Assembly: GCA_017404145.1 (NCBI GenBank)
Contig: JAFRCW010000030.1
Span: forward strand, 1,051-65,050
Source: Ruminococcus sp.
GTDB lineage: Bacteria > Bacillota > Clostridia > Oscillospirales > Acutalibacteraceae
Reading direction: 5' to 3'
Length of the DNA: 64,000 bases
Shown: piece by piece, positions 1 to 64,000 of the stretch
Position numbering within the stretch: the first letter of the stretch is position 1
Layout: the number at the start of each line of letters is the position of its first letter
Made by a program: the position numbers and the translations under genes
Notes under the pieces: model-generated
Databases searched by the model: none
Told to the model about the DNA's origin: nothing
Seen by the model: the letters and a program-made list of their open reading frames with translations, nothing else

Positions 1-648
1 CATCTTGGAAACGGAGGACACCTTAAAGGTTGCTCCCTTACGGCTGCGGATCCCCTTGCTGTTAAGGTGGTCGGCCACCTGCTGTAAAGTCATCCCGCCG
101 TTGTATAGCTTGAACACCTCGCGTACAACAGCGGCTTCCTCTTCGTTTATCCGGAAATGCTGTTCATTATCGATATAGTAACCGAAAGGGATCGCTCCTC
201 CGTTGAACTTGCACTTGTATGCATTTTCTGCCATTCCTCTGACAACTTTTTCTGCTAACTCAGCGGAATAGTATTCTGCCATACCTTCGAGCAAGGATTC
301 AAGAATGATGCCTTCGGGTCCCTGTGAGATCACTTCGGTAGCGGATATAACGCGGACATTGTTGCGTTTCAGGATAGCCTTATAATGTGCCGAATCATAA
401 CGGTTTCGGGCAAAGCGGTCGAGCTTCCATACGATAACAACATCAAACTGTCCTTTTGCGCTGTCACTTATCATTTTCTGAAAAGCAGGGCGATTATCTG
501 TCTTTGCCGACAAAGCGCGGTCGATATAGGTTTCGATTATCTGAATATCATTTTTCTCTGCAAAAGCTTTGCATTCACGGAGTTGCCCTTCAATACTTTC
601 TTCCCTTTGATTATCAGAAGAGTATCTTGCGTAAATAACGCCTTTCAT
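1..648 (-). CDS. Large serine recombinase, N-terminal part (gene runs off the left window edge)
   Basis: Absent from the ORF track because it is open at the edge. Reverse translation from ATG 648-646 (RBS GGAGGT upstream) gives MKGVIYARYSSDNQREESIEGQLRECKAFAEKNDIQII...VVIVWKLDRFARN.... This is the resolvase catalytic domain (YxRxSxxxQ, DRxxR) followed by recombinase-domain sequence. Confidence 0.85.
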   Translation of the reverse strand, partial: MKGVIYARYSSDNQREESIEGQLRECKAFAEKNDIQIIETYIDRALSAKTDNRPAFQKMISDSAKGQFDVVIVWKLDRFARNRYDSAHYKAILKRNNVRVISATEVISQGPEGIILESLLEGMAEYYSAELAEKVVRGMAENAYKCKFNGGAIPFGYYIDNEQHFRINEEEAAVVREVFKLYNGGMTLQQVADHLNSKGIRSRKGATFKVSSVSKM

Positions 649-898
649 TCGTTTTCACCTCCATTTTTTCGCTGTCTTGATATTAGCTCTAAAAAAGTGA
701 TTTGTCAAATCTATTCTTGGGTATGATAGAAATGTAAGATTGCAAACCCGTACACCCACTTGCAGCCTTGCAATCTTGCAACCTTAAAAAAGAAAAAATT
801 ACCACGCATTAACAAAGATTAAGCCCGTTGTGGAATAAGGGGTATTACTTGCATTTACTTTTACAATTAAAGATCTTGAGATCTTCGAGCTTGAATGA

Positions 899-1015
899 AA
901 AAGAGAGAGTACCGAACAGCTCAAGACAGAAAACCAAATGCTGTGGGTGAAGCGAATGAACAATATCCGCAACCGGGCAACGGAAATTGTTAATGCAGAG
1001 TTGATTTATACCTGA
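899..1015 (+). pseudogene. TnpV-like protein, C-terminal remnant
   Basis: The frame ending TGA 1013-1015 reads ...STEQLKTENQMLWVKRMNNIRNRATEIVNAELIYT*. It is colinear with the C-terminus of the intact ORF 59858-60235 (...VTEQLKVQDQLAWVGAMNNIRNRVTEIVNAELIYI*). An in-frame TGA at 896-898 cuts off everything upstream. Confidence 0.7.
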
Positions 1016-1021
1016 TCAGCA

Positions 1022-1058
1022 CAGCCGCCAAATGGGGTTATCTCCTTCTTGGCGGCTG
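1022..1058 (+). terminator. Hairpin terminator after the tnpV remnant
   Basis: 10-bp stem CAGCCGCCAA / TTGGCGGCTG followed by a T-rich tract. A near-identical hairpin lies in the opposite orientation at 34163-34195. Confidence 0.6.
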
Positions 1059-1135
1059 TTTCGGTTTGTTTTAAGTAATTATATTTGATTTAACGTTACA
1101 TTTCTATTATATCATTTACTTAAAAATGATGATTG

Positions 1136-2002
1136 TTAACCGTTCTTATTCTTTTTTGAGATAAGCTCAGAGAAAATAGCTCCTCCTATTATTAAAATCG
1201 CACCGGATATTTGAATGGGTGACAAGTATTCTTTAAGTAAAACAACAGAAAAGATAACTGCCGAAAGAGGTTCCAGATAACCGCATACCGCTACCGTTTG
1301 GATAGCCAGTTTGCCGATTGAAGAAAAGTAGAAAAAACAACCTATCCCCGTATTGAACAAGCCGAGGATCAGCATAGGGATGATATCCTCCGTGTGCATA
1401 TGAAACGTTAAGCCCTGCTTGAACAGTACAAAGATGAATACCGTCAAAAAGCTGGCGAATAGCTGAAGTGTTGCGTTTTCGATTCCTTGGATGCGCTGCG
1501 CTTTTTTGTTGCAGATCACCATCGCCGCGTACATCAGCGCCGACATCAAACCGCAGAAGATACCCCAAAGGTTGTTGTTGCCGTCAAAGACACTTCCGTT
1601 GACAAGAACGATTCCTATGAGAACCGCCGCAAATCCGAAGAGCTTTAAAGCGGTCAGTTTTTCTTTGAACAATATCGGCGACAGCGCCATAACGATGACA
1701 GGTCCGCAATAGTAGCATAGAGAGGCGATACTCACGCCGATTTGGGCGTATGCTTCATAGAGAAACATCCAGCTTGTACCCATAGCGATTCCCGAGAGCA
1801 GCAGGAACAGACTGTCCTTTTTGTGCTTATAAAACGTTAGCTTGTTACGCGTCAGGAAGAACAAAGCGATCAACAAAATGCTTCCTATGAATGTTCTTAA
1901 CAATACGATCTCATAACTTGATAAATCAATAAAGCTCGCCACGATCCCGTTAGTGCCGAACAGCAGCAGCGCCGCAAAATATTTTATATACGATTTTTTC
2001 AT
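1136..2002 (-). CDS. EamA/DMT-family transporter
   Basis: Strongly hydrophobic multi-TM protein with two EamA-like halves. Start moved to MKKSYIKYFAALLLFG (CAT 2000-2002, RBS GAGGTG) rather than the long ORF-track start. Confidence 0.75.
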   Translation of the reverse strand: MKKSYIKYFAALLLFGTNGIVASFIDLSSYEIVLLRTFIGSILLIALFFLTRNKLTFYKHKKDSLFLLLSGIAMGTSWMFLYEAYAQIGVSIASLCYYCGPVIVMALSPILFKEKLTALKLFGFAAVLIGIVLVNGSVFDGNNNLWGIFCGLMSALMYAAMVICNKKAQRIQGIENATLQLFASFLTVFIFVLFKQGLTFHMHTEDIIPMLILGLFNTGIGCFFYFSSIGKLAIQTVAVCGYLEPLSAVIFSVVLLKEYLSPIQISGAILIIGGAIFSELISKKNKNG

Positions 2003-2116
2003 AACGCACCTCTTGCATTTCTTCTGAGAATATCGTATCATATAGATATAGATTTGAAAAGCGAAATTATCAGATAATATGTATTCGGAAAACAAATGCT
2101 TAAAGCAGGTGGTAAT

Positions 2117-2983
2117 ATGGGAAATATTCAAAAATATTTATCCTTTGTCAAAACAGCGGAGTATGGCAGCTTTACACGGGCAGCTGAGATGCTGTCCTAC
2201 TCTCAGTCGAGTATCAGCCGAATGATTGCCGATCTGGAAAAGGAATGGAATGTTTCGCTGTTGGAACGAAGTGTGGGCGGCGTAAAGCTGACCTCGGACG
2301 GCACAAAGCTTCTGCCGTATGCGAAAAACGTGGTGGCGGAATACGAAAAGCTGCAAATGGAAGTGGACGAGCTAAACGGGTTACAATCCGGCTTGATTCG
2401 CATCGGCACATTTTCGAGCGTAGCCACACATTGGCTGCCAAACATCATCAAGGCGTTTCAGAAGGATTATCCGAACATCGACTATGAGTTGTTGCTCGGA
2501 GATTACACCGAAATCGAGGAATGGATTGCCGAGGGGCGTGTTGATTGCGGATTTATCCGCCTGCCGACAAAGAATGATTTTGAAACTGTTTTTTTGGAAC
2601 AGGACAGACTTTTGGCAATTATTCCCGAAAACCATCCATTGAAGGACTATGAGAGATTTCCTGTCAAAGCTCTCTGTGATGAACCGTTTATGCTCCTTGA
2701 AAAAGGTGCAAAGGCAGAGATCTCTGAAATATTTGAAATGAACGGACTGAAGCCAAACGTCAAATTTACTACTTGGGACGACTACGCCGTGATGTCGATG
2801 GTAGAGAGCGGACTGGGTATCAGCATATTGCCTGAACTGATTTTGAAGCGAATACCGTATCGGATCGCCGCAAAGGAGCTGGATGTTCCGGCTTACCGTG
2901 AGATCGGCTTAGCACTGAAAAGCAGAAAAACCGCCTCACTTGTGGTGAAACGGTTTATTGATTATTTGGAATACAGACATTGA
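2117..2983 (+). CDS. LysR-family transcriptional regulator
   Basis: N-terminal HTH (FVKTAEYGSFTRAAEMLSYSQSSISRMIADLE) plus a LysR substrate-binding region. Divergent from the transporter gene. Start taken at MGNIQKY. Confidence 0.85.
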   Translation: MGNIQKYLSFVKTAEYGSFTRAAEMLSYSQSSISRMIADLEKEWNVSLLERSVGGVKLTSDGTKLLPYAKNVVAEYEKLQMEVDELNGLQSGLIRIGTFSSVATHWLPNIIKAFQKDYPNIDYELLLGDYTEIEEWIAEGRVDCGFIRLPTKNDFETVFLEQDRLLAIIPENHPLKDYERFPVKALCDEPFMLLEKGAKAEISEIFEMNGLKPNVKFTTWDDYAVMSMVESGLGISILPELILKRIPYRIAAKELDVPAYREIGLALKSRKTASLVVKRFIDYLEYRH

Positions 2984-3072
2984 TATCTGTATTTTTCCAC
3001 GAATTACTATACTTTGTAACGTTTAAACTCGCAAAGTAATAGTATTTACCTTACCTAACCAATTTGGCTTTT

Positions 3073-3347
3073 CAAAGGACGCATAAACACTGCGTTTTGA
3101 AGCCCAAAAGCGTTACACTTTTTCGATGTGTTACTCAATTAAAAAGCATAATTAATTTATCGCTTTAAAGTGTTGATTTTAAAGATTGTTCGTGCTATAA
3201 TGATTGCAGTACCGTTGATACTGTTTTGATACTGTTATCATTTGAAGCCAAAAATAATAGGCAGAATAGCAGTATAATATGTGTCAAAAACCGCCTGCAT
3301 TAAACTAATATGTTTAGTGTTAAAATGGATTAAGCGAGTGAAAATAA
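3073..3347. repeat. ~275-bp element-end arm, copy A (inverted relative to 32144-32420)
   Basis: By eye it aligns base-for-base, with scattered mismatches, to the reverse complement of 32144-32420. Shared stretches include CTATAATGATTGCAGTA.CGTTGATACTGTTTTGATACTGTTAT and GAAGCCAAAAATAATAGGCAGAATAGC. It ends in a degenerate core TAAGCGAGTGAAAATAA (3331-3347). Confidence 0.8.
3173..3201 (+). promoter_or_regulatory. Sigma-70-type promoter inside arm A
   Basis: TTGATT (3173-3178), 17-nt spacer, TATAAT (3196-3201). Conserved in arm B on the minus strand (AATCAA 32312-32317, ATTATA 32290-32295). Confidence 0.5.
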
Positions 3348-3401
3348 TATCGTTAATCAACATCCGCATATTGTAACAAAAGATGCTTGAAAGGAATCAA
3401 T

Positions 3402-3788
3402 ATGATCGAAGTAGTAGCGGCACTGATATGGGATGGGGAGCGGTTCCTGATCTGTCAGCGGCCGGAGCATAAGGCTCGCGGATTATTATGGGAATATGTC
3501 GGTGGGAAGGTTGAGCCCGGTGAAACGAAGGAAGAAGCCCTTATTCGCGAGTGCCGTGAGGAACTTGGCGTCACCGTATCGGTCGGTGATGTGTTCATGG
3601 ATGTGGTTCACGAATACCCCGACATCACCGTCCACCTGACGCTGTTCCATGCCTCTATCGCAGAGGGTACGATACGCCTGCTCGAACACAATGCTGTCGC
3701 ATGGATCACTCCGGCTGAGATTCCGGACTATTCCTTCTGCCCCGCAGATAAGGAGATCAATGAGCGGATAATACAAAGTATAAGATAA
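3402..3788 (+). CDS. Nudix hydrolase (MutT/8-oxo-dGTP diphosphatase-like)
   Basis: Nudix box GGKVEPGETKEEALIRECREELG. ATG 3402 preceded by AAAGGAA. Confidence 0.85.
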   Translation: MIEVVAALIWDGERFLICQRPEHKARGLLWEYVGGKVEPGETKEEALIRECREELGVTVSVGDVFMDVVHEYPDITVHLTLFHASIAEGTIRLLEHNAVAWITPAEIPDYSFCPADKEINERIIQSIR

Positions 3789-3811
3789 CAAATAAAAAAG
3801 GTGGTATTTAT

Positions 3812-4348
3812 TTGATAACAAGAAAAGCAGTACCGGAGGATCTCGAGGGGATTATCCGGATATATGACGAAATACATACCAGAGAAGAAGCCGGAGAGGT
3901 GACGACAGGTTGGATCAGGGGCGTATATCCTGTTCAAAAGGTAGCCGAAGACTCCGTCGGTCGCGGAGATATGTTCGTTCAAGAGGACAAGGCCGGTGAG
4001 ATTGTTGGAACCGCAATCATAAACCGTATACAAGTCGATGGTTATTCTGATGGCGATTGGCATTATCCGGCAGCAGACGATAAAGTCATGGTGCTACATA
4101 CACTGATCATCTCGGTCAGACCGGAGCATAGAGGATCTGGAAAGATGTTTCTCGATTTTTACGAGAATTATGCTAAAGAGAACGGAAGTCCATATCTACG
4201 GTTGGATACCAATGCAAGGAACACAGCGGCAAGAGCCTTTTACCGTAAGTATGGTTATAATGAAATCGGAATCGTTCCGACAGTGTTCAACGGCATTCCA
4301 AGAGTAGAAATGGTTTTGCTGGAGAAGAGACTTTGTTTCCCGGAGTGA
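3812..4348 (+). CDS. GNAT-family N-acetyltransferase
   Basis: Acetyl-CoA binding region ...ISVRPEHRGSGKMFLDFYENYAKENG...ARAFYRKYGY. TTG start 8 nt after AAAGGTGG. Confidence 0.75.
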   Translation: MITRKAVPEDLEGIIRIYDEIHTREEAGEVTTGWIRGVYPVQKVAEDSVGRGDMFVQEDKAGEIVGTAIINRIQVDGYSDGDWHYPAADDKVMVLHTLIISVRPEHRGSGKMFLDFYENYAKENGSPYLRLDTNARNTAARAFYRKYGYNEIGIVPTVFNGIPRVEMVLLEKRLCFPE

Positions 4349-4355
4349 TTAAAAA

Positions 4356-4970
4356 ATGACAGAAAAAGAGAAAATGCTCAGCGGCATGCTGTACGATGCA
4401 GACAATGACGAACAGCTGGTGCAGGAGCGATTCGACATGGAGTATACACACCATTATGTTTCTCCCCTTGGCGGGATCACAATAGCAGCTGACGGAACAG
4501 CTCTGATCGGACTGTGGTTTGACGGCCAGAAATACTTTGCTGATGCACTGGATGCGAAACATGAGGAAAAACCACTCCCGATATTTGAGCAGACGGACAG
4601 ATGGCTCGATATCTACTTCAGCGGTAAAGCTCCTGATTTTACACCGCCTTTGAATATGAAGACTACGGAGTTCCGCAAGGCTGTGTGGGAAATTATGCTC
4701 ACCATACCCTATGGAAAGACAATGACATATGGAGAGATTGCGGACAGGATTGCCAAACAGAATGGAATTCCCCGAATGTCTGCACAAGCGGTAGGCGGTG
4801 CAGTCGGACATAATTCTATCTCGCTTATCATCCCCTGCCACCGTGTAGTAGGCACAAACGGAAGCCTGACAGGATATGCAGGCGGTATAGATAAGAAGGT
4901 CAAACTCCTTGAGATGGAAGGAGCAGATATGGATGGCTTTTTTGTTCCGAAGAAAGGCACCGCACTATAA
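4356..4970 (+). CDS. ogt: Methylated-DNA--protein-cysteine methyltransferase
   Basis: Active site IPCHRVVG and helix-turn-wing YGEIADRIAKQNGIPRMSAQAVGGAVGHN. The first ~25 aa look borrowed from a maltose acetyltransferase N-terminus (see findings). Alternative start M28 at 4437. Confidence 0.85.
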   Translation: MTEKEKMLSGMLYDADNDEQLVQERFDMEYTHHYVSPLGGITIAADGTALIGLWFDGQKYFADALDAKHEEKPLPIFEQTDRWLDIYFSGKAPDFTPPLNMKTTEFRKAVWEIMLTIPYGKTMTYGEIADRIAKQNGIPRMSAQAVGGAVGHNSISLIIPCHRVVGTNGSLTGYAGGIDKKVKLLEMEGADMDGFFVPKKGTAL

Positions 4971-5204
4971 AGGTAAATCCCAGTCTGACAAGGTAACCGC
5001 CATGAAGCAAATCACAAATAAGGAATACGAAGAGTGGCAGAAATGCTTCAGTATATCCAGAACAGCGGCGTGTGCTGGTGCGGCGGAAGCCGGTGGGAAG
5101 ACAGACCGGTTATCCGGGTAAGCGTCTGCTCACATGCCACCACAAGGGAGGACATTGACCATAGCGTGCAGGTCTTTATAACTGCGAAGAAGGGGTAAGA
5201 AACA

Positions 5205-5843
5205 TTGTATTTTCAATATGGCAAACAGGAAACGGAATACCTGAAGTCCAAGGATGTCCGTCTTGGCGCAGTGATCGAACAGATCGGCCATATAGACAGG
5301 GCTGTCGACACTGACCTGTTTTCTTCCGTTGTCCATCACATTATCGGCCAGCAGATTTCCACCAAGGCGCAGCGAACGATCTGGAAGCGGATGAATGATG
5401 CCTTCGGCGAGGTAACACCAGCCTCGATAGGACGTGCATCCATCGAAGAGCTGCAGGCTCTTGGCATGACGTTTCGCAAAGCGGAGTACATCAATGATTT
5501 TGCAGAAAAGGTTATGAACGGAGAATTTGACCTTAATGCTGTAGAGAATATGTCGGACACAGATGCGATTGCTGCTCTTGCTGCCCTGAAAGGCATCGGT
5601 GTATGGACGGCGGAGATGATCCTTCTGTTTTGCTTCCAGCGACCGGACATCCTGAGTTTTGATGATCTTGCCATCCAGCGTGGGATGCGGATGGTATACC
5701 ATCACAGGAAGATAGACCGGAAGCTTTTTGAAAAATACCGCCGACGTCTTTCTCCCTGCTGCAGCGTTGCAAGCCTGTACTTCTGGGCTGTAGCGGGAGG
5801 CGCGATTCCTGAAATGCGAGATTACGCACCGAGGAAAAAGTGA
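5205..5843 (+). CDS. DNA-3-methyladenine glycosylase II family (HhH-GPD, AlkA-like)
   Basis: HhH-GPD region LAALKGIGVWTAEMILLFCFQRPDILSFDDLAIQRG. TTG start. Stop overlaps the next ATG (TGATG). Confidence 0.8.
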   Translation: MYFQYGKQETEYLKSKDVRLGAVIEQIGHIDRAVDTDLFSSVVHHIIGQQISTKAQRTIWKRMNDAFGEVTPASIGRASIEELQALGMTFRKAEYINDFAEKVMNGEFDLNAVENMSDTDAIAALAALKGIGVWTAEMILLFCFQRPDILSFDDLAIQRGMRMVYHHRKIDRKLFEKYRRRLSPCCSVASLYFWAVAGGAIPEMRDYAPRKK

Positions 5844-6013
5844 TGTCAAAAATTCTGGATGAGCTTCTGATTTATGAAGTGCTGTCTGTTATGGAGGAGA
5901 TACTGGAAGGCAAGGTGGCTTCCTATGGCCAAATCGCCCGTCTCATCGGCAGGGATCGCAACTCACGCCTCGTCGGAAAAGTGCTGAGCATGGCGGAGTT
6001 TTACGGGCTCTAG
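5843..6013 (+). pseudogene. MGMT-family DNA-binding domain fragment (56 aa, lacks PCHR active site)
   Basis: Below the ORF-track size cutoff. Reads MSKILDELLIYEVLSVMEEILEGKVASYGQIARLIGRDRNSRLVGKVLSMAEFYGL*. It resembles the helix-turn-wing of MGMT-like proteins but stops before the catalytic Cys region. Confidence 0.45.
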
Positions 6014-6035
6014 AATAAATCAACAGAGGTAATTG

Positions 6036-6641
6036 ATGATGACAGAAAAAGAAAAAATGCTCAAACAGTTGATGTATGATGCGAATTATGATTTAGATCT
6101 GCAAAAAGAAAGACTTATCGCAAAGGATCTTTGCCATGAGTATAATCAACTGCGCCCTTCCGAAGAAGCCCGGCAAAAGGAAATCATGACAAAGCTGCTT
6201 GGTAAAACAAAGGGAGCGTTTACTATCGTCGCGCCTTTCTGGTGTGATTACGGATATAACATCGAGATCGGAGAGAATTTCTTCGCCAATCACAATACCG
6301 TTATACTGGATGGCGGAAAGGTGATTTTCGGAGATAATGTATTCATCGCGCCTGACTGCGGATTCCATACAGCGGGACACCCTATTGATTATGAAAGAAG
6401 GAATCAGGGCCTAGAGTATGCCTATCCTATCCGTATCGGAGATAATGTGTGGATAGGAGCCGGAGTTCAGGTCATGCCCGGTGTGACGATTGGAAGTAAT
6501 GTAGTTATCGGCGGAGGGAGCGTTGTCGTCAAGGATATTCCCGATAACTCTGTTGCAGTTGGCAATCCTTGTAAAGTAATCAGAGAAATCACAGAGGCGG
6601 ATAAAATGAAGAGCTGGGATAAAGAAAATCAACATAACTAA
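6036..6641 (+). CDS. maa: Maltose/galactoside O-acetyltransferase (left-handed beta-helix)
   Basis: Mac N-terminal domain (EKEKMLKQLMYDANYDLDLQKERL) and hexapeptide repeats (IGDNVWIGAGVQVMPGVTIGSNVVIGGGSVV). Confidence 0.8.
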   Translation: MMTEKEKMLKQLMYDANYDLDLQKERLIAKDLCHEYNQLRPSEEARQKEIMTKLLGKTKGAFTIVAPFWCDYGYNIEIGENFFANHNTVILDGGKVIFGDNVFIAPDCGFHTAGHPIDYERRNQGLEYAYPIRIGDNVWIGAGVQVMPGVTIGSNVVIGGGSVVVKDIPDNSVAVGNPCKVIREITEADKMKSWDKENQHN

Positions 6642-6667
6642 ATAACAGATACAAGAAGGTATTACCC

Positions 6668-7480
6668 ATGGTCGATTACGGATTAGAGAACAGAGTGGCG
6701 CTGATCACAGGGGCGAATAACCCGCAGGGGATCGGAGCAACAACAGCTATTGCTTTTGCCCGTGAAGGAGCAAAGGTAGCTATCGTATACAAGAAGGTTG
6801 ATCGTCCATTCGACGAGAATAAGACTGACCATAACGGCGTAGACAGATATTATGCGGCGAACGCCGGTGACGCGGAATTCGTTGAAAACAAGCTCAAAGA
6901 AATGGATGCGGACTACCTGATCATAGAGAGCGATATCTCTGATGAGGAGGCGATCAAAGGGATTTATGACGCCGTACTGAAACGGTTCGGCAGAGTCGAT
7001 ATTCTGGTGAACAACGCGGCAGCTGATGACGAGACCGGTCTGGATACCATCGAGAAGATCACCCCGGATGTGGTCGACGGCACCTTTGCGGTCAACGTGC
7101 GCGGCAGCATCCTGATGACAAAAGAGTTGATCAATCGCCGCGCTGATTACGGCAGAATCATCAATATCTCAACCGACGCGGCGCAGATCTTTGCCGGGCA
7201 GATCACCTACGGCGCGAGCAAAGCTGCTATGGAGGCGCTGACCCGCAGTATCGCTCTCGAAGTCGCGCAGTACGGCATTACCGTGAACTGTGTCGCGCCC
7301 GGTCCCACGCAGACAGGCTGGATCGATGAAGAGCTGGAAAAAGCCGTCCTGCCGATGATCCCGATGGGTCAGTTGATCCGACCGGAGGACATCGCCGAAA
7401 CAATCCTGTTCCTCTCCAGTGAGCAGGCAGGGATGCTGACCGGTCAGGTCATCAAAGTGTCCGGCGGTCACGCGCTGTGA
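6668..7480 (+). CDS. SDR-family oxidoreductase
   Basis: Rossmann motif ITGANNPQGIGATTA, NNAA, catalytic YGASKAAMEAL. Confidence 0.8.
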   Translation: MVDYGLENRVALITGANNPQGIGATTAIAFAREGAKVAIVYKKVDRPFDENKTDHNGVDRYYAANAGDAEFVENKLKEMDADYLIIESDISDEEAIKGIYDAVLKRFGRVDILVNNAAADDETGLDTIEKITPDVVDGTFAVNVRGSILMTKELINRRADYGRIINISTDAAQIFAGQITYGASKAAMEALTRSIALEVAQYGITVNCVAPGPTQTGWIDEELEKAVLPMIPMGQLIRPEDIAETILFLSSEQAGMLTGQVIKVSGGHAL

Positions 7481-7512
7481 GTTCACGATGCGGGAAAGGA
7501 AAGACAAATAAT

Positions 7513-8136
7513 ATGAGCATTATCATTCGCAATATCACTGACAAAGATCATTATGAAATAGAACTTGTCGCAAAAAGAGCCTTTTGGAATTTGAATATGC
7601 CCGGTTGCGACGAGCATTATTTGGTACACAAACTTTGGAACGCCCCCTGTTTCATACCGGCGATCTCTTTAGTTGCAACCGATGACGATAAAGTGGTCGG
7701 TGCTATTTTGTATTCAAAAGCTAAAATCGACACCAATCAGGGCAACATAGAAGTTCTTACCTTTGGTCCTTTATGCGTTGATCCCGATCATCAAAAGATA
7801 GGCATCGGCAAAAAGCTTTTATTGGAATCTATGCGCTTGGCGGCTGAGAAAGGCTATCAAGCGATCTTGATCTGCGGAGTCCCGACATACTATCCCAAGT
7901 TCGGCTTTAAGACAGCCGATACGTTTGGAATAACGATGCCCGACGGCTCCAATTTTGATGCTTTTATGGGATATGAGCTTCAAAAAGGGGCATTAAAAGG
8001 CGTGACCGGAAAGTTTTATGAAGATCCTCTTTTTGACTGTGATGTACACGACGAAGCGTATATGAAAGCGGTTAATGAATACAACAAAAACTTCCCGTAT
8101 ATGGAAAAGAAGGTTCTGCCGCATCAGTGGAGGTAA
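7513..8136 (+). CDS. GNAT-family N-acetyltransferase
   Basis: LCVDPDHQKIGIGKKLLLESMRLAAEKGYQAILICG...YYPKFGF. Start taken at MSIIIRN. Confidence 0.7.
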   Translation: MSIIIRNITDKDHYEIELVAKRAFWNLNMPGCDEHYLVHKLWNAPCFIPAISLVATDDDKVVGAILYSKAKIDTNQGNIEVLTFGPLCVDPDHQKIGIGKKLLLESMRLAAEKGYQAILICGVPTYYPKFGFKTADTFGITMPDGSNFDAFMGYELQKGALKGVTGKFYEDPLFDCDVHDEAYMKAVNEYNKNFPYMEKKVLPHQWR

Positions 8137-8144
8137 GGCAATAT

Positions 8145-8771
8145 ATGAGTAAGGCTGACAAAATGGATTTGAATAAGATGTTAGCTAAAGCAGGCTCAGC
8201 GATCGTAACAGTGACAGTATTTCTGTTTGCAGTATTTCTGATAATCAATTTTTCTATGGGCAGCTACTTTGTCTGCCTGATCCTGCCGATAGGGTTTATC
8301 ATGATGACGGCAGGTCTGCACAACGAGTGCGAAGATGACCGCATGGTTGCTGCGAATATCGGCTTGATCCTTGCGGCGGTGTACGCCACATTTATCATGC
8401 TCGTCTATTTTTCACAGCTGACTACAGTAAAAAACGAACAGCTGAATGAACAGGCGGCAAAACTGTTAGAATTCGGCAAGTTCGGGCTTATCTTCAACTA
8501 CGACCTGCTCGGCTACGGTGTAATGGCACTTTCTACCTTCTTCACAGGGCTTTCGATGAAACCGAATAACAAGACGGACAAGTGGCTCAAAGCACTGCTG
8601 ATGATACACGGAGTGTTCTACTTCAGTTGTACGTTTATGCCGATTACGGGAATGTTCGCAAAGATGTCCTCCGGCGGCGACGGGATCGGCGGAAGGCTCG
8701 CTCTTGTTGCGTGGTGTGTATACTTTCTGCCCATCGGAATACTTTCATTTCTTCATTTCAGAAATAAGTGA
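8145..8771 (+). CDS. Integral membrane protein, unknown function
   Basis: About six hydrophobic segments. No recognisable motif. Confidence 0.5.
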   Translation: MSKADKMDLNKMLAKAGSAIVTVTVFLFAVFLIINFSMGSYFVCLILPIGFIMMTAGLHNECEDDRMVAANIGLILAAVYATFIMLVYFSQLTTVKNEQLNEQAAKLLEFGKFGLIFNYDLLGYGVMALSTFFTGLSMKPNNKTDKWLKALLMIHGVFYFSCTFMPITGMFAKMSSGGDGIGGRLALVAWCVYFLPIGILSFLHFRNK

Positions 8772-8822
8772 AACACTGCACCTGTTTCTTAGCGGCAAAA
8801 TCAGAATTTTCGGAGATGATCT

Positions 8823-9215
8823 CATGTTTTATAAGAACGAATGGCCTGTATTGGAATACGATGATAATCCCGTTGCTAAGCTGAATCCGGAGCATTTCTC
8901 AAGAGAAGGCTTAGAAGGCTTCGATACGGACAAAATGGTAATTACTTTTTTCCGGAAGTGATCGAAAAAATGCTGCTTGAAGGGAGAATCCGTCAGTACT
9001 GCTCGATCCCCGGCGAAAACAAGGTTATTATTTATAGGTTTGTCGATAAAGATGATGTTCTTCTCACTCTCGGTCAGGTAGGCTGCCCTGCTTGCGCCGG
9101 AAACCTCGATCTGTTCAACGCCATGGGAATCAAAAAAGTAATGTTTTGCGACGGCGGTGGCGTTCTGGACAATAGTATTCAAGTTGGTCAGTTGCTGGTT
9201 GTGGATGTAGAATGA
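8823..9215 (+). pseudogene. Nucleoside-phosphorylase-like (PNP_UDP_1-type) gene, frameshifted and 3'-truncated
   Basis: Two 85-aa track ORFs (8704-8961, 8958-9215) join into MFYKNEWPVLEYDD...KMVITFF|PEVIEKMLLEGRIRQY...LGQVGCPACAGNLDLFNAMGIKKVMFCDGGGVL if one T is removed from the T6 run near 8945-8950. The reading frame then ends where the next gene begins, at about half the expected length. Confidence 0.45.
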
Positions 9216-9784
9216 AAGATTTAGGAGCAAAAGCGTTTTCTTACGGATATGCCTCGCCGGTATTGATGGCGGCGACATATAACGATGACGGTACGGTCAA
9301 TGTAATGAATCTGCACGAGGTGGCGAGAACCAACGCGGGAGATCTGGCGTGCTGTATCGGTAAGCCGAAAAAGACGCACGAGAATATCGAAAAGAGGAAA
9401 GCGTTTACCCTTACCCTCGCAAATGAATCTTTAATGAAGGAGATCGACTATCTCGGTACCGTTTCCGGATATAGGGTTCCCGACAAGTTTGAAAGGACAG
9501 GCTTAAAGGCGGTAAAAAGCAAGCATGTTGACGCACCTATCATCGTCGGCAGCCCGGTGGTGATTGAATGTGAGCTGATCGAATTTGTCGAAACAGAAAA
9601 CTTCACGACAGTGCTCGCCAAAGTAGTCAACATGGCGGCAGATGAATCCGTGCTTGACGGAAACGGTAAGATCGATACAGGAAAGATCGGTATGATTTTC
9701 TACGAATCTTTCAGCAACAGCTATTACAAACTCGGCGAAAAAGTCGGTAAGGCATGGAGCGAAGGAAAGGTATTCATGGAATAA
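9212..9784 (+). CDS. Flavin reductase-like (FMN-binding split-barrel) protein
   Basis: Size and sequence style of flavin reductase family proteins (...VNVMNLHEVARTN...FTLTLANESLMKEIDYLG...). Assignment is by eye only. Confidence 0.6.
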   Translation: MKDLGAKAFSYGYASPVLMAATYNDDGTVNVMNLHEVARTNAGDLACCIGKPKKTHENIEKRKAFTLTLANESLMKEIDYLGTVSGYRVPDKFERTGLKAVKSKHVDAPIIVGSPVVIECELIEFVETENFTTVLAKVVNMAADESVLDGNGKIDTGKIGMIFYESFSNSYYKLGEKVGKAWSEGKVFME

Positions 9785-10002
9785 ACAAATACTGATTAAT
9801 CGCTGTAACGGATATGAACGTAACAGTTGAACTGAAACAGATAAAAACTGTTATCGTATATTATTCGGAGTATCACGGCAATATAATGAGCAGCGGAAAT
9901 ATCAACAGTCATGCTGTAATCCCGAAAACTCAAAAAGCAAATATCAATACATAAAAAGAGCAGGGCTTTTCGGAGTCCTGCTCTTGACTATTATACAGAT
10001 TA

Positions 10003-10785
10003 TTAACCGAATATGAATCCTGTCATTGACATCGAGCCGAGATTGCAGATGTTGTTGAACACCTCGACAGGTTCTCCCTCGGCGGCGCCCATGCAATACA
10101 GCAAAGGCAGATAGTGCTCTAAAGTTGGGACGGCATAACGGTTGTGTTCGAGCTTGTCGAAGTTGATAACGGTATCAATATCGCCCGACAGCACCGCGTC
10201 GACGATGGCGTTGTTAAAGCTCACGGTCATATCCGTACCGTCCTTCTTGCGCCAGTTGACCTCCATCAGATTATGCACCACGTTTCCGCTTCCGAAGATC
10301 AGATAACCCCGTTTTCTCAGAGAGGCGAGCTGTTCGCCTATTTCATAACATTCCTGCGGAGAAAGGTGTTGGTCGATCGAAAGCTGAACAACGGGGATGT
10401 CAGCATCCGGGAACATATGCACAAGCACCGTCCAAGTGCCGTGATCGATCCCCCAGCTGTCGTCAATTTTTACTTTGTCTCCGAGCAATTGTTGCACTTG
10501 CTCTGTCAATTCGGTGCAGCCTTTGACGGGGTATTTCACCTCGTACAGCTTTTGAGGAAATCCGTACATATCGTAGATTTGCTTTGGCTCCTGCGCGCTC
10601 TGCACAGCGGTATGATCGGTGTACCAGTGACCGGATATAGACAGTATCGCCTTCGGCTTGCCGTATTTTGCGATGAGATCCGAGCCGACCTTCGCCATTC
10701 CGCGTGTGACTTCATCCTCACGAATTGCGATCATCGGGTCGCCGTGTCCCGAAAAGATTACAGGCATTCTTTTCATTTTCATCAT
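10003..10785 (-). CDS. LigB-family extradiol dioxygenase (4,5-DOPA dioxygenase-like)
   Basis: MPVIFSGHGDPM..., ISGHWYT, GSGNVVHNL are motifs typical of YgiD/DODA-type class III dioxygenases. The true start may be the third ATG (10776). Confidence 0.75.
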   Translation of the reverse strand: MMKMKRMPVIFSGHGDPMIAIREDEVTRGMAKVGSDLIAKYGKPKAILSISGHWYTDHTAVQSAQEPKQIYDMYGFPQKLYEVKYPVKGCTELTEQVQQLLGDKVKIDDSWGIDHGTWTVLVHMFPDADIPVVQLSIDQHLSPQECYEIGEQLASLRKRGYLIFGSGNVVHNLMEVNWRKKDGTDMTVSFNNAIVDAVLSGDIDTVINFDKLEHNRYAVPTLEHYLPLLYCMGAAEGEPVEVFNNICNLGSMSMTGFIFG

Positions 10786-10895
10786 TCCTTACTTTAATTT
10801 CTTGACTTGCTTTTATTATACAAGTATAATGAACTCAGGTCAACTACGATTTTACGGTTGAGTTAGTATCTTTAGCTTGAGTATGGTGATAAAAA

Positions 10896-11264
10896 ATGAA
10901 AAAAGAGCGCTGTGAAAAAGAAAACAAATTCGGAATGTGTCCCTATGTTACCGCCCAGCAGTTATTGGCCGGCAAATGGGCGATCTTGATCTTGCAAAAG
11001 CTGTCACAGGGAACGAAGCGATACAACGAGCTGCAAAGGGAGATCGACATCACCCAGACAACGCTCGCCAATCAGCTAAAAACATTGGAGGCAGAAGGCT
11101 TGATACATCGAGAGGCGTATGCAGAGGTTCCCTTAAGAGTAGAGTATTCTCTGACTGAGATCGGCGAACAGTTCAAGCCCGTACTGAACAGTATCGAACA
11201 GTGGGGCAATCAGTATAAGTATATTGAGTATCTGAAACAAGAACACAGCAAACAAAGCGATTGA
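10896..11264 (+). CDS. HxlR-family transcriptional regulator
   Basis: CPYVTAQQLLAGKWAILILQKLSQGTKRYNELQREIDITQTTLANQLKTLEAEGLIHRE. Confidence 0.85.
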   Translation: MKKERCEKENKFGMCPYVTAQQLLAGKWAILILQKLSQGTKRYNELQREIDITQTTLANQLKTLEAEGLIHREAYAEVPLRVEYSLTEIGEQFKPVLNSIEQWGNQYKYIEYLKQEHSKQSD

Positions 11265-11319
11265 TTCGGAGCATCATATCGGAAAAGATTTGGAAAACTA
11301 ATAATCAAGGAGGCAACTT

Positions 11320-11832
11320 ATGTCCAAAAGATCCGAGTTGGAAAAACAGGGGTACAAAACCTATGAAAATGATGAGATCGAAGTGTTCTGGAATCCGACC
11401 GTTTGTCAGCACGCGGCTAAGTGCGTACAGGGCAACGGCGATGTATTCAATACTCAGCGCCGTCCGTGGATCGATGTATCAAAGGCTTCCGCTAAGGAGA
11501 TCGCCGCTGTGATCGATCAGTGTCCCTCCGGCGCGTTACAGTATGAGATCAAAAATCCTGTTGTCATCGAATTTCAGGAAAGCTGCTGCAGAAGCGCTGC
11601 ACTGAAAGACGGAAAAGTGATCGGCAAATGTGAATACAGACCGTCGGGTCCGTCCTGGATGATCACTCACACAATAGTCAATCCGGAATTCGGCGGTCAG
11701 GGTATCGCAAAAAGGCTGGTTGAAAAAATTATTGAAGAAGCCCGCGCCGGAAAGATCAGAATCATACCGTTCTGTCCCTATGCCAGAAAAATGATGGCAG
11801 GTAAAGAAGAGTACAAGGACGTACTTGAATAA
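11320..11832 (+). CDS. Fusion of a small Cys-containing Fe-S-like domain with a GNAT (YjdJ-type) acetyltransferase
   Basis: N-terminus EVFWNPTVCQHAAKCVQGNGDVF...IDQCPSGAL. C-terminus VNPEFGGQGIAKRLVEKIIEEARAGKIRIIPFCPYARK. Confidence 0.6.
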   Translation: MSKRSELEKQGYKTYENDEIEVFWNPTVCQHAAKCVQGNGDVFNTQRRPWIDVSKASAKEIAAVIDQCPSGALQYEIKNPVVIEFQESCCRSAALKDGKVIGKCEYRPSGPSWMITHTIVNPEFGGQGIAKRLVEKIIEEARAGKIRIIPFCPYARKMMAGKEEYKDVLE

Positions 11833-11859
11833 AAAAAGATCAAACTGAAGGAAAACGAA

Positions 11860-11997
11860 ATGGCAAACATATTTATTCTCAACGGCTCGCCGAGAAAAAA
11901 AGGCTCTATAGCCTCCCTTATCAAGGCATTTGTTGAAGGGGCTAAGGAATCCGGTAACGAAGTACGTGAAGCGTATATTCACGGTATGGATAATTAA
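11860..11997 (+). pseudogene. Flavodoxin-like NAD(P)H-dependent FMN reductase, 5' fragment only (45 aa)
   Basis: MANIFILNGSPRKKGSIASLIKAFVEGAKESGNEVREAYIHGMDN* is a typical N-terminus of ~180-aa proteins. The reading frame dies at 11995-11997, exactly where the iteron-bearing island starts. Confidence 0.55.
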
Positions 11998-12026
11998 TAT
12001 CTTCGAATTGAACACATGACAACACG

Positions 12027-12161
12027 TTTGCAAACCCCCTCTGAAATTTGCAAAACCTCCTCGGATTTTGCAAACCCCCTCTCGCAAAATGCAAACCCTG
12101 AATTTTGAAATGCAGTGCTCATTTTGAAAAATGCAAACCTCTGAACAGCGATTTGCAATAA
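12027..12161 (+). repeat. Iteron-like array: about seven TTTGCAAAC/AATGCAAAC-type repeats with ~20-21-bp period
   Basis: Copies start at 12027, 12047, 12067, 12088, (12108), 12130 and 12151, for example TTTGCAAACCCCCTCT, TTTGCAAAACCTCCTC and TTTGCAAACCCCCTCTC. Confidence 0.6.
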
Positions 12162-12296
12162 CACTATAATTAGCGTTAAGACACAGAGAAAAACGGCAGG
12201 ATTGATACAAATTCTTCTGGTAAACTTATGTTGAAAAATCGCTTGACTTACTTGTTTTCTGTGGTATTGTGTTGTGCTTGAAAGGGGCGCGATACC

Positions 12297-12560
12297 ATGA
12301 CCACATTAGAGAATTTCTACTTCGGGAACATCAGTCCGAGCGAGTATAAGCAGAGCAAGGATACCAGGAAAAAGCTCTCGGAGATGATAGAACTGCTTGA
12401 TGAGCTAAAAGGTCTTTTGATTGGTGAGCAGCAAAGAGAAATACTGGAGCAGGTAGATAACTGCCAGCTATCTTTGATTGCTCTGTCCGAACGCGACGCC
12501 TACATCGAGGGCTTTAAACTTGGCGTGAAGATGACAACAGAGATATATCATCATAATTAG
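12297..12560 (+). CDS. Small conserved hypothetical protein of clostridial mobile elements
   Basis: 87-aa ORF with plausible composition. No motif I can name. Confidence 0.4.
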   Translation: MTTLENFYFGNISPSEYKQSKDTRKKLSEMIELLDELKGLLIGEQQREILEQVDNCQLSLIALSERDAYIEGFKLGVKMTTEIYHHN

Positions 12561-13083
12561 CAACTGGGATGACGCGTTAGTCTCTCCGCTGTTTATACTT
12601 CTAAAACGCGCATTGGGATTCTCTTTCTTCTGCTGATATGACTCAAATTCATAATCGAACGAGAGAAGCACTTATGAGCGCGTTTTACGGTTTGCGGCAT
12701 ATTGGATATCACACTCAGGTGAAATCTAAACTCGCGCCACAGACGATTTGTGGGCATTTGTGACGGGTTTGTGGCAAAGGATCATAAAGAATAACCCTCA
12801 CGAAATGTTCTCGAATAACATCTTCTGTTCATAAAAATTTTACAGCATTTCATCGAACGTAATTTCTATAAATTATTGACTATCTGATTATACTGTGTTA
12901 TAATAACAACATCAAATTAAATGATTAGAGAATAAGTGATCGTTAGTTTTTGAGAAGTAGTCATCCCGCATCGGAGGTATTCCGAGAAGGAATAGTCCCC
13001 GGCGCGGGATATTTTCATCTGATTATATTCGTACATATATTCTGTAATCGAACTTTTTGAATGGCTTTAAGAAAGGAGATCCG

Positions 13084-13512
13084 ATGATAAATCATCTGAA
13101 AAAAGACATCGTTACGATCGCTGTGCGTCCCGGCTTTGTTATCATCCCGCGCGAGTTCTTTACACTCAAGCTGAGCGCGAATGAGTTCCGTATCTATATC
13201 GTTTTGCTGACATATGAGGATCGTAAAACGCATACCTGTTATCCGTCGTTATCTACGCTCGAGAAAGCAGCACGTGTCTCGAGAAAGACCGTAATGAAAT
13301 GCGTTCATTTGCTGGAGGAAAAGAGATTGATCAACATCAAGCACACAAAAATGTACGCGAAGGATGGCTCTGTTCTGAACGGCAATCTGGAGTATCATAT
13401 CAATCCGATCTCGTGGGCTGTGCGGTATCAGCACGAAAATATGCTTAAAGAGTCAGAACGAGAACAACGGCGTAATAAGAAGCGGAAACAGTTTGCGAAA
13501 CGCTCGGCTTAG
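13084..13512 (+). CDS. Winged-helix DNA-binding protein (replication-initiator/DnaD-like N-terminal type)
   Basis: FVIIPREFFTLKLSANEFRIYIVLLTYEDRKTHTCYPSLSTLEKAARVSRKTVMKCVHLLEEKRLI. ATG 13084 follows AAAGGAG. Confidence 0.45.
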   Translation: MINHLKKDIVTIAVRPGFVIIPREFFTLKLSANEFRIYIVLLTYEDRKTHTCYPSLSTLEKAARVSRKTVMKCVHLLEEKRLINIKHTKMYAKDGSVLNGNLEYHINPISWAVRYQHENMLKESEREQRRNKKRKQFAKRSA

Positions 13513-13698
13513 AGGGTTTTAGCCTCCATTGGGTGCTTTATATGGCGCGCTTATGGAGAAGCAGGTAAAAGCGGGCAGTCTCCGGATGGCTTGCCCGCGA
13601 AAGACATCGGACGGCAGAGCCGACCGTTCAGCCTTTCTTGAAAGATTTAAGGTGGGTTGCTCGGGATGTCTCTGCGTTTATGGTTTTGGAGGTGTATT

Positions 13699-14124
13699 AT
13701 GAGTCAGTATCAAAAGATTGCTATCAACTTTACAAAGGAAGAAAAAGAAAAGCTGGATGAGATCGTTGCTCGTGAACAAGGTGTCACCCGCTCTGATTTG
13801 GTGCGTCAGGCGGTGGACTATTACCTTGGTTATTATGTTCAGCGGGAAAGCATGAATTACATCTCGCCCATCATTAGCGAGACGATCAAGTCGATCCTTC
13901 ACCACTTCGAGGATAATATCTCGGAGCTCATCTTCAAGCTCGCTGTGGAGGTCAGCAAGAACAATATCATCACAGCCCATCAATTCAAATTTGACGATGA
14001 GTTGCTCAACTATTTCAATACTGTTTCCCGACAGCTTGTCGCAGAGCATAACGGCGTTATCGATCTCAAAACGGCGCAGGATTATCTGACAGAAAACTTT
14101 TTCAGACATAGCGGTGATGACTGA
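13699..14124 (+). CDS. Ribbon-helix-helix (CopG/MobC-like) relaxosome accessory protein
   Basis: KIAINFTKEEKEKLDEIVAREQGVTRSDLVRQAVDYYL. RBS GGAGGT. Stop overlaps the relaxase start. Confidence 0.55.
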   Translation: MSQYQKIAINFTKEEKEKLDEIVAREQGVTRSDLVRQAVDYYLGYYVQRESMNYISPIISETIKSILHHFEDNISELIFKLAVEVSKNNIITAHQFKFDDELLNYFNTVSRQLVAEHNGVIDLKTAQDYLTENFFRHSGDD

Positions 14125-15701
14125 TGGCAAAGATAATCGTCTCATGCCGCTTCAAAAAGAATCCGAAAGCGCTTGCAAATCTCGTCAGATATATCGGTAC
14201 GCGCGAAGGCGTTGAAAAGATGCCGGATACCGGCAGATATGAATTGGCTTCAAAAAGCCAGATGCAGTTGGTGCAGACGGTCGCTAAAAAGTTCCCTGCA
14301 AGTAAACGCTTCCTTGAATACGAGGATTACGATCGCTTACCTACAAAGGAAAACGCGGCTGAATATCTCAATGCTGTCGCAGAAAGATATGCCGACCGCG
14401 TCGATGAATTGAAAACACTTGTCAGATATATTTCGGAGCGTCCCGGTGTGGAGCGCATGGGTTCTCACGGATTGTTTTCTCAGTTTGATATGCCCATCGA
14501 CATCGATGAAGTTGCCGAGAGAGTTGCTAATCATGACGGTATTGTCTGGAATGAAGTCATCAGTCTTCGCAGAGAAGACGCCGAAAGATTACATTACAAT
14601 AGCGCAGCAGCATGGCGCGATTTAGTCCGGCGTAATATGAATGAAATCGCGCTCGCGCATCGTATCAAGGTGGATGACCTCAGATGGTACGGAGCCTTTC
14701 ATAATACGACGCACCACCCGCACATTCATCTGATCATCTATTCTGTCGGTCAGGAAGGATACCTTTCCGAAAAAGGAATCCATGATCTGCGCCGAGCCTT
14801 CGGACAGGATATCTTCCGCGGGGAACAGTACAAATTAGCGTCGATTGAAACAGGTTTCAGGAATGAAATACGCTCTAAAATGAACGAGTTGCTGGAGCAG
14901 GTTTACAGCAGAAAAAGCATCCCGAATCTCGATTATTATTTGCGATTACTGTCTGCTGTAAAAGAAAAAGTTCAATCAGCAAAAGGCAAAAAGCTGTATG
15001 GTTATCTGCCAAGAGAAACGAAAAAGTTCATCGACTTTTCTCTCCATGAGTTTGCCAAAGATGATTGTATCCGACAGCTGTATGAGCAATGGCTCCGCGC
15101 GAACCGTGAAAAGCTGAGTCTGTATTATGAGCCGAAGGACAACGATCCCAGTGTACCGATCGAAAAGAATCCCGAGTTCCGTTCACTGAAAAACATCATC
15201 ATAAAAACCGCGCTGAGCATGGACTTCTCCGTTGTGAATACAGTGAATCCCGTTCGGGTAGGCTTTCTTTTCTCTCTGCTGGCAAAGCAAATATCTGCGT
15301 CCGCACAAAGAAAGCTTGACACGCTGAGCAGCAGAATGCCCCTTGCTGACAGCAAGGAGCAGGAGAAGATCGCAGAGAAGAAACGTGCGCTCGGACAGAA
15401 GATCGGCGGCGGTTATGAAAAGGAAGAGGAAGAAACTTATGACAGCATGGCGGTCGATGCGATCCTCTCCGGACTCGATATGCTTCTGGATGAACTCGAG
15501 CGCAAAAGAGCTGAGGAAGAACAGCAGCTCCTTGCTCAAACGGATATCGATCAGGCGTTTGATGATTACCGTGACGATGAGGACAGCGGATTCGACGATG
15601 AACATAACGAAGAATATGATGAAGATCACAGCGGCGATAACGATGATTTCGATGAGGATTATGATGAAAATGAGGATGACGGTTTCGTCATATCCATGTA
15701 G
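14124..15701 (+). CDS. Relaxase/mobilisation nuclease-domain protein with a very acidic C-terminal tail
   Basis: Histidine triad FHNTTHHPHIHLIIYS typical of MobA/VirD2-type relaxases. The last ~60 aa are almost entirely D/E (DDYRDDEDSGFDDEHNEEYDEDHSGDNDDFDEDYDENEDD). Confidence 0.65.
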   Translation: MAKIIVSCRFKKNPKALANLVRYIGTREGVEKMPDTGRYELASKSQMQLVQTVAKKFPASKRFLEYEDYDRLPTKENAAEYLNAVAERYADRVDELKTLVRYISERPGVERMGSHGLFSQFDMPIDIDEVAERVANHDGIVWNEVISLRREDAERLHYNSAAAWRDLVRRNMNEIALAHRIKVDDLRWYGAFHNTTHHPHIHLIIYSVGQEGYLSEKGIHDLRRAFGQDIFRGEQYKLASIETGFRNEIRSKMNELLEQVYSRKSIPNLDYYLRLLSAVKEKVQSAKGKKLYGYLPRETKKFIDFSLHEFAKDDCIRQLYEQWLRANREKLSLYYEPKDNDPSVPIEKNPEFRSLKNIIIKTALSMDFSVVNTVNPVRVGFLFSLLAKQISASAQRKLDTLSSRMPLADSKEQEKIAEKKRALGQKIGGGYEKEEEETYDSMAVDAILSGLDMLLDELERKRAEEEQQLLAQTDIDQAFDDYRDDEDSGFDDEHNEEYDEDHSGDNDDFDEDYDENEDDGFVISM

Positions 15702-15872
15702 CGTTGTCCGGAATAAGTGGGTGTAAAAAAGCCGCCCCGAAGGACGGCAATAGGAATTCTTCAAACAGGTAAGGTATCGAAGGAGCACTTTCCATTGCAA
15801 AATTGATGTATTCCCCAAATCAAGAGCCGAAGAAAACAACCGAATAATGCCACTGTTGTGTGGGTGTGAGAT

Positions 15873-17042
15873 TCAAGGAAGATATGGTCGGATTACACAC
15901 GCTTGTCCTTGAACGTCATAGCGCATCGTGCAGTCGTCGTACTCGACCAGGCACGCGCAATGACCGCCCGGTACATATATACCGGTATAGAGGTTGTAGG
16001 TTATAAGGTGACGAGGACAGGGCTGATTCTCTTCGCCGCCGGGATACAGCAGCATGGAATCCAACCCGAGATCGCGCGCGGCTAAGGCAGTCATTACAGC
16101 TCCCTCGACACACTTCATCTGAGAGTATTTGTAGTTGGTTTTGATGTACACGGCGAACGCTTTCATCTTTTCTCTGTCGGTCATATCTCGCGTCCAGCAT
16201 TTGCTTTCTATTTCGCGGACGATCGCTTTTGTCTCGTCGGCATATCCGTAACCTACGCTGAGATCGACCGTAATCGAAGTGCGTTTCAGCAATACATCTC
16301 GATAGTAAAAGTCGACGAAAAAAGAACAGCTACCACCGCTGAGGCCGGTGATTGATACCTGATAGGGATAGACGCCGTTAGTGAAATGTGCGTTTACCCA
16401 GGCGATGTCAATACCCTGTTCATCACGGATCAGATAATCACAGCCGATCGCTTTTCCGTTCAGAGCAGCAAGATATGCTTCCTTATATCTCTCATCGCTG
16501 TAATCGATTCGACGAACATAATCATCGCTGACGACTTCGATATGTACATCGGCAGGATCGGGCAGAGCCTTGTTCCGTAACATGAACGAAGCGGTGTTCC
16601 CGGATAAATCATCAAGCACGACCGCGTCGGGGATCTTGGAAAAATTGAAGTCGATTCCGTCGATAGTAACGCTTTTTTCGTTGCGGATAACTGATTGGGT
16701 TTGAGTCGGCGCTTCAGTTGATAAGGTTGTAGCCTCAGTTGATGTGATGACCGGTTCTCCTATCGGATATTCCACACTGAAATGAACAAGCCACCGCTGA
16801 ATAGCTGTTGCGTCCATGATCGTAATGATACCGTCGTTATCCACATCAGCAGCTTGGCGAAAGCTATCTTCGATTTTAATTATCTGTGCAACATCGCGCT
16901 GGATCCTTGTAGCGTCGGTAATACAGACTTCACCATCTCCGTCAGCATCACCGAGCATCATAGATGAAGCACCTACCGGAAACGTAACAGCAAGCACCGT
17001 AAGCACAATAACTAAAACAAATATTAGTTTAACCGTTTTCAT
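15873..17042 (-). CDS. Secreted dockerin-containing protein
   Basis: Signal peptide MKTVKLIFVLVIVLTVLAVTFPVGA, then two dockerin Ca-binding repeats (GDADGDGEVCITDATRIQRDV, DVDNDGIITIMDATAIQRWL). The C-terminal domain is unassigned. Confidence 0.7.
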   Translation of the reverse strand: MKTVKLIFVLVIVLTVLAVTFPVGASSMMLGDADGDGEVCITDATRIQRDVAQIIKIEDSFRQAADVDNDGIITIMDATAIQRWLVHFSVEYPIGEPVITSTEATTLSTEAPTQTQSVIRNEKSVTIDGIDFNFSKIPDAVVLDDLSGNTASFMLRNKALPDPADVHIEVVSDDYVRRIDYSDERYKEAYLAALNGKAIGCDYLIRDEQGIDIAWVNAHFTNGVYPYQVSITGLSGGSCSFFVDFYYRDVLLKRTSITVDLSVGYGYADETKAIVREIESKCWTRDMTDREKMKAFAVYIKTNYKYSQMKCVEGAVMTALAARDLGLDSMLLYPGGEENQPCPRHLITYNLYTGIYVPGGHCACLVEYDDCTMRYDVQGQACVIRPYLP

Positions 17043-17416
17043 AGCAATACCTCCTTAACCGGTTTGATGTATTTTAGCTTAGGTTAAGGGGTATCGCAAG
17101 TAGAATTATCGGCAAGAAAACTGTGTATTATAGCGGAAATAATTACTACACATTATCAAAGAGTAGGCTTTTCGGAAAAGGCTATGAACAAGAAATGCTG
17201 AATATTTCTTGTAACCTTTTGAGGCGCCAAAATGCATTGACTTTATTTTTCCTTCGCGCTACACTTAGAATCGTGATAATCAAATCACAGTTCCCACTTG
17301 ATAACAAAAGCAATAAATTTGGAGGAAAAATGAAAAATATGATCAAAACCCCGATAAGGGTAAACCACATTAATAGATAAAGGAGGAATGACCGACACAG
17401 ATAGAAGCGCTGCCAT

Positions 17417-17635
17417 ATGGCAGCAAACCGTAAAATAGTAAACAAAGAAGACCTGATGGGATTACCGCCATCCCCCGAAACAAAAAGCGGAGTTCCGAAA
17501 TACGAGCTTGAAATCTTAGCCAGAAATTTCCTCCCGGATATCATAGCCTTCTATGAAAGCGAAGAAGGGCAGAGAAAATTCCAAGAATGGAAACAGGAGG
17601 AAGAACAGCTAAAGAAGGAAAGCAAAAATAAATAG
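17417..17635 (+). CDS. Hypothetical small protein
   Basis: 72-aa ORF followed by hairpin 17641-17677. No motif. Confidence 0.35.
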   Translation: MAANRKIVNKEDLMGLPPSPETKSGVPKYELEILARNFLPDIIAFYESEEGQRKFQEWKQEEEQLKKESKNK

Positions 17636-17751
17636 AAATAATAGGCAGGGAGCAAATCAAAAGCTCCCTGCCTATAACGCTATGTAAAGCTGTAAAAAGC
17701 AACAAACCCGAAACAATCACCTAAGATGACGATTTCGGATTTGTTATGCTT

Positions 17752-17827
17752 TGGTGGAGATAAGGGGAATCGAACCCCTGACCTCATGAATGCGAACCAT
17801 GCGCTCTACCATCTGAGCTATACCCCC
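17752..17827 (-). tRNA. tRNA-Ala: tRNA-Ala, anticodon CGC
   Basis: The reverse complement GGGGGTATAGCTCAGATGGTAGAGCGCATGGTTCGCATTCATGAGGTCAGGGGTTCGATTCCCCTTATCTCCACCA folds as a cloverleaf. Anticodon loop is TTCGCAT, the G3:U70 Ala identity pair is present, and CCA is encoded. Confidence 0.9.
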
Positions 17828-17874
17828 ACGTATAGATATTCAATTGTTTGGGGTGCGTAAGCTACCCAGTCGGG

Positions 17875-17898
17875 CTACCATCTGAGCTATACCCCCAC
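17875..17898 (-). repeat. 24-nt duplicate of the 5' part of tRNA-Ala
   Basis: CTACCATCTGAGCTATACCCCCAC at 17875-17898 is identical to 17806-17829. Confidence 0.7.
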
Positions 17899-18055
17899 AT
17901 CGCTATTGCATTATACACTAATTTTTTGGATTTGTAAAGAGGAAAAACAAAAGTTTCTTCAACGGTTTTTCTGTCTATAATATCAAAAACAAACTGCTTC
18001 TTTTGGTGAAAATGTCTATTTTTTCGAAAACATTCATCAAATTTTTATGAAAATA

Positions 18056-18085
18056 TTGACACAAAAACAAAAAATATACTATAAT
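18056..18085 (+). promoter_or_regulatory. Sigma-70-type promoter of the repeat-protein gene
   Basis: TTGACA (18056-18061), 18-nt spacer, TATAAT (18080-18085). Confidence 0.5.
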
Positions 18086-18152
18086 GTATCGTATAAAGTG
18101 GCGCAGTATCCTTTTTAGAGGAGTTTAGGTCACAGCGAAAGGAAGTATCAAA

Positions 18153-19319
18153 ATGGCGGATATCAATTATTTAGTAGGTAAATGGACGATCATCGGCGCA
18201 GATGACGCGGAAGAAAAGGTCATCGAGTTCTATAAGGACGGCTCCTGTCTGGTTCCCGTGAAGCTGCTTGGCGGCAACAGCGAGGTTTCTCCGTTGTTCT
18301 TCTTCTATCAGGCGTTTGAGAACCATACCATCAAGTTTGATTCCGGTGAGCCCGGGATGCATCTCTACCGCTTTGCCGTAGGGGGTGACAAGCTCTCTAT
18401 CAAGACGCTGGCAGGTCAGGAATATGTCTTTGTCAAGGAAGAAAAGAAGGGCAAGAGCAAAGCAAAGCCCGTAGAAGCCGCTCCCAAGGGACAGAAGTCC
18501 AAGGACGACGAGTTTGACCGCGAGCCCGGTGAGAACGAGTGGAAGTGCCCCAAGTGCGGCAAGATCCATCAGAAGTATGTCGGCACCTGCGGCTGCGGTG
18601 AAGCAAAGCCCAAGGAGGCAGGTCCCTATATTCCGCCTCAGGAAGTCCTCGATAAGATCAAGGCTGAGTTAGAAAAAGCCTCTGCCCCCGCCGAAGAGCC
18701 CGAAGAAGAAGCGGCGGCTGCTCCCGCAAAGCCCGCTGAGCCCGAAGTAGAGCCCGGTGAGAACGAGTGGAAGTGCCCGAAGTGCGGCAAGATCCATCAG
18801 AAGTATGTCGGCACCTGCGGATGCGGCGAGCCCAAGCCCAAGGAGGCAGGTCCCTATATTCCGCCTCAGGAAGTTCTTGATAAGATCAAGGCAGAGCTCG
18901 AGAAAGCATCCGCTCCGGCGGAAGAGCCCGAGGAAGAAGCGGCTGCTCCCGCAAAGCCCGCTGAGCCTGAGATTGAGCCCGGTGAGAACGAGTGGAAGTG
19001 TCCCAAGTGCGGCAAGATCCATCAGAAGTATGTCGGCACCTGCGGCTGCGGCGAGCCCAAGCCCAAGGAGGCAGGTCCCTACATCCCGCCTCAGGAAGTC
19101 CTCGATAAGATCAAGGCAGAACTCGAAAAGTCCTCCGCTCCCGCAGAGGAGCCCGAGGAAGAGGTCGAAAAGCCTAAGAAGGCTGATAAAGACCAGAAGC
19201 CCGAGCGCGAAGCGGGCGAGAACGAGTGGAAGTGTCCCGATTGCGGCAAGATCAACCAGAACTATGTCGGCACCTGCGGCTGCGGTTATTCCAAGACTGC
19301 GGGCGGACGTATTTCATAA
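18153..19319 (+). CDS. Repeat protein: N-terminal beta-rich domain plus four CxxC...CxC zinc-ribbon modules
   Basis: The unit GENEWKCPKCGKIHQKYVGTCGCGEPKPKEAGPYIPPQEVLDKIKAELEKASAPAEEPEEE occurs three times, followed by a fourth diverged module (GENEWKCPDCGKINQNYVGTCGCGYSK). Confidence 0.6.
   Translation: MADINYLVGKWTIIGADDAEEKVIEFYKDGSCLVPVKLLGGNSEVSPLFFFYQAFENHTIKFDSGEPGMHLYRFAVGGDKLSIKTLAGQEYVFVKEEKKGKSKAKPVEAAPKGQKSKDDEFDREPGENEWKCPKCGKIHQKYVGTCGCGEAKPKEAGPYIPPQEVLDKIKAELEKASAPAEEPEEEAAAAPAKPAEPEVEPGENEWKCPKCGKIHQKYVGTCGCGEPKPKEAGPYIPPQEVLDKIKAELEKASAPAEEPEEEAAAPAKPAEPEIEPGENEWKCPKCGKIHQKYVGTCGCGEPKPKEAGPYIPPQEVLDKIKAELEKSSAPAEEPEEEVEKPKKADKDQKPEREAGENEWKCPDCGKINQNYVGTCGCGYSKTAGGRIS
18522..19300 (+). 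repeat. Intragenic tandem repeat, unit 225-228 bp, about 3.4 copies
   Basis: Units start at 18522, 18750, 18975 and 19212 (the last is diverged). The first three are near-identical at the DNA level. Confidence 0.85.
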
Positions 19320-19401
19320 CATTACTGTATCAAAGAAGCGGTATCCGAAAGGGTACCGCTTCTTTCAAAGATGTATCTTGAGTTTTGATTCTCAGTGAGA
19401 A

Positions 19402-19435
19402 GCGCCTCAGCCGCCCTGTCGGACGGCTGAGGCGC
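19402..19435. terminator. GC-rich hairpin
   Basis: GCGCCTCAGCCG ... CGGCTGAGGCGC, a 12-bp perfect stem downstream of 18153-19319. Confidence 0.55.
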
Positions 19436-19502
19436 TAATGTATTTTTAGGGGTTTTCTATGAAAAAAATTACCCTGACAAACAACGTGTGTATTCTGCGC
19501 TT

Positions 19503-19670
19503 TTTATGCGGTTCTCTCCAGTGAGTGGATCATCTTCACCTTTAAGAAGTCGCCGCTTACGATAATGTCCACCGCTTCGACTGCTTTCTCGGGATGCGCT
19601 TTGAGCAGCTCCGATACATACAGCTTTACAATCTTATCCGATACTCTGTCGCCTTTTACATTGATACGCA
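19503..19670 (-). CDS. Small hypothetical protein (55 aa, below ORF-track cutoff)
   Basis: MRINVKGDRVSDKIVKLYVSELLKAHPEKAVEAVDIIVSGDFLKVKMIHSLERTA*, with RBS AGGAGG 7-8 nt before the ATG. Confidence 0.35.
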
Positions 19671-19946
19671 TTTCGATTACCTCCTGTCATTCAATTTTTG
19701 CTTGATTTTTATTTCTTTTTTGGAATTATTCGAATATTTGTACTAATTCCTTACAGTTATTATTGTACCAGACGAAGGCTGTAATTTCCAGTTACAGGTA
19801 GGCTATACTCATATCAGTTTATTCATTGTTAATTCTTTTTGGAATAAAAACCGTGAAACTTTGTAACAGTTAATTCTTGTGAGAAAAAAAGACCGCAGAC
19901 ACAAGATTTTGTGTCTGCGATACGATTTTTGCAGTATTGCTATGGA

Positions 19947-22049
19947 TTATCCCAGCAGATGGAAGTTGACCACCAGCGCCGCGAACACGATAGAAACCAT
20001 CGAAAGCAGCTTGATCAGGATGTTGATCGAGGGACCGGAGGTGTCCTTGAAGGGATCGCCGACGGTGTCGCCTACGACAGCAGCCTTATGCTGATCAGAG
20101 CCTTTACCGCCGTGGTTGCCCGCTTCGATATACTTCTTCGCGTTATCCCACGCGCCGCCGGAGTTAGACATAAAGATCGCCAGCAGGAAGCCCGAAGCGG
20201 TAGCGCCCGCGAGCATACCGATAACGCCGTAGAAGCCTAAGACCAGACCGACGACAACCGGAACCACGATCGCGATAACGGTGGGCAGGATCATTTCCTT
20301 TAAGGAAGAGCGGGAGCACATATCTACGCACTTGGCATAGTCGGGATCCGCCTTGCCTTCCATCAGACCTTTGATATTCTTGAACTGGTTTCTGACTTCG
20401 ATGACCACGCTCTGCGCCGCTCTGCCGACAGCGTCCATGGTGAGCGCCGCGAATACGAACGGCAGACATGCGCCGATGAACAGACCGATCAGAACCAGCG
20501 GATTCATAACGCTGAAGCTCTCATAGGTGACGCCTTCAACATAGCCTTGGATCTTGTCGATATAAGAGGCGACCAGCGCCAGCGCCGTCAAAGCGGCGGA
20601 ACCGATCGCAAAGCCCTTGCCGGTAGCGGCAGTGGTGTTGCCCAGAGAATCAAGCGCGTCGGTTCTTTCTCTGACTTCAGGCTCCAGACCGGACATCTCG
20701 GCGATGCCGCCTGCGTTATCCGCAACAGGACCGTAAGCGTCGGTCGCGAGAGTAATACCCAGAGTAGAGAGCATACCGACAGCCGCGAGAGCGATGCCGT
20801 AGAGACCCATCTGCGGTTCAGCGATGGTGCCGCCGGAGACAAAGAACGCGACCAGTACCGCGATACCGACGATGATGATCGGGATAGCGGTAGAGAGCAT
20901 ACCGAGACCTAAGCCGCCGATGATGATGGTGGCGGAGCCTGTCTCGGATTTTTCCGCGAGCTTCTTGGTGGGCTTATAAGTATCGGAGGTGAAATACTCC
21001 GTAGATTTGCCGATCAAAACGCCGGAGAGCAGACCTGCGAGTACCGCGAAGTACAGTGTCCAGTGCTCTGCGCCGAGGATGAAATAAATCAGCGGGAACG
21101 CGGCTATTGCGATCAGGATCGCGGCGAGGTTGGTGCCGCGGGACAGCGCTTTTAAGAGGAGCTTCTGCTCGGTCTTCTCGCCTGTTCTGACGAAGAAGGT
21201 ACCGATGATGGAGCATACGATACCGAGCGCCGCCATAATCATCGGGATCGCCATTGCTTTGAACTGCATACCGCCGTCGCCGGAGAACGCGGCTACGCCT
21301 AATGCAGCGCAGGAAATAACGGAACCGACATAAGACTCATACAGATCGGCGCCCATACCGGCAACGTCGCCGACGTTATCGCCGACGTTATCCGCGATAA
21401 CCGCAGGGTTTCTGGGGTCGTCCTCGGGGATGCCGGCTTCGACCTTACCGACGAGGTCTGCGCCTACGTCAGCCGCTTTGGTAAAGATACCGCCGCCGAC
21501 ACGCGCGAACAGCGCCATCGAAGAAGCGCCCATACCGAAGGTGAGCATCGCGGAGGTGATACCCGCCGCGTCAAGTTTAAAGACAAATTTCAGCAGTGTG
21601 AACCAGATAGAAATATCCAGCAGACCTAAGCCGACTACCGTAAAGCCCATGACGGAGCCCGCGGAGAACGCGACTCTCAGACCCTTGTTGAGACCTGTGC
21701 GGCAGGCGTTAGCGGTTCTGTCGTTGGCAAAAGTCGCGATTTTCATCCCGACAAAGCCCGAAAGACCGGAGAAGAATCCGCCGGTGACAAAGGCGAACGG
21801 CACATACCATGTCAGAAGACCGAAAGCCGCCATCGCACAGAGGATAGCGAACATTCCCGCAAAGAATACCGCGACGATGGTATACTGACGCTTGAGATAA
21901 GCGTTCGCGCCCGCGCGGATGGATCGGGAGATCTTCATCATTTTCTCTGTGCCTTCATCAAAGGACAGCACTCTTTTAGCCATAATCGCCGCAAAAGCGA
22001 GCGCCAAAACAGCGCCTACGAAGATGAATATTACCAGATAATTTTCCAT
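19947..22049 (-). CDS. hppA: Membrane-bound ion-translocating pyrophosphatase
   Basis: 700-aa polytopic protein with [33 protein letters not shown] and [19 protein letters not shown] motifs. Confidence 0.9.
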
Positions 22050-22359
22050 AATATTCTACCAACTCCTTAGTATTTTTCCATTTTACAGCGCTAAACTGTT
22101 GACTCGTAAACTTTATATTACAACAAAAGAGGGATAAAGTCAATATTTTTTGCAGGGAACGGTCCGGACCGTTCCCGGTTTCCGGTTCATGGTTCTCAGT
22201 TGGTTTTGTGCTGCGCACGGTTATGGTAAGTAATATCAACTAACCAACAACCAACAACTGACAACTCTCTTGAATTTTTTCAAATGTTCACGGGAAATGT
22301 ATTGATATCGCCGTTTGAATATGCTAAAATATTGAAAATATTTTACAGAAGGTACGTTT

Positions 22360-24120
22360 ATGAGATCTGTTCTTCGACATTTTAAAGGACGCGACTGGCT
22401 CTGCACGGTGTTGGCTGCCGCGCTGATCGTTGTGTCTGTATTCCTCGACCTCAAGATGCCTGACTATATGAGCGATATCACCCGTCTTTTACAGACGGAG
22501 GGTACCGGGATGGAAGAGATCTTTATCGCGGGCGGCAAAATGCTTTTGTGCGCTTTGGGCAGTTTGCTGATTGCCGTGGCAGTCACGGTGATCGCGGGCT
22601 ACCTCGCCTCGAACTATTCCTATAACGTCAGAGGCAAGCTCTACCGGGCGGTAGAATCCTTCTCAATGCGCGAGATCAATCGGTTTTCTACCGCGTCGCT
22701 GATCACCCGTTCCACCAACGACATCACACAGGTGCAGACGATCATTGTTTTCGGACTGATGACCATCGTACGGGCGCCCGTGATGGCGGTGCTGGCGATC
22801 TTCAAGATCGCCGACAAAAACCCCCAGTGGACGATTTCTACCGGGGTCGCCGTCGTGCTGGTCATCATCGTACTCGGCGCGTGCTATATCTTTGCGCATC
22901 CCAGGTTCAGGAAGATCCAGACCCTGACCGACAATATCAACCGCATCACCTCGGAGAACCTTACGGGTCTTCGGGTCATCCGTGCGTATAACGCCGAGAG
23001 CTACCAGTATGAGAAGTTCGAGAAGGCGAACGACGATATCACCCGCAACAACCTGACTGCTCATCGGATCATGGCGATGATGTTCCCCTCAATGATGCTG
23101 ATCATGAACGGTCTTTCGCTGGTGGTATACTGGATCGGCGCTTTTCTGATCCGCGACGCCGCCGGCGCGGATAAGCTTACCCTTTTCTCCGAAATGGTGG
23201 TATTCTCCGCTTATGCGATGCAGGTGATCATGGCGTTTATGATGCTCAATTTGATCCTGATCATGGCGCCGCGTTCGATGGTCGCCGCTAAGCGTATCAA
23301 CGAGGTTATCGACACCAAAACAACAATCAAAGACGGCGTAGGCATCGCGCACACCGAGATGCAGGGCGAGATCGAATTCAAAAATGTCAGCTTCAAATAT
23401 CCCGACGCCGCGGACTATGTACTCAAGGACATCAGCTTTTCGGCGAAGAAGGGTGAGACGGTGGCGATCATCGGCTCGACCGGCTGCGGCAAGTCCACGC
23501 TAATCAATTTGATCCCCCGCTTTTATGACGCAACCGAGGGAGAGGTGCTGGTTGACGGCGAGAACGTCAAGGATTTTACCCTCGATCAGCTTCACGAGCG
23601 GATCGGCTATATCCCCCAGCGAGCGGCGCTGTTCTCCGGTACCGTCAACACCAACGTCGCCTACGGAAAAGGAAAAAAATCGGAATATACCCAGAAAGAC
23701 GTCGAACGCGCGGTAGAGATCGCGCAGGCGAGAGAGATCATCGAGAACTACCCCGAAGGCTATGAGCACCCGGTCGCGCAGGGCGGCTCTAACCTTTCCG
23801 GCGGTCAGAAGCAGCGTCTGTGTATTGCGAGAGCCGTGTGCAGAGAGCCGGAGATCCTGATCTTTGACGATTCTTTCTCCGCGCTCGACTACAAGACCGA
23901 CAGAGAGCTTCGATCCGCGCTCAAAGAACGCACCAAGGGTACGACAAATATCATTGTCGCCCAGCGTATCGGCACCATCAAAGACGCCGACCGGATCATC
24001 GTCCTCGACGAGGGCAGGATCGCCGGTATCGGAAAACATAAAGACCTGCTGAAGTCCTGCGAGATCTATCACGAGATCGCGCTGTCACAGCTTTCGGAGG
24101 AGGAACTGAACAATGCCTGA
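22360..24120 (+). CDS. ABC exporter, fused permease/ATP-binding subunit A
   Basis: Six-TM domain plus an NBD: Walker A GSTGCGKST, signature LSGGQKQR, Walker B ILIFDD. Confidence 0.85.
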   Translation: MRSVLRHFKGRDWLCTVLAAALIVVSVFLDLKMPDYMSDITRLLQTEGTGMEEIFIAGGKMLLCALGSLLIAVAVTVIAGYLASNYSYNVRGKLYRAVESFSMREINRFSTASLITRSTNDITQVQTIIVFGLMTIVRAPVMAVLAIFKIADKNPQWTISTGVAVVLVIIVLGACYIFAHPRFRKIQTLTDNINRITSENLTGLRVIRAYNAESYQYEKFEKANDDITRNNLTAHRIMAMMFPSMMLIMNGLSLVVYWIGAFLIRDAAGADKLTLFSEMVVFSAYAMQVIMAFMMLNLILIMAPRSMVAAKRINEVIDTKTTIKDGVGIAHTEMQGEIEFKNVSFKYPDAADYVLKDISFSAKKGETVAIIGSTGCGKSTLINLIPRFYDATEGEVLVDGENVKDFTLDQLHERIGYIPQRAALFSGTVNTNVAYGKGKKSEYTQKDVERAVEIAQAREIIENYPEGYEHPVAQGGSNLSGGQKQRLCIARAVCREPEILIFDDSFSALDYKTDRELRSALKERTKGTTNIIVAQRIGTIKDADRIIVLDEGRIAGIGKHKDLLKSCEIYHEIALSQLSEEELNNA

Positions 24121-25990
24121 GAAAATGAACTCCCCCGAGAATAAAGTCATCAAAAAAGAACACGAGAGTCTGATCGGCGTGAGCAGCAAGCGTCCGCAGG
24201 CACAGCGTGGAATAGGCGGTCCCAAGGGTGTTGTCACCGAAAAGCCCAAGAACTTCAAGACGTCGTGGCAGAAGATGATCTCCTTCGCAAAGCCGCAGAT
24301 GCCGCTTGCCGTCATCGGACTGGTCTGCGCTGCGGTCGGTACGGTGGTATCGCTGATCGGCCCGCGCTATATCAGCCAAATCACGGATCTGATCACACAG
24401 GGACTGACCGGTGAGATGCAGATCGACGAGATATCAGGCGTGTGCGGTTTTCTGTTCCTTCTTTACGGCGTCAGCTGGGTGATGGGCTTTGTCCAGAACT
24501 TTATGATGGCGACTTTTTCCCAGCGCATCGCGCAGCGGATGAGAACGGACATTACACGGAAAACCAACCGTATGCCTTTAAAATACTTTGACTCCACTCC
24601 CTTCGGCGATATCCTCTCACGTATCACCAACGATATCGATACCATCGAGCGCTCGCTGAATATGGCGATCGGTCAGCTGGTCACTTCGGTGACGCTGTTC
24701 TTCGGCTCGCTGTTTATGATGCTGATCACCAACATATGGATGACCCTGACAGCGGCGGCGGCAACAGCGCTGGGCTTTTTCCTGATGAGCCTGATTATGA
24801 AGAAGTCTCAGAAGCATTTCAACCGCCAGCAGCGGCACCTCGGCGCGATCAACGGTCACGTGGAAGAGATCTATACCGGTCACAATATTGTAAAAGCATA
24901 CAATGCGGAGGAAGAGAATGAAGAAGAGTTCGCCCGCATCAACCGCCATCTGAAGGACTCTGTGTTTAAGGCGACGTCGCTCTCCGGTTTGATGCAGCCT
25001 TTGATGCAGTTTATCGGCAATCTTGGTTTTGTCGCGGTATGCGTTGTCGGCGCGATGCTTGCGTTAAACGGCACGATCACGTTCGGCGTGATCATTGCCT
25101 TTACGATCTACGTCAGACAGTTCACCCAGCCTCTGTCCCAGATGGCGCAGTCCTTCACCTCGATGCAGTCTACCGCCGCCGCGAGCGAGCGCGTGTTCGA
25201 GTATCTTGAGGAAGAGGAGCTTTCCGACGAGAGCCAAAAGACGCGCGTCCTGAAAGAGGTAAAGGGCGACGTGAAATTTGAACACGTGCGTTTCGGCTAC
25301 AATCCCGACCGCGTGATCATCAAGGACTTTTCCGCCGATATCAAGGCGGGACAGAAGGTCGCGATCGTCGGACCTACCGGAGCGGGCAAGACGACGATCG
25401 TCAATTTGCTGATGCGCTTCTACGAGGTCAACTCGGGCAAGATCTATATCGACGGCGTCGATATTTCTACCCTGACGCGTGAGAATATCCACGACTTGTT
25501 CTGTATGGTACTGCAGGACACATGGCTGTTCGAGGGCACGGTCAGAGAGAATATCGTCTATTCCAAGAAAGACGTGACTGACGAAGAGATCGAGAACGCC
25601 TGCAGGGCGGTGGGCATCCACCACTTTATCCGCACCCTGCCGCAGGGTTATGATACCGTACTGGATGACAAGAGCTCGCTCTCCGCGGGACAGAAGCAGC
25701 AGCTTACCATCGCCAGAGCGATGATCGAGAACGCGCCGCTCTTGATTCTCGACGAAGCGACCTCTTCGGTCGATACCAGAACCGAGCGTATTATTCAGAA
25801 GGCGATGGACTCCCTGACAGAGGGCAGGACCTCCTTCGTGATCGCGCACAGGCTTTCAACGATTAAAAACGCCGACGTCATACTGGTCTTAAAGGACGGC
25901 GACGTCATCGGCTCCGGTACCCACGAAGAACTTTTAGCTGAGGGCGGTTTCTACGCCGAGCTGTACAACAGCCAGTTTGAACAGGGATAA
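24113..25990 (+). CDS. ABC exporter, fused permease/ATP-binding subunit B
   Basis: Walker A GPTGAGKTT, signature LSAGQKQQ, Walker B LLILDE. 8-nt overlap with the upstream gene suggests a heterodimer. Confidence 0.85.
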   Translation: MPEKMNSPENKVIKKEHESLIGVSSKRPQAQRGIGGPKGVVTEKPKNFKTSWQKMISFAKPQMPLAVIGLVCAAVGTVVSLIGPRYISQITDLITQGLTGEMQIDEISGVCGFLFLLYGVSWVMGFVQNFMMATFSQRIAQRMRTDITRKTNRMPLKYFDSTPFGDILSRITNDIDTIERSLNMAIGQLVTSVTLFFGSLFMMLITNIWMTLTAAAATALGFFLMSLIMKKSQKHFNRQQRHLGAINGHVEEIYTGHNIVKAYNAEEENEEEFARINRHLKDSVFKATSLSGLMQPLMQFIGNLGFVAVCVVGAMLALNGTITFGVIIAFTIYVRQFTQPLSQMAQSFTSMQSTAAASERVFEYLEEEELSDESQKTRVLKEVKGDVKFEHVRFGYNPDRVIIKDFSADIKAGQKVAIVGPTGAGKTTIVNLLMRFYEVNSGKIYIDGVDISTLTRENIHDLFCMVLQDTWLFEGTVRENIVYSKKDVTDEEIENACRAVGIHHFIRTLPQGYDTVLDDKSSLSAGQKQQLTIARAMIENAPLLILDEATSSVDTRTERIIQKAMDSLTEGRTSFVIAHRLSTIKNADVILVLKDGDVIGSGTHEELLAEGGFYAELYNSQFEQG

Positions 25991-26124
25991 ACTCAGTTGT
26001 TGGTTCCCGGTTTTTAGTTGATTAGGTGCTGCGCACGACTTTTATAATCTGTACTTGTCTGTCATCTCAACCGACAACCAATAACTAACAACCGGGAACT
26101 ACTATAACGCAAAGGACTGATAGG

Positions 26125-26703
26125 ATGAATATATGTGTATACGGTGCGTCTTCACGCAAGCTTGACAGACGATATCTTGACGCGGGAGAGGCGCTGGGCG
26201 CTCTGCTCGCCGAAAAGGGCGATACGGTGATCTTCGGCGGCGGCGCTCACGGATTGATGGGCGCGGTCTCCCGCGGCGCGCATGAAGCCGGCGGAAAAGT
26301 CATCTCCGTCGCACCTTCCTTCTTCAACGTCGACGGCGTTCTGTATGAGCACTGCGACGAATATATCTATACCGAAACGATGCGCGAACGCAAGCAGACA
26401 ATGGAGAACCTCGCCGACGCGTTCATCGTCACCCCGGGCGGCATCGGTACCTTTGAGGAGTTTTTTGAGATCCTGACGCTCAGACAGCTGCAGCGGCACA
26501 AAAAGCCGATCGCGATCCTAAACACCGACGGCTACTATGATGCGATGATGCAGTTTTTGCAGAACGCGATCGACAACAGCTTTATGAGTAAGAACAACCT
26601 CAACCTCTTTTTTATCAGTGACAATATCAACGAAGTGGTGCGTTTTATCGAGCATCCCACTACAGTTGAGGACGACATTGAAAAATTGAGAAATATTCTT
26701 TAA
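26125..26703 (+). CDS. LOG/TIGR00730-family Rossmann-fold nucleotide-binding protein
   Basis: PGGIGTFEEFFE motif and overall LOG-like layout. Confidence 0.8.
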   Translation: MNICVYGASSRKLDRRYLDAGEALGALLAEKGDTVIFGGGAHGLMGAVSRGAHEAGGKVISVAPSFFNVDGVLYEHCDEYIYTETMRERKQTMENLADAFIVTPGGIGTFEEFFEILTLRQLQRHKKPIAILNTDGYYDAMMQFLQNAIDNSFMSKNNLNLFFISDNINEVVRFIEHPTTVEDDIEKLRNIL

Positions 26704-26834
26704 TTCATAATTCATAATGAAAGTATAACAAAACGCAGGAGTATTGAAAAACCTCCTGCGTTGTTTTATTGTTCCATTTTGGGTGCGAGTAACGCCCGCT
26801 CTTATTCATTAATCTAATAATTATGAATTATGCA

Positions 26835-27554
26835 TTATGAATTATGAATTAAAAAATCAATCAGCTCCTCATACGTTCCCTGACGAAAACGGCTGTAGTC
26901 GAGGTCGTGGGTGATCATATGATTTGTGACAAGAAAGACGTCGATTCCGAGCGTCGCGCAGGGGATCATATCCTCCCTGACGTCGTTGCCGATCATCAGG
27001 GTTTCTTCGGGCTTGACCCCGAAACGGTCGAGTATCTCCTGAAAGTAGAGGGGATTGGGCTTTGCATAGGAGCTTTGGTCAAAAGAGGTCACCAGATCAA
27101 ACATATCCGCCGAGATCCCCGTCCACCGCATTCTCGTGTCACAAGCGTCAAGAGGGAACAGCGGCATTGTCGCGATCGCGGTGTAATCCGCTTTTTCTTT
27201 GATGAGCTTTGCGATCTGCGGCGCGAAGGGATTGACCTCGATAATGTTTTTAACATTTTGGAAGGTAGTAGCGTAGTAGTCCGTCAGCACTTCTGCGAGT
27301 TTTTCTCTGGAATAGCCGGAGGCTTTGACGGCGGTGCGGTAGAACACCTCGTCGTTGCGCAGTCTGCCGTTGTTCAGCAGCATCGCGCGGCAGCCCTCGT
27401 TGATCGCGTTGAGAGCGATCGCCTGATTCATATGATAGTCATAGAACTTCTTCGCGACGTCGGTGAACCAGATCGTCACAAATTTATCCTGTGTGATCAC
27501 CGGCAGCAGCGTGTTGTCCAGATCCGACATAATCAGTTTATACTTCTTCATCAT
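26835..27554 (-). CDS. HAD-superfamily hydrolase
   Basis: Motif I SDLDNTLL and motif IV GNDVREDM. Start moved to MMKKYKLIM. Confidence 0.75.
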   Translation of the reverse strand: MMKKYKLIMSDLDNTLLPVITQDKFVTIWFTDVAKKFYDYHMNQAIALNAINEGCRAMLLNNGRLRNDEVFYRTAVKASGYSREKLAEVLTDYYATTFQNVKNIIEVNPFAPQIAKLIKEKADYTAIATMPLFPLDACDTRMRWTGISADMFDLVTSFDQSSYAKPNPLYFQEILDRFGVKPEETLMIGNDVREDMIPCATLGIDVFLVTNHMITHDLDYSRFRQGTYEELIDFLIHNS

Positions 27555-27872
27555 ATCACCTATTGTAATTATACAACAACCGACAAAATTGTACAAGAAA
27601 CAATTCTGATACAAAAAGTGTTGTCAAAAGAAGAGATTGATGGTAGAATGAGGGTGTCGAATAAATGATTAATGACTGTGGGAAAACCTTACGGATTTTT
27701 GGATTGGTAGTAAAGAACTGTAGGGAAGAGCCTTGACTCTTGTGAGCGTCGTTGTTTTATCAATGCTTCTGCTGTAAGGAACGGTCAAGACCGTTTCCAA
27801 CATTTATTAATCGGGTGCGGGTGTCCCGCCCTTCATTTATCATTTATCAATCATCAAAAAAGGAGTTTTTCT

Positions 27873-29063
27873 ATGAAACACTTTTTACCCGCCGATATCC
27901 TGCTGCCGGAAAAGGACTTTGCAAAGTGGGCGGTCGTCGCTTGCGATCAGTACACTTCCGAGCCCGACTACTGGCAGGAGACCGAGCGCATCGCCGGTGA
28001 CGCGCCCTCCGCGCTGAACATCATCCTGCCCGAGCTGTATCTTCAAAAGGACAACAGTGAAAGGATCCAAAAGATCAACGAGAAGATGCAGGAATATCTC
28101 GATACGGATGTATTTGAAGAACACAAAAACACGATGATCTATGTGGAGAGAGAGTCGAACCGCACTGTCCGCAAGGGCATCGTCGGACTGATCGACCTCG
28201 AGGACTATGACTATACCAAAGGCAGTCACGCGCTGATCCGCGCGACCGAGGCTACCGTCTTGGAGCGTATTCCTCCGCGTGTGGAGATCCGTAAGGACGC
28301 GCCGCTGGAGATGCCGCATATCCTGCTGCTCGTCGACGATCCCGACCTCACGGTAATTGAACCGCTGACCGGGAAAAAGGGCGGCTTTGAGAGAGCGTAC
28401 GACTTTGACTTGATGCAGGGCGGCGGACATATCGAGGGATATTTCCTTCCTGACAGCGTGATTGCGGATGTACAGAACACTTTGGAAGCTTTGACAGCGG
28501 ATCAGGAGGACAAGCTCTTGTTCGCGGTCGGCGACGGCAACCATTCTTTAGCTACCGCCAAAGAGTGCTACAACCTGACGAAGAGTCCGCTTGCGCGTTA
28601 CGCGTTGGTGGAGGTCGTGAACATCCACGATCAGTCGATCGAGTTCGAGCCCATCTACCGTGTGCTGTTTGATGTGGACGCGCAGGACTTTCTGGACCGG
28701 TTCATCGCGCATACCGAAGCGGTCGGGGGAGAGGATATCCAGAGCTTTACCTATATTACCAAGGATCGGAAGGCTGAGCTGAATGTCAAGGCGACCGCGA
28801 AGCTTCCTGTCGGCACGCTGCAGACTTTTATCGACGACTATATGAAAGAGCGCCCCGAGGTTCGGATCGACTATATCCACGGCGTCGATGTGACCGAGCG
28901 ACTGAGCAAGGGAGAGAACACCCTCGGATTTCTCTTTGAGGGTATGGGTAAGGACGAGCTTTTCGACGCGATCAAGGCAGACGGCTCCCTCCCGCGAAAG
29001 ACCTTCTCGATGGGTCACGCGTATGACAAGAGATATTATATTGAAGCGAGAAAGATCAAATAA
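27873..29063 (+). CDS. DUF1015-family protein
   Basis: Recognised by overall similarity (ILLPEKDFAKWAVVACDQYTSEPDYW...GDGNHSLATAKE). From memory only, no search run. Confidence 0.65.
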   Translation: MKHFLPADILLPEKDFAKWAVVACDQYTSEPDYWQETERIAGDAPSALNIILPELYLQKDNSERIQKINEKMQEYLDTDVFEEHKNTMIYVERESNRTVRKGIVGLIDLEDYDYTKGSHALIRATEATVLERIPPRVEIRKDAPLEMPHILLLVDDPDLTVIEPLTGKKGGFERAYDFDLMQGGGHIEGYFLPDSVIADVQNTLEALTADQEDKLLFAVGDGNHSLATAKECYNLTKSPLARYALVEVVNIHDQSIEFEPIYRVLFDVDAQDFLDRFIAHTEAVGGEDIQSFTYITKDRKAELNVKATAKLPVGTLQTFIDDYMKERPEVRIDYIHGVDVTERLSKGENTLGFLFEGMGKDELFDAIKADGSLPRKTFSMGHAYDKRYYIEARKIK

Positions 29064-29191
29064 ATACATAATGATAACGATATGAAACGCAGGAGTTCTT
29101 ATATGAGCTCCTGTGTTTTTTACACAATTGTGCTTTAGACAGATGAAATATCTGAGTCGTCTTTTTTCCTCTGCGACGTTGAATTTGCACA

Positions 29192-29317
29192 GTAGGGCGG
29201 GGGCTTGCTCCCGCCGAGAGTCATCATTCAAATCTATGTTATTTGTCGTTAGTATTGCTTCGCTTGAAAACGACGAGATAATATAAATGTTTCGGCGGGA
29301 GCAAGCCCCCGCCCTAC
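29192..29317. repeat. Perfect 25-bp inverted repeat separated by 76 nt
   Basis: GTAGGGCGGGGGCTTGCTCCCGCCG (29192-29216) is the exact reverse complement of CGGCGGGAGCAAGCCCCCGCCCTAC (29293-29317). Confidence 0.85.
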
Positions 29318-29383
29318 TTTTCTGTATATCTAACAAAAAACCGCCGCGTAATAAACGTGACGGTTCCTGATGATATGGAATTT

Positions 29384-29608
29384 TTACGTCTGATCATCGT
29401 CCGGTTTTTTGATGAAGTGGTACACGATCGCCCAGATGATCAGAAATCCGACGGCGTCGCCGATGAACATCCACAGAAGATCGAACTGCACGTGACGCCA
29501 GCTTTGGTAGAGGAAAGACACCCCGATCACGATCCCGAGCAGACAAAGCGATACGATCAGGGAGATGAGGATTTCCTTTTTGTGGCTTTTTTTCTGATAG
29601 TTACTCAA
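29384..29608 (-). CDS. Small two-TM membrane protein
   Basis: Two hydrophobic helices. Start overlaps the stop of the upstream kinase-like gene by 8 nt. Confidence 0.4.
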   Translation of the reverse strand: MSNYQKKSHKKEILISLIVSLCLLGIVIGVSFLYQSWRHVQFDLLWMFIGDAVGFLIIWAIVYHFIKKPDDDQT

Positions 29609-30236
29609 TTTCGTTATCCTTCTCCAAGTTTTTTTCGAGGTATCTGAGGATCAGCTCGGCGCATTCGTCATAGCTGTGTTCCGAGGTGGAGAGCACAAGA
29701 TCATAGTGTTCGGGCTCGTCCCATACCTTTCCGGTATGATGCAGATAGTAGGCGCCGCGGTAGGCGTTGATCTTCTCTCTGCGGTTCTTCGCCTCTTTGT
29801 TGGTGAGGGAGAGCCGTTCCATCTCGCGCGAGACACAGTCGTGCCCTCTGGCGGTGATAAACACCGAGACGCGGTTCTTGCAGTCTTTGAGAACGTAGTC
29901 CGCGCATCTGCCGATCACGATACAGCTTTCCTGTTCGGCGATACGGCGGATCGCATCCGCCTGCTGACGGAACAGCTCCTCGTACGCTTCATAGTCGGGA
30001 TCGTCCTTTGTGATCAGTACGCCGTCGTAGGTATCCTTGAGCAGACGGGAGTAGAGAGAGCTTTTCACCCTTTCGTCCGCCTGCTTGAGACGGTCGGCGC
30101 TGACGTCATCATTTTGCAGATCGATGAGTTCTTTGTTGTAGAGGTTTACGCCCAGCTTCGCGGCAAGCTTTCTGCCGACCGTGCTTCCGCCCGAGCCGCA
30201 GCTGCGGTTGATCGTAACGACAAATGGCTGTTTCAT
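29601..30236 (-). CDS. Cytidylate-kinase-like family protein
   Basis: P-loop-like INRSCGSGGSTVGRKLAAKLG. Start at MKQPFVV after RBS GGGGGA. Confidence 0.7.
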   Translation of the reverse strand: MKQPFVVTINRSCGSGGSTVGRKLAAKLGVNLYNKELIDLQNDDVSADRLKQADERVKSSLYSRLLKDTYDGVLITKDDPDYEAYEELFRQQADAIRRIAEQESCIVIGRCADYVLKDCKNRVSVFITARGHDCVSREMERLSLTNKEAKNRREKINAYRGAYYLHHTGKVWDEPEHYDLVLSTSEHSYDECAELILRYLEKNLEKDNEIE

Positions 30237-30430
30237 AAAGAATCCCCCTTCAAAAGCGTTCGATGAAATCCTACCCATAATCTACCATATCAAAAGAATG
30301 ATTTCAACCGTTATTTGTAAACAATTGATCGTATCCTTATTATAAATGATAGAAGAAGAAAAGTAAAGAAAAAAGGAAGAGAAAAACTTCTCTTCCGTAG
30401 AAAACGTTTTCATTAGCGCTTTGCGCTTTG

Positions 30431-30856
30431 TTATAAAAAGCCCTTCATACTCTCGATATTGTTCTGTTCGGTCAGGAGCAGTTTCTGTGAGAGCTTTTTC
30501 ACTCGTTCGTCGTGACCCTCATAAGATCTCTTGCCGCGAATGATCTTGGTGATGCCCATAACAGATCCGTTGATCATCATCTCGGCGATTTTTGAATCCG
30601 AGCTGTCGTAGGAGAGCTTCATCCGCGACAGCATATCCGAGCCTTTGATCGCAAAGGGAGAGAGTCCCTTGACAGGATTATCCTTTGCGCTTTGAAGCCG
30701 GTGCGCTTCACGGCAGATATCGGAATATTCCTTCTTCTGTTTCTTCAGCTCCATACACAGCTGCGCGCCCGCGTAACGGGAGACCGAGTTGATCCCCACC
30801 ACTCCCATTTTTGCGTTCTTGAAAATCGCGTTGAGCATTTCTCTGTCTTTCATCAT
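30431..30856 (-). CDS. Hypothetical protein
   Basis: 141-aa ORF with normal composition. No motif recognised. Confidence 0.4.
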   Translation of the reverse strand: MMKDREMLNAIFKNAKMGVVGINSVSRYAGAQLCMELKKQKKEYSDICREAHRLQSAKDNPVKGLSPFAIKGSDMLSRMKLSYDSSDSKIAEMMINGSVMGITKIIRGKRSYEGHDERVKKLSQKLLLTEQNNIESMKGFL

Positions 30857-30991
30857 ACCACCTCATTAAGAGTATCGGTAAAAAGAAAGAGGATATCAGT
30901 GGAAAATGATAGAAATCAAGAAGCGGACATATTTGACAAACAAAAAATCTGTATTATAATGGTTATCAGCAAAGACCCGGGAGGAATGGAA

Positions 30992-31441
30992 ATGGACTAT
31001 CAATACATCACGCTGCGGGAGCGTCCCGCATTAAGAGAAAAAGCGGCACAGTGGTTTCACTCGAAGTGGGGCGTACCCGAACAAGCGTATCTTGCCTGTA
31101 TGGACGAATATCTCAGCAAAGAGACGGAATACGGCTGGTATCTCTGTCTTGACGGTGAGAAAATCATCGGCGGTTTGGGCGTGATCGAGAACGACTTTCA
31201 CGACAGAAAGGATCTCGCTCCCAACGTCTGCGCAGTGTATACCGAAGAGGAATACCGCTCGCAGGGAATCGCCGGCAGGCTGCTGGATTTTGCTGTCGAG
31301 GATATGAGAAAAAAAGGCGTTTCACCTTTATATCTTGTGACCGATCACATTGGATTCTACGAACGCTATGGCTGGGAGTTCCTCACGATGGTACAAGGCG
31401 ACGGCGAACCTGATATGACCAGGATGTATATCCACAGATAA
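30992..31441 (+). CDS. GNAT-family N-acetyltransferase
   Basis: VYTEEEYRSQGIAGRLLDFAVEDMRKKG...FYERYGW. ATG 30992 lies 6 nt after GGGAGGA. The long ORF-track start is antisense to the previous gene. Confidence 0.7.
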   Translation: MDYQYITLRERPALREKAAQWFHSKWGVPEQAYLACMDEYLSKETEYGWYLCLDGEKIIGGLGVIENDFHDRKDLAPNVCAVYTEEEYRSQGIAGRLLDFAVEDMRKKGVSPLYLVTDHIGFYERYGWEFLTMVQGDGEPDMTRMYIHR

Positions 31442-31487
31442 AAATGAGCCCTTCACGGTAAGTGAGGGGCTTGTTGTTTGTCATATG

Positions 31488-32036
31488 TTATATCTTTTTG
31501 ATACACATCGCGGGACGAACGCCGCCGTCGGGCTCGATCACGCCCATATTCATGATGGTTCCGTCGTAGCCGACGATCTTGACGTCCGAAGCGAGCTTTG
31601 CTTTGTCACGCAGCCACCACATCGCGGCGTTTTCCAGACCCTCTCCCAGCATTTCAACATAGGGGTTGCAGACGTTCTTGACCGTCTTGGCATATTCGGT
31701 CGCGTCGCATACGCCGCCGACGTGGTATTTGGTTTTCTCTTCCAGACTCAGCAGAGTGACCTCTCCGATGATGTTCTCCTGTTCTTCGGGAGTAAAAGCG
31801 TTTTTGAGAAAAGGAGAGTTGAGCCACCAGTGGATATCGCTGAAGAGGAAGTCGTTGCCCTGAAACTTTTCTTTGTTGAAGGGCATTCCGTCGATGACAT
31901 ATTTGCTCAGCAGATACATCCTGTCCTCCTGCTCATCCAGTACCCGCCATTCGATCGGCTCTCCCTGCCAGTTTCCCATAGTGACAGACCATATCTGCTG
32001 TACCGGGTTTTTCTTTTTTCTGTTGAATAAGCCCAT
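31488..32036 (-). CDS. Hypothetical protein (DUF6273-like by recollection)
   Basis: GEPIEWRVLDEQEDRMYLLSKYVI...WWLRDKA...GGVRPAMCI. Start at MGLFNRKKK. Confidence 0.45.
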   Translation of the reverse strand: MGLFNRKKKNPVQQIWSVTMGNWQGEPIEWRVLDEQEDRMYLLSKYVIDGMPFNKEKFQGNDFLFSDIHWWLNSPFLKNAFTPEEQENIIGEVTLLSLEEKTKYHVGGVCDATEYAKTVKNVCNPYVEMLGEGLENAAMWWLRDKAKLASDVKIVGYDGTIMNMGVIEPDGGVRPAMCIKKI

Positions 32037-32092
32037 AACTGCCTCCTTATTATAATGATAAGATTTTACCACAGCTCGGAAAGTGATGCAAT

Positions 32093-32125
32093 AGAAAAGC
32101 CCTCAACACGTATTTGGCTGAGGGC
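32093..32125 (-). terminator. Rho-independent terminator (minus strand)
   Basis: The minus strand reads GCCCTCA-N13-TGAGGGC followed by TTTTCT. It lies just downstream of the arm-B promoter/core. Confidence 0.5.
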
Positions 32126-32143
32126 TGATTTCTACACTTTTGT

Positions 32144-32420
32144 TTATTCCCATTCGCTTAATTCGTTTTAATACTAAACATATTAGTTTAGTATTAGTGG
32201 TTTTTGATGCATCTTTTACCGCTATTCTGCCTATTATTTTTGGCTTCAAATTATAACAGTATCAAAACAGTATCAACGCTACTGCAATCATTATAGCAGA
32301 AACAAGAGTAAAATCAACACTTTAAGGCGATAAATCGTTTGTAATTTTATATTCTGACTAAATCGAAATAGTGTAACGCTTTTAGGTTTCAAAAGGCACT
32401 GTTTATGCGCTCTTTGAGGA
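32144..32420. repeat. ~275-bp element-end arm, copy B (inverted relative to 3073-3347); starts with core TTATTCCCATTCGCTTA
   Basis: See arm A. A third, more diverged copy in the same orientation lies at 49513-49720. Confidence 0.8.
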
Positions 32421-32468
32421 ACAAAGCTCAACGATTAGGGTAGTTACATTACTTTGATAATTATGGTG

Positions 32469-33497
32469 TTATCCTGTAGAATTAATATCTTCCAAAGGGA
32501 ATGTTACTTGCCAAAAACCTTCTGTTTTATTACTGCAAGTGACGAACTCTCCGAAAGCAGTATAGTTGTTGATTTCGTAAGGCGTTATATCATAAATAAT
32601 CTCATCATAACTGCCGATTTCTTCATCATCAAAAAATGATACGTCAAAGTATTCAGCTTTTTTCCCGCTTTTATCTAACAGCGTTATATATCCGTGATTA
32701 TCATAGTTTATAATATCCGTATAGTATACTTGGATATGAAGCTTGTTGTCTATAAAGCCCATATTTGTAACAGTTACGCCATCAACAGGAGAAACAATAC
32801 CTTCATCCACAGGAACTAAACACTTTGTATCAGCAAGAGCGTCGAGATCTAAATCTGTTCCGCTGGCTCCTCTAAACCATTCCGGTGTAAATGTATCCTT
32901 TACCTCGACAGCTTTGCTTAAATCCAGTTCTGATAACTCGCCCTCGAATTTGCTTTTTTTGCTGATGAACTCTCTGAAACCAAATGTGATTTTTTTACCT
33001 CCGATTTCTCTATCATTCGCCTGAGTAATATTGATTAGAAATGTAGCCGTATTTGCTTCTTTATCAAAAGATACTATCTGACAGGATGCGAACGAATCGA
33101 AGCCCCGGTTGATATAATAACTGTCAAATAAGTCTGTAGTTTCATCTATTCTGTTCTGATCTGTCAAATCCTGTAACGAAATATAGATTGCCGCTTCATT
33201 TTCATATACGGCAGCGGATACCACTTCCATCTTAATTCCGTTATCCTCACAGGACATTTGAACAGGCTTCAACATTTGCGCCAGACCGGGTGATATCTGA
33301 TACACTAATTCATAGATGGGATTCACCGTTATAGCAAGCACAGGCACTGTTATTGTTATACAAAGTATAACTGCTACCGCAATAACAATACTTTGCTTAA
33401 AAGATTTCTTTTTGGTTTTTACTGTAAACAGCTTTGCGTTTGTTATCTTATTATCATCTATCTCGCCGATAGCATCAAATAAAATATCAGTTTTCAA
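32469..33497 (-). CDS. Anti-sigma factor-like membrane protein (DUF4179-type)
   Basis: 11-nt overlap with the sigma gene. A short cytoplasmic N-terminus, one TM (IVIAVAVILCITITVPVLAI) and a large extracytoplasmic domain. Confidence 0.55.
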   Translation of the reverse strand: MKTDILFDAIGEIDDNKITNAKLFTVKTKKKSFKQSIVIAVAVILCITITVPVLAITVNPIYELVYQISPGLAQMLKPVQMSCEDNGIKMEVVSAAVYENEAAIYISLQDLTDQNRIDETTDLFDSYYINRGFDSFASCQIVSFDKEANTATFLINITQANDREIGGKKITFGFREFISKKSKFEGELSELDLSKAVEVKDTFTPEWFRGASGTDLDLDALADTKCLVPVDEGIVSPVDGVTVTNMGFIDNKLHIQVYYTDIINYDNHGYITLLDKSGKKAEYFDVSFFDDEEIGSYDEIIYDITPYEINNYTAFGEFVTCSNKTEGFWQVTFPLEDINSTG

Positions 33498-34053
33498 TTA
33501 TAACACCTTCTTCTAATAGTTTAAAGCGTAGTTTTTTTCGAGTTCGGTATAAAATAGATTTTACTTTGCTTTCACTAAACCTGAATTGTTTTGCGATATC
33601 TGAAATACTGTCAAAGTACCAATACCGACAGACAAAAATATTCTGTTCGCACAAAGGAAGCGTATCTAAAAAACTATCTATCAGCTTTGCAATTTCCTTG
33701 TTTTCAAGTTCTTCTACAACGGTTGTTTTTGCAGGAATGCACTCTGATATTTCTTCATATGCATAGTCGATATTACCTCCGCCTCGCTTTTGTGTTCGCT
33801 TGTCTCGCCATTTTTTCAAACTTATAAAGCGAGTGATTTTACCAATAAAAGTAGAAAGCACGGCAGGTCGATGAGGGGGCATACTGTTCCAAGCGTTTAG
33901 GTATGTATCATTGACACTTTCCTTTGCGTCCTCAGTATCGGATAGTATATTATAAGCGATTGAGTAGCAATAACTGCCATACTTATCGGCTGTTTCTGAA
34001 ATTGCTTTTTCATCTCGTTGCCAATATAAATCAACAATATCTTTATCTTCCAC
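33487..34053 (-). CDS. ECF-type sigma-70 family RNA polymerase sigma factor
   Basis: Region 2 (DIVDLYWQRDEKAI...TYLNAWNSM) and region 4 HTH (SISDIAKQFRFSESKVKSILYRTRKKLR). Confidence 0.85.
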   Translation of the reverse strand: MEDKDIVDLYWQRDEKAISETADKYGSYCYSIAYNILSDTEDAKESVNDTYLNAWNSMPPHRPAVLSTFIGKITRFISLKKWRDKRTQKRGGGNIDYAYEEISECIPAKTTVVEELENKEIAKLIDSFLDTLPLCEQNIFVCRYWYFDSISDIAKQFRFSESKVKSILYRTRKKLRFKLLEEGVIIEN

Positions 34054-34162
34054 TACTTTACCTCCTTTTTTGAATTAAGAGCCCTTACACTATACTACCA
34101 CCTAAAAATCATATTTGGTTGCATAAATCTTCAAAAATCATTATAGCACAAAAATATATAAC

Positions 34163-34195
34163 GCCGCCAAGCAGGAGATTATCCCACTTGGCGGC
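34163..34195 (-). terminator. Hairpin homologous to the tnpV-remnant terminator at 1022-1058
   Basis: GCCGCCAAG...CTTGGCGGC. Its reverse complement (GCCGCCAAGTGGGATAATCTCCTGCTTGGCGGC) resembles GCCGCCAAATGGGGTTATCTCCTTCTTGGCGGC. Confidence 0.55.
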
Positions 34196-34396
34196 TACAT
34201 AATATATTTCTAAAAATATTTATTCCCACTCTACTCTCAGACCTTGATTTCCTGTAAAAATACGCACTTTTAATCCGCTTTTTGTGAAGCTATTTCACCA
34301 AATCGCTATCAAATATTCATTCTTCTGGATTTTTGTAGCCAATTTGTAGCCAAGCAAGAACTGTTTCATCAAACACTAGATTATCAATATAATAAT

Positions 34397-35614
34397 TTAC
34401 TTGATATATGAAGATACTCTTTTTGCGCTTTTAAATAAATCAATATTCTTATCGAAATCATATTGCTCTATTGCCTCTTCGTTTGCAAAAGACAGAACTG
34501 AAGTATATCGTGGTTTATCTTCACTTACATTGGCAAGTTTAATGCGGTATTTATTGCCATCAGTGATTATATCTTCAAACACACAATTAAACACATAGCA
34601 TATTGTTGGTAATTCAAGTTTTATTCCCATTAATTCTATTGTTTCAATAGAATGGAATCGAAAAAATACTTCTTTCCCTATATTTTCATGTACATGGTCA
34701 TTAACGTCTTCTAATCCGTTAACATAGTCGACGTTATACCGAGAAACAACTGGTGTTGAGTTGATTAGATTTTGATAAAGCCTTTCAACTTCGCATGCAA
34801 GGTTAAAAGAAATGTTTTCTTGATGGGGAATAAATTTGCAGTTAAGAACGGTTTCTATCTGAAGTAGTTTTTCCCAAAACTGAATTGAATCTTCGGAGAA
34901 ATAATGCTCTTCTTTATTATTGATACTACTTAATGGAGTGCCATTAATACACAACGTTCGATCTAAGAACGCATTAAATATTCTCATTGACGAAATAACC
35001 TCTTCAACTGTTTTTATCATATCAGCTTTTGTATTTATTGTGAAAGATGAAGAGTGATTATGATTATCGATGGTAAAGTGAATATAAATGTATTCACTTT
35101 CTAATGATTCATAAACCATCCTGTGAATACTGTTATCAGGTATTCTGTGAATCATTATATCCACAGAAACCGTACCGGCGGACAGTTTAATTGAATGAGG
35201 TTCAGGAAACTTTTGAGGAGACATAAATCTTTTAGTTTCCATTATGTCAATTGGATCTTTAGGACGGCAAAATAAAAGTTTTTCAGAAATATTCTCACCG
35301 TTGATTGTAACATTCTCTCCATCTACAGGAACCATTTCAATTGGTGTTTGAGAATTATACATATATTCTAACAGTTCATTATATGTGTATTTCTCTCCAA
35401 GTATCTCTTTCTGTGATTCGTTTAGCTTAGGTGTGAAGCCGCCTATTGTTAATGAATCAGCTTTTTCCGGAACAACAGTGCAAAAACCATCTGATAATTG
35501 TTCATACTTGATTCCTTCAGGTAAAGATTTACTTAAATAATCAACAAAGGCGTCGGGTAAACGTTCTTCAGAAGGCTTAGTTAAATCTTGTATTTTGTCT
35601 GGGTTAATAAACAT
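34397..35614 (-). CDS. Unknown 405-aa protein, possibly an AbiGii-like partner
   Basis: No catalytic motif recognised. Its ATG overlaps the stop of the upstream gene (TAATG). Size and pairing match lactococcal AbiGii. Confidence 0.35.
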   Translation of the reverse strand: MFINPDKIQDLTKPSEERLPDAFVDYLSKSLPEGIKYEQLSDGFCTVVPEKADSLTIGGFTPKLNESQKEILGEKYTYNELLEYMYNSQTPIEMVPVDGENVTINGENISEKLLFCRPKDPIDIMETKRFMSPQKFPEPHSIKLSAGTVSVDIMIHRIPDNSIHRMVYESLESEYIYIHFTIDNHNHSSSFTINTKADMIKTVEEVISSMRIFNAFLDRTLCINGTPLSSINNKEEHYFSEDSIQFWEKLLQIETVLNCKFIPHQENISFNLACEVERLYQNLINSTPVVSRYNVDYVNGLEDVNDHVHENIGKEVFFRFHSIETIELMGIKLELPTICYVFNCVFEDIITDGNKYRIKLANVSEDKPRYTSVLSFANEEAIEQYDFDKNIDLFKSAKRVSSYIK

Positions 35615-36435
35615 TAGAAATCCCCTTTCGCCTCATCCCAAATTATTATTTTGGATACAAGTTTTATTTTGTCGCTTTGAGGTATTTCAATCCTATTTAT
35701 TGAATCAATTAACTGATTAAAATCACTTTGATTCTCAACAATAAGATATTTTATATCTTGATAATTAAACTTTAGTGCTACATCGTTGTATTCACGTAAA
35801 GAATCATTGAGCTTATTGATATATTCCGATCCCATACCATCATTAATAATGAATGGAGGATAATCAATAGAGGAGAGATCTGGGACATATCTCCATTCAC
35901 ATTCATCAGTAAAACACTTAACGTCCTCTTTTTTTGTGCGCCTGTTTCGTGATTTCCCAGAGTAAGGCTTGTAATATAGAAGTTGATGATAAATGAAGGA
36001 CTTTAATTTTCTCTGTAATACCGTTTCTCTTTTATAGGTTTTATTCATTACATCAGAAAAAACCATTGTAGCTTCTTTTGCAAGCTTAGAGTCGGGATTA
36101 AGATAATGAATGGGCTGAATGTAATTTTTCATACCCCATTCTTTTGAAAATGCAATTCCACATGCCCCATAATAATCTATATGATCGCCTAATTGATGGA
36201 GCTTAATATCGCAAAAACACCTCATTGGAATTGATAGATAGTTAATATTTTTTATTTTGAGATACTTAACATCCTCATTGCAATATCGAGCAGGAATTCT
36301 ATTATGCACAATAATATCAATTAACCACTCAACTTTTTCCATGAAATGAAAGAGAGTGTCTGGTTGCAGAGTGGAAGAAGTATGCTGGCTATTACCGATG
36401 CTTTCAACATTATTTAAATCTATTCGGTTACTCAT
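35614..36435 (-). CDS. AbiGi-like / DUF2971-like protein
   Basis: N-terminal TLFHFMEKVEWLIDIIVHNRIPARYCNED...IPMRCFCDI...YGACGIAFSKEWG resembles the AbiGi family signature as I recall it. Start placed at MSNRIDL (RBS GAGGA). The ORF track extends to 36456. Confidence 0.45.
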   Translation of the reverse strand: MSNRIDLNNVESIGNSQHTSSTLQPDTLFHFMEKVEWLIDIIVHNRIPARYCNEDVKYLKIKNINYLSIPMRCFCDIKLHQLGDHIDYYGACGIAFSKEWGMKNYIQPIHYLNPDSKLAKEATMVFSDVMNKTYKRETVLQRKLKSFIYHQLLYYKPYSGKSRNRRTKKEDVKCFTDECEWRYVPDLSSIDYPPFIINDGMGSEYINKLNDSLREYNDVALKFNYQDIKYLIVENQSDFNQLIDSINRIEIPQSDKIKLVSKIIIWDEAKGDF

Positions 36436-36624
36436 GGTTATCCTCATAATCAACATAGTTATGAGTTAATTATATAAATACTGACTAATTCTGTCAATCG
36501 TTAATATTACAAAACTTTCATACAAAAGAATAAAACTGTAACCAGAAAATAGTTGATAACAAGAGGTTAATGTGGTATGCTATTTTTATATTACAATACT
36601 ATTAAACTGTAAGAGGAAAATAGC

Positions 36625-37230
36625 ATGGTGAGTAATTATGAAATTGCTAAAGCTGTCATAACTGAAAATGACGGTATTGCGACAACACTCCAACTGAAAA
36701 ATGCCGGTCTTCAGAATTATGAAATCGGAAATCTATATAAGAGCAATCTGATCAGCAGAATAAGACAGGGTTTTTATTGCCTTCCGGATGAACTAATCAG
36801 CGACGAACAGCTATTGTCTACCGTTTTGCCGGAAGGAATCGTATGCTTGGAATCTGCGCTATATCATTATGGTTATAGCGACTATACACCATCGTCATGG
36901 GCGCTTGCGGTTCCGAGGACGATCTCTCAATCAAAGCTAAAAATACATGGTCTTGCTATTACACCCCATTATGTTCCTGCATCAAATTATTCATTGGGAA
37001 AGACTTCTTCTGATTTTAACGGATACATTCTCCTGATCTATGATAAAGAGAGAACCATATGTGATTGCTTTAAGTATCGAAACCAAATGGATAGCGAAAC
37101 ATTTGCAAAAGCAATTAATGCGTACTGTGCAGATAACCAAAAAAACCTGACTATTCTATCAAAGTATGCAAAACAACTTAGAGTATATAAAAAGGTTACT
37201 GAAATGATGGAGGTACTATTGAATGGCTGA
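36625..37230 (+). CDS. AbiEi-family type IV toxin-antitoxin antitoxin
   Basis: N-terminal wHTH ...GIATTLQLKNAGLQNYEIGNLYKSNLISRIRQGFYCL, followed by the AbiEi C-terminal domain. Overlaps the next gene by 8 nt. Confidence 0.7.
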   Translation: MVSNYEIAKAVITENDGIATTLQLKNAGLQNYEIGNLYKSNLISRIRQGFYCLPDELISDEQLLSTVLPEGIVCLESALYHYGYSDYTPSSWALAVPRTISQSKLKIHGLAITPHYVPASNYSLGKTSSDFNGYILLIYDKERTICDCFKYRNQMDSETFAKAINAYCADNQKNLTILSKYAKQLRVYKKVTEMMEVLLNG

Positions 37231-38074
37231 TAAAGCAGCGTCCGTTCTTGCGAGATTGAAAAATAAGTCGGTTGAATCCGGACGGAGTTATCAATTGTGC
37301 TTACAACTTTTCTGTCAGGAAGAGTTTTTGCGTCGTCTGGAAAAATCAAAATATGTAGAAAACTTTGTACTGAAGGGCGGCTTATTCATCTACACGCTGA
37401 CTGAATTTGAGAGCCGCGTAACAATGGATATAGATCTCCTTCTTCAAAAACTTCCGAATACGCCTGAAGAACTTGAGCCAATTATTATGGATATCATTTC
37501 CACCGATACCGAAAACGATTTTATTATGTTTGAGTTAAAAGGCATACAGCCTATATCAATAGCAAAAAAATACGCTGGCATCAGCGCATCATTAGTTGCT
37601 GTCATAAAAAACACGAGAACACCAATTAAGATCGATTTTGGTGTGGGCGATGTGATCGTTCCAACAAAAGAGAAACGATCTATACCAACTCAGCTAGATG
37701 ATTTTGAAAAGCCGGTTATTAATACATATTCGCTTGAAACGACGATTGCGGAAAAGATAGACGCCATACTTGATTTGATGGAATATTCAAGTCGTATGAA
37801 AGACTATTATGATCTTTACTATTTACTGACGCACTTTGAATTTGATAATGATACACTTGCAGAAGCAATGAAGAAGACTTTTGAAAATCGGAACCATCAC
37901 TTCACCATAGAACAATATAAACAAGTGCTGCGCTTTGGTGATGATGATGCCATGCTAAAGAAGTGGAATGCTTTTATTAAGAAAACCAAATTACAATTCA
38001 TTGATTACCGGATCGTAATAGAGACGATAGACTCTGAGATTGGCAATGCTATTACATATGTGCTGAAAGGATAA
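37223..38074 (+). CDS. AbiEii/AbiGii-family nucleotidyltransferase toxin (DUF1814)
   Basis: FVLKGGLFIYTLTEFESRVTMDIDLLL nucleotidyltransferase motif. 283 aa. Confidence 0.75.
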   Translation: MADKAASVLARLKNKSVESGRSYQLCLQLFCQEEFLRRLEKSKYVENFVLKGGLFIYTLTEFESRVTMDIDLLLQKLPNTPEELEPIIMDIISTDTENDFIMFELKGIQPISIAKKYAGISASLVAVIKNTRTPIKIDFGVGDVIVPTKEKRSIPTQLDDFEKPVINTYSLETTIAEKIDAILDLMEYSSRMKDYYDLYYLLTHFEFDNDTLAEAMKKTFENRNHHFTIEQYKQVLRFGDDDAMLKKWNAFIKKTKLQFIDYRIVIETIDSEIGNAITYVLKG

Positions 38075-38079
38075 ACAAT

Positions 38080-40572
38080 ATGAAAAGGATAGACATTATT
38101 AATAGAATCGGCGACAATTACCACATTGGAAATACTGAAACGGGTGAATTCAGCTATGTTCAAGCATTAAAAACTGTTGGAAAAGATATTAAGGACTATC
38201 AAAAAGGATCAACCGGCACAAATCATCAGTTTTTGGATATTAGGTTTGAGAATGAAAGATTGGCTATTCTTGTAGAATGTAAGAATAAATTCAGCAAATG
38301 GGATAAAACAAAAATCCAAAGCCAGTTACAAGACTATGTTCGTTATGAAAAAGCATATTCTGACAAGAAAATCGTTGCGATATTAGCTGAAACTGATGGT
38401 GATGATGTTTGGGTTTGGTATGGTCAATCTGTAATTATTGATGATGAACACCGAGTAGAAGATGAAAAGGTCCTTCGTCCTTTTGCTGACTACGAGAATC
38501 TGTGCTTTGGTAGAGTTAACGACAAAATCAAAGTTGTTGACTCAATAAAAACGCTTAACGAGAAACTTCATTCTGACGGCATTAATGAGAAGTTACGTAG
38601 CCAGTTTGTAGGGACTTGTCTTCTTGCGTTAAAGAACGGACTAGTATACAATGATGTAAAAGAAACTATTAATCCTTTAACTGGAAAGAAAATGTCACCG
38701 GAAAAAGTAATATTAAAGAGCATAAAGGACATCTTAGAAGGATTACTTACTCGTGGTGGAGATTTAAATAAAGCGGGAAAAATCGCTGTTTTAAACAATA
38801 AAGTATTAGGGGATCAAGATGTTAGAGACCTTACATATGAAGAATTAAAGGACGTTCTTTCTTTTATTGACGATTACGTTGTTCCGTATATTAATGACAA
38901 AAATACCGCAGGGCAAGATTTGCTAAACTTATTTTTTACAACATTCAACAAATATGTTGGAAAGTCTGATAAGAATCAGGCGTTTACTCCTGATCATATC
39001 TGTGATTTTATGAGTAAAGCAGTTGGTGTTAATAAGAATTCAAGAGTGTTGGATCCTTGCTGTGGAAGTGGTGCCTTCTTGGTTAGGGCAATGACTGACG
39101 CAATGGATGATTGTGATACCGAAGAAGAACGTGAGAAAGTAAAGAAGAATCAGATTTTTGGTATCGAATATGAGGAAGGAGCTTATGGCCTTTCTTCTAC
39201 CAATATGCTTATTCACGGCGATGGTAATTCAAATGTGGTACAAGATTCAATGTTTAAACGTGCAAAATGGATAGCAGATAATAATATAAACGTTGTATTA
39301 ATGAATCCACCTTATAATGCCACCAAAAAATGTTGTGACCCTCAGTATACAAAAAATTGGAGTGTGAACAAAAAAGAAGATCCATCAAAAGGTTTGCATT
39401 TTGTTGAATGGGTAGCGAAACAAGTACCCTCAACATGTAAAATGGCCGTCTTATTACCTATGCAAGCTGCTATTGGCAATCAAGGTGACACAGAGTTATT
39501 TAAAAAAAAGATGTTAGAAAAGTATACACTTGACGCAGTCTTTTCATTACCTGAGGATATGTTTTATCCTGGAGCATCAACTGTTGCATGTTGTATGATT
39601 TTTGATCTTTCTCAGAGACATGAAAGGTCAAATCGCGAAACCTTTTTTGGTTATTTTAAAGATGATAAGTTTGTAAAAAGAAAAGGGCTAGGTAGAGTAG
39701 AAAAAACAGATGATGAAGGTAGCAGTTTATGGACTCAAACAGAAGAAGTCTGGCTTGATTTATACAGAAATAGAAGAGAGCTTCCTGGCTTTTCGGTTAA
39801 GCACAAAGTAACCTATGAAGATGAGTGGCTTGCAGAAGCGTATATGGAAAAAGACTATTCTGGTTTATCAATATATGATTTCTATAATACTATTAACCTT
39901 TTCTTTTCCTATGTTATTGCAAAAGGATCAATTCATAACACTGACAAAAAATGGATGGATGAATATATTAGTTCTCTATATGGTGAAGTCAACAATAACG
40001 CAAAACAAAATAAGGCATTAGACCTTAATACCGGTGAATGGAAAGAATTTAGAATAGGATCCTTGTTTGATATATATCCTACAAAAGCATATAGTGGGAT
40101 GTCTTATAGAGACTTACACGATGGTGGAAATATTCCTGTAATCGCAAACAGTGCATTAAATAATGGAATCAAAGGTTTTTCAACTTTAGAACCAACCGAA
40201 AAAGGTGGCATAATAACATTTAGTGATACTACAGAAGACAACACGTTCTTTTATCAGCCAGAACCTTTTATCGGGTTTGCACACGTTCAAGGAATGCATG
40301 CAATATCACATGAATGGACAGAAAAACAATTACTGTTTTTAGTGACAATACTTACCTTTGCAAACGCAGATTTGTTTAACTACGGAAGAAAAATGCGTCG
40401 AGATACCATTTCAGACAGCTTTATCAAATTGCCTGCAAAAAAAGATGCTAATGGGTATGTTATTGATGATAATAAAACATTTTCAAATGACGGTTATATC
40501 CCAGATTGGGAATGGATGGAAGACTACATAAAATCCTTACCAAACAACGCTAAAAAGCAAGGTGATATGTAA
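38080..40572 (+). CDS. Single-chain restriction-modification-like enzyme (PD-ExK-like N-domain + N6-adenine methyltransferase + HsdS-type TRD); type IIG-like
   Basis: N-terminus has D...ExK (FLDIRFENERLAILVECKNK). Methylase motif I is VLDPCCGSGAFLV and motif IV is VVLMNPPYNA. The C-terminus (EWKEFRIGSLFDIYPTKAY...IPVIANSALNNGIKGF) is like a type I S-subunit target recognition domain. Confidence 0.6.
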   Translation: MKRIDIINRIGDNYHIGNTETGEFSYVQALKTVGKDIKDYQKGSTGTNHQFLDIRFENERLAILVECKNKFSKWDKTKIQSQLQDYVRYEKAYSDKKIVAILAETDGDDVWVWYGQSVIIDDEHRVEDEKVLRPFADYENLCFGRVNDKIKVVDSIKTLNEKLHSDGINEKLRSQFVGTCLLALKNGLVYNDVKETINPLTGKKMSPEKVILKSIKDILEGLLTRGGDLNKAGKIAVLNNKVLGDQDVRDLTYEELKDVLSFIDDYVVPYINDKNTAGQDLLNLFFTTFNKYVGKSDKNQAFTPDHICDFMSKAVGVNKNSRVLDPCCGSGAFLVRAMTDAMDDCDTEEEREKVKKNQIFGIEYEEGAYGLSSTNMLIHGDGNSNVVQDSMFKRAKWIADNNINVVLMNPPYNATKKCCDPQYTKNWSVNKKEDPSKGLHFVEWVAKQVPSTCKMAVLLPMQAAIGNQGDTELFKKKMLEKYTLDAVFSLPEDMFYPGASTVACCMIFDLSQRHERSNRETFFGYFKDDKFVKRKGLGRVEKTDDEGSSLWTQTEEVWLDLYRNRRELPGFSVKHKVTYEDEWLAEAYMEKDYSGLSIYDFYNTINLFFSYVIAKGSIHNTDKKWMDEYISSLYGEVNNNAKQNKALDLNTGEWKEFRIGSLFDIYPTKAYSGMSYRDLHDGGNIPVIANSALNNGIKGFSTLEPTEKGGIITFSDTTEDNTFFYQPEPFIGFAHVQGMHAISHEWTEKQLLFLVTILTFANADLFNYGRKMRRDTISDSFIKLPAKKDANGYVIDDNKTFSNDGYIPDWEWMEDYIKSLPNNAKKQGDM

Positions 40573-41822
40573 TGAAAATCAATTTAGTTGAAATCAAGAA
40601 TTTTAGAAAACTTTTAAGCTGTAGAATAGACTTTAGCGAAGAATCTACTGTTTTTGTGGGAGCAAATAACAGTGGAAAGACCTCTGCTATGCTCGCCTTA
40701 ATTAAGTTTTTAAAAAAGCGATCTATTGTATTAGATGACTTTACTATCTCCAATATTGCTTCAATTCAAAAACTGGGAGAAAAGTATGTTGATGAAGAGA
40801 CCCCTCATAGTCCATCTATTAGCGAATGGAGTGAACTGTGTCCTTTTTTAGATGTATGGCTCGATGTGAAAAGCGATGAGTTAAGATATGTCGCAAATAT
40901 TATACCAACGCTTTCATGGAGAGAGGGGAAAATAGGGATTCGTCTGGTTTTTGAGCCCGATAATGTTGAAACCTTATATAGAGCATATATTGATGCTTAT
41001 AATCTATCTAAAGAAAGATCTAATAAACAAGTTAAACTCTGGCCTGCTTCTTTACCTGACTTTTTACAAACGAAAATCTCATCTTTCTTTAAAATCAACG
41101 CTTATATTTTGGACGAAAGCAAACTCGTTTCTCCTCGCGGAGATAATACTGCGCAACCACAAGAGACACCTTATCATTCTTCTCCGTTGAATTTTGACCC
41201 TTTCAAAAAGTTAATAAGAATCGATACCATTTCCGCTCAGAGATGGCTTGATGATTCAGACAGTGATTCGTCTGAAAAGACTAAAGATAACAGTCTTCTT
41301 TCACAGCAACTTCGAGATTATTATGATAGGCAGTTGGATCCTGAGCGAAAGCCTTCCGCCTCTGACATAAAAGCGCTAAAAGAAGTACAAAAAGCAAAAG
41401 ATGTCTTTGACACCCAGATTACCAAACGGTTTCAATCTGCAATGAATGAACTATCTACCTTTGGGTATCCGGGTAAACGAAATCCAAAAATAATAATTGA
41501 ATCCAGAATGCAAACAAGCGATATTTTGACCCACAGTACTTTGGTAAAATATCCTATTTACAATGACGGAACAGATGATTATAAATTATCAGAAAAATAC
41601 AATGGATTAGGGTATCAGAACTTGATATCTATGTCCTTCAGATTAATGAGTTTTCGTGATTCCTGGATTAATGGAGATAAAAGAAAGCCAGATGATGAAA
41701 CAATTGAAATGATTCCTCCTATTCATTTAGTGTTGATCGAAGAACCTGAAGCACATTTACACGTTCAAGTTCAGCAAGTGTTTATTAAAAACGCATACAA
41801 AATTCTTAGAAATAACTCTTAA
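40572..41822 (+). CDS. OLD-family/ABC-type ATPase, N-terminal portion (ends at an in-frame TAA)
   Basis: Walker A GANNSGKTS, Walker B-like HLVLIEEPEAHLH. Its ATG overlaps the stop of the upstream gene (TAATG). Confidence 0.7.
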   Translation: MKINLVEIKNFRKLLSCRIDFSEESTVFVGANNSGKTSAMLALIKFLKKRSIVLDDFTISNIASIQKLGEKYVDEETPHSPSISEWSELCPFLDVWLDVKSDELRYVANIIPTLSWREGKIGIRLVFEPDNVETLYRAYIDAYNLSKERSNKQVKLWPASLPDFLQTKISSFFKINAYILDESKLVSPRGDNTAQPQETPYHSSPLNFDPFKKLIRIDTISAQRWLDDSDSDSSEKTKDNSLLSQQLRDYYDRQLDPERKPSASDIKALKEVQKAKDVFDTQITKRFQSAMNELSTFGYPGKRNPKIIIESRMQTSDILTHSTLVKYPIYNDGTDDYKLSEKYNGLGYQNLISMSFRLMSFRDSWINGDKRKPDDETIEMIPPIHLVLIEEPEAHLHVQVQQVFIKNAYKILRNNS

Positions 41823-41852
41823 CTAAAAGGCAATAGTCCGTATACAACACAG

Positions 41853-42788
41853 ATGGTAGTATCTACACATTCTAGTACTATTGCTCTCGAATCATCATTT
41901 ATTAATTTGAGATATTTTAGAAGAACAAAAAGTGAGAATGGTCTTCCAATATCAAATGTAGTAAATCTTTCAGATGTATTTGGAGTGTCAAATAATACCA
42001 CAAGATTTGTAACGAGATATTTAAAAACGACACATTGTGATTTATTCTTTGCGGATGCAGCTATTCTAATTGAGGGGGCAGCCGAAAGAATATTTATGCC
42101 GTATTTTATTAAAAGATATGAACAACTAGGGGAGTCATATCTTTCTGTATTAGAGATAGGAGGACGGTATGCTCACTATTTCAAGCCGCTAATCGATGTG
42201 TTGGGTATAACTTGTTTGGTTATTACAGATTTGGATTGTTCTCATAAGAAAGGAAACAATAGAACTGCGTCAATTCAACCTCAAAGAGGACAAGGATACT
42301 TTTCATCAAATCCGACAATAAAGAATTGGATTATTCAGAATGAAGATCTGGATTGTTTACTTGACTTAAGCTTTGAACACAAGGAAGAAACTAATCTGAA
42401 TACTCCTAATGCGAAAACGAGGATTGCGTATCAAACCCCCATAAAAATCACTCTTTCCAATGGGGCTGAGAACGAGTTTATTCCAACCACATTTGAGGAT
42501 TCCTTGGCTTATTCCAATTTTGAATCCTTCAAAAAAATGCGAAAAACTGGCTTAATAAATAAAATAAAAAAAGCATTCAATGAAACAGATGCTACAACAA
42601 TTGCAAAGAAAACATATGAGGCAATAAAAGCAAAAGGTGTTGATAAAGCAGAATTTGCCTTAGATCTGATTTTTTATAAAAATCCAGAAGATATTGTTAC
42701 ACCAAATTACATAGATGAGGGATTGAATTGGCTGCAAGAAGAGTTGAAATCGAAAGATTCTAGCGATTTCTTGGAAAAGGAGGTGTAA
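41853..42788 (+). CDS. OLD-family C-terminal portion: ATPase H-loop plus TOPRIM nuclease domain
   Basis: Same frame as 40572-41822. QMVVSTHSS (ABC H-loop), TOPRIM ILIEGAAE ... VITDLD. Confidence 0.65.
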   Translation: MVVSTHSSTIALESSFINLRYFRRTKSENGLPISNVVNLSDVFGVSNNTTRFVTRYLKTTHCDLFFADAAILIEGAAERIFMPYFIKRYEQLGESYLSVLEIGGRYAHYFKPLIDVLGITCLVITDLDCSHKKGNNRTASIQPQRGQGYFSSNPTIKNWIIQNEDLDCLLDLSFEHKEETNLNTPNAKTRIAYQTPIKITLSNGAENEFIPTTFEDSLAYSNFESFKKMRKTGLINKIKKAFNETDATTIAKKTYEAIKAKGVDKAEFALDLIFYKNPEDIVTPNYIDEGLNWLQEELKSKDSSDFLEKEV

Positions 42789-42791
42789 ATA

Positions 42792-44651
42792 TTGGAAACT
42801 GTGCCTGTAATAACGGATGATAATAGGGATGATACAGCGGATGAAATAATCGACAATTGTCTAAGTATAAATAAACCCAAAAGCTTTTTTATGTTTGCCG
42901 GTGCGGGAAGTGGAAAAACACGCAGTTTAGTAAAAGCACTAAATAGCATAAAAACTAAGATTGGAACAACCCTTTTACAAAGTGGAAGAAAAGTGGCTGT
43001 TATCACATATACTAATGCGGCAAGTGAAGAAATCAAGCAAAGAGCTCAATACAATCCCCTTTTTGAAATATCAACTATTCATAGCTTTTCATGGTCATTA
43101 ATATCGGCTTACACTAATGATATTCGAGATTGGCTAAAAGCAAAACTTGAAAAAAGAATTGATGAGTTAACACAACAGCAGTCAAAAAGTAGAAGTAAAA
43201 CGACAAAAACCTATTTAGAACGCGCTGAAAAGATCGTTAAGCGTACGGAAAGACTTCGTTACTTAGATACTGTAAAACGATTTATCTACAATCCAGATGG
43301 ACTAAACCTTGAAGCTAATTCTTTGGATCATGCGGAAGTAATTCAAATAACTGCTGATTTTTTGACATCGAAGCCAACCTTCAAAGCTGTTTTTATAGAT
43401 AAGTATCCTATTGTTTTGATTGACGAAAGCCAAGATACAAAGAAAGAACTTATATCAGTTTTGTTTAGCGTACAGCAAGAATACAAAGATAGATTTTTGC
43501 TTGGTTTGTTTGGGGATACGATGCAGCGAATCTATTTAGATGGAAAAGAAGACTTAGCTGAATCAATTCCTGATGACTGGGAAAAGCCCTGCAAAGTTAT
43601 GAATCACCGCAGCCAAAAAAGAATAGTAGACTTGTGCAATGACATTAGAAAAGATGCTGACGGTATTCAACAATGCTCCAGGACAGATAAACCTAACGGA
43701 ATTGTTCGAGTATTTATTACAGATAACGAGGATGCTTTTGCCTGTGAACAAATTGCCAGAAATAGAATGAGCAGAATAACTGGTGATAATGATTGGGAAG
43801 ATATCGAAAAGATAAAGAGCTTGACAATTGAACATAAAATGGCTGCTTCACGTTTGGGATTTAAATCATTTTTTGATTATATGAATAATGTGAATTCATA
43901 TAAACAAGGATTAGTAAAAGGAGATTTATCAGTAATAAGCCTTTTTACACATATTCTTATCCCTTTACAAGATGCTTATTATTCTGACAATCAATTTGAA
44001 ATTATGAGAATCATAAGAGAGCATTCTATAGATTTTGATCGTCATAAAGATTCATTAACCTCTGGTGTTATTGAATCGCTAAAGCAGTCTGTCGAAGAGT
44101 TGCTCTCCCTATTAAGCAATGAACATAGTACATGTAGAGATTTACTTAATATAGTGTATGAAAAAAGACTTTTTCAACTGCACAAGGATTTGCTTAGGTT
44201 ATTAGAGGATTTCCCATCCGAAGATGATAATGAATATGATAAATACATTAATCTAAAAAAAGCTCTAGATTCTGAGTTCATTGAGATTAAGAGATACTAT
44301 ACCTATGTCCAAGGAAAAGCAAGCTTTGATACACATCAAGGTGTAAAAGGACTAGAATTTGATCGTGTAATGGTTATTATTGATGATAAAGAATCAAAGG
44401 GAACTACATTTAGTTATAACAGACTATTTGGAGTAGAAGATAAAACAGAGAGAGACAGAAAGAACGAAAGAGAAGGTAGAGAAACCTCGGTGGATCGTAC
44501 GCGTAGATTGTTATATGTTACTTGTAGTCGAGCAAAAGAAAGCTTAGCAATAGTGTACTATACTCCGTCAATTGATGACACCTATAAAGCGATACTTTCT
44601 ACAGATTGGTTTACAGAAGAAGAAATAGAAGCATTAAGGGCAGAGGTTTGA
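42792..44651 (+). CDS. UvrD/PcrA/Rep-like superfamily-1 helicase (GajB-like)
   Basis: Walker A FAGAGSGKT, DExx VLIDESQDT, C-terminal GVKGLEFDRVMVI and LLYVTCSRAKESL. TTG start 8 nt after AAGGAGG. Confidence 0.8.
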   Translation: METVPVITDDNRDDTADEIIDNCLSINKPKSFFMFAGAGSGKTRSLVKALNSIKTKIGTTLLQSGRKVAVITYTNAASEEIKQRAQYNPLFEISTIHSFSWSLISAYTNDIRDWLKAKLEKRIDELTQQQSKSRSKTTKTYLERAEKIVKRTERLRYLDTVKRFIYNPDGLNLEANSLDHAEVIQITADFLTSKPTFKAVFIDKYPIVLIDESQDTKKELISVLFSVQQEYKDRFLLGLFGDTMQRIYLDGKEDLAESIPDDWEKPCKVMNHRSQKRIVDLCNDIRKDADGIQQCSRTDKPNGIVRVFITDNEDAFACEQIARNRMSRITGDNDWEDIEKIKSLTIEHKMAASRLGFKSFFDYMNNVNSYKQGLVKGDLSVISLFTHILIPLQDAYYSDNQFEIMRIIREHSIDFDRHKDSLTSGVIESLKQSVEELLSLLSNEHSTCRDLLNIVYEKRLFQLHKDLLRLLEDFPSEDDNEYDKYINLKKALDSEFIEIKRYYTYVQGKASFDTHQGVKGLEFDRVMVIIDDKESKGTTFSYNRLFGVEDKTERDRKNEREGRETSVDRTRRLLYVTCSRAKESLAIVYYTPSIDDTYKAILSTDWFTEEEIEALRAEV

Positions 44652-44728
44652 TCCTCTGCCCTTGCACATGCAGTAATTCATGTCCTTCTTTCAAATTACG
44701 ATTAAGACAATAAAAACAGGCGAAATAA

Positions 44729-45883
44729 TCAACGCTTGTTATATGTGTTTAATCCCTTTGTTTCTTTCGCTTGTCCTATTAGACTATTGAGCTTGGCTTT
44801 TCCGAGAGATTTTTCCAGTAGCCGATAGGATTTGTTTTGCTCGCGGAGCAGGGTGTTGGTCTCTTGGAGTTGAGTGTTTTTATATTTGAGGTGGCTGTTC
44901 TCTTGGGCAAGTTGATCGTACAGCCTGCGGAGATGGTAGTAGTTATCCCAGCCCTCAACGCTTTTAGCAATTACCGTTTTAATGAGGGATTTCAGACGTC
45001 TGATTAGCGGCTCTACGATCTTTTGCTTATAGCTTTTGGCAGACATCAGGGGCTGCGGCTCCGGCAGTTGGAGCTTTGGGCTGGCGGTGAGTTCGCGCTC
45101 GATGTGATCGAGAGAGACCTTTGCTTCTTTGACCTTTCCGACCGTCGCTTTCAGTTCTTTGATCTCCATTTGCTTATCTTCGATCTGCCGTTCGAGCTTG
45201 GCAACCTCTTTGGCTCGCTCCTGCTTTTTGAAGTCGAGGACGGATAGGTGCTGCTCATGGGTGCCTTTCTGCTCCCACTCGATACCGTGCCGTTCCATGA
45301 TTTGTGCAAGCACTTTCTTTTCGGAGAGGATCCAGCGGTTCAGCTCGTTGTCATCCCTGCCCTGTCCTTCAAAGCCTTGATGGAGCAAAGCTTTTTTGAG
45401 AGATACACGCGTTTCCAATCCGCGCTTACTGCCGGTTGTGAACGGGATAAAGTCGATATGGAGATGCGGCGTCGCTTCATCCATATGAAGGTGAGCGGAG
45501 AACACTCGGAGATACGGATTTCGTTTTTGGAAACCCTGATAGTATTCATCGAGGATCGTCCTTGCCAGCTCAGCTTGGCTGCCGGTCGCTGACATATCTT
45601 CCTTGTTTCCGATTTGAAAGATGACCTCATGGAATGGCTTTTCCTGCTTGCCGGTGCGGATTTTTTCATAGTAGTTGGGGATCACGCGATCCTTGCGTTT
45701 TTGCTTTGCGTTATATTTCGCCAGCGCATCATCGAACATTTCATGATACACTTTCTTGATTGGCTCATTGCAATAATCAATGTTGAGGTGGGTACGCTCG
45801 CTGTCCACGTTCTCCGTCGTGAAGCTGCGGCTGTTGTGTGTTACGGAGCCTTTACCCACCATAGCGCTTATCGTTCTTTTCAA
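44729..45883 (-). CDS. MobV-family (Pre/Mob) relaxase
   Basis: HLHMDEATPHLHIDFIPF histidine motif and a coiled-coil C-terminus. 384 aa, colinear with 60258-61412. Confidence 0.85.
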   Translation of the reverse strand: MKRTISAMVGKGSVTHNSRSFTTENVDSERTHLNIDYCNEPIKKVYHEMFDDALAKYNAKQKRKDRVIPNYYEKIRTGKQEKPFHEVIFQIGNKEDMSATGSQAELARTILDEYYQGFQKRNPYLRVFSAHLHMDEATPHLHIDFIPFTTGSKRGLETRVSLKKALLHQGFEGQGRDDNELNRWILSEKKVLAQIMERHGIEWEQKGTHEQHLSVLDFKKQERAKEVAKLERQIEDKQMEIKELKATVGKVKEAKVSLDHIERELTASPKLQLPEPQPLMSAKSYKQKIVEPLIRRLKSLIKTVIAKSVEGWDNYYHLRRLYDQLAQENSHLKYKNTQLQETNTLLREQNKSYRLLEKSLGKAKLNSLIGQAKETKGLNTYNKR

Positions 45884-45944
45884 GTATCTACCTCAGATCT
45901 AATTTATAGTATTGTAATGTTTGATTTTGTACTAATTTGGTTCT

Positions 45945-46090
45945 GTTACTCTTGTCAAGAGTAACGCAAAAGCACTTTTGACGGCGGTACCATCAAAAAT
46001 GCGACCGGCGAGCCGGTTTTGCGCCCGCTGGGAGGCAGGGCAGTCCTTTGAAAAGGACTCCCTGCACCCCGTCTAAACTTTGGTTGCGTG
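45945..46090 (-). promoter_or_regulatory. Candidate oriT / structured region upstream of mob
   Basis: Palindrome GTTACTCTTG-T-CAAGAGTAAC (45945-45965) plus two hairpins. Conserved with 61466-61610, with compensatory changes. Confidence 0.55.
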
Positions 46091-47278
46091 TCAATCCGTG
46101 TCAACTGTGTCGGTGCTTAGCACACCCCCACATATGCTGTCACAGGTGTCACGCTTTGACACGCCGCCCATATAGGTCAGCGTGATCTTGCGTCCGTCAT
46201 GCGTCCGCCTGTAGTGATAGGCTATCTTGTATTCATCCATTAATCGGCTGACGTTGACATTCAGTTTTTGCGTGATTGCGTTTGACTTGATGTCAAAGCT
46301 AAGATATTCACATAGCTCTGTCGGTGTTCCACACCATTGAGGATTATCAGTATTTATTCGCTCGGCAATTCTTTCAAGCAACGGCTCCGGTGGTGCTTTC
46401 CAAAGTTCTGTTTCAACTTTGTCCAACACCCAAACAAGTCTTTCAACGTCTCTTTTGAGGAATAGTCGCTGATCTTGTTGATCACGTGCAGAAACATCCA
46501 GAGTTGCGCTGTTGGAGGTGCGCCTGTCCTTTGTAAGAAGGAAGGCACCATCTGCAGCACCGAGTAGGCCGTTGGTTCCGGAGATCATATCGAACTTGTC
46601 GTCGGCGTTTTGCTTTCTGGTATGGTGTACCAGCAGCAAACAAATACCGTGCCTTGAAGCAAGACCTTTCATCGCGGCGATGATTTGGTAATCACTTGCG
46701 TAGCTGTAATTATCGCCGCCTGCTTCACGTACCTTTTGCAAGGTATCAATGATAATTAGAGAAGTATCAGGATATTCTCTAACGAAAATATCTACTTGTT
46801 TGTCGAGCCCTTTACTGATACAATCAGCAGAAACCGCAAAGAAAAGGTTTTCGTTTTCTGCTGTACCGAACATCCGGTACAACCGCTTCTGCAAGCGTGC
46901 GTAATCATCCTCTAATGCTAAGTAAAGCACCGTGCCTTTTCGGACAGGGTAATCCCACAGTTGCGTTCCTGAACTGACATGGTAAGCGAGCTGAGCCATA
47001 AAAAAGCTTTTCCCGATCTTTGGGGCGCCTACAAAGAGATAAATGCCCCGATAGAGCAAGCCGTCGATGACCGGCGGCTTACCCTGATAGGCGTTGTCGA
47101 ACAACTCCGACATGGTAACGGTTTTGAAGCCCGGCTTGTCCGACAGATCCCAATGAAAATTTTTCTTGCAATCGTCAGACAAGTCTGATATACTGTTTTC
47201 ACAGGATTTTTGAAGTGACTGCCTTTCATCTGTTGCCGCAGATGATTTGAGGGCAGTCATTTCCTTTTTGTCGGTCAT
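46091..47278 (-). CDS. AAA_25/RepA-like ATPase (TnpY-like)
   Basis: Walker A VGAPKIGKSF, LALEDD, Walker B LIIIDTLQ, HHTRK. Confidence 0.75.
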   Translation of the reverse strand: MTDKKEMTALKSSAATDERQSLQKSCENSISDLSDDCKKNFHWDLSDKPGFKTVTMSELFDNAYQGKPPVIDGLLYRGIYLFVGAPKIGKSFFMAQLAYHVSSGTQLWDYPVRKGTVLYLALEDDYARLQKRLYRMFGTAENENLFFAVSADCISKGLDKQVDIFVREYPDTSLIIIDTLQKVREAGGDNYSYASDYQIIAAMKGLASRHGICLLLVHHTRKQNADDKFDMISGTNGLLGAADGAFLLTKDRRTSNSATLDVSARDQQDQRLFLKRDVERLVWVLDKVETELWKAPPEPLLERIAERINTDNPQWCGTPTELCEYLSFDIKSNAITQKLNVNVSRLMDEYKIAYHYRRTHDGRKITLTYMGGVSKRDTCDSICGGVLSTDTVDTD

Positions 47279-47472
47279 TCCTCACCTCCGTTTTCCATTT
47301 GAAGACCGTAGAATTTTTCGTTGAAGTAGCGAAGCGGACATTTGCCTGAGACGGTGATGTACCCTTTGCTTTTGAGCTCCCTGTTCAGGGACTGGACGAT
47401 TTGGTACGCCTTGCTGCGGCTGACGCCGACGACTTGCTGTACCTCTTCTGCTGTGATGAATTGTGCCTTCAT
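47275..47472 (-). CDS. Excisionase-type HTH DNA-binding protein
   Basis: FITAEEVQQVVGVSRSKAYQIVQSLNRELKSKGY. 65 aa, with a 4-nt overlap with the ATPase gene. Confidence 0.6.
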   Translation of the reverse strand: MKAQFITAEEVQQVVGVSRSKAYQIVQSLNRELKSKGYITVSGKCPLRYFNEKFYGLQMENGGEE

Positions 47473-47673
47473 TTCCTTTTCTCCTTTTTTATGTATTCTG
47501 TACTAAAAATACGGATAGTGTGGGTCTATCCACGAAAAATGTATTTTTAATACATTTTATATTATACGCACAAATTATTCGTTTGTCAACTGTTGCTCCA
47601 AAGAATCGTTCGACAAAAATGTACTTGAAATGCGCTTATATTTATGTTATGATAGTATCGAGGTGAACAGATA

Positions 47674-48267
47674 ATGGATAAATGGGATAATACAGCAATC
47701 GGAACAAGGATAAAAAACCTTAGGAAGAATAAGGGCTATACGCAGCAGGAGCTTGCTGACATCATCGGTAAATCTCTGCGGACGCTTCAAAAGTATGAAA
47801 CAGGCGAGATAGAGGTATCCATCGCCGTGGTCAATCAGCTGGCAAAGGAGCTCGACACGACGCCGACGTTTATCCTCGGTTATGATACAGAGATCGAGCC
47901 GATCCGTACCCTTGCCGATGTGATGAACTATCTGTTTCATATCGAGCAAGTCGAAGGACTGGAATTCAGCATCGACGTCAAGCGACCGCCGCGTAACAGT
48001 GAGTGGACTTGCGCGCTGACCTTCAAAGGAAAGAACGTGAATGCCGAGTTAAATCAAGATATGTGTTTATTCTTGGAGGATTGGGGAAGCCAGCGTGATT
48101 CACTCCGTACCTACGATAGCACACAATCCGATTACCGCGAGTGGAAGGAAAGAACGCTCGCGTACTACTCTCCTACTGAGGTAAAGCAAAAAGAGACAGA
48201 GGATCTTAGCGAAGAGGAGAGACGGCAGAAGCGAATCGAGTATTTGAACAGTATAAAGCCAGAATAA
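47674..48267 (+). CDS. XRE-family HTH regulator
   Basis: IGTRIKNLRKNKGYTQQELADIIGKSLRTLQKYETGE. Confidence 0.8.
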   Translation: MDKWDNTAIGTRIKNLRKNKGYTQQELADIIGKSLRTLQKYETGEIEVSIAVVNQLAKELDTTPTFILGYDTEIEPIRTLADVMNYLFHIEQVEGLEFSIDVKRPPRNSEWTCALTFKGKNVNAELNQDMCLFLEDWGSQRDSLRTYDSTQSDYREWKERTLAYYSPTEVKQKETEDLSEEERRQKRIEYLNSIKPE

Positions 48268-48325
48268 CAATCAAATAGGGTAATAAGGAAATCAGGGTCT
48301 GAGATAACATTTGAAAGGAGCAATT

Positions 48326-49402
48326 ATGTCAGTAACCAAAGACGGCAATACAGGCCGTTGGATGTCTCAGATTCGAGTAAAGGATTGGACGGGCAAGACC
48401 GTCCACAAAAAGAAAAGAGGCTTCGCAACCAAACGCGAAGCCTTACAATGGGAGCAGGAATTTGTCAGCCAAGCGACGTCTAGCTTAGGTATGACATTCC
48501 GGGATTTTATCGAGTTATACTTCAAGGATATGGAGCAGCGACTCAAAGCCACAACACTAGCCAACAAGCGATGGATGGTTAATTTGAAGGTGACGCCGTT
48601 CTTCGGCAAGATGCAGCTCAACGACATCAAGCCGACGGATATCCGCCGTTGGCAGAACGAGTTGACCAGCTATCGGAATAAAGACGGCGAGCCGTATTCC
48701 GAAACCTATCTGAAAACCATCAATAATCAGGTGACCGCGATCTTCAATTACGCAGTCAAGTATTATGGGTTGAAAGAGAATCCCTGTCACAAGGCAGGCG
48801 GTATGGGGAAGAAGCACGCCGACGAGATGATGTTCTGGACGAAGGATGAATTCTTGCAATTCATCGAGGCGATGAAAGATCACCCCACCGGTTACGCTGC
48901 CTTTATGACGATGTATTACACCGGTGTGCGTGAGGGAGAGCTGTTGGCGCTGACGCTATCGGACATTGATTTTGAGAACAGCACCATCCGGATCAACAAG
49001 AGCTATCAGCGGTTGAATGGCGAGGACTTGATCACTTCGCCGAAAACGCCGAAGAGCAAACGGATCATCACCATTCCAGAGAGCTTGATAAACTGCTTGA
49101 AGGACTATACCTCTAAGCTCTACAACATTCAGCCGGACGAGCGTATCTTCCCGCATACAAAGTATTATCTCGCCCACGAGATGGACTACGGCTGTGAGAA
49201 ATCGGGCGTGAAAAAGATTCGTATCCATGATATTCGTCATAGCCATGCGGCGGCTCTGATTGAAATGAATGTTGCGCCGAAGCTTTTGCAGGAACGGTTA
49301 GGTCACGAGCGTATCCAGACAACGCTCGATACCTACGGTCATCTATATCCGAATAAGCAAGCGGAAGTAGCCAAGCAGCTCGATGAATTCATGTCAAACT
49401 GA
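48326..49402 (+). CDS. int: Tyrosine recombinase/integrase
   Basis: SAM-like N-domain plus the catalytic region (...GVREGELLAL..., RIHDIRHSHAAALIE, LGHERIQTTLDTYGHLY). ATG 48326 follows AAAGGAG. Confidence 0.9.
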   Translation: MSVTKDGNTGRWMSQIRVKDWTGKTVHKKKRGFATKREALQWEQEFVSQATSSLGMTFRDFIELYFKDMEQRLKATTLANKRWMVNLKVTPFFGKMQLNDIKPTDIRRWQNELTSYRNKDGEPYSETYLKTINNQVTAIFNYAVKYYGLKENPCHKAGGMGKKHADEMMFWTKDEFLQFIEAMKDHPTGYAAFMTMYYTGVREGELLALTLSDIDFENSTIRINKSYQRLNGEDLITSPKTPKSKRIITIPESLINCLKDYTSKLYNIQPDERIFPHTKYYLAHEMDYGCEKSGVKKIRIHDIRHSHAAALIEMNVAPKLLQERLGHERIQTTLDTYGHLYPNKQAEVAKQLDEFMSN

Positions 49403-49717
49403 ATGGCTACAAAAATTTGCTCTCATGTAGCCATTTTGTAGCCAACAAAAAAGAAAAGTCCCGAAGGACGGCTCTATTAAGCCATTCTTCGGGATGATTA
49501 GTGTTTATTTGTTTATTCCCACTCGCTTAGTTGGAAAGAATATGTTTTTGATGATGGTGAATAACCGTATAAAAAGAAAGTTTTTATCAAACAAATATTC
49601 TAATTATACTTAGTTTAACTTCTCTTGGTATCAAAATCGTATCAGTGTTTCTATGAATGTATCATAACACAGATCAATGATAAATTCAACACTTTAAAGC
49701 AAAAAACATTACTGTTT

Positions 49718-51163
49718 TTATACTCTATTACTGCCGTTCTTTTCTGCGTGCCCTAACAGATATAAGAAGGCATACGCGGGGATTCTTACCATCTTTGTGC
49801 CGTCAGGGGCATTGTGCAACCCATAATCATCCGGCGTTTTGGTGACGATGATAGCCGCCGATGCCTGTGAGCACAGCTCGCAGATAGCGCTGTCGTCCGG
49901 GATGGGTGCCTCTTCGCGGTACTTCACTTCGATCAGCAGATTCTTTGCTTTCGGATAAGATACAACAATATCGATTTCTTTATCCTTCTTGCCGCCTCTG
50001 TAGTAGCCTACGGAGGTGGCATTCTGATAATAGAAGGATGCGACATGCTTATAAACCGCTGTTTCAACAATCTTGCCCATCTCGGTAGGATTCGTCAGCA
50101 TATCGTCGTCCATGAGAACATCATTTCGGATAGCGGCGTCGGCAATATAGATCTTCGGCTTCGCTTTCAGCGCTTTTTTACCCGACATATCGACCGGCCA
50201 GCTTTGATAAATCAGGTTGGCGCTCTCCAGATAGCGGATATAATTCTCGACCGTCGGACGGGACACACCGTTCAGTTCTTTTGCTACGCTGTCAATGGAT
50301 ACGATCTCGGAGGAAACATTACACAAATACAGAAAAATCCGTTCCAGCTCCGTTGAGTTGCGGATGTTATACAGGGACGGCAAATCCCGCTTCAATACCT
50401 TATCAACGACATCGTCCCTCATGATCTGCTGCGCGAGGATATCATTATCAGAGAGAGCAAGCTCAGGAAACCCGCCGATCTGCAAATACCTGACAAAATG
50501 TTTTTGTATATCGGAGAGCTGCAGCATGACCTGCGTCTGTTCCTGTCGGTTCATCGTCAGGAAAGATGTGACTTTTAGCTCCGCGTCAAAATCAGGCTGA
50601 TTGACGCCGGTCAGCTCGCAGTATTCATAAAAAGACAGAGTCGGCACACTGATAACAGACCATCTGCCTGCGCCGCTCTCAGTGCTTCCCTTCATCAGCG
50701 CCGGACTCGCCGAGCCGGTCGCCACGACCTTTGTTTCGGGATTCATGTCATAGATCGTTTTCAGCCACCTGTCCCAATCCTGCGCGTATTGGATCTCATC
50801 AAAGAAATAGTATACGTCGTTATCGGGATAGATGTTCTCGTGATAACAGTCGAGGATATCCTCAAACGAGCTGAGCTTGAGCATAGGATGATCCAATGAC
50901 ACAAACAGAATTTTGCGCGGTGCGATCCCTTGTTTCAGCAGTGTGTCGATCATCTGATACTCTATGGTGGTTTTGCCGACACGTCTGGTGCCGGTCAAGA
51001 CGACCGTTCTGCGGATCTCCGTATTCTCCAGCTTGCTCATCGCGTCATAATATGCAAAGCGTTTATATGCTTTGGTCAATGTCGGATTCGTTGCGCCGCT
51101 TTTCCACCACGGATTATATGCCGTCAGCACCTTGAGTATTTTCTCTTTTGTTGTGATAGCCAT
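49718..51163 (-). CDS. AAA_14 + DUF4143-type ATPase
   Basis: Walker A LTGTRRVGKTT. Overall layout matches the widespread ATPase-plus-DUF4143 family. Start at MAITTKEK (RBS GAGGTG). Confidence 0.7.
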   Translation of the reverse strand: MAITTKEKILKVLTAYNPWWKSGATNPTLTKAYKRFAYYDAMSKLENTEIRRTVVLTGTRRVGKTTIEYQMIDTLLKQGIAPRKILFVSLDHPMLKLSSFEDILDCYHENIYPDNDVYYFFDEIQYAQDWDRWLKTIYDMNPETKVVATGSASPALMKGSTESGAGRWSVISVPTLSFYEYCELTGVNQPDFDAELKVTSFLTMNRQEQTQVMLQLSDIQKHFVRYLQIGGFPELALSDNDILAQQIMRDDVVDKVLKRDLPSLYNIRNSTELERIFLYLCNVSSEIVSIDSVAKELNGVSRPTVENYIRYLESANLIYQSWPVDMSGKKALKAKPKIYIADAAIRNDVLMDDDMLTNPTEMGKIVETAVYKHVASFYYQNATSVGYYRGGKKDKEIDIVVSYPKAKNLLIEVKYREEAPIPDDSAICELCSQASAAIIVTKTPDDYGLHNAPDGTKMVRIPAYAFLYLLGHAEKNGSNRV

Positions 51164-51495
51164 ACGATCACCTCTGTTAATTATTATAACTATACTTTTA
51201 TATTTTGTCAATAATAATTATAAGTATACTTGAAAATGATAACATAATCTTGAAGGGCAACCATTAGTAGATGTCCTTAGTGACTACTCACAAGGAAATA
51301 CGTTATTACTCCTACTTGCTCCTGATTATCTGAGCTTAAATAGTTTTGTATAGGCGAATTGCCACAGAGTATCAGGAGTGTTTGTAATGCTCATGAAAGA
51401 TAAATGGTTTTCAAGTTATAGAAGGCAATGTGAGATTTTCTTGAAAATCATTATTGTAGGTGATATTCTAATACTATTGAGAAAACTAACTTTTC

Positions 51496-52335
51496 ATGGA
51501 GAGAAACTGTATGAACAATAATGATTATTTATACCATTATACCAGCGTGGAAATTTTAGCCCTTATTCTTAAAAATAGATCTATCCGGTTTAATTCTCTC
51601 GATAAAATGGATGATCTTCAGGAACAAGAAACAAGTGATTTGAGAAATATAGGTCAATTCATTTATATCAGTTCTTGGACCGATGATGAAACAGAAAGCA
51701 TTCCTATGTGGAATATGTATGCTTCATTGGATAGAGGTGTAAGGATTCGTCTTAAGAAGAATCCGTTTAAGTTATATGAGAATACAGCTGAAAGCTTATC
51801 TGGTATAAGCAGATCATCAATAATAGATACTTCTCAAGGAAAAAGCCTAAAAAGCATGATACCTTTGTATGATATCTTTTCAAAAGGCTTTTTTACAAAT
51901 CAAGCAATTAATCCCGAGTTGTTGTTTCAAGTTGAATATACAAGCGACAAAGATAAGCTGTATCCTAAAATGTTAACAAGCGATGATAATCACTTTGCAA
52001 TTCGTTTAGGAGATTTAGGAAAACATAAAAACTTACATTGGGAATTTCAGAAGGAATGGCGATACGTAATGGAAATAATCCCTTTCAATTTGAATCAGTC
52101 ACCGGAAGCGATGTTTAAAGAGTTCATAGTATTAGCAAATAATATTAGATCAGGAACTGCTAAACAACCGTTTCCTTACTATGATATGTTTTTGGATGAT
52201 GAGGCTTTTGCCGACATGCAGATAACACTCAGTCCTCGTATCGGCGCAGGAAGCAGGGTTATTGTTCAAGACTTAATTGAAAAGTATAACCCGTCAGCAG
52301 ATCTTAAAGATAGTTGTTTACTGGGATTGATATAA
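51496..52335 (+). CDS. DUF2971-family protein
   Basis: YLYHYTSVEILALILKNRSIRFNSLDKMDDLQE is the family signature as I recall it. The start may be the second ATG (51511). Confidence 0.6.
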   Translation: MERNCMNNNDYLYHYTSVEILALILKNRSIRFNSLDKMDDLQEQETSDLRNIGQFIYISSWTDDETESIPMWNMYASLDRGVRIRLKKNPFKLYENTAESLSGISRSSIIDTSQGKSLKSMIPLYDIFSKGFFTNQAINPELLFQVEYTSDKDKLYPKMLTSDDNHFAIRLGDLGKHKNLHWEFQKEWRYVMEIIPFNLNQSPEAMFKEFIVLANNIRSGTAKQPFPYYDMFLDDEAFADMQITLSPRIGAGSRVIVQDLIEKYNPSADLKDSCLLGLI

Positions 52336-52374
52336 GTAAACTTTAAAAATAGCTTTGGTTTATATGGTGCAATT

Positions 52375-53397
52375 ATGTGTATTTATTTAGGCGATCAGGA
52401 TTATCTTACATATACCAAAAAAGAGCACATCTTTCCGGCTGCTATTGGCGGTATGAGCACGCTGGAAAAAGGATGTGTTTCTGATGAGGCAAATTCGATT
52501 TTTGATAAACTTGAGGATGAAATGACACATGCTTCTATAGTGTGGCTCTGTCGTGCATTCTCCGGACCGGGAAAACGGGGATCAAAAAAGCCAAGCGGTA
52601 CCGTCAGAGTTTTTAATTATTCTAAAAACAATAAACCCGAAAAGTTAAGCCTCGGAATACTAAGCATGGGCAAGATTTACCATATTCCTCAAATCATTAT
52701 TACCCATGATTCTTTTTCCTTCACAGATGAGTGTTCTTCCGATAACGAGTTGATGGAGTCGTTCCATAAGTATATTAGTAAACTTTCAGGTTTCAAAAAG
52801 GATTCCAGATTCACTAATATAACGCCTGATGGTTATTCAGAGGATACAATTCTTATCGGATTTTATAGAAAAAGATGGTATGTCGTGTGCTCAGATATCG
52901 AAAAGCTGTATAGCAGAATCGAAGTTGTGATAAAATCCAAAGACTCTATAGGAGGTATTTCGCACAGCACACTTCAAGCGAGCCTAAACGATAAAATACA
53001 AGAGAGTGAAGTTTCAGATCGTGTATACGCAAAAATCGCGTTTAATGTATTATGCAAGCTTTGCGGAAAAGATTTTGTAAGCAATAAAACCTTTGATAAG
53101 TTCAGACAATGGGTTGTTACCGGAGAACCCCAAAATGACAACTGGATAAATGAACATGTTTGTCAGGCCTCTGAACTTCCGATCAGTTTTCCTGAAGAGT
53201 CACATTGGTGTTTAATATTGCGTAATCTAAATCAAGTTTGCGCAATTGTTTGTCTATATAATCGATTAATGAGAAAATTCATTATTGGTGAAATACCTAA
53301 AGGATATAACATACATCAATTAGATGGATATATCTGTGACTGGAAAAATCATATAGAGTATAAATTTGATGATTATATAAACAGAATTATTAAGTAG
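52375..53397 (+). CDS. Hypothetical protein with a degenerate HNH-like N-terminus
   Basis: MCIYLGDQDYLTYTKKEHIFPAAIGGMSTLEKGCVSDEAN resembles C.YC...EHIIP.ALGG...C..CN of HNH proteins, but with most zinc-binding Cys lost. The remaining ~280 aa are unassigned. Confidence 0.4.
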   Translation: MCIYLGDQDYLTYTKKEHIFPAAIGGMSTLEKGCVSDEANSIFDKLEDEMTHASIVWLCRAFSGPGKRGSKKPSGTVRVFNYSKNNKPEKLSLGILSMGKIYHIPQIIITHDSFSFTDECSSDNELMESFHKYISKLSGFKKDSRFTNITPDGYSEDTILIGFYRKRWYVVCSDIEKLYSRIEVVIKSKDSIGGISHSTLQASLNDKIQESEVSDRVYAKIAFNVLCKLCGKDFVSNKTFDKFRQWVVTGEPQNDNWINEHVCQASELPISFPEESHWCLILRNLNQVCAIVCLYNRLMRKFIIGEIPKGYNIHQLDGYICDWKNHIEYKFDDYINRIIK

Positions 53398-53444
53398 TAT
53401 TTTACAAAAAGCAGGTTCGCTAGCGGAGTAGTGAACCTGCTTTT

Positions 53445-53753
53445 CTATTTAGTCAATCTTTTTGCCAATTGAATTAGCAATTCCATGTCAGCTTGCTTTA
53501 GGTTTGATATTTCTTTTTGTAAGGCTATAGCTGTTGCTTGTTCCTGACTCTTTTCATCAAAAAACTCTATCGGTGTGATGTTAAAATACTCACATATACT
53601 CAGGAACTCTGACATGGATGGTAATGCTCTGCCGGAAGAGATGCTTTGGATATAGCCTTTGCTGTGCCCTAAGTCCATGCTCATTTTATATTCTGATACA
53701 TTTTTTTGAATACGAAGCTGTGTGATCCTCTGGCGGATAAAAGATTCATCCAT
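53445..53753 (-). CDS. XRE-family HTH regulator
   Basis: IRQRITQLRIQKNVSEYKMSMDLGHSKGYIQSISSG. Start at MDESF (RBS GAGGTG). Confidence 0.75.
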   Translation of the reverse strand: MDESFIRQRITQLRIQKNVSEYKMSMDLGHSKGYIQSISSGRALPSMSEFLSICEYFNITPIEFFDEKSQEQATAIALQKEISNLKQADMELLIQLAKRLTK

Positions 53754-53895
53754 AATATCACCTCTGTATTCATTGTACACTAATTATTTTATTCTCTATA
53801 CTAATAAAAATACCGTTTATTATTGACTTATACTAATTATATTAGTATAATTAGTATGTATAATAGTATATTTTAATAATGAAGGAGTTGGTTTA

Positions 53896-55332
53896 ATGAA
53901 AAGAATTAGCACTATAACTTGCTTGCTAATTGTATTGTTGGTGGCTTGTCTCATTACTCCGGTAATGACAATTGCCGCTAAAAACAATGATACAATACAA
54001 GCGAAGAATCCAATAATTGGTGATGTTGATGGTGACGGTACTGTCACCATCATAGATGCTACCTATATTCAGCGGCATCTAGCCAGTATTCCGATTCCTT
54101 TTGAGATCAATGATAAGGTTGCCGATACAGATGGTGATGGAAACGTAACCATAATTGACGCAACCATGATTCAGCGGTATTTGGCGTCTCTTCCTTATGA
54201 GGGGAAGATCGGAGAAGAAATTGAATTGCCCACAGAAGAACCAACAGTAACACCGACAGAATCACAATCGGATATTCCAACAGAGATTCCTACAAGTGAA
54301 TCAACCAATCCGAAATTTGTGGTGAATTCTGTTAACGCCAAGCCCGGCGATAAGAATGTAGCAGTTACTGTTTCAGTTAAAAACAATCCTGGTATTGCTG
54401 CAATTGCACTTGATATCAACTATGACAAAAACTCATTAAAGCTAACAGGTTTTGATTATAACACTTCGGCATTAATGGGCGCATCAACAACGCCGTACAG
54501 TGCGACTGCAAAGATTCCTTGTTTGTTTATGGTAAACGGAACACAGAATATCACAGGCGATTTTACCTTTGCTACTTTATACTTTGATGTTCTTGAAAGC
54601 GCGGTCGGAGAATGTCCGATCACCGTTACTTATGACGAGGATAATGTCTACAATATTGCTGAGAACAATGTTCAGTTTGATATTGTTTCAGGAGCAATTA
54701 AAACGCCTGGTCAGAGGCCGACTGAGCCTCAAACTACCATGTTCACAGTGACCTTCAAGGATTATGACGGAAAAGTACTGTCTACTCAGACGGTTGAAAA
54801 AGGAAAGAATGCAACAGCGCCTGCCTCTCCCTCAAGAGAAGGTTTTGCCTTCGCAGGATGGAGCGTATCCTTTGAGAATGTTCAGAAGGATCTGACGGTT
54901 ACTGCGACATATACAGAGCTGGGAAAAACTCCGAGTTTTGTTATCGAAAAGGTCAACGCTAAGCCCGGTCAGAAAAACGTTGCGGTAACAGTAGCCGTTA
55001 AGAATAATCCCGGCGTTTCAGCTATCGCTCTGGATGTGATGTTTGATAACAGCAAACTGACCCTTACTGGTTTTACCTATAATGATTCTGCGCTTTCCGG
55101 AGCATCAACAACTCCCTACAGCGCTTCGGCTTCAACCCCTTGCTTATACATGGTGAACGGAACAAAGGATATTACCGACGATTTTACATTTGCAACACTG
55201 TATTTTGACATTCCAGCGACAGCAAATGGAACTTATCCGATCTCGGTTGTCTATGATTCTGATAATGTTTATAACTTAGCTGAAGATAACATAGCCTTTG
55301 ACGTTATTAACGGCTCGATAACAGTATCATAA
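53896..55332 (+). CDS. Secreted dockerin + two-cohesin protein (adaptor scaffoldin-like)
   Basis: A signal peptide is followed by dockerin repeats (GDVDGDGTVTIIDATYIQRHL, DTDGDGNVTIIDATMIQRYL) and a PT linker. Two cohesin-like modules follow (VNAKPGDKNVAVTVSVKNNPGIAAIALDINYD; VNAKPGQKNVAVTVAVKNNPGVSAIALDVMFD), separated by a Listeria-Bacteroides-type repeat. Confidence 0.7.
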   Translation: MKRISTITCLLIVLLVACLITPVMTIAAKNNDTIQAKNPIIGDVDGDGTVTIIDATYIQRHLASIPIPFEINDKVADTDGDGNVTIIDATMIQRYLASLPYEGKIGEEIELPTEEPTVTPTESQSDIPTEIPTSESTNPKFVVNSVNAKPGDKNVAVTVSVKNNPGIAAIALDINYDKNSLKLTGFDYNTSALMGASTTPYSATAKIPCLFMVNGTQNITGDFTFATLYFDVLESAVGECPITVTYDEDNVYNIAENNVQFDIVSGAIKTPGQRPTEPQTTMFTVTFKDYDGKVLSTQTVEKGKNATAPASPSREGFAFAGWSVSFENVQKDLTVTATYTELGKTPSFVIEKVNAKPGQKNVAVTVAVKNNPGVSAIALDVMFDNSKLTLTGFTYNDSALSGASTTPYSASASTPCLYMVNGTKDITDDFTFATLYFDIPATANGTYPISVVYDSDNVYNLAEDNIAFDVINGSITVS

Positions 55333-55375
55333 CTTTGTCAATACCTGATAATAATTTGAAAAGGAGCGAAACAAA

Positions 55376-58300
55376 ATGACAAAATGTCTGAAAACTATGT
55401 TGGCGTTGTTGTTGACTGCTGTCCTGTTGATATCGGCATTGCCGTTTGCGGTTTCGGCGGCGTCTACAATGAATGTCACAGTAGATACAAAAAATGCTAT
55501 GGCAGGTTCAACTGTCAATCTTGATGTAAAGATCAGCAACAATCCCGGATTTGCGGCGATCTCTCTTGACATTGATTATGACAAGACAAATCTGACGCTG
55601 AAAGGTTTTTCTTATAACGATGCAGCATTGGCGGGAGCTTCCACGACTCCTTATAATGCAAGTGCTTCAACGCCTTGTTTGTATGTTGTCAACGGATCAC
55701 AGAATATCACCGGAGATTTTACTTTGGCTACCCTGACATTTGAAGTCAAAGCGAACGCAAAGAATAACACTTCTGCATATGTCAAGCTGACATACGACCC
55801 TGAAAATGTCTATAATATTGGTGAACAGAATATTACGTGTAATATCACTAATGGAGCAGTAAATATCATAGCGTGCGTTCCCGGTGACATCAATGGTGAT
55901 GAAAAAGTCAACAGTAAGGACGTTTCTCGGTTGATGCAATACCACGCACACTGGGATGTGGATGTCAATGAGCCTGCACTAGATACTAACGGTGATGGGA
56001 AACTTAACAGCAAGGACGTCACTCGTCTGATGCAGTATCTCGCTCATTGGGACGTCGAGCTTTATCCTCAAATAACAACTGATGAGGATAAATTAAAAGC
56101 GGTTGCTGCGGTTCCTGCATACTGTGAAGAACCCGGCAATATTGCTTATTGGGTAAACGAAGAAACTGGAAAATATTATAGAGATTCCAAGGGTTTAATC
56201 GAGATAAATCTTGCTGATACTGTTATTCCAGCAACAGGGCATACACCAGTTATTGATCCTGCGGTACCGGCAACCTATGATCATACTGGACTTACAGAGG
56301 GTTCGCATTGCTCAGTTTGCGGAAAGGCACTCGTTAATCAACAGATCATTCCCAAGCTGGTTGAAGATTCGTATAATATTACATACCACCTTTATGCGGA
56401 TGATGCCTATCTCCAATCTGTGGGTGTAAACAATCCGAATCCTGCGACTTATTCATCACAAAAGGGATTGAAACTTCAAAATGTCCGAGCGGAAGGATAT
56501 ATATTTGAAGGATGGTATGATGGTGAAGGAGCAAATGGTGAACTTATAAAAACCATTCCTTCAGGGTCAGAGGGCGACATTGAACTCTATGCAAAATGGA
56601 CTGCGAGAGAGTATACAATTACCTTTAATTCCCCTCTTGTTCCGGTACAGTCAAAGAAATATAAAGTCAACACAGGTGCAACTTGGACTAATCCATCGCT
56701 TAATGGTTATAATTTTATTGGGTGGTGCGATGACGACAATAACTTGGTGACTCGCATTCCTGTTGGAACCACAGGAAATATTACATTGTATGCTAACTGG
56801 ACAAGTAAGCGAAATCAAACTAGACCGGTTTCACATCTTGAAGAACCACTAATTCTTGAAGATGCTGATAAAGGTAATATTATGTTTGCATACGAAATTG
56901 GAACAATTGAAAATGTCCCATTACAGGCGCTTTCACAAACATATCAATCAGTCGGAGGGATGAAACAGACATATACTACTCAAGAAAGTGTAACCGTTAC
57001 AAAAGGTGAAGCTAAGAATGTAGCAAAAACGGTATCTAATTCTACTACTGATTCAAAAGCATGGACACTTTCTGAAGACTGGAATGATGTAACATCGGTT
57101 AGCGAAGTGTATTCAACAGAAAAAGGCTGGACTAAAGAGGAAGCTGAACAATACTCAAAAACTAATAGTAACACATACAGCCTTAACTCTTCCACCGGTG
57201 GGAGTCAGACACAAACATCTTCTACTGGGTTATCTGGTACTCTTTCAAAAAGTAATTCGGGGACGATTGGAGGTTCTCATACGAATGAAAGAGAAACGGG
57301 ATCTGAATATGAGGTTAGCAAAAAAACAACCACAAATTCTGAAATGGGAGGAAGTATTGGTATCGATTTTGCTTCTGTTGGTGGAAAAATCTCATCAGGT
57401 ACAGAGGTAAATAAATCACAGAAGAATTATGAGAATAACAAGTCGTCAGAAACTTTAAACTATTCTGCAACTGGAACAAATGCAAAGTCAGTTACTGGTG
57501 AGTCATCCAATGCTGATTCAGGAACATCAACGTGGAACACATCATCAGGATATAGTTCAAGTTCATCTACCAGTCAGACACAATCCGTGAGAAATGTTCT
57601 GTCGGAGGTTGTAAGTGAAACAAAAGGGTATGGCTCGTCTTATTCTCGAGGCGGAAGCAAGAGTGATACACAGTCGTTTACTAATACTGAAGTTGAAAGC
57701 GATCAGTATTCTGCTGCCATTACATTTAGCGAAGGTACAGTTACAACTGAGACAAAGACTATAGAATTAGGTGGAGAAAACGAAGGTTATTACAGATTTG
57801 TCCTTGCAGGAAGAGCTCATGTTTTTGCAGTGGTTGGTTATGATGTTTCAACTAGTTCCTACTATACATTTACATACACGGTAATGGATGATGAAACATA
57901 TACCTTTATCGACTATTCAAAAGACACGGCTTCGTTTGATGATAACGAGAATGGTGTACTTCCCTTTGAAGTTCCCTATTTTGTAAAAGAGTATGTTGAT
58001 GCGAGATTGCTACAGACAAAAGGTTTATCAGTAAGCCAAGAAGGTGTAGTAACAAGCTATAACGGAACCGATGATATCGTGTTTATTCCTTCTTATTATC
58101 GAATGGATAATCTGGATGGCACATATACATCGATTAAGGTTACAGGGATATCATCGAATGCATTTGCAGGAAAGAATATCAAAGCTATCAGCTTAAGTAA
58201 CTTTATCGAAGAGATTCCGAGTGGTGCTTTTAAGAATTGTACTAATTTGGAAGCGATTCTCTGTCCCGGTGTAACTAAAATTGGGGCTTCTGCATTCATG

Positions 58301-59794
58301 GGATGTACAAAACTTAGAGAGTTTACTGTCCCATCAACAGTAGAGATGATAGGAGATCACGCTTTCGAAGGGTTAGAAAAGATTTCAGTTGATGCTATTT
58401 CTAAGGAAGTTGCATTAGGTGCTATCAACTCTGGGTCAAAACAGATTGTTCTAAATATCTCTGCAAATCCAAGTGGGATGGAAGGACTGGAGATTGTTGT
58501 TCCTTCGAGCATTACTTCTTTTGAATTAAGAGGAAATGCTGAAACGTACACCAACATTAAAGTAAAATCTGATGCTGGCAAAACTATACTTAATGGTTTG
58601 AATATTTCTAATAACGGAGGTACTGCAATAGAACTATCCTCTGGAAATGTTATTTTCAACCGATTGAGTGTTGAAAGCGCTGGTTATGCAGCGTTGATAA
58701 AGAATCCAGAGACCAACATAGGTCTATATGGCAGTGTGAGAATGTCATCTTCTAGCGGAAAGACAATCGTATGCAGAAATATCAGTTTGTCAGAAGTAGA
58801 TTCAACTATATCGAGCTTACTTAGTGTATCAGGTAACGTTCTGCTTTGTGGACAGATTGACGGGCAGGAGTATATGAACGTAACAAACGGAAGTATTATT
58901 CAAATTACAGATGATGAATTTGAAAAATACGCTAAGGGGTGTTACGAAGTAAACTTTGATGCTAACGGTGGTTCTGTTGGAACAACGAGTAAGACGGTCT
59001 ACTATGGGTCTGAGTATGGTGAGCTTCCCACGCCTGTATATGATTATCATAATTTTACAGGGTGGTTTACAGCAAAGAACAGTGGTACTCAGGTGAAAGC
59101 CAATACTGTATTTGCTTCACCAAACGATATTACTCTTTACGCACATTGGGAGGATAAACCTACATCGGATTGGACACTCGCCAGTCAGGTACCCGCAAAC
59201 GCTAAAGTTGTTGACAACAAGTGGACATATGACCTCACTTCAACCCAGACAACCTCCACAGATAGTTCACCCGGTGCTGGGTGGGTTAAAGAAAAAGACC
59301 CCACATGGGTGTGGGGGAGTTACGGCTCTTGGAGTGGTTGGTCTACGACTCAGCCTAATCCCGGCGCCGGCGATTCCAGAAAAGTTGATTATAAGGATGT
59401 TACTGATGGTTGGTATGCTTTTACTTGGTATAGAACAGGTTCCAGGAATTATTATAACTATGATCCGGGTAATGGAATTGGAGCTACATATCATGACTGG
59501 GGCTTTTTCAGCGTAGACGTTTGGAATAACGGAACTGCGATCGGTCCCGGTGGAAGATCATCTGGTACATATAGTGGAACAAATTCAGGAAACACGACAG
59601 GATATAATATTGATAACGGCGTTGTATGTTTCAAAGGAGGCGAAGTTAATCACAGAGAGTGGAGATATTGTGACCGCTCACAGATATATACGTACTATTG
59701 GAAAAAGGTGGATTCCCTTGAGTCCAAAACCGAAATTACTGCCGGTGGCAACATCAGCAACGTGAAACACTATGTAAAGTATATTGTAAAGTAA
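55376..59794 (+). CDS. 1472-aa surface protein: cohesin, dockerin, Listeria-Bacteroides repeats, S/T-rich tract, BspA-type LRRs, W/G/Y-rich C-terminus
   Basis: KISNNPGFAAISLDIDYD (cohesin). GDINGDEKVNSKDVSRLMQY / DTNGDGKLNSKDVTRLMQY (dockerin). GYIFEGWYDG...LYAKWT repeats. LRR-like IPSGAFKNCTNLEAILCPGVTKIGASAFMGCTKL. Confidence 0.7.
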   Translation: MTKCLKTMLALLLTAVLLISALPFAVSAASTMNVTVDTKNAMAGSTVNLDVKISNNPGFAAISLDIDYDKTNLTLKGFSYNDAALAGASTTPYNASASTPCLYVVNGSQNITGDFTLATLTFEVKANAKNNTSAYVKLTYDPENVYNIGEQNITCNITNGAVNIIACVPGDINGDEKVNSKDVSRLMQYHAHWDVDVNEPALDTNGDGKLNSKDVTRLMQYLAHWDVELYPQITTDEDKLKAVAAVPAYCEEPGNIAYWVNEETGKYYRDSKGLIEINLADTVIPATGHTPVIDPAVPATYDHTGLTEGSHCSVCGKALVNQQIIPKLVEDSYNITYHLYADDAYLQSVGVNNPNPATYSSQKGLKLQNVRAEGYIFEGWYDGEGANGELIKTIPSGSEGDIELYAKWTAREYTITFNSPLVPVQSKKYKVNTGATWTNPSLNGYNFIGWCDDDNNLVTRIPVGTTGNITLYANWTSKRNQTRPVSHLEEPLILEDADKGNIMFAYEIGTIENVPLQALSQTYQSVGGMKQTYTTQESVTVTKGEAKNVAKTVSNSTTDSKAWTLSEDWNDVTSVSEVYSTEKGWTKEEAEQYSKTNSNTYSLNSSTGGSQTQTSSTGLSGTLSKSNSGTIGGSHTNERETGSEYEVSKKTTTNSEMGGSIGIDFASVGGKISSGTEVNKSQKNYENNKSSETLNYSATGTNAKSVTGESSNADSGTSTWNTSSGYSSSSSTSQTQSVRNVLSEVVSETKGYGSSYSRGGSKSDTQSFTNTEVESDQYSAAITFSEGTVTTETKTIELGGENEGYYRFVLAGRAHVFAVVGYDVSTSSYYTFTYTVMDDETYTFIDYSKDTASFDDNENGVLPFEVPYFVKEYVDARLLQTKGLSVSQEGVVTSYNGTDDIVFIPSYYRMDNLDGTYTSIKVTGISSNAFAGKNIKAISLSNFIEEIPSGAFKNCTNLEAILCPGVTKIGASAFMGCTKLREFTVPSTVEMIGDHAFEGLEKISVDAISKEVALGAINSGSKQIVLNISANPSGMEGLEIVVPSSITSFELRGNAETYTNIKVKSDAGKTILNGLNISNNGGTAIELSSGNVIFNRLSVESAGYAALIKNPETNIGLYGSVRMSSSSGKTIVCRNISLSEVDSTISSLLSVSGNVLLCGQIDGQEYMNVTNGSIIQITDDEFEKYAKGCYEVNFDANGGSVGTTSKTVYYGSEYGELPTPVYDYHNFTGWFTAKNSGTQVKANTVFASPNDITLYAHWEDKPTSDWTLASQVPANAKVVDNKWTYDLTSTQTTSTDSSPGAGWVKEKDPTWVWGSYGSWSGWSTTQPNPGAGDSRKVDYKDVTDGWYAFTWYRTGSRNYYNYDPGNGIGATYHDWGFFSVDVWNNGTAIGPGGRSSGTYSGTNSGNTTGYNIDNGVVCFKGGEVNHREWRYCDRSQIYTYYWKKVDSLESKTEITAGGNISNVKHYVKYIVK

Positions 59795-59805
59795 CATCTG
59801 CATAA

Positions 59806-59841
59806 CATGATTCGAGGCGGCTATCGAGCATTTTTGTGTGC
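59806..59841. terminator. Hairpin between convergent genes
   Basis: GGCGGCTATCG ... CGATAGCCGCC, an 11-bp stem. Confidence 0.5.
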
Positions 59842-59857
59842 GATAGCCGCCCTGCTA

Positions 59858-60235
59858 CTAGATATAGATTAGCTCTGCATTGACGATCTCCGTCACACGG
59901 TTGCGGATATTGTTCATCGCGCCAACCCATGCCAACTGATCCTGCACCTTGAGCTGTTCGGTGACGCCTTCCTGTTTGGCAAGTTGCTCCACCAGCTGAC
60001 AGAACATTTCATCGGCAGCTTCGTTGGTGTCGGCGAGGTGTTTTTGGAGGTCACCGGAGGTCAAAAGGCTGTAGTACAAGGCTTTACGGTGGTCTCTGAG
60101 GTATTGTCGGCGGCGTTCGCCCCATATTCCTATCGCTCTGCCGTCTATTTCGGGCGGTGCGAGGCAGGGGAGATAATAATCCCCTTTCAGCTCATAGCGG
60201 ATACCGGTTTTGCTGTCTGTAAACGATTTTTTCAT
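59858..60235 (-). CDS. tnpV: TnpV-like protein (Tn4451/Tn4453-family accessory protein)
   Basis: 125 aa. Recognised from memory of clostridial TnpV (…YYLPCL…GIWGERRRQYLRDHRK…NAELIY). Confidence 0.65.
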   Translation of the reverse strand: MKKSFTDSKTGIRYELKGDYYLPCLAPPEIDGRAIGIWGERRRQYLRDHRKALYYSLLTSGDLQKHLADTNEAADEMFCQLVEQLAKQEGVTEQLKVQDQLAWVGAMNNIRNRVTEIVNAELIYI

Positions 60236-60257
60236 GCTTCATCATCCTTTCTGCCTT

Positions 60258-61412
60258 TTAGCGTGCTTCACGCTGTTTTGATTTTTTGATAACCTTTGCC
60301 TGCTCAACGATCTCGTTGAGCTTGTTCTTTCCGAATACATTTTCCAGCAGCCGATAGGCTTTGTTTTGCTCCCGAAGCAGACCGTTATTCTCTTTCAGTT
60401 TCGCGTTTTCATATCGCAGGTCCTCGTTTTCCCGATACAGTTTACCGTTCAGATTATTGATACGGTGGTAGTTTTCCCACCCCTCAAAGCATCTGGCTAG
60501 GACTGTTTTGACAAGAGATTTCAGCTTCTTGATCAGCGGGTCTACAAACTTTTTCTTATAGCTCTTTGCACTGATCAAGCCCTGCGGCTCCGAGAGTTGA
60601 AACTGTGGATCTGTACTAAACTGCTTTTCGATCTTGTTAAGGTCAACCTGTACTTCTTCCATACTGCTGATCGTTGCTTTCAGTCCTTTGACCTCCAGCT
60701 TCTTTTCCTCGATCTGCTCGTCAAGCTTGGCAACCTCTTTTGCTCGCTCCTGCTTTTTGTAATCGAGTACGCTCAGATGCTGCTCGTGGATTCCTTTCTG
60801 TTCCCACTCGATGCCATGTCGCCGCATGACCCGTGCGAGAGCTTTCTTTTCGGAAAGTGCCCAGCGATTCCATTCGGTATCGCTGCGACCGTTGCCTTTG
60901 AAACCCTGTTGTTCTAATGCTTTTTTCAGCGAAACCCTTGTTTCCATACCGCGCTTGCTGACGGTGGTGAACGGAACGAAGTCGATGTGTAAATGCGGAG
61001 TTGCCTCGTCCATGTGCAGGTGTGCGGAGAAAACTTTCAGATGCGGATTTCGTTCTTGAAATCCTCTGAAGTATTCGTCCAAGACGGTTTTAGCAAGCTC
61101 GGCATATTCGCCCGTTGAGGACATATCATCTTTGTTTCCGACTTGCACGATCGCCTCGTGAAAAAGCTTTTCCTGCTTGCCGGATTCGATGTGTTTGTAA
61201 TAATCTTTTATCTGTCTATCCTTTCGGGTTAGTTTTGCATTGTATTTTTCCAGCGCTTCATCGAACAGTTCGTGATAGATTTCTCTGATAGATACATTAC
61301 AGTAATCAATATTGAAACGGCTTCTATCTGAATCAACATTTTCTGTTGTAAAAGTTCGATTGTTGTGACGATAGGAGCCTTTTCCTGTTTGAAAGCTGAT
61401 AGTTCTTTGCAT
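60258..61412 (-). CDS. MobV-family (Pre/Mob) relaxase
   Basis: HLHMDEATPHLHIDFVPF. 384 aa, colinear paralogue of 44729-45883. Confidence 0.85.
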   Translation of the reverse strand: MQRTISFQTGKGSYRHNNRTFTTENVDSDRSRFNIDYCNVSIREIYHELFDEALEKYNAKLTRKDRQIKDYYKHIESGKQEKLFHEAIVQVGNKDDMSSTGEYAELAKTVLDEYFRGFQERNPHLKVFSAHLHMDEATPHLHIDFVPFTTVSKRGMETRVSLKKALEQQGFKGNGRSDTEWNRWALSEKKALARVMRRHGIEWEQKGIHEQHLSVLDYKKQERAKEVAKLDEQIEEKKLEVKGLKATISSMEEVQVDLNKIEKQFSTDPQFQLSEPQGLISAKSYKKKFVDPLIKKLKSLVKTVLARCFEGWENYHRINNLNGKLYRENEDLRYENAKLKENNGLLREQNKAYRLLENVFGKNKLNEIVEQAKVIKKSKQREAR

Positions 61413-61465
61413 GGCGTCATCTCCTATTCTATTATTTTCTTACTAATATCAGCTCCTTTGGTTCT

Positions 61466-61610
61466 GTTACTCTTGTCAAGAGTAACGCAAAAGCACTTTT
61501 GACAGCGAAGCCATCAAAAATGCAACCTGCAAGCAGGTTTTGCGCTCTCCGAGGAGCAGGGCAGCCCTTTGAAAAGGGCTCCCTGCACCCCGCCTAAACT
61601 TTGTTTCGTC
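61466..61610 (-). promoter_or_regulatory. Candidate oriT / structured region (copy 2)
   Basis: Identical palindrome GTTACTCTTGTCAAGAGTAAC at 61466-61486, and the same downstream hairpins as at 45945-46090. Confidence 0.55.
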
Positions 61611-61661
61611 ATCCAAAGCCTTTGCTTTGTCTGCCGTTTACAGGAGCGTGCTACGCTCCTG

Positions 61662-61916
61662 TTATCGCTCCCACGGGGGAGCAGTCCAGCGAAAGCTCTG
61701 CGGTACTCCGCGGCGGTCAAGGTATTCCTGCCTTGCTTTCTCTCGCTGTTCCTCGGTAGGGGCTGTCTTATATTGTGAGTAGAGCTGTCTGTTCAACAGG
61801 GCGTCGAGCTTCTTCTCCAAGCCCTGATGGATTTCTTCGACGAAATCATCCTCATCGTTCAGATGATAAAGTACCAGATCAACGAACAGCTCATAAGGTA
61901 TTTGAACATTCTTCAT
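61662..61916 (-). CDS. Small hypothetical protein (84 aa)
   Basis: Start at MKNVQIPYELFVDLVLYHL (RBS AAAGGA). No counterpart in the 34-49 kb element. Confidence 0.45.
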   Translation of the reverse strand: MKNVQIPYELFVDLVLYHLNDEDDFVEEIHQGLEKKLDALLNRQLYSQYKTAPTEEQREKARQEYLDRRGVPQSFRWTAPPWER

Positions 61917-61948
61917 TCGTGATTGTCCTTTCAATATAGCACCCATAT

Positions 61949-63163
61949 TTAGCACCCTGTTTTTCTCTCCGCGTCGGTCCGTGACGGTCGCGACGGTGTT
62001 ATAGCCCCCCACAAATGACCGTCACGACCGTCGCGCATCGTCACGCTCCCAATGATGTTTAGCGTGATTTGGCGTCCGCTGTGTCCTCTCTTGTGGCTGT
62101 AAAGGATGTTGTATTCCTCTTTCAGCCGTGCGGCGTTGACATTCAGCTTTTGAGTTAGTGCGTTTGGTTTGAGATCGGCGACGAGCAGTTTACATAGCTC
62201 TGTCGGTGTACCCAACCACAGAGGATTGTCCTCAGTAACTAACTCGGCAAGCTTATCTAAGAGAGGCTCCGGAGGTGCTTTCCAGAGTTCGGTCTCGACC
62301 TTGTCCAACTTCCACGCGAGAGTGTCTGTATCTCTCACCAGGAATATCCTCATATCCTGCTGATCTCGTCCTGTGACATCCAGCAGAGCGTTGTTTGAGG
62401 TGCGCTTCTCTTTTGAGAGAATGAAGGCCCCGTCTGCAGCACCCAACAGACCGTTGGTGCCGGAGATCATATCGAAGATATCTCCTGCGTTTTGTTTTCT
62501 CGTATGGTGAACCATGAGAAGGCAAATCCCGTTGGTGAATGCAAGCTCCTTCACTTTGGTGATGACCTCATAGTCGCTTGCGTAACTGAAACTTTCGGCG
62601 TCATCCTCACGAACCTTTTGAAGGGTGTCGATGATAATGAGGGAGGTGTCCGGATGCTCATTGACGAACAGATCGATCTGCTTGTCCAATCCCTTTCCGA
62701 CACCGTCGGCTGACACCGAAAAGAACAAGTTATCGTTCTCTGAGACGCCGAACATCCTATACAGCCTCTTCTGCAAGCGGGAGTAATCATCCTCAAGGGC
62801 TAAATACAGAACCGTTCCTTTTCGGACAGAGAAGTCCCATAACGGTGTTCCGGTACTGACGTGATAGGCGAGCTGTGCCATAAAAAAGCTCTTGCCAATC
62901 TTCGGAGCGCCGACGAAGAGATAAATTCCCCGGTAGAGCAAGCCGTCGATGATCGGCGGCTTACCCTGGTACACGCTGTCGAACAGCTGTGACATCGTGA
63001 GTGTTTTGAATCCCGGCTTGTCCGACAATTCCGATACATCAAAAGACTTGCAATCGTCAGACAAATCGGTTATACTATAGTTACTGTTATTGAGTGACTG
63101 TCCTTCATCTGCGCCAACAGATGAGTTAAGGGCAGTCATTTCTTTTATTCCGATCATTGACAC
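61949..63163 (-). CDS. AAA_25/RepA-like ATPase (TnpY-like)
   Basis: VGAPKIGKSF, LIIIDTLQ, HHTRK. Paralogue of 46091-47278. Confidence 0.75.
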   Translation of the reverse strand: MSMIGIKEMTALNSSVGADEGQSLNNSNYSITDLSDDCKSFDVSELSDKPGFKTLTMSQLFDSVYQGKPPIIDGLLYRGIYLFVGAPKIGKSFFMAQLAYHVSTGTPLWDFSVRKGTVLYLALEDDYSRLQKRLYRMFGVSENDNLFFSVSADGVGKGLDKQIDLFVNEHPDTSLIIIDTLQKVREDDAESFSYASDYEVITKVKELAFTNGICLLMVHHTRKQNAGDIFDMISGTNGLLGAADGAFILSKEKRTSNNALLDVTGRDQQDMRIFLVRDTDTLAWKLDKVETELWKAPPEPLLDKLAELVTEDNPLWLGTPTELCKLLVADLKPNALTQKLNVNAARLKEEYNILYSHKRGHSGRQITLNIIGSVTMRDGRDGHLWGAITPSRPSRTDAERKTGC

Positions 63164-63480
63164 CCTCCGTTTATTTCATTTAGTAAACGGACAATGGAAT
63201 CAATTGTGTCGAGCAGCTCGATGTCAATATTCCCGCCGTCGGATATGCGCTGAAGCTCAATCAGTATATCCTTCATCTGATTCTTGAGAGTTATATACAC
63301 TCTCGGATTTGCTGTGATGTGGATATCACGGTTCAATAGTGTTCTGATAATAAACTCTCGCTTGGTCAAACCGGACAATTTGACACCAGTATCGATTAGT
63401 TCAACTTCGTGTGGGGAAGCTCTGAACGATACGGATACGCTTCGCCATCGTCCGTGCTTATCTAATGCTTTTTCTGACAT
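63154..63480 (-). CDS. MobC-like relaxosome accessory protein
   Basis: RSVSVSFRASPHEVELIDTGVKLSGLTKREFIIRTLL is a MobC-type pattern. Confidence 0.6.
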   Translation of the reverse strand: MSEKALDKHGRWRSVSVSFRASPHEVELIDTGVKLSGLTKREFIIRTLLNRDIHITANPRVYITLKNQMKDILIELQRISDGGNIDIELLDTIDSIVRLLNEINGGCQ

Positions 63481-63482
63481 GG

Positions 63483-64000
63483 TTAACTCCTTTCAAGATT
63501 TAGTTTATTAGCAATATCTGCTTGCGTCGTGGGAAAAAGATGTGCATAGCGGTAGGTGATGTCGATACTTTCGTGACCAACGCGATCGGCGATCGCAACC
63601 GCGGAGAAGCCCATCTCTATCAACAAAGATACATGGCTGTGCCGTAGATCATGGATTCGTATCCGTTTAACACCGCTTTTTTCACTTCCTCTGGTCATTT
63701 CCCGATGGAGGTAGTATTTTGAAAGGGGGAATAACCGAGTTTCAGGGCTGACGCCGTATATGCTGTCAATATACTCCCTGATTTCTGTTATCAAGAAATC
63801 AGGCATTTGAACAATTCGATTGCTCTTAGGCGTTTTTGGCAAGCCAATCACATCTTTGCCCGAGATCCTCTGACATGACTTGGTAATGGATACCGTACCT
63901 TTTTCTAAATCATAATCACCGACAGTCAATGCTAACAGCTCGCCCTCCCTGATACCGCACCAATACAACATTTCAAATGCGTAATAGGACAGCGGCTTGT
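63483..64000 (-). CDS. int: Tyrosine recombinase/integrase, C-terminal part (5' end beyond the right edge)
   Basis: The frame stays open to the window end (...KPLSYYAFEMLYWCGIREGELLAL...). RIHDLRHSHVSLLIE, VGHESIDITYRYAHLF. Confidence 0.85.
   Translation of the reverse strand, partial: KPLSYYAFEMLYWCGIREGELLALTVGDYDLEKGTVSITKSCQRISGKDVIGLPKTPKSNRIVQMPDFLITEIREYIDSIYGVSPETRLFPLSKYYLHREMTRGSEKSGVKRIRIHDLRHSHVSLLIEMGFSAVAIADRVGHESIDITYRYAHLFPTTQADIANKLNLERS

Follow-up and report, generated by a model that had tools for sequence, protein, structure and literature searches.

The window (the whole 64,000-nucleotide stretch of Ruminococcus sp. DNA analysed here) carries on its minus strand two co-oriented genes, abiGi (35614..36435), which encodes a 273-amino-acid protein of the AbiGi family, and after it abiGii (34397..35614), which encodes a 405-amino-acid protein of the AbiGii family. 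At the coupling junction (GGGGATTTCTAATG; 35612..35626, minus strand), which reads ...GGGGATTTCTAATGTTT..., the TAA stop codon of abiGi (35616-35614) and the ATG start codon of abiGii (35614-35612) overlap by a single base. The sequence GGGGA, which also encodes the C-terminal Gly-Asp of AbiGi, stands 6 nt upstream of the abiGii ATG, a spacing that suits a Shine-Dalgarno sequence. The ORF list and the sequence agree in this with the preliminary description of the locus, which had reported two minus-strand ORFs (273/280 and 405 amino acids) overlapping at TAATG in AT-rich DNA; GC content is 0.318-0.325 across 34-36 kb (about 32%), compared with 0.45-0.55 in the flanking DNA on either side of about 32-45 kb.

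The abiGi reading frame extends beyond the internal ATG at 36435 (ORF 35614..36456, minus strand) to alternative starts at ATG 36447 and ATG 36456, which would give proteins of 277 and 280 amino acids, respectively. The 273-amino-acid start is more likely than the 280-amino-acid start, because a Shine-Dalgarno-like GAGGA (36445-36441, minus strand) precedes ATG 36435 by 5 nt, because the -10 hexamer of an upstream promoter-like site ends at 36469, too close to ATG 36456 for a leader to fit between them, and because the nearest relative on a long contig is called at 273 amino acids. The promoter-like site (36469..36497, minus strand; TTGACA, 17-nt spacer, TATAAT, 12/12 consensus) is located inside the 170-190 bp divergent intergenic region common to abiGi and abiEi, and is the sole perfect sigma-70 consensus site within 34000-36700; the total of promoter-like sites in this region is not above that of shuffled sequence, and the site is taken here as a pattern match, a putative promoter. 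Some 200 nt beyond the abiGii stop codon is an intrinsic-terminator-like hairpin (34163..34195, minus strand; 14-bp stem with 9 G-C pairs and a T-rich tail), by far the strongest of three terminator-like sites in the region, where shuffled sequences lead to an expectation of 1.0. With one promoter-like site upstream and one terminator-like hairpin downstream, the abiGi-abiGii operon looks intact. Scans with Rfam models and for tRNAs gave no match in or near it.

An integrative mobilizable element of approximately 17 kb carries the abiG pair as cargo, together with AbiE (AbiEi/AbiEii, 36625-38074, divergent from the abiG pair), a restriction-modification-like gene (a type IIG-like methyltransferase, 38080-40572), and Gabija (40572-44651). 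All of these defence genes are on the plus strand, opposite to the abiG pair, as had been noted before. The GajA gene next door is broken by an in-frame TAA. A DUF2971 (PF11185) protein is also encoded within the window (51496-52335). The nearest long-contig relative has the same backbone, with AAA_25 and Mob_Pre and, further along, AbiEii-AbiEi and then the diverging AbiGi-AbiGii; its middle cargo differs. Placement of the pair in a defence island, already proposed in the preliminary description, is borne out by the AbiE and Gabija neighbours and by the neighbourhoods of homologues. The 84 genes immediately adjacent to the homologues in 21 other loci matched 42 PADLOC models at E<=1e-10 (among them Zorya II, AbiL, DrmD, ThsB, and restriction-modification), against 2 models for 34 non-island genes of the window, a comparison in which models, not proteins, are counted and the control set is small. 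Serine and tyrosine recombinases were also found among the 84 neighbours. On an Enterococcus plasmid, AbiG homologues lie beside the toxin-antitoxin genes MazF and Fic.

Family membership of both proteins was established by profile and pairwise searches. AbiGi matches Pfam AbiGi (PF10899; E 1.2e-26, 94.3 bits, cutoff 22.4) and PADLOC PDLC02331 (8e-87, profile positions 7-260 of 260), and AbiGii matches Pfam AbiGii_2 (PF16873; E 1.6e-45, 156 bits, cutoff 25, profile positions 18-367 of 397) and PADLOC PDLC02332 (1e-79, profile positions 12-376 of 378). The lactococcal pair used for comparison was the annotated abiGI/abiGII of L. lactis plasmid NZ_CP094475.1, located via AbiGi; in BLASTP, AbiGi shares 33% identity with lactococcal AbiGI over its full length (E 2e-39) and AbiGii shares 24% identity with AbiGII over 289 amino acids (E 1e-7). 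Lactococcal AbiGII itself scores 524 bits on PF16873, the same model that matches the window AbiGii. The Pfam, PADLOC, and BLASTP results confirm what had been a tentative AbiGi/AbiGii identification, and because these family matches are clear, the fallback that had been offered, an undescribed two-component system, is not needed.

The NCBIfam equivalog models NF042957 and NF042958, by contrast with the family models, gave scores below their cutoffs (104.5 bits, cutoff 300, and 33.6 bits, cutoff 275). By these scores, the window proteins are members of the AbiGi and AbiGii families, not equivalogs of lactococcal AbiGI and AbiGII. A tblastn search of plasmids with AbiGii found matches only in Bacillus and Niallia and none in Lactococcus, indicating that AbiGii is strongly diverged. 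As judged from sequence similarity, the pair is unmistakably, though distantly, related to AbiG, and at such a distance from the characterised prototype its trigger and target specificity may be different. In all, 327 AbiGi homologues were found, and an exhaustive profile search returned 659 AbiGii cluster representatives at E<=1e-3. Proteins 99-100% identical to the window pair are present in public metagenome data, and relatives at 78-99% identity have unchanged lengths.

In other genomes, 55 of 76 loci have an AbiGii homologue immediately after the AbiGi homologue, and a T(A/G)ATG overlap, within a junction of the form GGNGAT-TTY-T(A/G)ATG, is present in 40 of 47 clean homologous pairs; on this comparative record, the adjacency of abiGi and abiGii is not a chance juxtaposition of ORFs. 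Conservation is unequal between the partners: in each of the 47 pairs, AbiGi is the better conserved (on average 42% identical to its window counterpart, versus 30% for AbiGii). AbiGi is also found without AbiGii, either solo or beside unrelated genes, and AbiGii is absent from distant AbiGi lineages. Two proteins considered as a hidden AbiGii were rejected by hhalign, namely a 403-amino-acid protein encoded after AbiGi on an E. coli plasmid (probability 0.1%) and the 340-amino-acid partner of the window's DUF2971 protein (probability 0.05%).

The AbiGi superfamily has an invariant set of residues (E54, C75, D76, H85, Y89, K156, and E178-x-E180-W-R182), of which the acidic, Cys, His, and Lys members are invariant from Bacillota to Bacteroidota and Pseudomonadota. 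The N-terminal LFHF...RYC.E pattern that had first drawn attention to this protein maps to L28, F29, F31, R50, and E54, positions at which the family shows little or no variation. The AF2 model of AbiGi (pLDDT 88.6, pTM 0.86) is a compact alpha/beta protein for which Foldseek found no significant neighbour in the PDB (best E 0.8) or in BFVD (best E 0.03). Because there is no significant structural neighbour, a nuclease or hydrolase role for AbiGi is suggested only by the residue pattern and by a local Foldseek match to PspGI that spans 38 residues and is insignificant (E 2.3, probability 0.35); the spacing of the invariant D76, K98, K156, E178, and E180 is unlike the canonical PD-(D/E)XK arrangement D...(D/E)xK.

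In AbiGii, conserved polar residues identified across 177 diverse homologues are Y37, Y84, Y86, N87, Q89, N105, R157, S162, K249, E254, and Y280, with conservation of 100% for Q89, 99% for Y37, and 94-95% for R157, E254, and Y280. The protein has a strongly conserved site of its own (YxYNxQ at 84-89, N105, and R157-x-P-x-x-S162), which could be a novel active site. No recognisable catalytic signature emerged from these 177 homologues, in keeping with the earlier remark that the 405-amino-acid protein has no catalytic motif. Foldseek found no significant neighbour of the AbiGii model (pLDDT 86.4, pTM 0.75) in the PDB (best E 0.011, TM below 0.12), and profile searches of PDB sequences with both families gave nothing below E 0.5; the lactococcal AbiG proteins are likewise without fold relatives according to a 2026 review (PMC13064643). 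A reading of AbiGii as a HEPN RNase, by way of the segment HRIPDNSIH (R157-IPDNSI-H), was rejected, the histidine not being conserved among homologues. This segment falls in a beta-strand region of the AF2 model, as opposed to the all-helical HEPN domain, and HEPN was matched neither in Pfam nor among the top 50 PDB fold matches of AbiGii, all of which are insignificant. All family-invariant residues are kept in the window pair.

Lactococcal AbiG blocks lytic phages after DNA entry and impairs phage RNA synthesis, and phages escape via mutations in the major tail protein (PMC13064643 and PMC12184496). Expression of this protein alone reduces the viability of AbiG-carrying cells (PMC12184496), which identifies lactococcal AbiG as a trigger-activated, abortive-infection-type defence. 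We consider it probable, at roughly 0.8, that the window pair is an intact two-gene AbiG-family anti-phage operon on a mobilizable element, with AbiGi the likelier effector and AbiGii the likelier sensor or adaptor. AbiGi and AbiGii would be made in a fixed ratio and would probably act as a complex, in which AbiGi, the likelier catalytic effector, would probably act on nucleic acid, and AbiGii, the likelier sensor or adaptor, would recognise a phage structural protein. AbiGi is the likelier enzyme because it has the invariant residue set, is always the better-conserved partner, and occurs without AbiGii; AbiGii is the likelier sensor or adaptor because it evolves faster and has no catalytic signature, although neither its faster divergence nor its lack of a known motif is proof of such a role.

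Database names assign the opposite roles, AbiGii being called the toxin and AbiGi the antitoxin. It is possible, though we put the chances well short of even, that these labels are reversed, and that AbiGi is a novel-fold catalytic effector working alone or with interchangeable partners while AbiGii is a fast-evolving tail-protein sensor module. If true, AbiGi would be no "antitoxin" but would represent an effector superfamily, widespread and so far uncharacterised, to which DUF2971 may belong. The invariant site of AbiGi also extends to IncF plasmids of E. coli, where it occurs in the leading region.

The best-surviving alternative is an AbiG defence with conventional roles, in which the effector, halting transcription or killing the cell, is AbiGii, and AbiGi is a sensor or regulator. 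The motif set conserved across 177 AbiGii homologues would fit a functional site, in many two-gene systems the role of "toxin" falls to the larger, second protein, and a similarity of 31% over 19% of AbiGii to the HEPN-predicted AbiUii has been reported (2026 review, PMC13064643). However, the HEPN Rx4-6H motif is not conserved, R157 being kept while the downstream histidine (SIHR) is replaced in aligned homologues; the AbiGii model has no fold relative in the PDB; and AbiGii is the faster-diverging member of every pair and the one missing from distant AbiGi lineages. We regard this assignment of roles as tentative and somewhat unlikely.

An improbable explanation takes the pair for a type IV toxin-antitoxin (or addiction) module, in which AbiGii would be a growth-inhibiting toxin curbed by AbiGi and the module would serve mainly to stabilise the element, any phage defence being a side effect. 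Pfam and NCBI do name AbiGi "antitoxin" and AbiGii "toxin," but the Pfam descriptions themselves say "putative," and the enzyme-like invariant residues sit in the supposed antitoxin. The two genes are arranged as a translationally coupled bicistron and reside on a mobile element, they adjoin AbiE, a proven type IV toxin-antitoxin system (PMC3985639), and homologues on plasmids lie beside other toxin-antitoxin genes (e.g., those Enterococcus neighbours); yet when lactococcal abiGi and abiGii were cloned separately, neither was toxic in E. coli, where only AbiEii was toxic (Dy et al. 2014, PMC3985639), and the lactococcal system becomes toxic only upon co-expression of the phage major tail protein (PMC12184496). 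AbiGi-family genes without any AbiGii would also be unexpected for a dedicated antitoxin. Least probable is a decaying, non-functional remnant. In its favour, the adjoining GajA, with its in-frame TAA, suggests that some cargo may be degenerating, and the window AbiGii deviates from the family consensus by F5P, F9Q, and G219R, all three at well-conserved positions. These substitutions are common to its whole clade, however, which points to variation of that lineage rather than to decay. Neither ORF is truncated, each spanning almost all of its PADLOC profile, and the family-invariant residues are all present. The promoter-like site, both Shine-Dalgarno-like sequences, the stop/start overlap, and the terminator-like hairpin show no damage, and relatives at 78-99% identity have the same lengths.

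For PADLOC, DefenseFinder, or the NCBI annotation pipeline, the abiG pair would be a routine AbiG call, and it matters little for the window itself. What it contributes is a well-resolved instance of AbiG from gut Clostridia, borne by an integrative mobilizable element that is compact and keeps the AbiE-AbiG pair constant while the middle cargo varies. AbiG is among the few classical Abi systems still without a known fold relative or biochemical activity, and the invariant set of AbiGi, the faster divergence of AbiGii, the occurrence of AbiGi without AbiGii, and the conserved junction offer both mutagenesis targets and a testable effector hypothesis.

Comparison with DUF2971 proteins had been suggested together with the AbiGi identification; the AbiGi part of that suggestion stands, and the DUF2971 part is borne out only faintly, by weak DUF2971 matches in 6 of 56 AbiGi homologues. 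Like AbiGi, DUF2971 proteins are about 270-280 amino acids long and occur in defence-type neighbourhoods, and an E-W-R-Y motif occupies a similar position in AbiGi and the window DUF2971 protein (ECEWRYV versus QKEWRYV). Kinship is nevertheless statistically unsupported: the best E was 0.16, a DUF2971 (PF11185) search with the window AbiGi gave no match, and hhalign of AbiGi against the window DUF2971 protein gave a probability of 1.4%. To our knowledge, DUF2971 has no known function, and its likeness to AbiGi therefore says nothing on mechanism.

AbiE, like AbiG, is a two-gene, translationally coupled, Abi-type module on mobile elements, is often mistaken for AbiG in database annotation (PMC3985639), and forms with it the divergent pair kept in the nearest related element. 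AbiEii is a GTP-binding nucleotidyltransferase toxin and AbiEi a DNA-binding, autoregulating antitoxin, and the window AbiG proteins have no sequence or fold similarity to either. AbiP, AbiB (major capsid protein), and Avs (terminase/portal) have phage structural proteins as triggers, the same logic of late-protein sensing as in AbiG; they belong to unrelated protein families, and sensing of this kind by the window homologue would be by analogy.

The closest counterpart is lactococcal AbiG itself, the form in which the system was originally discovered, whose prototype abiGi/abiGii lies on plasmid pCI750 and whose two genes belong to the same two families, in the same order and on the same strand, as those of the window. 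Gene spacing is nearly equal, with a 2-nt gap in Lactococcus and a 1-nt overlap in the window, and the proteins are of similar size, 293/397 amino acids as annotated in the lactococcal system compared with 273/405 in the window. Both pairs reside on mobile DNA, a conjugative plasmid in one case and a chromosomally integrated mobilizable element in the other, and in very different hosts, a lactic acid bacterium (cheese-making lactococci) and a gut Clostridia-type bacterium. The AbiGi proteins of both have in common the core motifs LF.F, RY..E, PM.CFCDI.LH, YG, KP, and DE.EWRY.PD.

The two genes lie on the minus strand: abiGi at 35614-36456 (280 amino acids, with internal ATGs at 36447 and 36435 that would give 277 and 273 amino acids) and abiGii at 34397-35614 (405 amino acids). 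One base is common to the TAA stop of abiGi and the ATG of abiGii (GGGGATTTCTAATG). The ORF list and the sequence bear out the preliminary description of two minus-strand ORFs (273/280 and 405 amino acids) with a TAATG overlap, in very AT-rich DNA (GC content approximately 0.32, versus 0.45-0.55 beyond the 32-45 kb stretch) and on the strand opposite to the neighboring defense genes, all of which are on the plus strand. The only perfect-consensus sigma-70 promoter-like site (TTGACA, 17 nt, TATAAT; 12/12 matches) lies at 36497-36469, and a terminator-like hairpin with a 14-bp stem at 34195-34163, both on the minus strand. Shine-Dalgarno-like sequences precede both genes; that of abiGii, GGGGA, lies 6 nt ahead of the ATG and doubles as the C-terminal Gly-Asp codons of AbiGi. 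The 273-amino-acid form of AbiGi is favored over the longer forms because GAGGA is found 5 nt upstream of the ATG at 36435, because the -10 hexamer, ending at 36469, leaves only 12 nt to the ATG at 36456, and because the closest relative on a long contig is called at 273 amino acids.

The pair had tentatively been identified as AbiG, correctly according to Pfam, PADLOC, and BLASTP comparison with the annotated pair of a Lactococcus lactis plasmid. The first protein matches PF10899 (AbiGi; 94 bits, cutoff 22.4, E = 1.2e-26) and, over its full length, the PADLOC AbiGi model (8e-87); the second matches PF16873 (AbiGii_2; 156 bits, cutoff 25, E = 1.6e-45) and, again over its full length, the PADLOC AbiGii model (1e-79). 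AbiGi shares 33% identity with lactococcal AbiGI over its full length (E = 2e-39), and AbiGii shares 24% identity with AbiGII over 289 residues (E = 1e-7). Lactococcal AbiGII itself scores 524 bits on PF16873; the Pfam family is therefore built around the prototype. Neither window protein reaches the NCBIfam equivalog cutoff (104 versus 300 bits for AbiGi, 34 versus 275 bits for AbiGii). Judged by these profile scores, the two proteins are classed as members of the AbiG family, not equivalogs, and the pair belongs to a known family that standard tools would find.

Imperfect direct repeats in three co-linear blocks (32122-32334 and 49491-49706, approximately 17.37 kb apart; examples are TTTGTTTATTCCCAYTCGCTTA and TAAAWTCAACACTTTAARGC) bracket the low-GC cargo together with a Mob_Pre relaxase (44729-45883), an AAA_25 protein (46091-47278), an HTH regulator (47674-48267), and a tyrosine integrase (48311-49402). 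The arrangement points to an integrative mobilizable element approximately 17.4 kb long, with the repeats as its probable ends. AbiG is near the left end, separated from the left repeat only by an ECF-type sigma factor (188 amino acids) and a DUF4179 anti-sigma-like protein (342 amino acids), encoded at 32469-34053 on the minus strand, within the low-GC element and immediately 3' of the abiG terminator-like hairpin; this pair is unusual cargo for a defense island.

On the other side, AbiEi/AbiEii (36625-38074, plus strand) is transcribed divergently from abiGi/abiGii and is followed on the same strand by a gene for an 830-amino-acid type IIG-like fusion (38080-40572), which joins an N6-adenine methyltransferase domain to a type I specificity (Methylase_S) domain. 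The fusion is recognized by PADLOC models of type IIG restriction-methyltransferases (5.5e-51) and has no obvious separate nuclease gene beside it. The Gabija genes come next, also on the plus strand. gajA (40572-42788) is broken by a single in-frame TAA at 41820-41822 into two ORFs in the same frame, 40572-41822 (GajA profile positions 1-413 of 736) and 41853-42788 (positions 426-729), and is followed by an intact gajB (42792-44651). A nonsense mutation (pseudogene) or a sequencing error could account for the split, or this may be a truly split ATPase/TOPRIM GajA.

Of the relatives on long contigs, the closest (AbiGii identity 78%) shares its AAA_25 and Mob_Pre backbone with the window, and the divergent AbiEii-AbiEi and AbiGi-AbiGii pairs recur there (7538-11218 of locus L081). 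Its middle cargo differs, comprising a type I-like restriction-modification system (methyltransferase and specificity subunit) and a GmrSD-like gene, whereas the window carries Gabija and the IIG-like methyltransferase. At 21 other loci, the pair's two nearest genes on either side were scanned. Together these 84 proteins matched 42 PADLOC models (E <= 1e-10), among them Zorya II ZacB/ZacC, AbiLi, DrmD, ThsB, AriA, RT-TIR, and restriction-modification; the proteins also comprised two tyrosine integrases, five large serine recombinases, an IS21 IstB, and common housekeeping genes. As a control, 34 non-island genes of the window matched two models, a rough comparison in which models rather than proteins are counted and the control is small. 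These figures point to enrichment of defense-island and mobile-element genes beside AbiG.

A word-indexed search found 327 relatives of AbiGi; those of AbiGii numbered nine by single sequence and 38 by profile, and an exhaustive profile search returned 659 cluster representatives (E <= 1e-3). Gut and rumen Clostridia (Oscillospiraceae, Ruminococcus, Lachnospiraceae, Acutalibacteraceae) account for most of the 76 loci compared (one genome per species); others are in Bacilli, Selenomonas, Paenibacillus, Bacteroidota, and Pseudomonadota. An AbiGii homolog lies immediately 3' of AbiGi in 55 of the 76. Relative to the window proteins, AbiGi is the more conserved partner in all 47 clean pairs (mean identity 42% versus 30%), and the GGNGAT-TTY-T(A/G)ATG junction overlap seen in the window is present in 40 of them.

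No AbiGii was detectable beside the distant AbiGi homologs of Bacteroidota and Pseudomonadota, which are followed by unrelated genes or the contig end. AbiGi-family genes occur in approximately 46 Escherichia coli plasmid records; one, on the IncF plasmid pEQ011 (locus L078, 3959-4780), stands without AbiGii in the leading region, flanked by a DUF905/ParB-like/psiB block on one side and an Avs4 gene on the other. A 403-amino-acid protein 3' of AbiGi on another E. coli plasmid was rejected as AbiGii (hhalign probability 0.1%). At two Bacteroidota loci (L072, 694-3207; L074, 10748-14320), AbiGi-like genes are followed, overlapping or 4 nt apart, by genes for proteins of 837 and 1190 amino acids that neither match a Pfam family significantly nor resemble AbiGii; these may be alternative partners of the AbiGi module.

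In lactococci, the major tail protein is mutated in every AbiG escape phage; expression of the p2 major tail protein lowers viability only in AbiG-carrying cells, and the escape allele abolishes this AbiG-dependent toxicity (Mosterd et al. 2025, PMC12184496). Lactococcal abiGi and abiGii are each non-toxic alone in E. coli (Dy et al. 2014, PMC3985639), so the "toxin/antitoxin" labels are unproven. Confident structure models of AbiGi (pLDDT 88.6, pTM 0.86) and AbiGii (pLDDT 86.4, pTM 0.75) had no significant structural neighbor in the PDB, nor had the AbiGi model in BFVD; profile searches against PDB sequences found nothing. From Bacillota to Bacteroidota and Pseudomonadota, AbiGi is invariant at F29, F31, E54, P70, M71, F74, C75, D76, I77, H85, Y89, G90, P108, Y111, S116, K156, E178, E180, W181, R182, P185, and Y230, and nearly so at C73, K98, and D177; the invariant set resembles an active site. 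In AbiGii, the polar residues conserved across 177 diverse homologs (Y37, Y84, Y86, N87, Q89, N105, R157, S162, K249, E254, Y280) include no metal-binding or HEPN-type signature. A HEPN-type reading of the Rx6H of the window AbiGii fails, its histidine varying among homologs. Because the residue patterns of the two proteins differ, we propose with modest confidence that AbiGi would be the effector enzyme and AbiGii a sensor or adaptor, the reverse of the database labels. Both the invariant residues and the asymmetry between the partners offer testable leads for AbiG biochemistry. The AbiGii clade of the window departs from its family at three otherwise well-conserved positions, P5 (93% F), Q9 (86% F), and R219 (88% G); the P5 and Q9/E9 changes are common to relatives 78-81% identical and are therefore lineage-specific, not damage.

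Just outside the element, a second low-GC patch (51496-53397, plus strand) encodes a DUF2971 protein of 279 amino acids (PF11185, E = 7.6e-6; weak PADLOC PDC-S31 match) and then a 340-amino-acid protein with no family match. The two resemble AbiGi/AbiGii in size and layout, and an EWRY motif is common to the DUF2971 protein and AbiGi. Adjoining them is an AAA_14/DUF4143 ATPase gene (49718-51211, minus strand; PADLOC candidate PDC-S01, 3e-68). Cohesin/dockerin-domain proteins are encoded to the right of the island (53896-59794, plus strand; one ORF of 1472 amino acids), and the best AbiGi matches are from Ruminococcus and Oscillospiraceae, which together suggest a cellulosome- or amylosome-bearing Ruminococcus-like host. 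Compared with the prototype, the window AbiG has another host and a distant sequence (identities of 33% for AbiGi and 24% for AbiGii), and it resides on a probable integrated mobilizable element, whereas the prototype is carried on a conjugative plasmid.

Follow-up and report, generated by a model that had tools for sequence, protein, structure and literature searches.

A predicted defence operon of a mobilisable element in which a BcgI-like restriction–modification gene probably anchors an exchangeable second nuclease system

In the 64,000-nucleotide stretch of DNA analysed here (the window), an 8-kb array at positions 36625-44651 holds five plus-strand genes that belong to three defence modules: an AbiE pair (type IV toxin–antitoxin and abortive infection), a restriction–modification (RM) enzyme and a Gabija pair. 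An earlier note on this DNA had already named the three modules, which PADLOC and Pfam matches now confirm, and had pointed out that the coupling of the RM gene to GajA is not a canonical Gabija layout, with which we agree. It had also suggested a possible composite system in which modification status or the TRD acts on the OLD/UvrD effector, and this raises the question of whether the array encodes one composite machine or several known systems that share an operon. All parts of the array are already known, and we consider it probable that they are autonomous systems assembled in one defence operon of a mobilisable element of approximately 17.4 kb, with the RM gene as a conserved anchor on the 5' side of a second nuclease system that can be exchanged. 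What would be conserved is then the operon architecture, not a composite machine. The notable feature is an RM family that repeatedly carries a swappable second defence system after its stop codon.

Table 1. Features of the array and of the surrounding element (positions refer to the window; functions are predicted)
Feature	Position	Strand	Evidence or remark
Left att-like imperfect direct repeat, proposed left element end	32122..32334		pairs with 49491-49706
AbiGii	34397-35614	-	Pfam AbiGii_2 1.6e-45; PADLOC 1e-79
AbiGi	35614-36456	-	Pfam AbiGi 1.2e-26; PADLOC 8e-87
Candidate sigma-70 promoter, whole array	36553..36581	+	TTGATA-17-TATGCT, extended TG
19-nt inverted repeat, candidate AbiEi operator	36577..36626		-10 region to AbiEi ATG
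AbiEi antitoxin and transcriptional regulator, 201 aa	36625..37230	+	PADLOC AbiEi 4.3e-59, residues 5-200
AbiEii nucleotidyltransferase toxin, 283 aa	37223..38074	+	Pfam AbiEii 1.4e-47; PADLOC 7.3e-88
BcgI-like type IIB/IIG RM enzyme, 830 aa	38080..40572	+	REase_MTase_IIG 5e-51; N6_Mtase; one Methylase_S domain
RM N-terminal PD-ExK-like domain (putative)	D53 38236-38238; E66-x-K68 38275-38283	+	motif residues
RM N6-adenine methyltransferase	38947-39648	+	DPCCGSG 39052-39072; NPPY 39304-39315
RM single TRD	40036-40440	+	Methylase_S domain
GajA pseudogene, OLD-family ABC ATPase and Toprim nuclease	40572..42788	+	PADLOC PDLC00093
GajB UvrD-like helicase, 619 aa, TTG start, intact	42792..44651	+	PADLOC PDLC00111 2.5e-230, residues 8-615
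GC-rich hairpin over GajB stop codon	44631..44671	+	-27.4 kcal/mol, z-score -3.6 vs shuffles
MobV relaxase	44729-45883	-	NCBIfam MobV
AAA_25 protein	46091-47278	-	Pfam annotation of identical locus L093
HTH regulator	47674-48267	+	Pfam annotation of identical locus L093
Tyrosine integrase	48311-49402	+	Pfam Phage_integrase
Right att-like imperfect direct repeat	49491..49706		directly after integrase

The layout of five genes on one strand, as described earlier, is borne out by the exact junction gaps in the ORF list (-8, 5, -1 and 3 nt), the first being an 8-nt overlap of AbiEii with AbiEi and the third the TAATG overlap between the RM gene and GajA. Ribosome-binding sites had been placed inside the preceding genes, and a Shine–Dalgarno-like motif was indeed found within the upstream gene at four of four junctions: GGAGG before AbiEii, GAAAGGA before the RM gene, AAGGTGA before GajA and a strong AAGGAGGTG motif 7 nt 5' of the GajB start. 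The junctions leave no space for promoters or terminators, and therefore translation across them is probably coupled or closely spaced. A scan of the plus strand over 36625-44651 returned no terminator-like site, while promoter-like matches in the array region numbered 45 vs 44.7 in shuffles, a scan that is uninformative in such AT-rich DNA. Within the 168-nt gap 5' of AbiEi there is a sole such promoter-like site, the candidate in Table 1, which agrees with the consensus at 9 of 12 positions and is a consensus match only; this single promoter may drive all genes of the array. The hairpin over the GajB stop codon is likely to be the transcript end, although no T-run follows it and its role as a terminator is putative, and the next gene, encoding the relaxase, is convergent to the array.

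The AbiEi protein scored under the family cut-off of Pfam AbiEi_4. Upstream of its gene, the arms of the inverted repeat (36577-36595 and 36608-36626) are 84% complementary, and a 32-nt direct repeat lies at 36521-36552 and 36592-36623. In S. agalactiae, AbiEi autoregulates through inverted repeats in its promoter (PMC7319586), and by analogy the AbiEi of the window may bind the inverted repeat described here, in which case the array promoter would probably be autorepressed, a suggestion that derives from this repeat only. AbiE, which has been reported to stabilise integrative elements (PMC11062541), would add abortive infection and stabilise the element.

The RM enzyme had been called type IIG-like, which is right as far as it goes but imprecise, as its domain content is that of a BcgI-like type IIB nuclease-methylase (A) subunit and half of a specificity (S) subunit in one fused chain. 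The PADLOC Specificity_II profile is matched in its second half by the last 230 aa of the protein, and fusion to one TRD is shared with L001-L010, whereas most of the 80 RM relatives have separate A (~621 aa) and S (~360 aa) genes. The residues D53 and E66-x-K68 and the motifs DPCCGSG and NPPY do not vary among 36 homologues and are retained by 97% or more of 74. A fold search with the N-terminus gave no significant match and the full-length model was poor; the assignment of this region as a PD-ExK-like nuclease domain is putative and follows from the motif residues. With a TRD and an invariant nuclease motif of its own, the protein can be regarded as a complete RM enzyme. Presumably two copies pair to act at a bipartite, symmetric site, and the enzyme would methylate host sites and excise unmethylated sites from incoming DNA.

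The internal stop in the OLD gene, seen but set aside before, turns out to be a real nonsense mutation. GajA runs in one frame and is split by a TAA at 41820-41822 into parts at 40572-41822 (PADLOC PDLC00093, N half 1e-149) and 41853-42788 (C half 4e-108). This Leu417-to-TAA change falls inside the ATPase domain, beyond the Walker B region but before the H-loop, at a position that aligns with L, M or I in eight homologues and is an intact Leu (TTG) in L110, a variant with 95.7% identity that comes from a different sample. A good ribosome-binding site is lacking at the ATG at 41853. Gabija is therefore most likely inactive in the window copy, although GajB, which matches Pfam UvrD-helicase and UvrD_C, is intact. 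A functional Gabija would be a second layer against linear DNA and DNA ends.

The earlier description of AT-rich cargo on an integrative mobilisable element was upheld, with a GC content of 32-37% over 32-45 kb vs 45-48% in the backbone at 45-51 kb, and the low-GC cargo begins at the left att-like repeat. Two repeat families pair between the att-like repeats, at spacings of 17369 and 17372 nt, and we propose from these sequence features that they are the limits of the ~17.4-kb element. Its backbone (relaxase, AAA_25 protein, HTH regulator and integrase) spans 44729..49402. AbiGii and AbiGi constitute a fourth defence module, divergent from the array, and the promoter scan located a perfect TTGACA-17-TATAAT beside them on the minus strand at 36497-36469.

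How the three modules are arranged elsewhere was surveyed in one genome per species and a few metagenome contigs. A majority of the 80 RM relatives occur without a partner system, and AbiE often precedes RM in loci of this family. RM–Gabija adjacency was found in 7 of the 80 RM loci and in four loci of close GajA relatives (L088, L091, L081 and L099), and L024 and L110 both have the full AbiE–RM–Gabija order, in L024 with an AbiEii from another family (PDLC02289). The modules are thus syntenic in other loci, contrary to one of the outcomes that the earlier note had listed against its own reading. In the 1.36 Mb around the RM relatives, every GajA ORF (7/7), SduA ORF (4/4) and LmuA ORF (2/2) lies in the +1 same-strand slot after RM/S. 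Tight RM–Gabija adjacency thus exceeds chance; the five separate Gabija events correspond to p ~2e-8 under a rough uniform-placement null that ignores shared ancestry and whole-island transfer. Three GajA subtypes, at most 30% identical to one another, follow RM proteins that are 73-83% identical. The slot lies directly behind the conserved RM C-terminus ...SLPYSDRI*. Within 9-13 nt of the RM/S stop codon, and preceded by a ribosome-binding site, GajA starts in five loci (L024, L088, L091, L031, L075); in others it is the start of SduA of Shedu (L006, L022, L029, L030) or of KwaA of Kiwa (L001); LmuA of Lamassu begins approximately 19-31 nt after it (L032, L056). Some occupants are looser or less certain: L033 has a Ppl-like gene 39 nt after S, L064 and L048 have GmrSD-like genes (at 11 and 68 nt, respectively), and L058 has PDC-S60 (at 9 nt). 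The S–GajA spacer is 186-229 nt in L015, L020 and L023, and therefore has space for a separate promoter. Slot partners are scattered across the RM tree; close GajA relatives often have no RM neighbour, and where they do, it can belong to other lineages (26-50% identical, or Eco57I-like). Others lie beside DarTG, an Mrr-type enzyme or a PLD-SNF2 protein, or have no such neighbour. These data would fit a slot behind the RM C-terminus that is filled by interchangeable nuclease-type defence systems, mostly Gabija. In the window, the ...SLPYSDRI* end has been replaced and the ORF extends into what is the post-stop spacer of its relatives, and therefore the RM–GajA overlap looks secondary.

That secondary look bears on the proposal that the methylase-TRD fusion and GajA/GajB act as one machine resembling BREX, DISARM or MADS, with methylation status or the TRD directing the OLD nuclease and UvrD helicase. 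The TAATG overlap is kept in L110, an RM–GajA spacing of 9-12 nt recurs in the five loci with GajA listed above and the methyltransferase is weakly similar to MAD2, all of which could speak for such coupling. However, the match to NCBIfam MAD2 reaches 46.8 bits against a cut-off of 720 and that to BREX PglX 16.5 bits against 500, the RM protein is complete in itself, its family is mostly found alone and also has unrelated systems occupying this slot, and GajA proteins of this clade are found beside unrelated RM lineages or with no RM at all. The modules assort independently, and we regard the composite machine proposed in the earlier note as highly improbable. It is also conceivable that nothing was selected and that defence systems, which are known to cluster in islands, were simply compacted on a small mobile element, their recurrence reflecting the horizontal spread of a few ancestral islands. 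All loci are mosaic and mobile, with TnpV, integrases and relaxases, GajA relatives have many different defence neighbours, and L015, L020 and L023 (GajA 92-96% identical) are clearly one island spread between genomes. This explanation does not predict, however, that all GajA, SduA and LmuA genes within +/-10 kb of RM occupy the +1 same-strand slot, that junctions of 9-13 nt occur with three dissimilar Gabija subtypes, or that AbiE–RM–Gabija was rebuilt with a non-orthologous AbiE in L024, and we consider it improbable.

Linkage may instead have been selected through synergy without physical coupling, with double-strand breaks made by the RM enzyme on both sides of each site flooding the cell with foreign ends that the slot partner senses or attacks. 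The partner would thereby destroy DNA that could otherwise be saved by end-protection in phages or by inhibitors of RecBCD/AddAB. Enzymes of the BcgI type cut out their site with a pair of double-strand breaks (PMC3177199, PMC3592470), DNA termini activate GajB (bioRxiv 10.1101/2023.05.02.539174), linear DNA ends lacking RecBCD are the target of Gabija (PMC12407980), Shedu senses DNA ends and is tabulated with Gabija as end-sensing in a review (PMC12904381), and Lamassu binds DNA ends (bioRxiv 10.1101/2025.03.14.643221). Nearly all slot partners are DNA-directed nuclease systems (Gabija, Shedu, Lamassu, Ppl-like, GmrSD-like), the slot of the RM-relative loci surveyed contained no CBASS, Thoeris, retron or comparable system, and the position-specific adjacency is repeated for three Gabija subtypes. 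On the other hand, this evidence is correlative and from a small sample (~19 partner cases in 69 loci), Kiwa also occupies the slot but does not sense ends, the partner is missing from most RM relatives and many GajA relatives, the element persists despite a knocked-out GajA, and the defence mix of gut Clostridia could alone bias the partner set. Synergy is a tentative and rather unlikely explanation; if it were true, RM and partner should protect better than the sum of their parts. We favour autonomous systems in one operon, with RM as the anchor.

Among known systems, the RM enzyme is most readily compared with type IIB enzymes. The single-chain members TstI, AloI, CjeI and HaeIV likewise combine restriction, modification and recognition in one polypeptide. 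TstI and AloI have two TRDs each, and HaeIV is a homodimer recognising a symmetric site; with its one TRD the window enzyme therefore resembles HaeIV or half-HsdS dimers more in its logic. For TstI, all three functions have been assigned to one polypeptide (PMC4027205). With BcgI and BsaXI, which are of (RM)2S type, have 2:1 stoichiometry (A:B in BcgI) and cut on both sides of their site (PMC3592466, PMC3592470; PMC11997821), the window protein shares one polypeptide with an N-terminal PD-ExK-type motif and a gamma-class N6-adenine methyltransferase (NPPY), and specificity through a type I-like TRD. Most of its relatives have the BcgI gene pair, A overlapping S with two TRDs, whereas the window A subunit is joined to the second half of S only, so that one chain carries the catalytic subunit and the TRD at 1:1. 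Single-sequence and profile searches of the PDB did not reach BsaXI and matched type I HsdM chains only. MADS, BREX and DISARM likewise encode a methyltransferase together with an ATPase, a helicase and a nuclease in the same operon, and the weak similarity to MAD2 and PglX lies far under the family cut-offs; PADLOC scans of the genes at 34397-44651 gave no match to PglZ, BrxC, DrmA/B or the mad1-8 set, and the window components differ in being complete stand-alone systems. As in Gabija, which consists of a class 2 OLD nuclease and a UvrD-like helicase, an ABC-ATPase and Toprim GajA is directly followed by a UvrD-like GajB, both with very strong PADLOC matches; here GajA is of the long subtype (~736 aa, PDLC00093), is interrupted by a nonsense codon, and the pair sits behind an RM gene without an upstream region of its own. 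The AbiE genes are bicistronic and overlapping as in other AbiE systems (PMC3985639), with an inverted repeat in the promoter region as in the autoregulated AbiE of S. agalactiae. In contrast to those systems, three further genes follow directly and gap-free, and therefore the AbiEi-controlled promoter may drive RM and Gabija as well.

Six ORFs make up the five plus-strand genes of the array (table below), at exactly the positions where an earlier note on this DNA had placed them, and the intergenic distances of -8, 5, -1 (TAATG) and 3 nt also agree with it. A Shine-Dalgarno-like motif (GGAGG, GAAAGGA, AAGGTGA and AAGGAGGTG, respectively) precedes each downstream start and lies within the preceding gene. 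A consensus scan found no terminator-like sites on the plus strand within the array; the same type of scan gave 45 promoter-like matches against 44.7 in shuffled sequence, and since this is not above the shuffles, it speaks neither for nor against internal promoters. A candidate promoter is located upstream of AbiEi, and a GC-rich hairpin (free energy -27.4 kcal/mol, z-score -3.6) spans the GajB stop codon. The identities that the note had given to the modules, namely AbiEi/AbiEii, a type IIG-class restriction-modification (RM) enzyme, GajA and GajB, are shared by Pfam and PADLOC. An AbiE (type IV toxin-antitoxin) arrangement is present, with the AbiEi antitoxin (PADLOC 4.3e-59) and the AbiEii DUF1814 nucleotidyltransferase (PADLOC 7.3e-88) forming an overlapping bicistron; in NCBIfam no model matched AbiEi. 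An inverted repeat that extends from the -10 region to the AbiEi ATG is a candidate operator, and a direct repeat in the AbiE/AbiG intergenic region overlaps it.

Coordinates of features in and around the five-gene array
Feature	Position	Strand	Description
Imperfect direct repeats	32122-32334 and 49491-49706		about 17.37 kb apart
ECF-type sigma factor and DUF4179 anti-sigma-like protein	32469-34053	-	in AT-rich cargo, beside defence genes
AbiGii/AbiGi pair	34397-36456	-	divergent from AbiE array
Promoter at AbiG pair	36469-36497	-	perfect TTGACA-17-TATAAT
Direct repeat	36521-36552 and 36592-36623		32 nt, 78% identical
Candidate promoter	36553-36581		upstream of AbiEi
Inverted repeat	36577-36626		19 nt, 84% complementary
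AbiEi	36625-37230	+	ORF
AbiEii	37223-38074	+	ORF; 8-nt overlap with AbiEi
Methylase-TRD protein	38080-40572	+	ORF, 830 aa
End of RM gene	40540-40575		...SLPNNAKKQGDM in place of ...SLPYSDRI
OLD-family gene (GajA)	40572-41822 and 41853-42788	+	two in-frame pieces, one reading frame
GajA stop (TAA)	41820-41822		codon 417
UvrD-like helicase (GajB)	42792-44651	+	ORF, TTG start
PDC-S01 (AAA_14/DUF4143) ATPase	49718-51211		just outside element
Second MobV-like relaxase and AAA_25 backbone	60258-63163		60316-61609 is 72% DNA-identical to first backbone

The array is carried by an integrative mobilisable element whose backbone comprises a MobV relaxase, an AAA_25 protein, an HTH regulator and a tyrosine integrase. 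The GC content is 32-37% across 32-45 kb, whereas the backbone (45-51 kb) has 45-48%, and this low-GC cargo is bracketed together with the backbone by imperfect direct repeats which look like the att sites of such an element. Because an AbiGii/AbiGi pair is also present, the cargo amounts to four defence modules rather than three, and an ECF-type sigma factor with its anti-sigma-like neighbour lies next to them. A megablast search with the 8.4-kb region found no match among plasmids. Downstream of the element, a PDC-S01 ATPase, a DUF2971 protein and two cohesin/dockerin surface proteins (478 and 1472 aa) are situated between the first backbone and a second, similar one; the stretch 49718-63163 possibly represents another element in tandem, and there are hints that the host belongs to the cellulosome-bearing Clostridia.

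The RM protein matches REase_MTase_IIG (5e-51), N6_Mtase (5e-31) and one Methylase_S target recognition domain (TRD) in Pfam and PADLOC. When one genome per species was scanned, 80 loci with relatives that are 47-91% identical came up. Most of these are encoded by a pair of overlapping genes, for an A subunit (about 621 aa) and an S subunit (about 350-390 aa), the latter being a type II specificity subunit according to PADLOC; such a gene pair is the layout of the BcgI/BsaXI type IIB enzymes (PMC3592466, PMC3592470, PMC11997821). BcgI-like enzymes cut to either side of a bipartite site and need two such sites. They have a separate S subunit with two TRDs and an A2B assembly, whereas the A subunit of the window enzyme and of L001-L010 carries a fused extension of about 210 residues, to which only the second half of the specificity profile corresponds. 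As it has a single fused TRD and no S gene, the window enzyme is a fused half-S variant, and we infer that it is a complete enzyme which, as a dimer, imitates the A2B assembly and recognises a symmetric bipartite site. Its methyltransferase is clear from the N6_Mtase match and the NPPY motif, and D53, E66-x-K68, DPCCGSG and NPPY are invariant in 36 homologues and conserved in at least 97% of 74. The model of the N-terminal domain (pLDDT 78) has a beta-beta-alpha-beta-beta core, the first two strands of which bear the acidic residues and the lysine of the D53...E66-x-K68 motif. A fold search with this model returned nothing at an E-value of 0.001 or better and a weak list consisting mostly of PD-(D/E)xK nucleases, so the putative nuclease assignment is based on motif conservation. 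The full-length AlphaFold model is poor (mean pLDDT 53), single-sequence and profile searches of the PDB returned type I HsdM chains only and no type IIB structure, and NCBIfam has no model for the N-terminus or the S subunit. Membership in MADS, BREX or DISARM was rejected on score cut-offs; the methyltransferase reached 46.8 bits with MAD2 (cut-off 720) and 16.5 bits with BREX-1 PglX (cut-off 500).

The last two genes encode what Gabija requires, that is, a GajA with an ABC ATPase and a C-terminal Toprim nuclease (PADLOC PDLC00093, 1e-149 and 4e-108 for its two halves; Pfam AAA_15 3.9e-52 and OLD-like_TOPRIM 1e-17) and, 3 nt downstream, the UvrD/PcrA-like helicase GajB (PDLC00111, 2.5e-230). 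However, only GajB is intact in the window, as a single TAA, located past the Walker B/D-loop region (LVLIEEPEAHLH) and ahead of the H-loop (STHSS), breaks the GajA reading frame. A sequencing error or recoding was rejected as the cause. The same TAA is found in two other assemblies of the element (L093 and L094, identical or with 1 SNP in 22.5 kb), the aligned residue is Leu, Met or Ile in eight homologues, and a variant from a different sample, L110, which is 95.7% identical at the DNA level and shares the AbiEii-RM-TAATG-GajA layout, has a Leu codon (TTG) at this position and a GajA frame that is open up to the contig end. The ATG at 41853, downstream of the stop, is not preceded by a good ribosome-binding site. 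The window locus is therefore a Gabija-derived pseudogene locus with a recently inactivated GajA, and its Gabija is probably non-functional. A 545-aa truncated GajA without GajB, P0001 (loci L095-L098), occurs on 23 contigs in a relaxase/RepA_N element beside an agr-like module; this is apparently another decayed Gabija that persists widely. In the locus L081, a 778-aa protein (7569-9905) whose C-terminal part resembles MADS mad8 (4e-14) is encoded 3 nt after GajB and may be an extra Gabija-associated gene.

The conservation survey proposed in the earlier note shows that the adjacency of RM and Gabija recurs elsewhere. GajA and GajB are located directly behind the RM or S gene on the same strand in seven of the 80 RM loci (L015, L020, L023, L024, L031, L057 and L075), where the GajA proteins fall into three subtypes with a mutual identity of no more than 30%; the preceding RM proteins share 73-83% identity with the window enzyme. 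All seven occupy the slot, that is, the first same-strand position (+1) after the stop of the RM or S gene, and an HMM built from them detected no further GajA in the 1.36 Mb flanking the RM relatives. Under a crude null of uniform placement, p is approximately 2e-8 for five separate events, and mere chance can be excluded as the cause of the adjacency. In the relatives the RM or S gene ends in a conserved ...SLPYSDRI*, and in L024, L088, L091, L031 and L075 GajA starts, behind a ribosome-binding site, 9-12 nt past that stop. In the window this end has been replaced, and the last bases of the gene (ggtgatatg) are like the post-stop ribosome-binding-site spacer of L001 and L003; the TAATG overlap, which the earlier note had singled out, therefore probably reflects a secondary loss of the ancestral stop. 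AbiEi/AbiEii are found upstream of RM in eight further loci. L024 has a different AbiEii family ahead of RM (PDLC02289, 3e-106), and thus the AbiE-RM-Gabija order has been rebuilt there as a whole, with gaps of 4, 49, -23, 12 and -4 nt. A PDC-S01 (AAA_14 and DUF4143) ATPase is repeatedly encoded just upstream of RM (L015, L017, L020 and L023).

A reverse survey covered close GajA relatives of the window (58-73% identical) and then distant ones (about 47%). Several close relatives are preceded by quite different type IIB/IIG lineages in L088 (RM 50% identical) and L091 (29%), by a different IIG family in L081 and by an Eco57I-like RM in L099, and RM is absent in L083/L085, in L092 and in the loci of the truncated P0001. 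The neighbours of the distant GajA proteins include a metallophosphatase, a PLD-SNF2 protein, an Mrr-type enzyme, DarTG and integrases, and in L102 an Eco57I-like RM is located downstream. A contig that holds both the GajA relative P0065 and the RM relative P0231 was considered and rejected; the GajA locus lacks RM. Only a remnant of RM (9518-9694; residues 33-91, 68% identical) is left just upstream of an intact GajA in L086/L087, and in L088 a C-terminal AbiEi fragment (207-410) lies upstream of RM, beside an intact Gabija. The modules are gained and eroded independently of each other.

The slot behind RM is not specific to Gabija. It is occupied by Shedu SduA in L006, L022, L029 and L030, Lamassu LmuA/LmuB in L032 and L056, Kiwa in L001 (slightly further downstream in L011), a Ppl-like ATPase in L033, GmrSD-like proteins in L064 and L048, and PDC-S60 in L058. 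When PADLOC was run over 69 downstream neighbours, GajA models dominated the output and Kiwa was the sole addition; of the 69 loci in which a downstream gene was called, about 50 lack a recognised defence partner. The partners are spread across the RM tree, and the nearest RM relatives of the window have Kiwa, Shedu or nothing.

The earlier note had raised the possibility of a composite RM-Gabija machine, and its obligate form is excluded, as the components are found apart: Gabija is present in only 7/80 RM loci, and many GajA genes are without RM, eight loci (L083, L092, L100, L101, L103, L104, L106 and L108) having none directly upstream. The data fit autonomous systems that have been built into one operon, in which the RM family is the conserved 5' anchor and the second system is exchangeable. 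Such an arrangement might be favoured by compactness on small mobilisable elements, by a shared promoter, possibly controlled by AbiEi through the inverted repeat (PMC7319586), and by AbiE stabilising the element (PMC11062541), and RM sequence, roughly 80% identical over 2-3 kb, could act as a homology arm for cargo swaps. A functional synergy is also conceivable, in which double-strand breaks made by RM assist slot partners that sense or attack DNA ends. Enzymes of the BcgI type break both strands twice at each site (PMC3177199), DNA termini activate GajB (bioRxiv 10.1101/2023.05.02.539174), the ends that Gabija targets are those lacking RecBCD (PMC12407980), and DNA ends are sensed by Shedu (PMC12904381) and bound by Lamassu (bioRxiv 10.1101/2025.03.14.643221), so that most slot partners have been reported to sense or attack ends. 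However, this support is correlative and drawn from a small sample, and Kiwa is at odds with it; for these reasons we regard synergy as rather improbable. In its most explicit version, RM and the slot system (Gabija, Shedu, Lamassu or Ppl-like) would form a selected two-stage immune operon, in which the double cuts of RM create foreign ends that license the downstream end-sensing nuclease, the conserved 3' end of RM is the recombination anchor for swaps of the second stage, and the unit is perhaps under AbiEi control; we consider this unlikely. Independent systems joined in one operon remain our preferred explanation.

A widely transferred BcgI-like RM family that repeatedly heads operons with an interchangeable nuclease-type system 9-13 nt past its stop provides a testable case for defence operon assembly with a conserved gene acting as recombination anchor, and for the question of whether restriction cuts feed the end-sensing Gabija, Shedu and Lamassu systems, a question of layered immunity that is at present approached mainly by co-occurrence statistics of systems. 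In addition, the slot behind this family is a place to seek uncharacterised defence genes.

We found no paper in the literature that links Gabija to BcgI or type IIG enzymes. All components of the array belong to known families or are variants of them, namely AbiE, BcgI-like type IIB RM and Gabija, and since in addition the Gabija copy is broken, the window does not represent a new immune mechanism. What is new is of modest novelty and consists of the half-S fused variant of the BcgI-like enzymes and the recurrent RM-plus-slot operon, of which Gabija is the commonest occupant.
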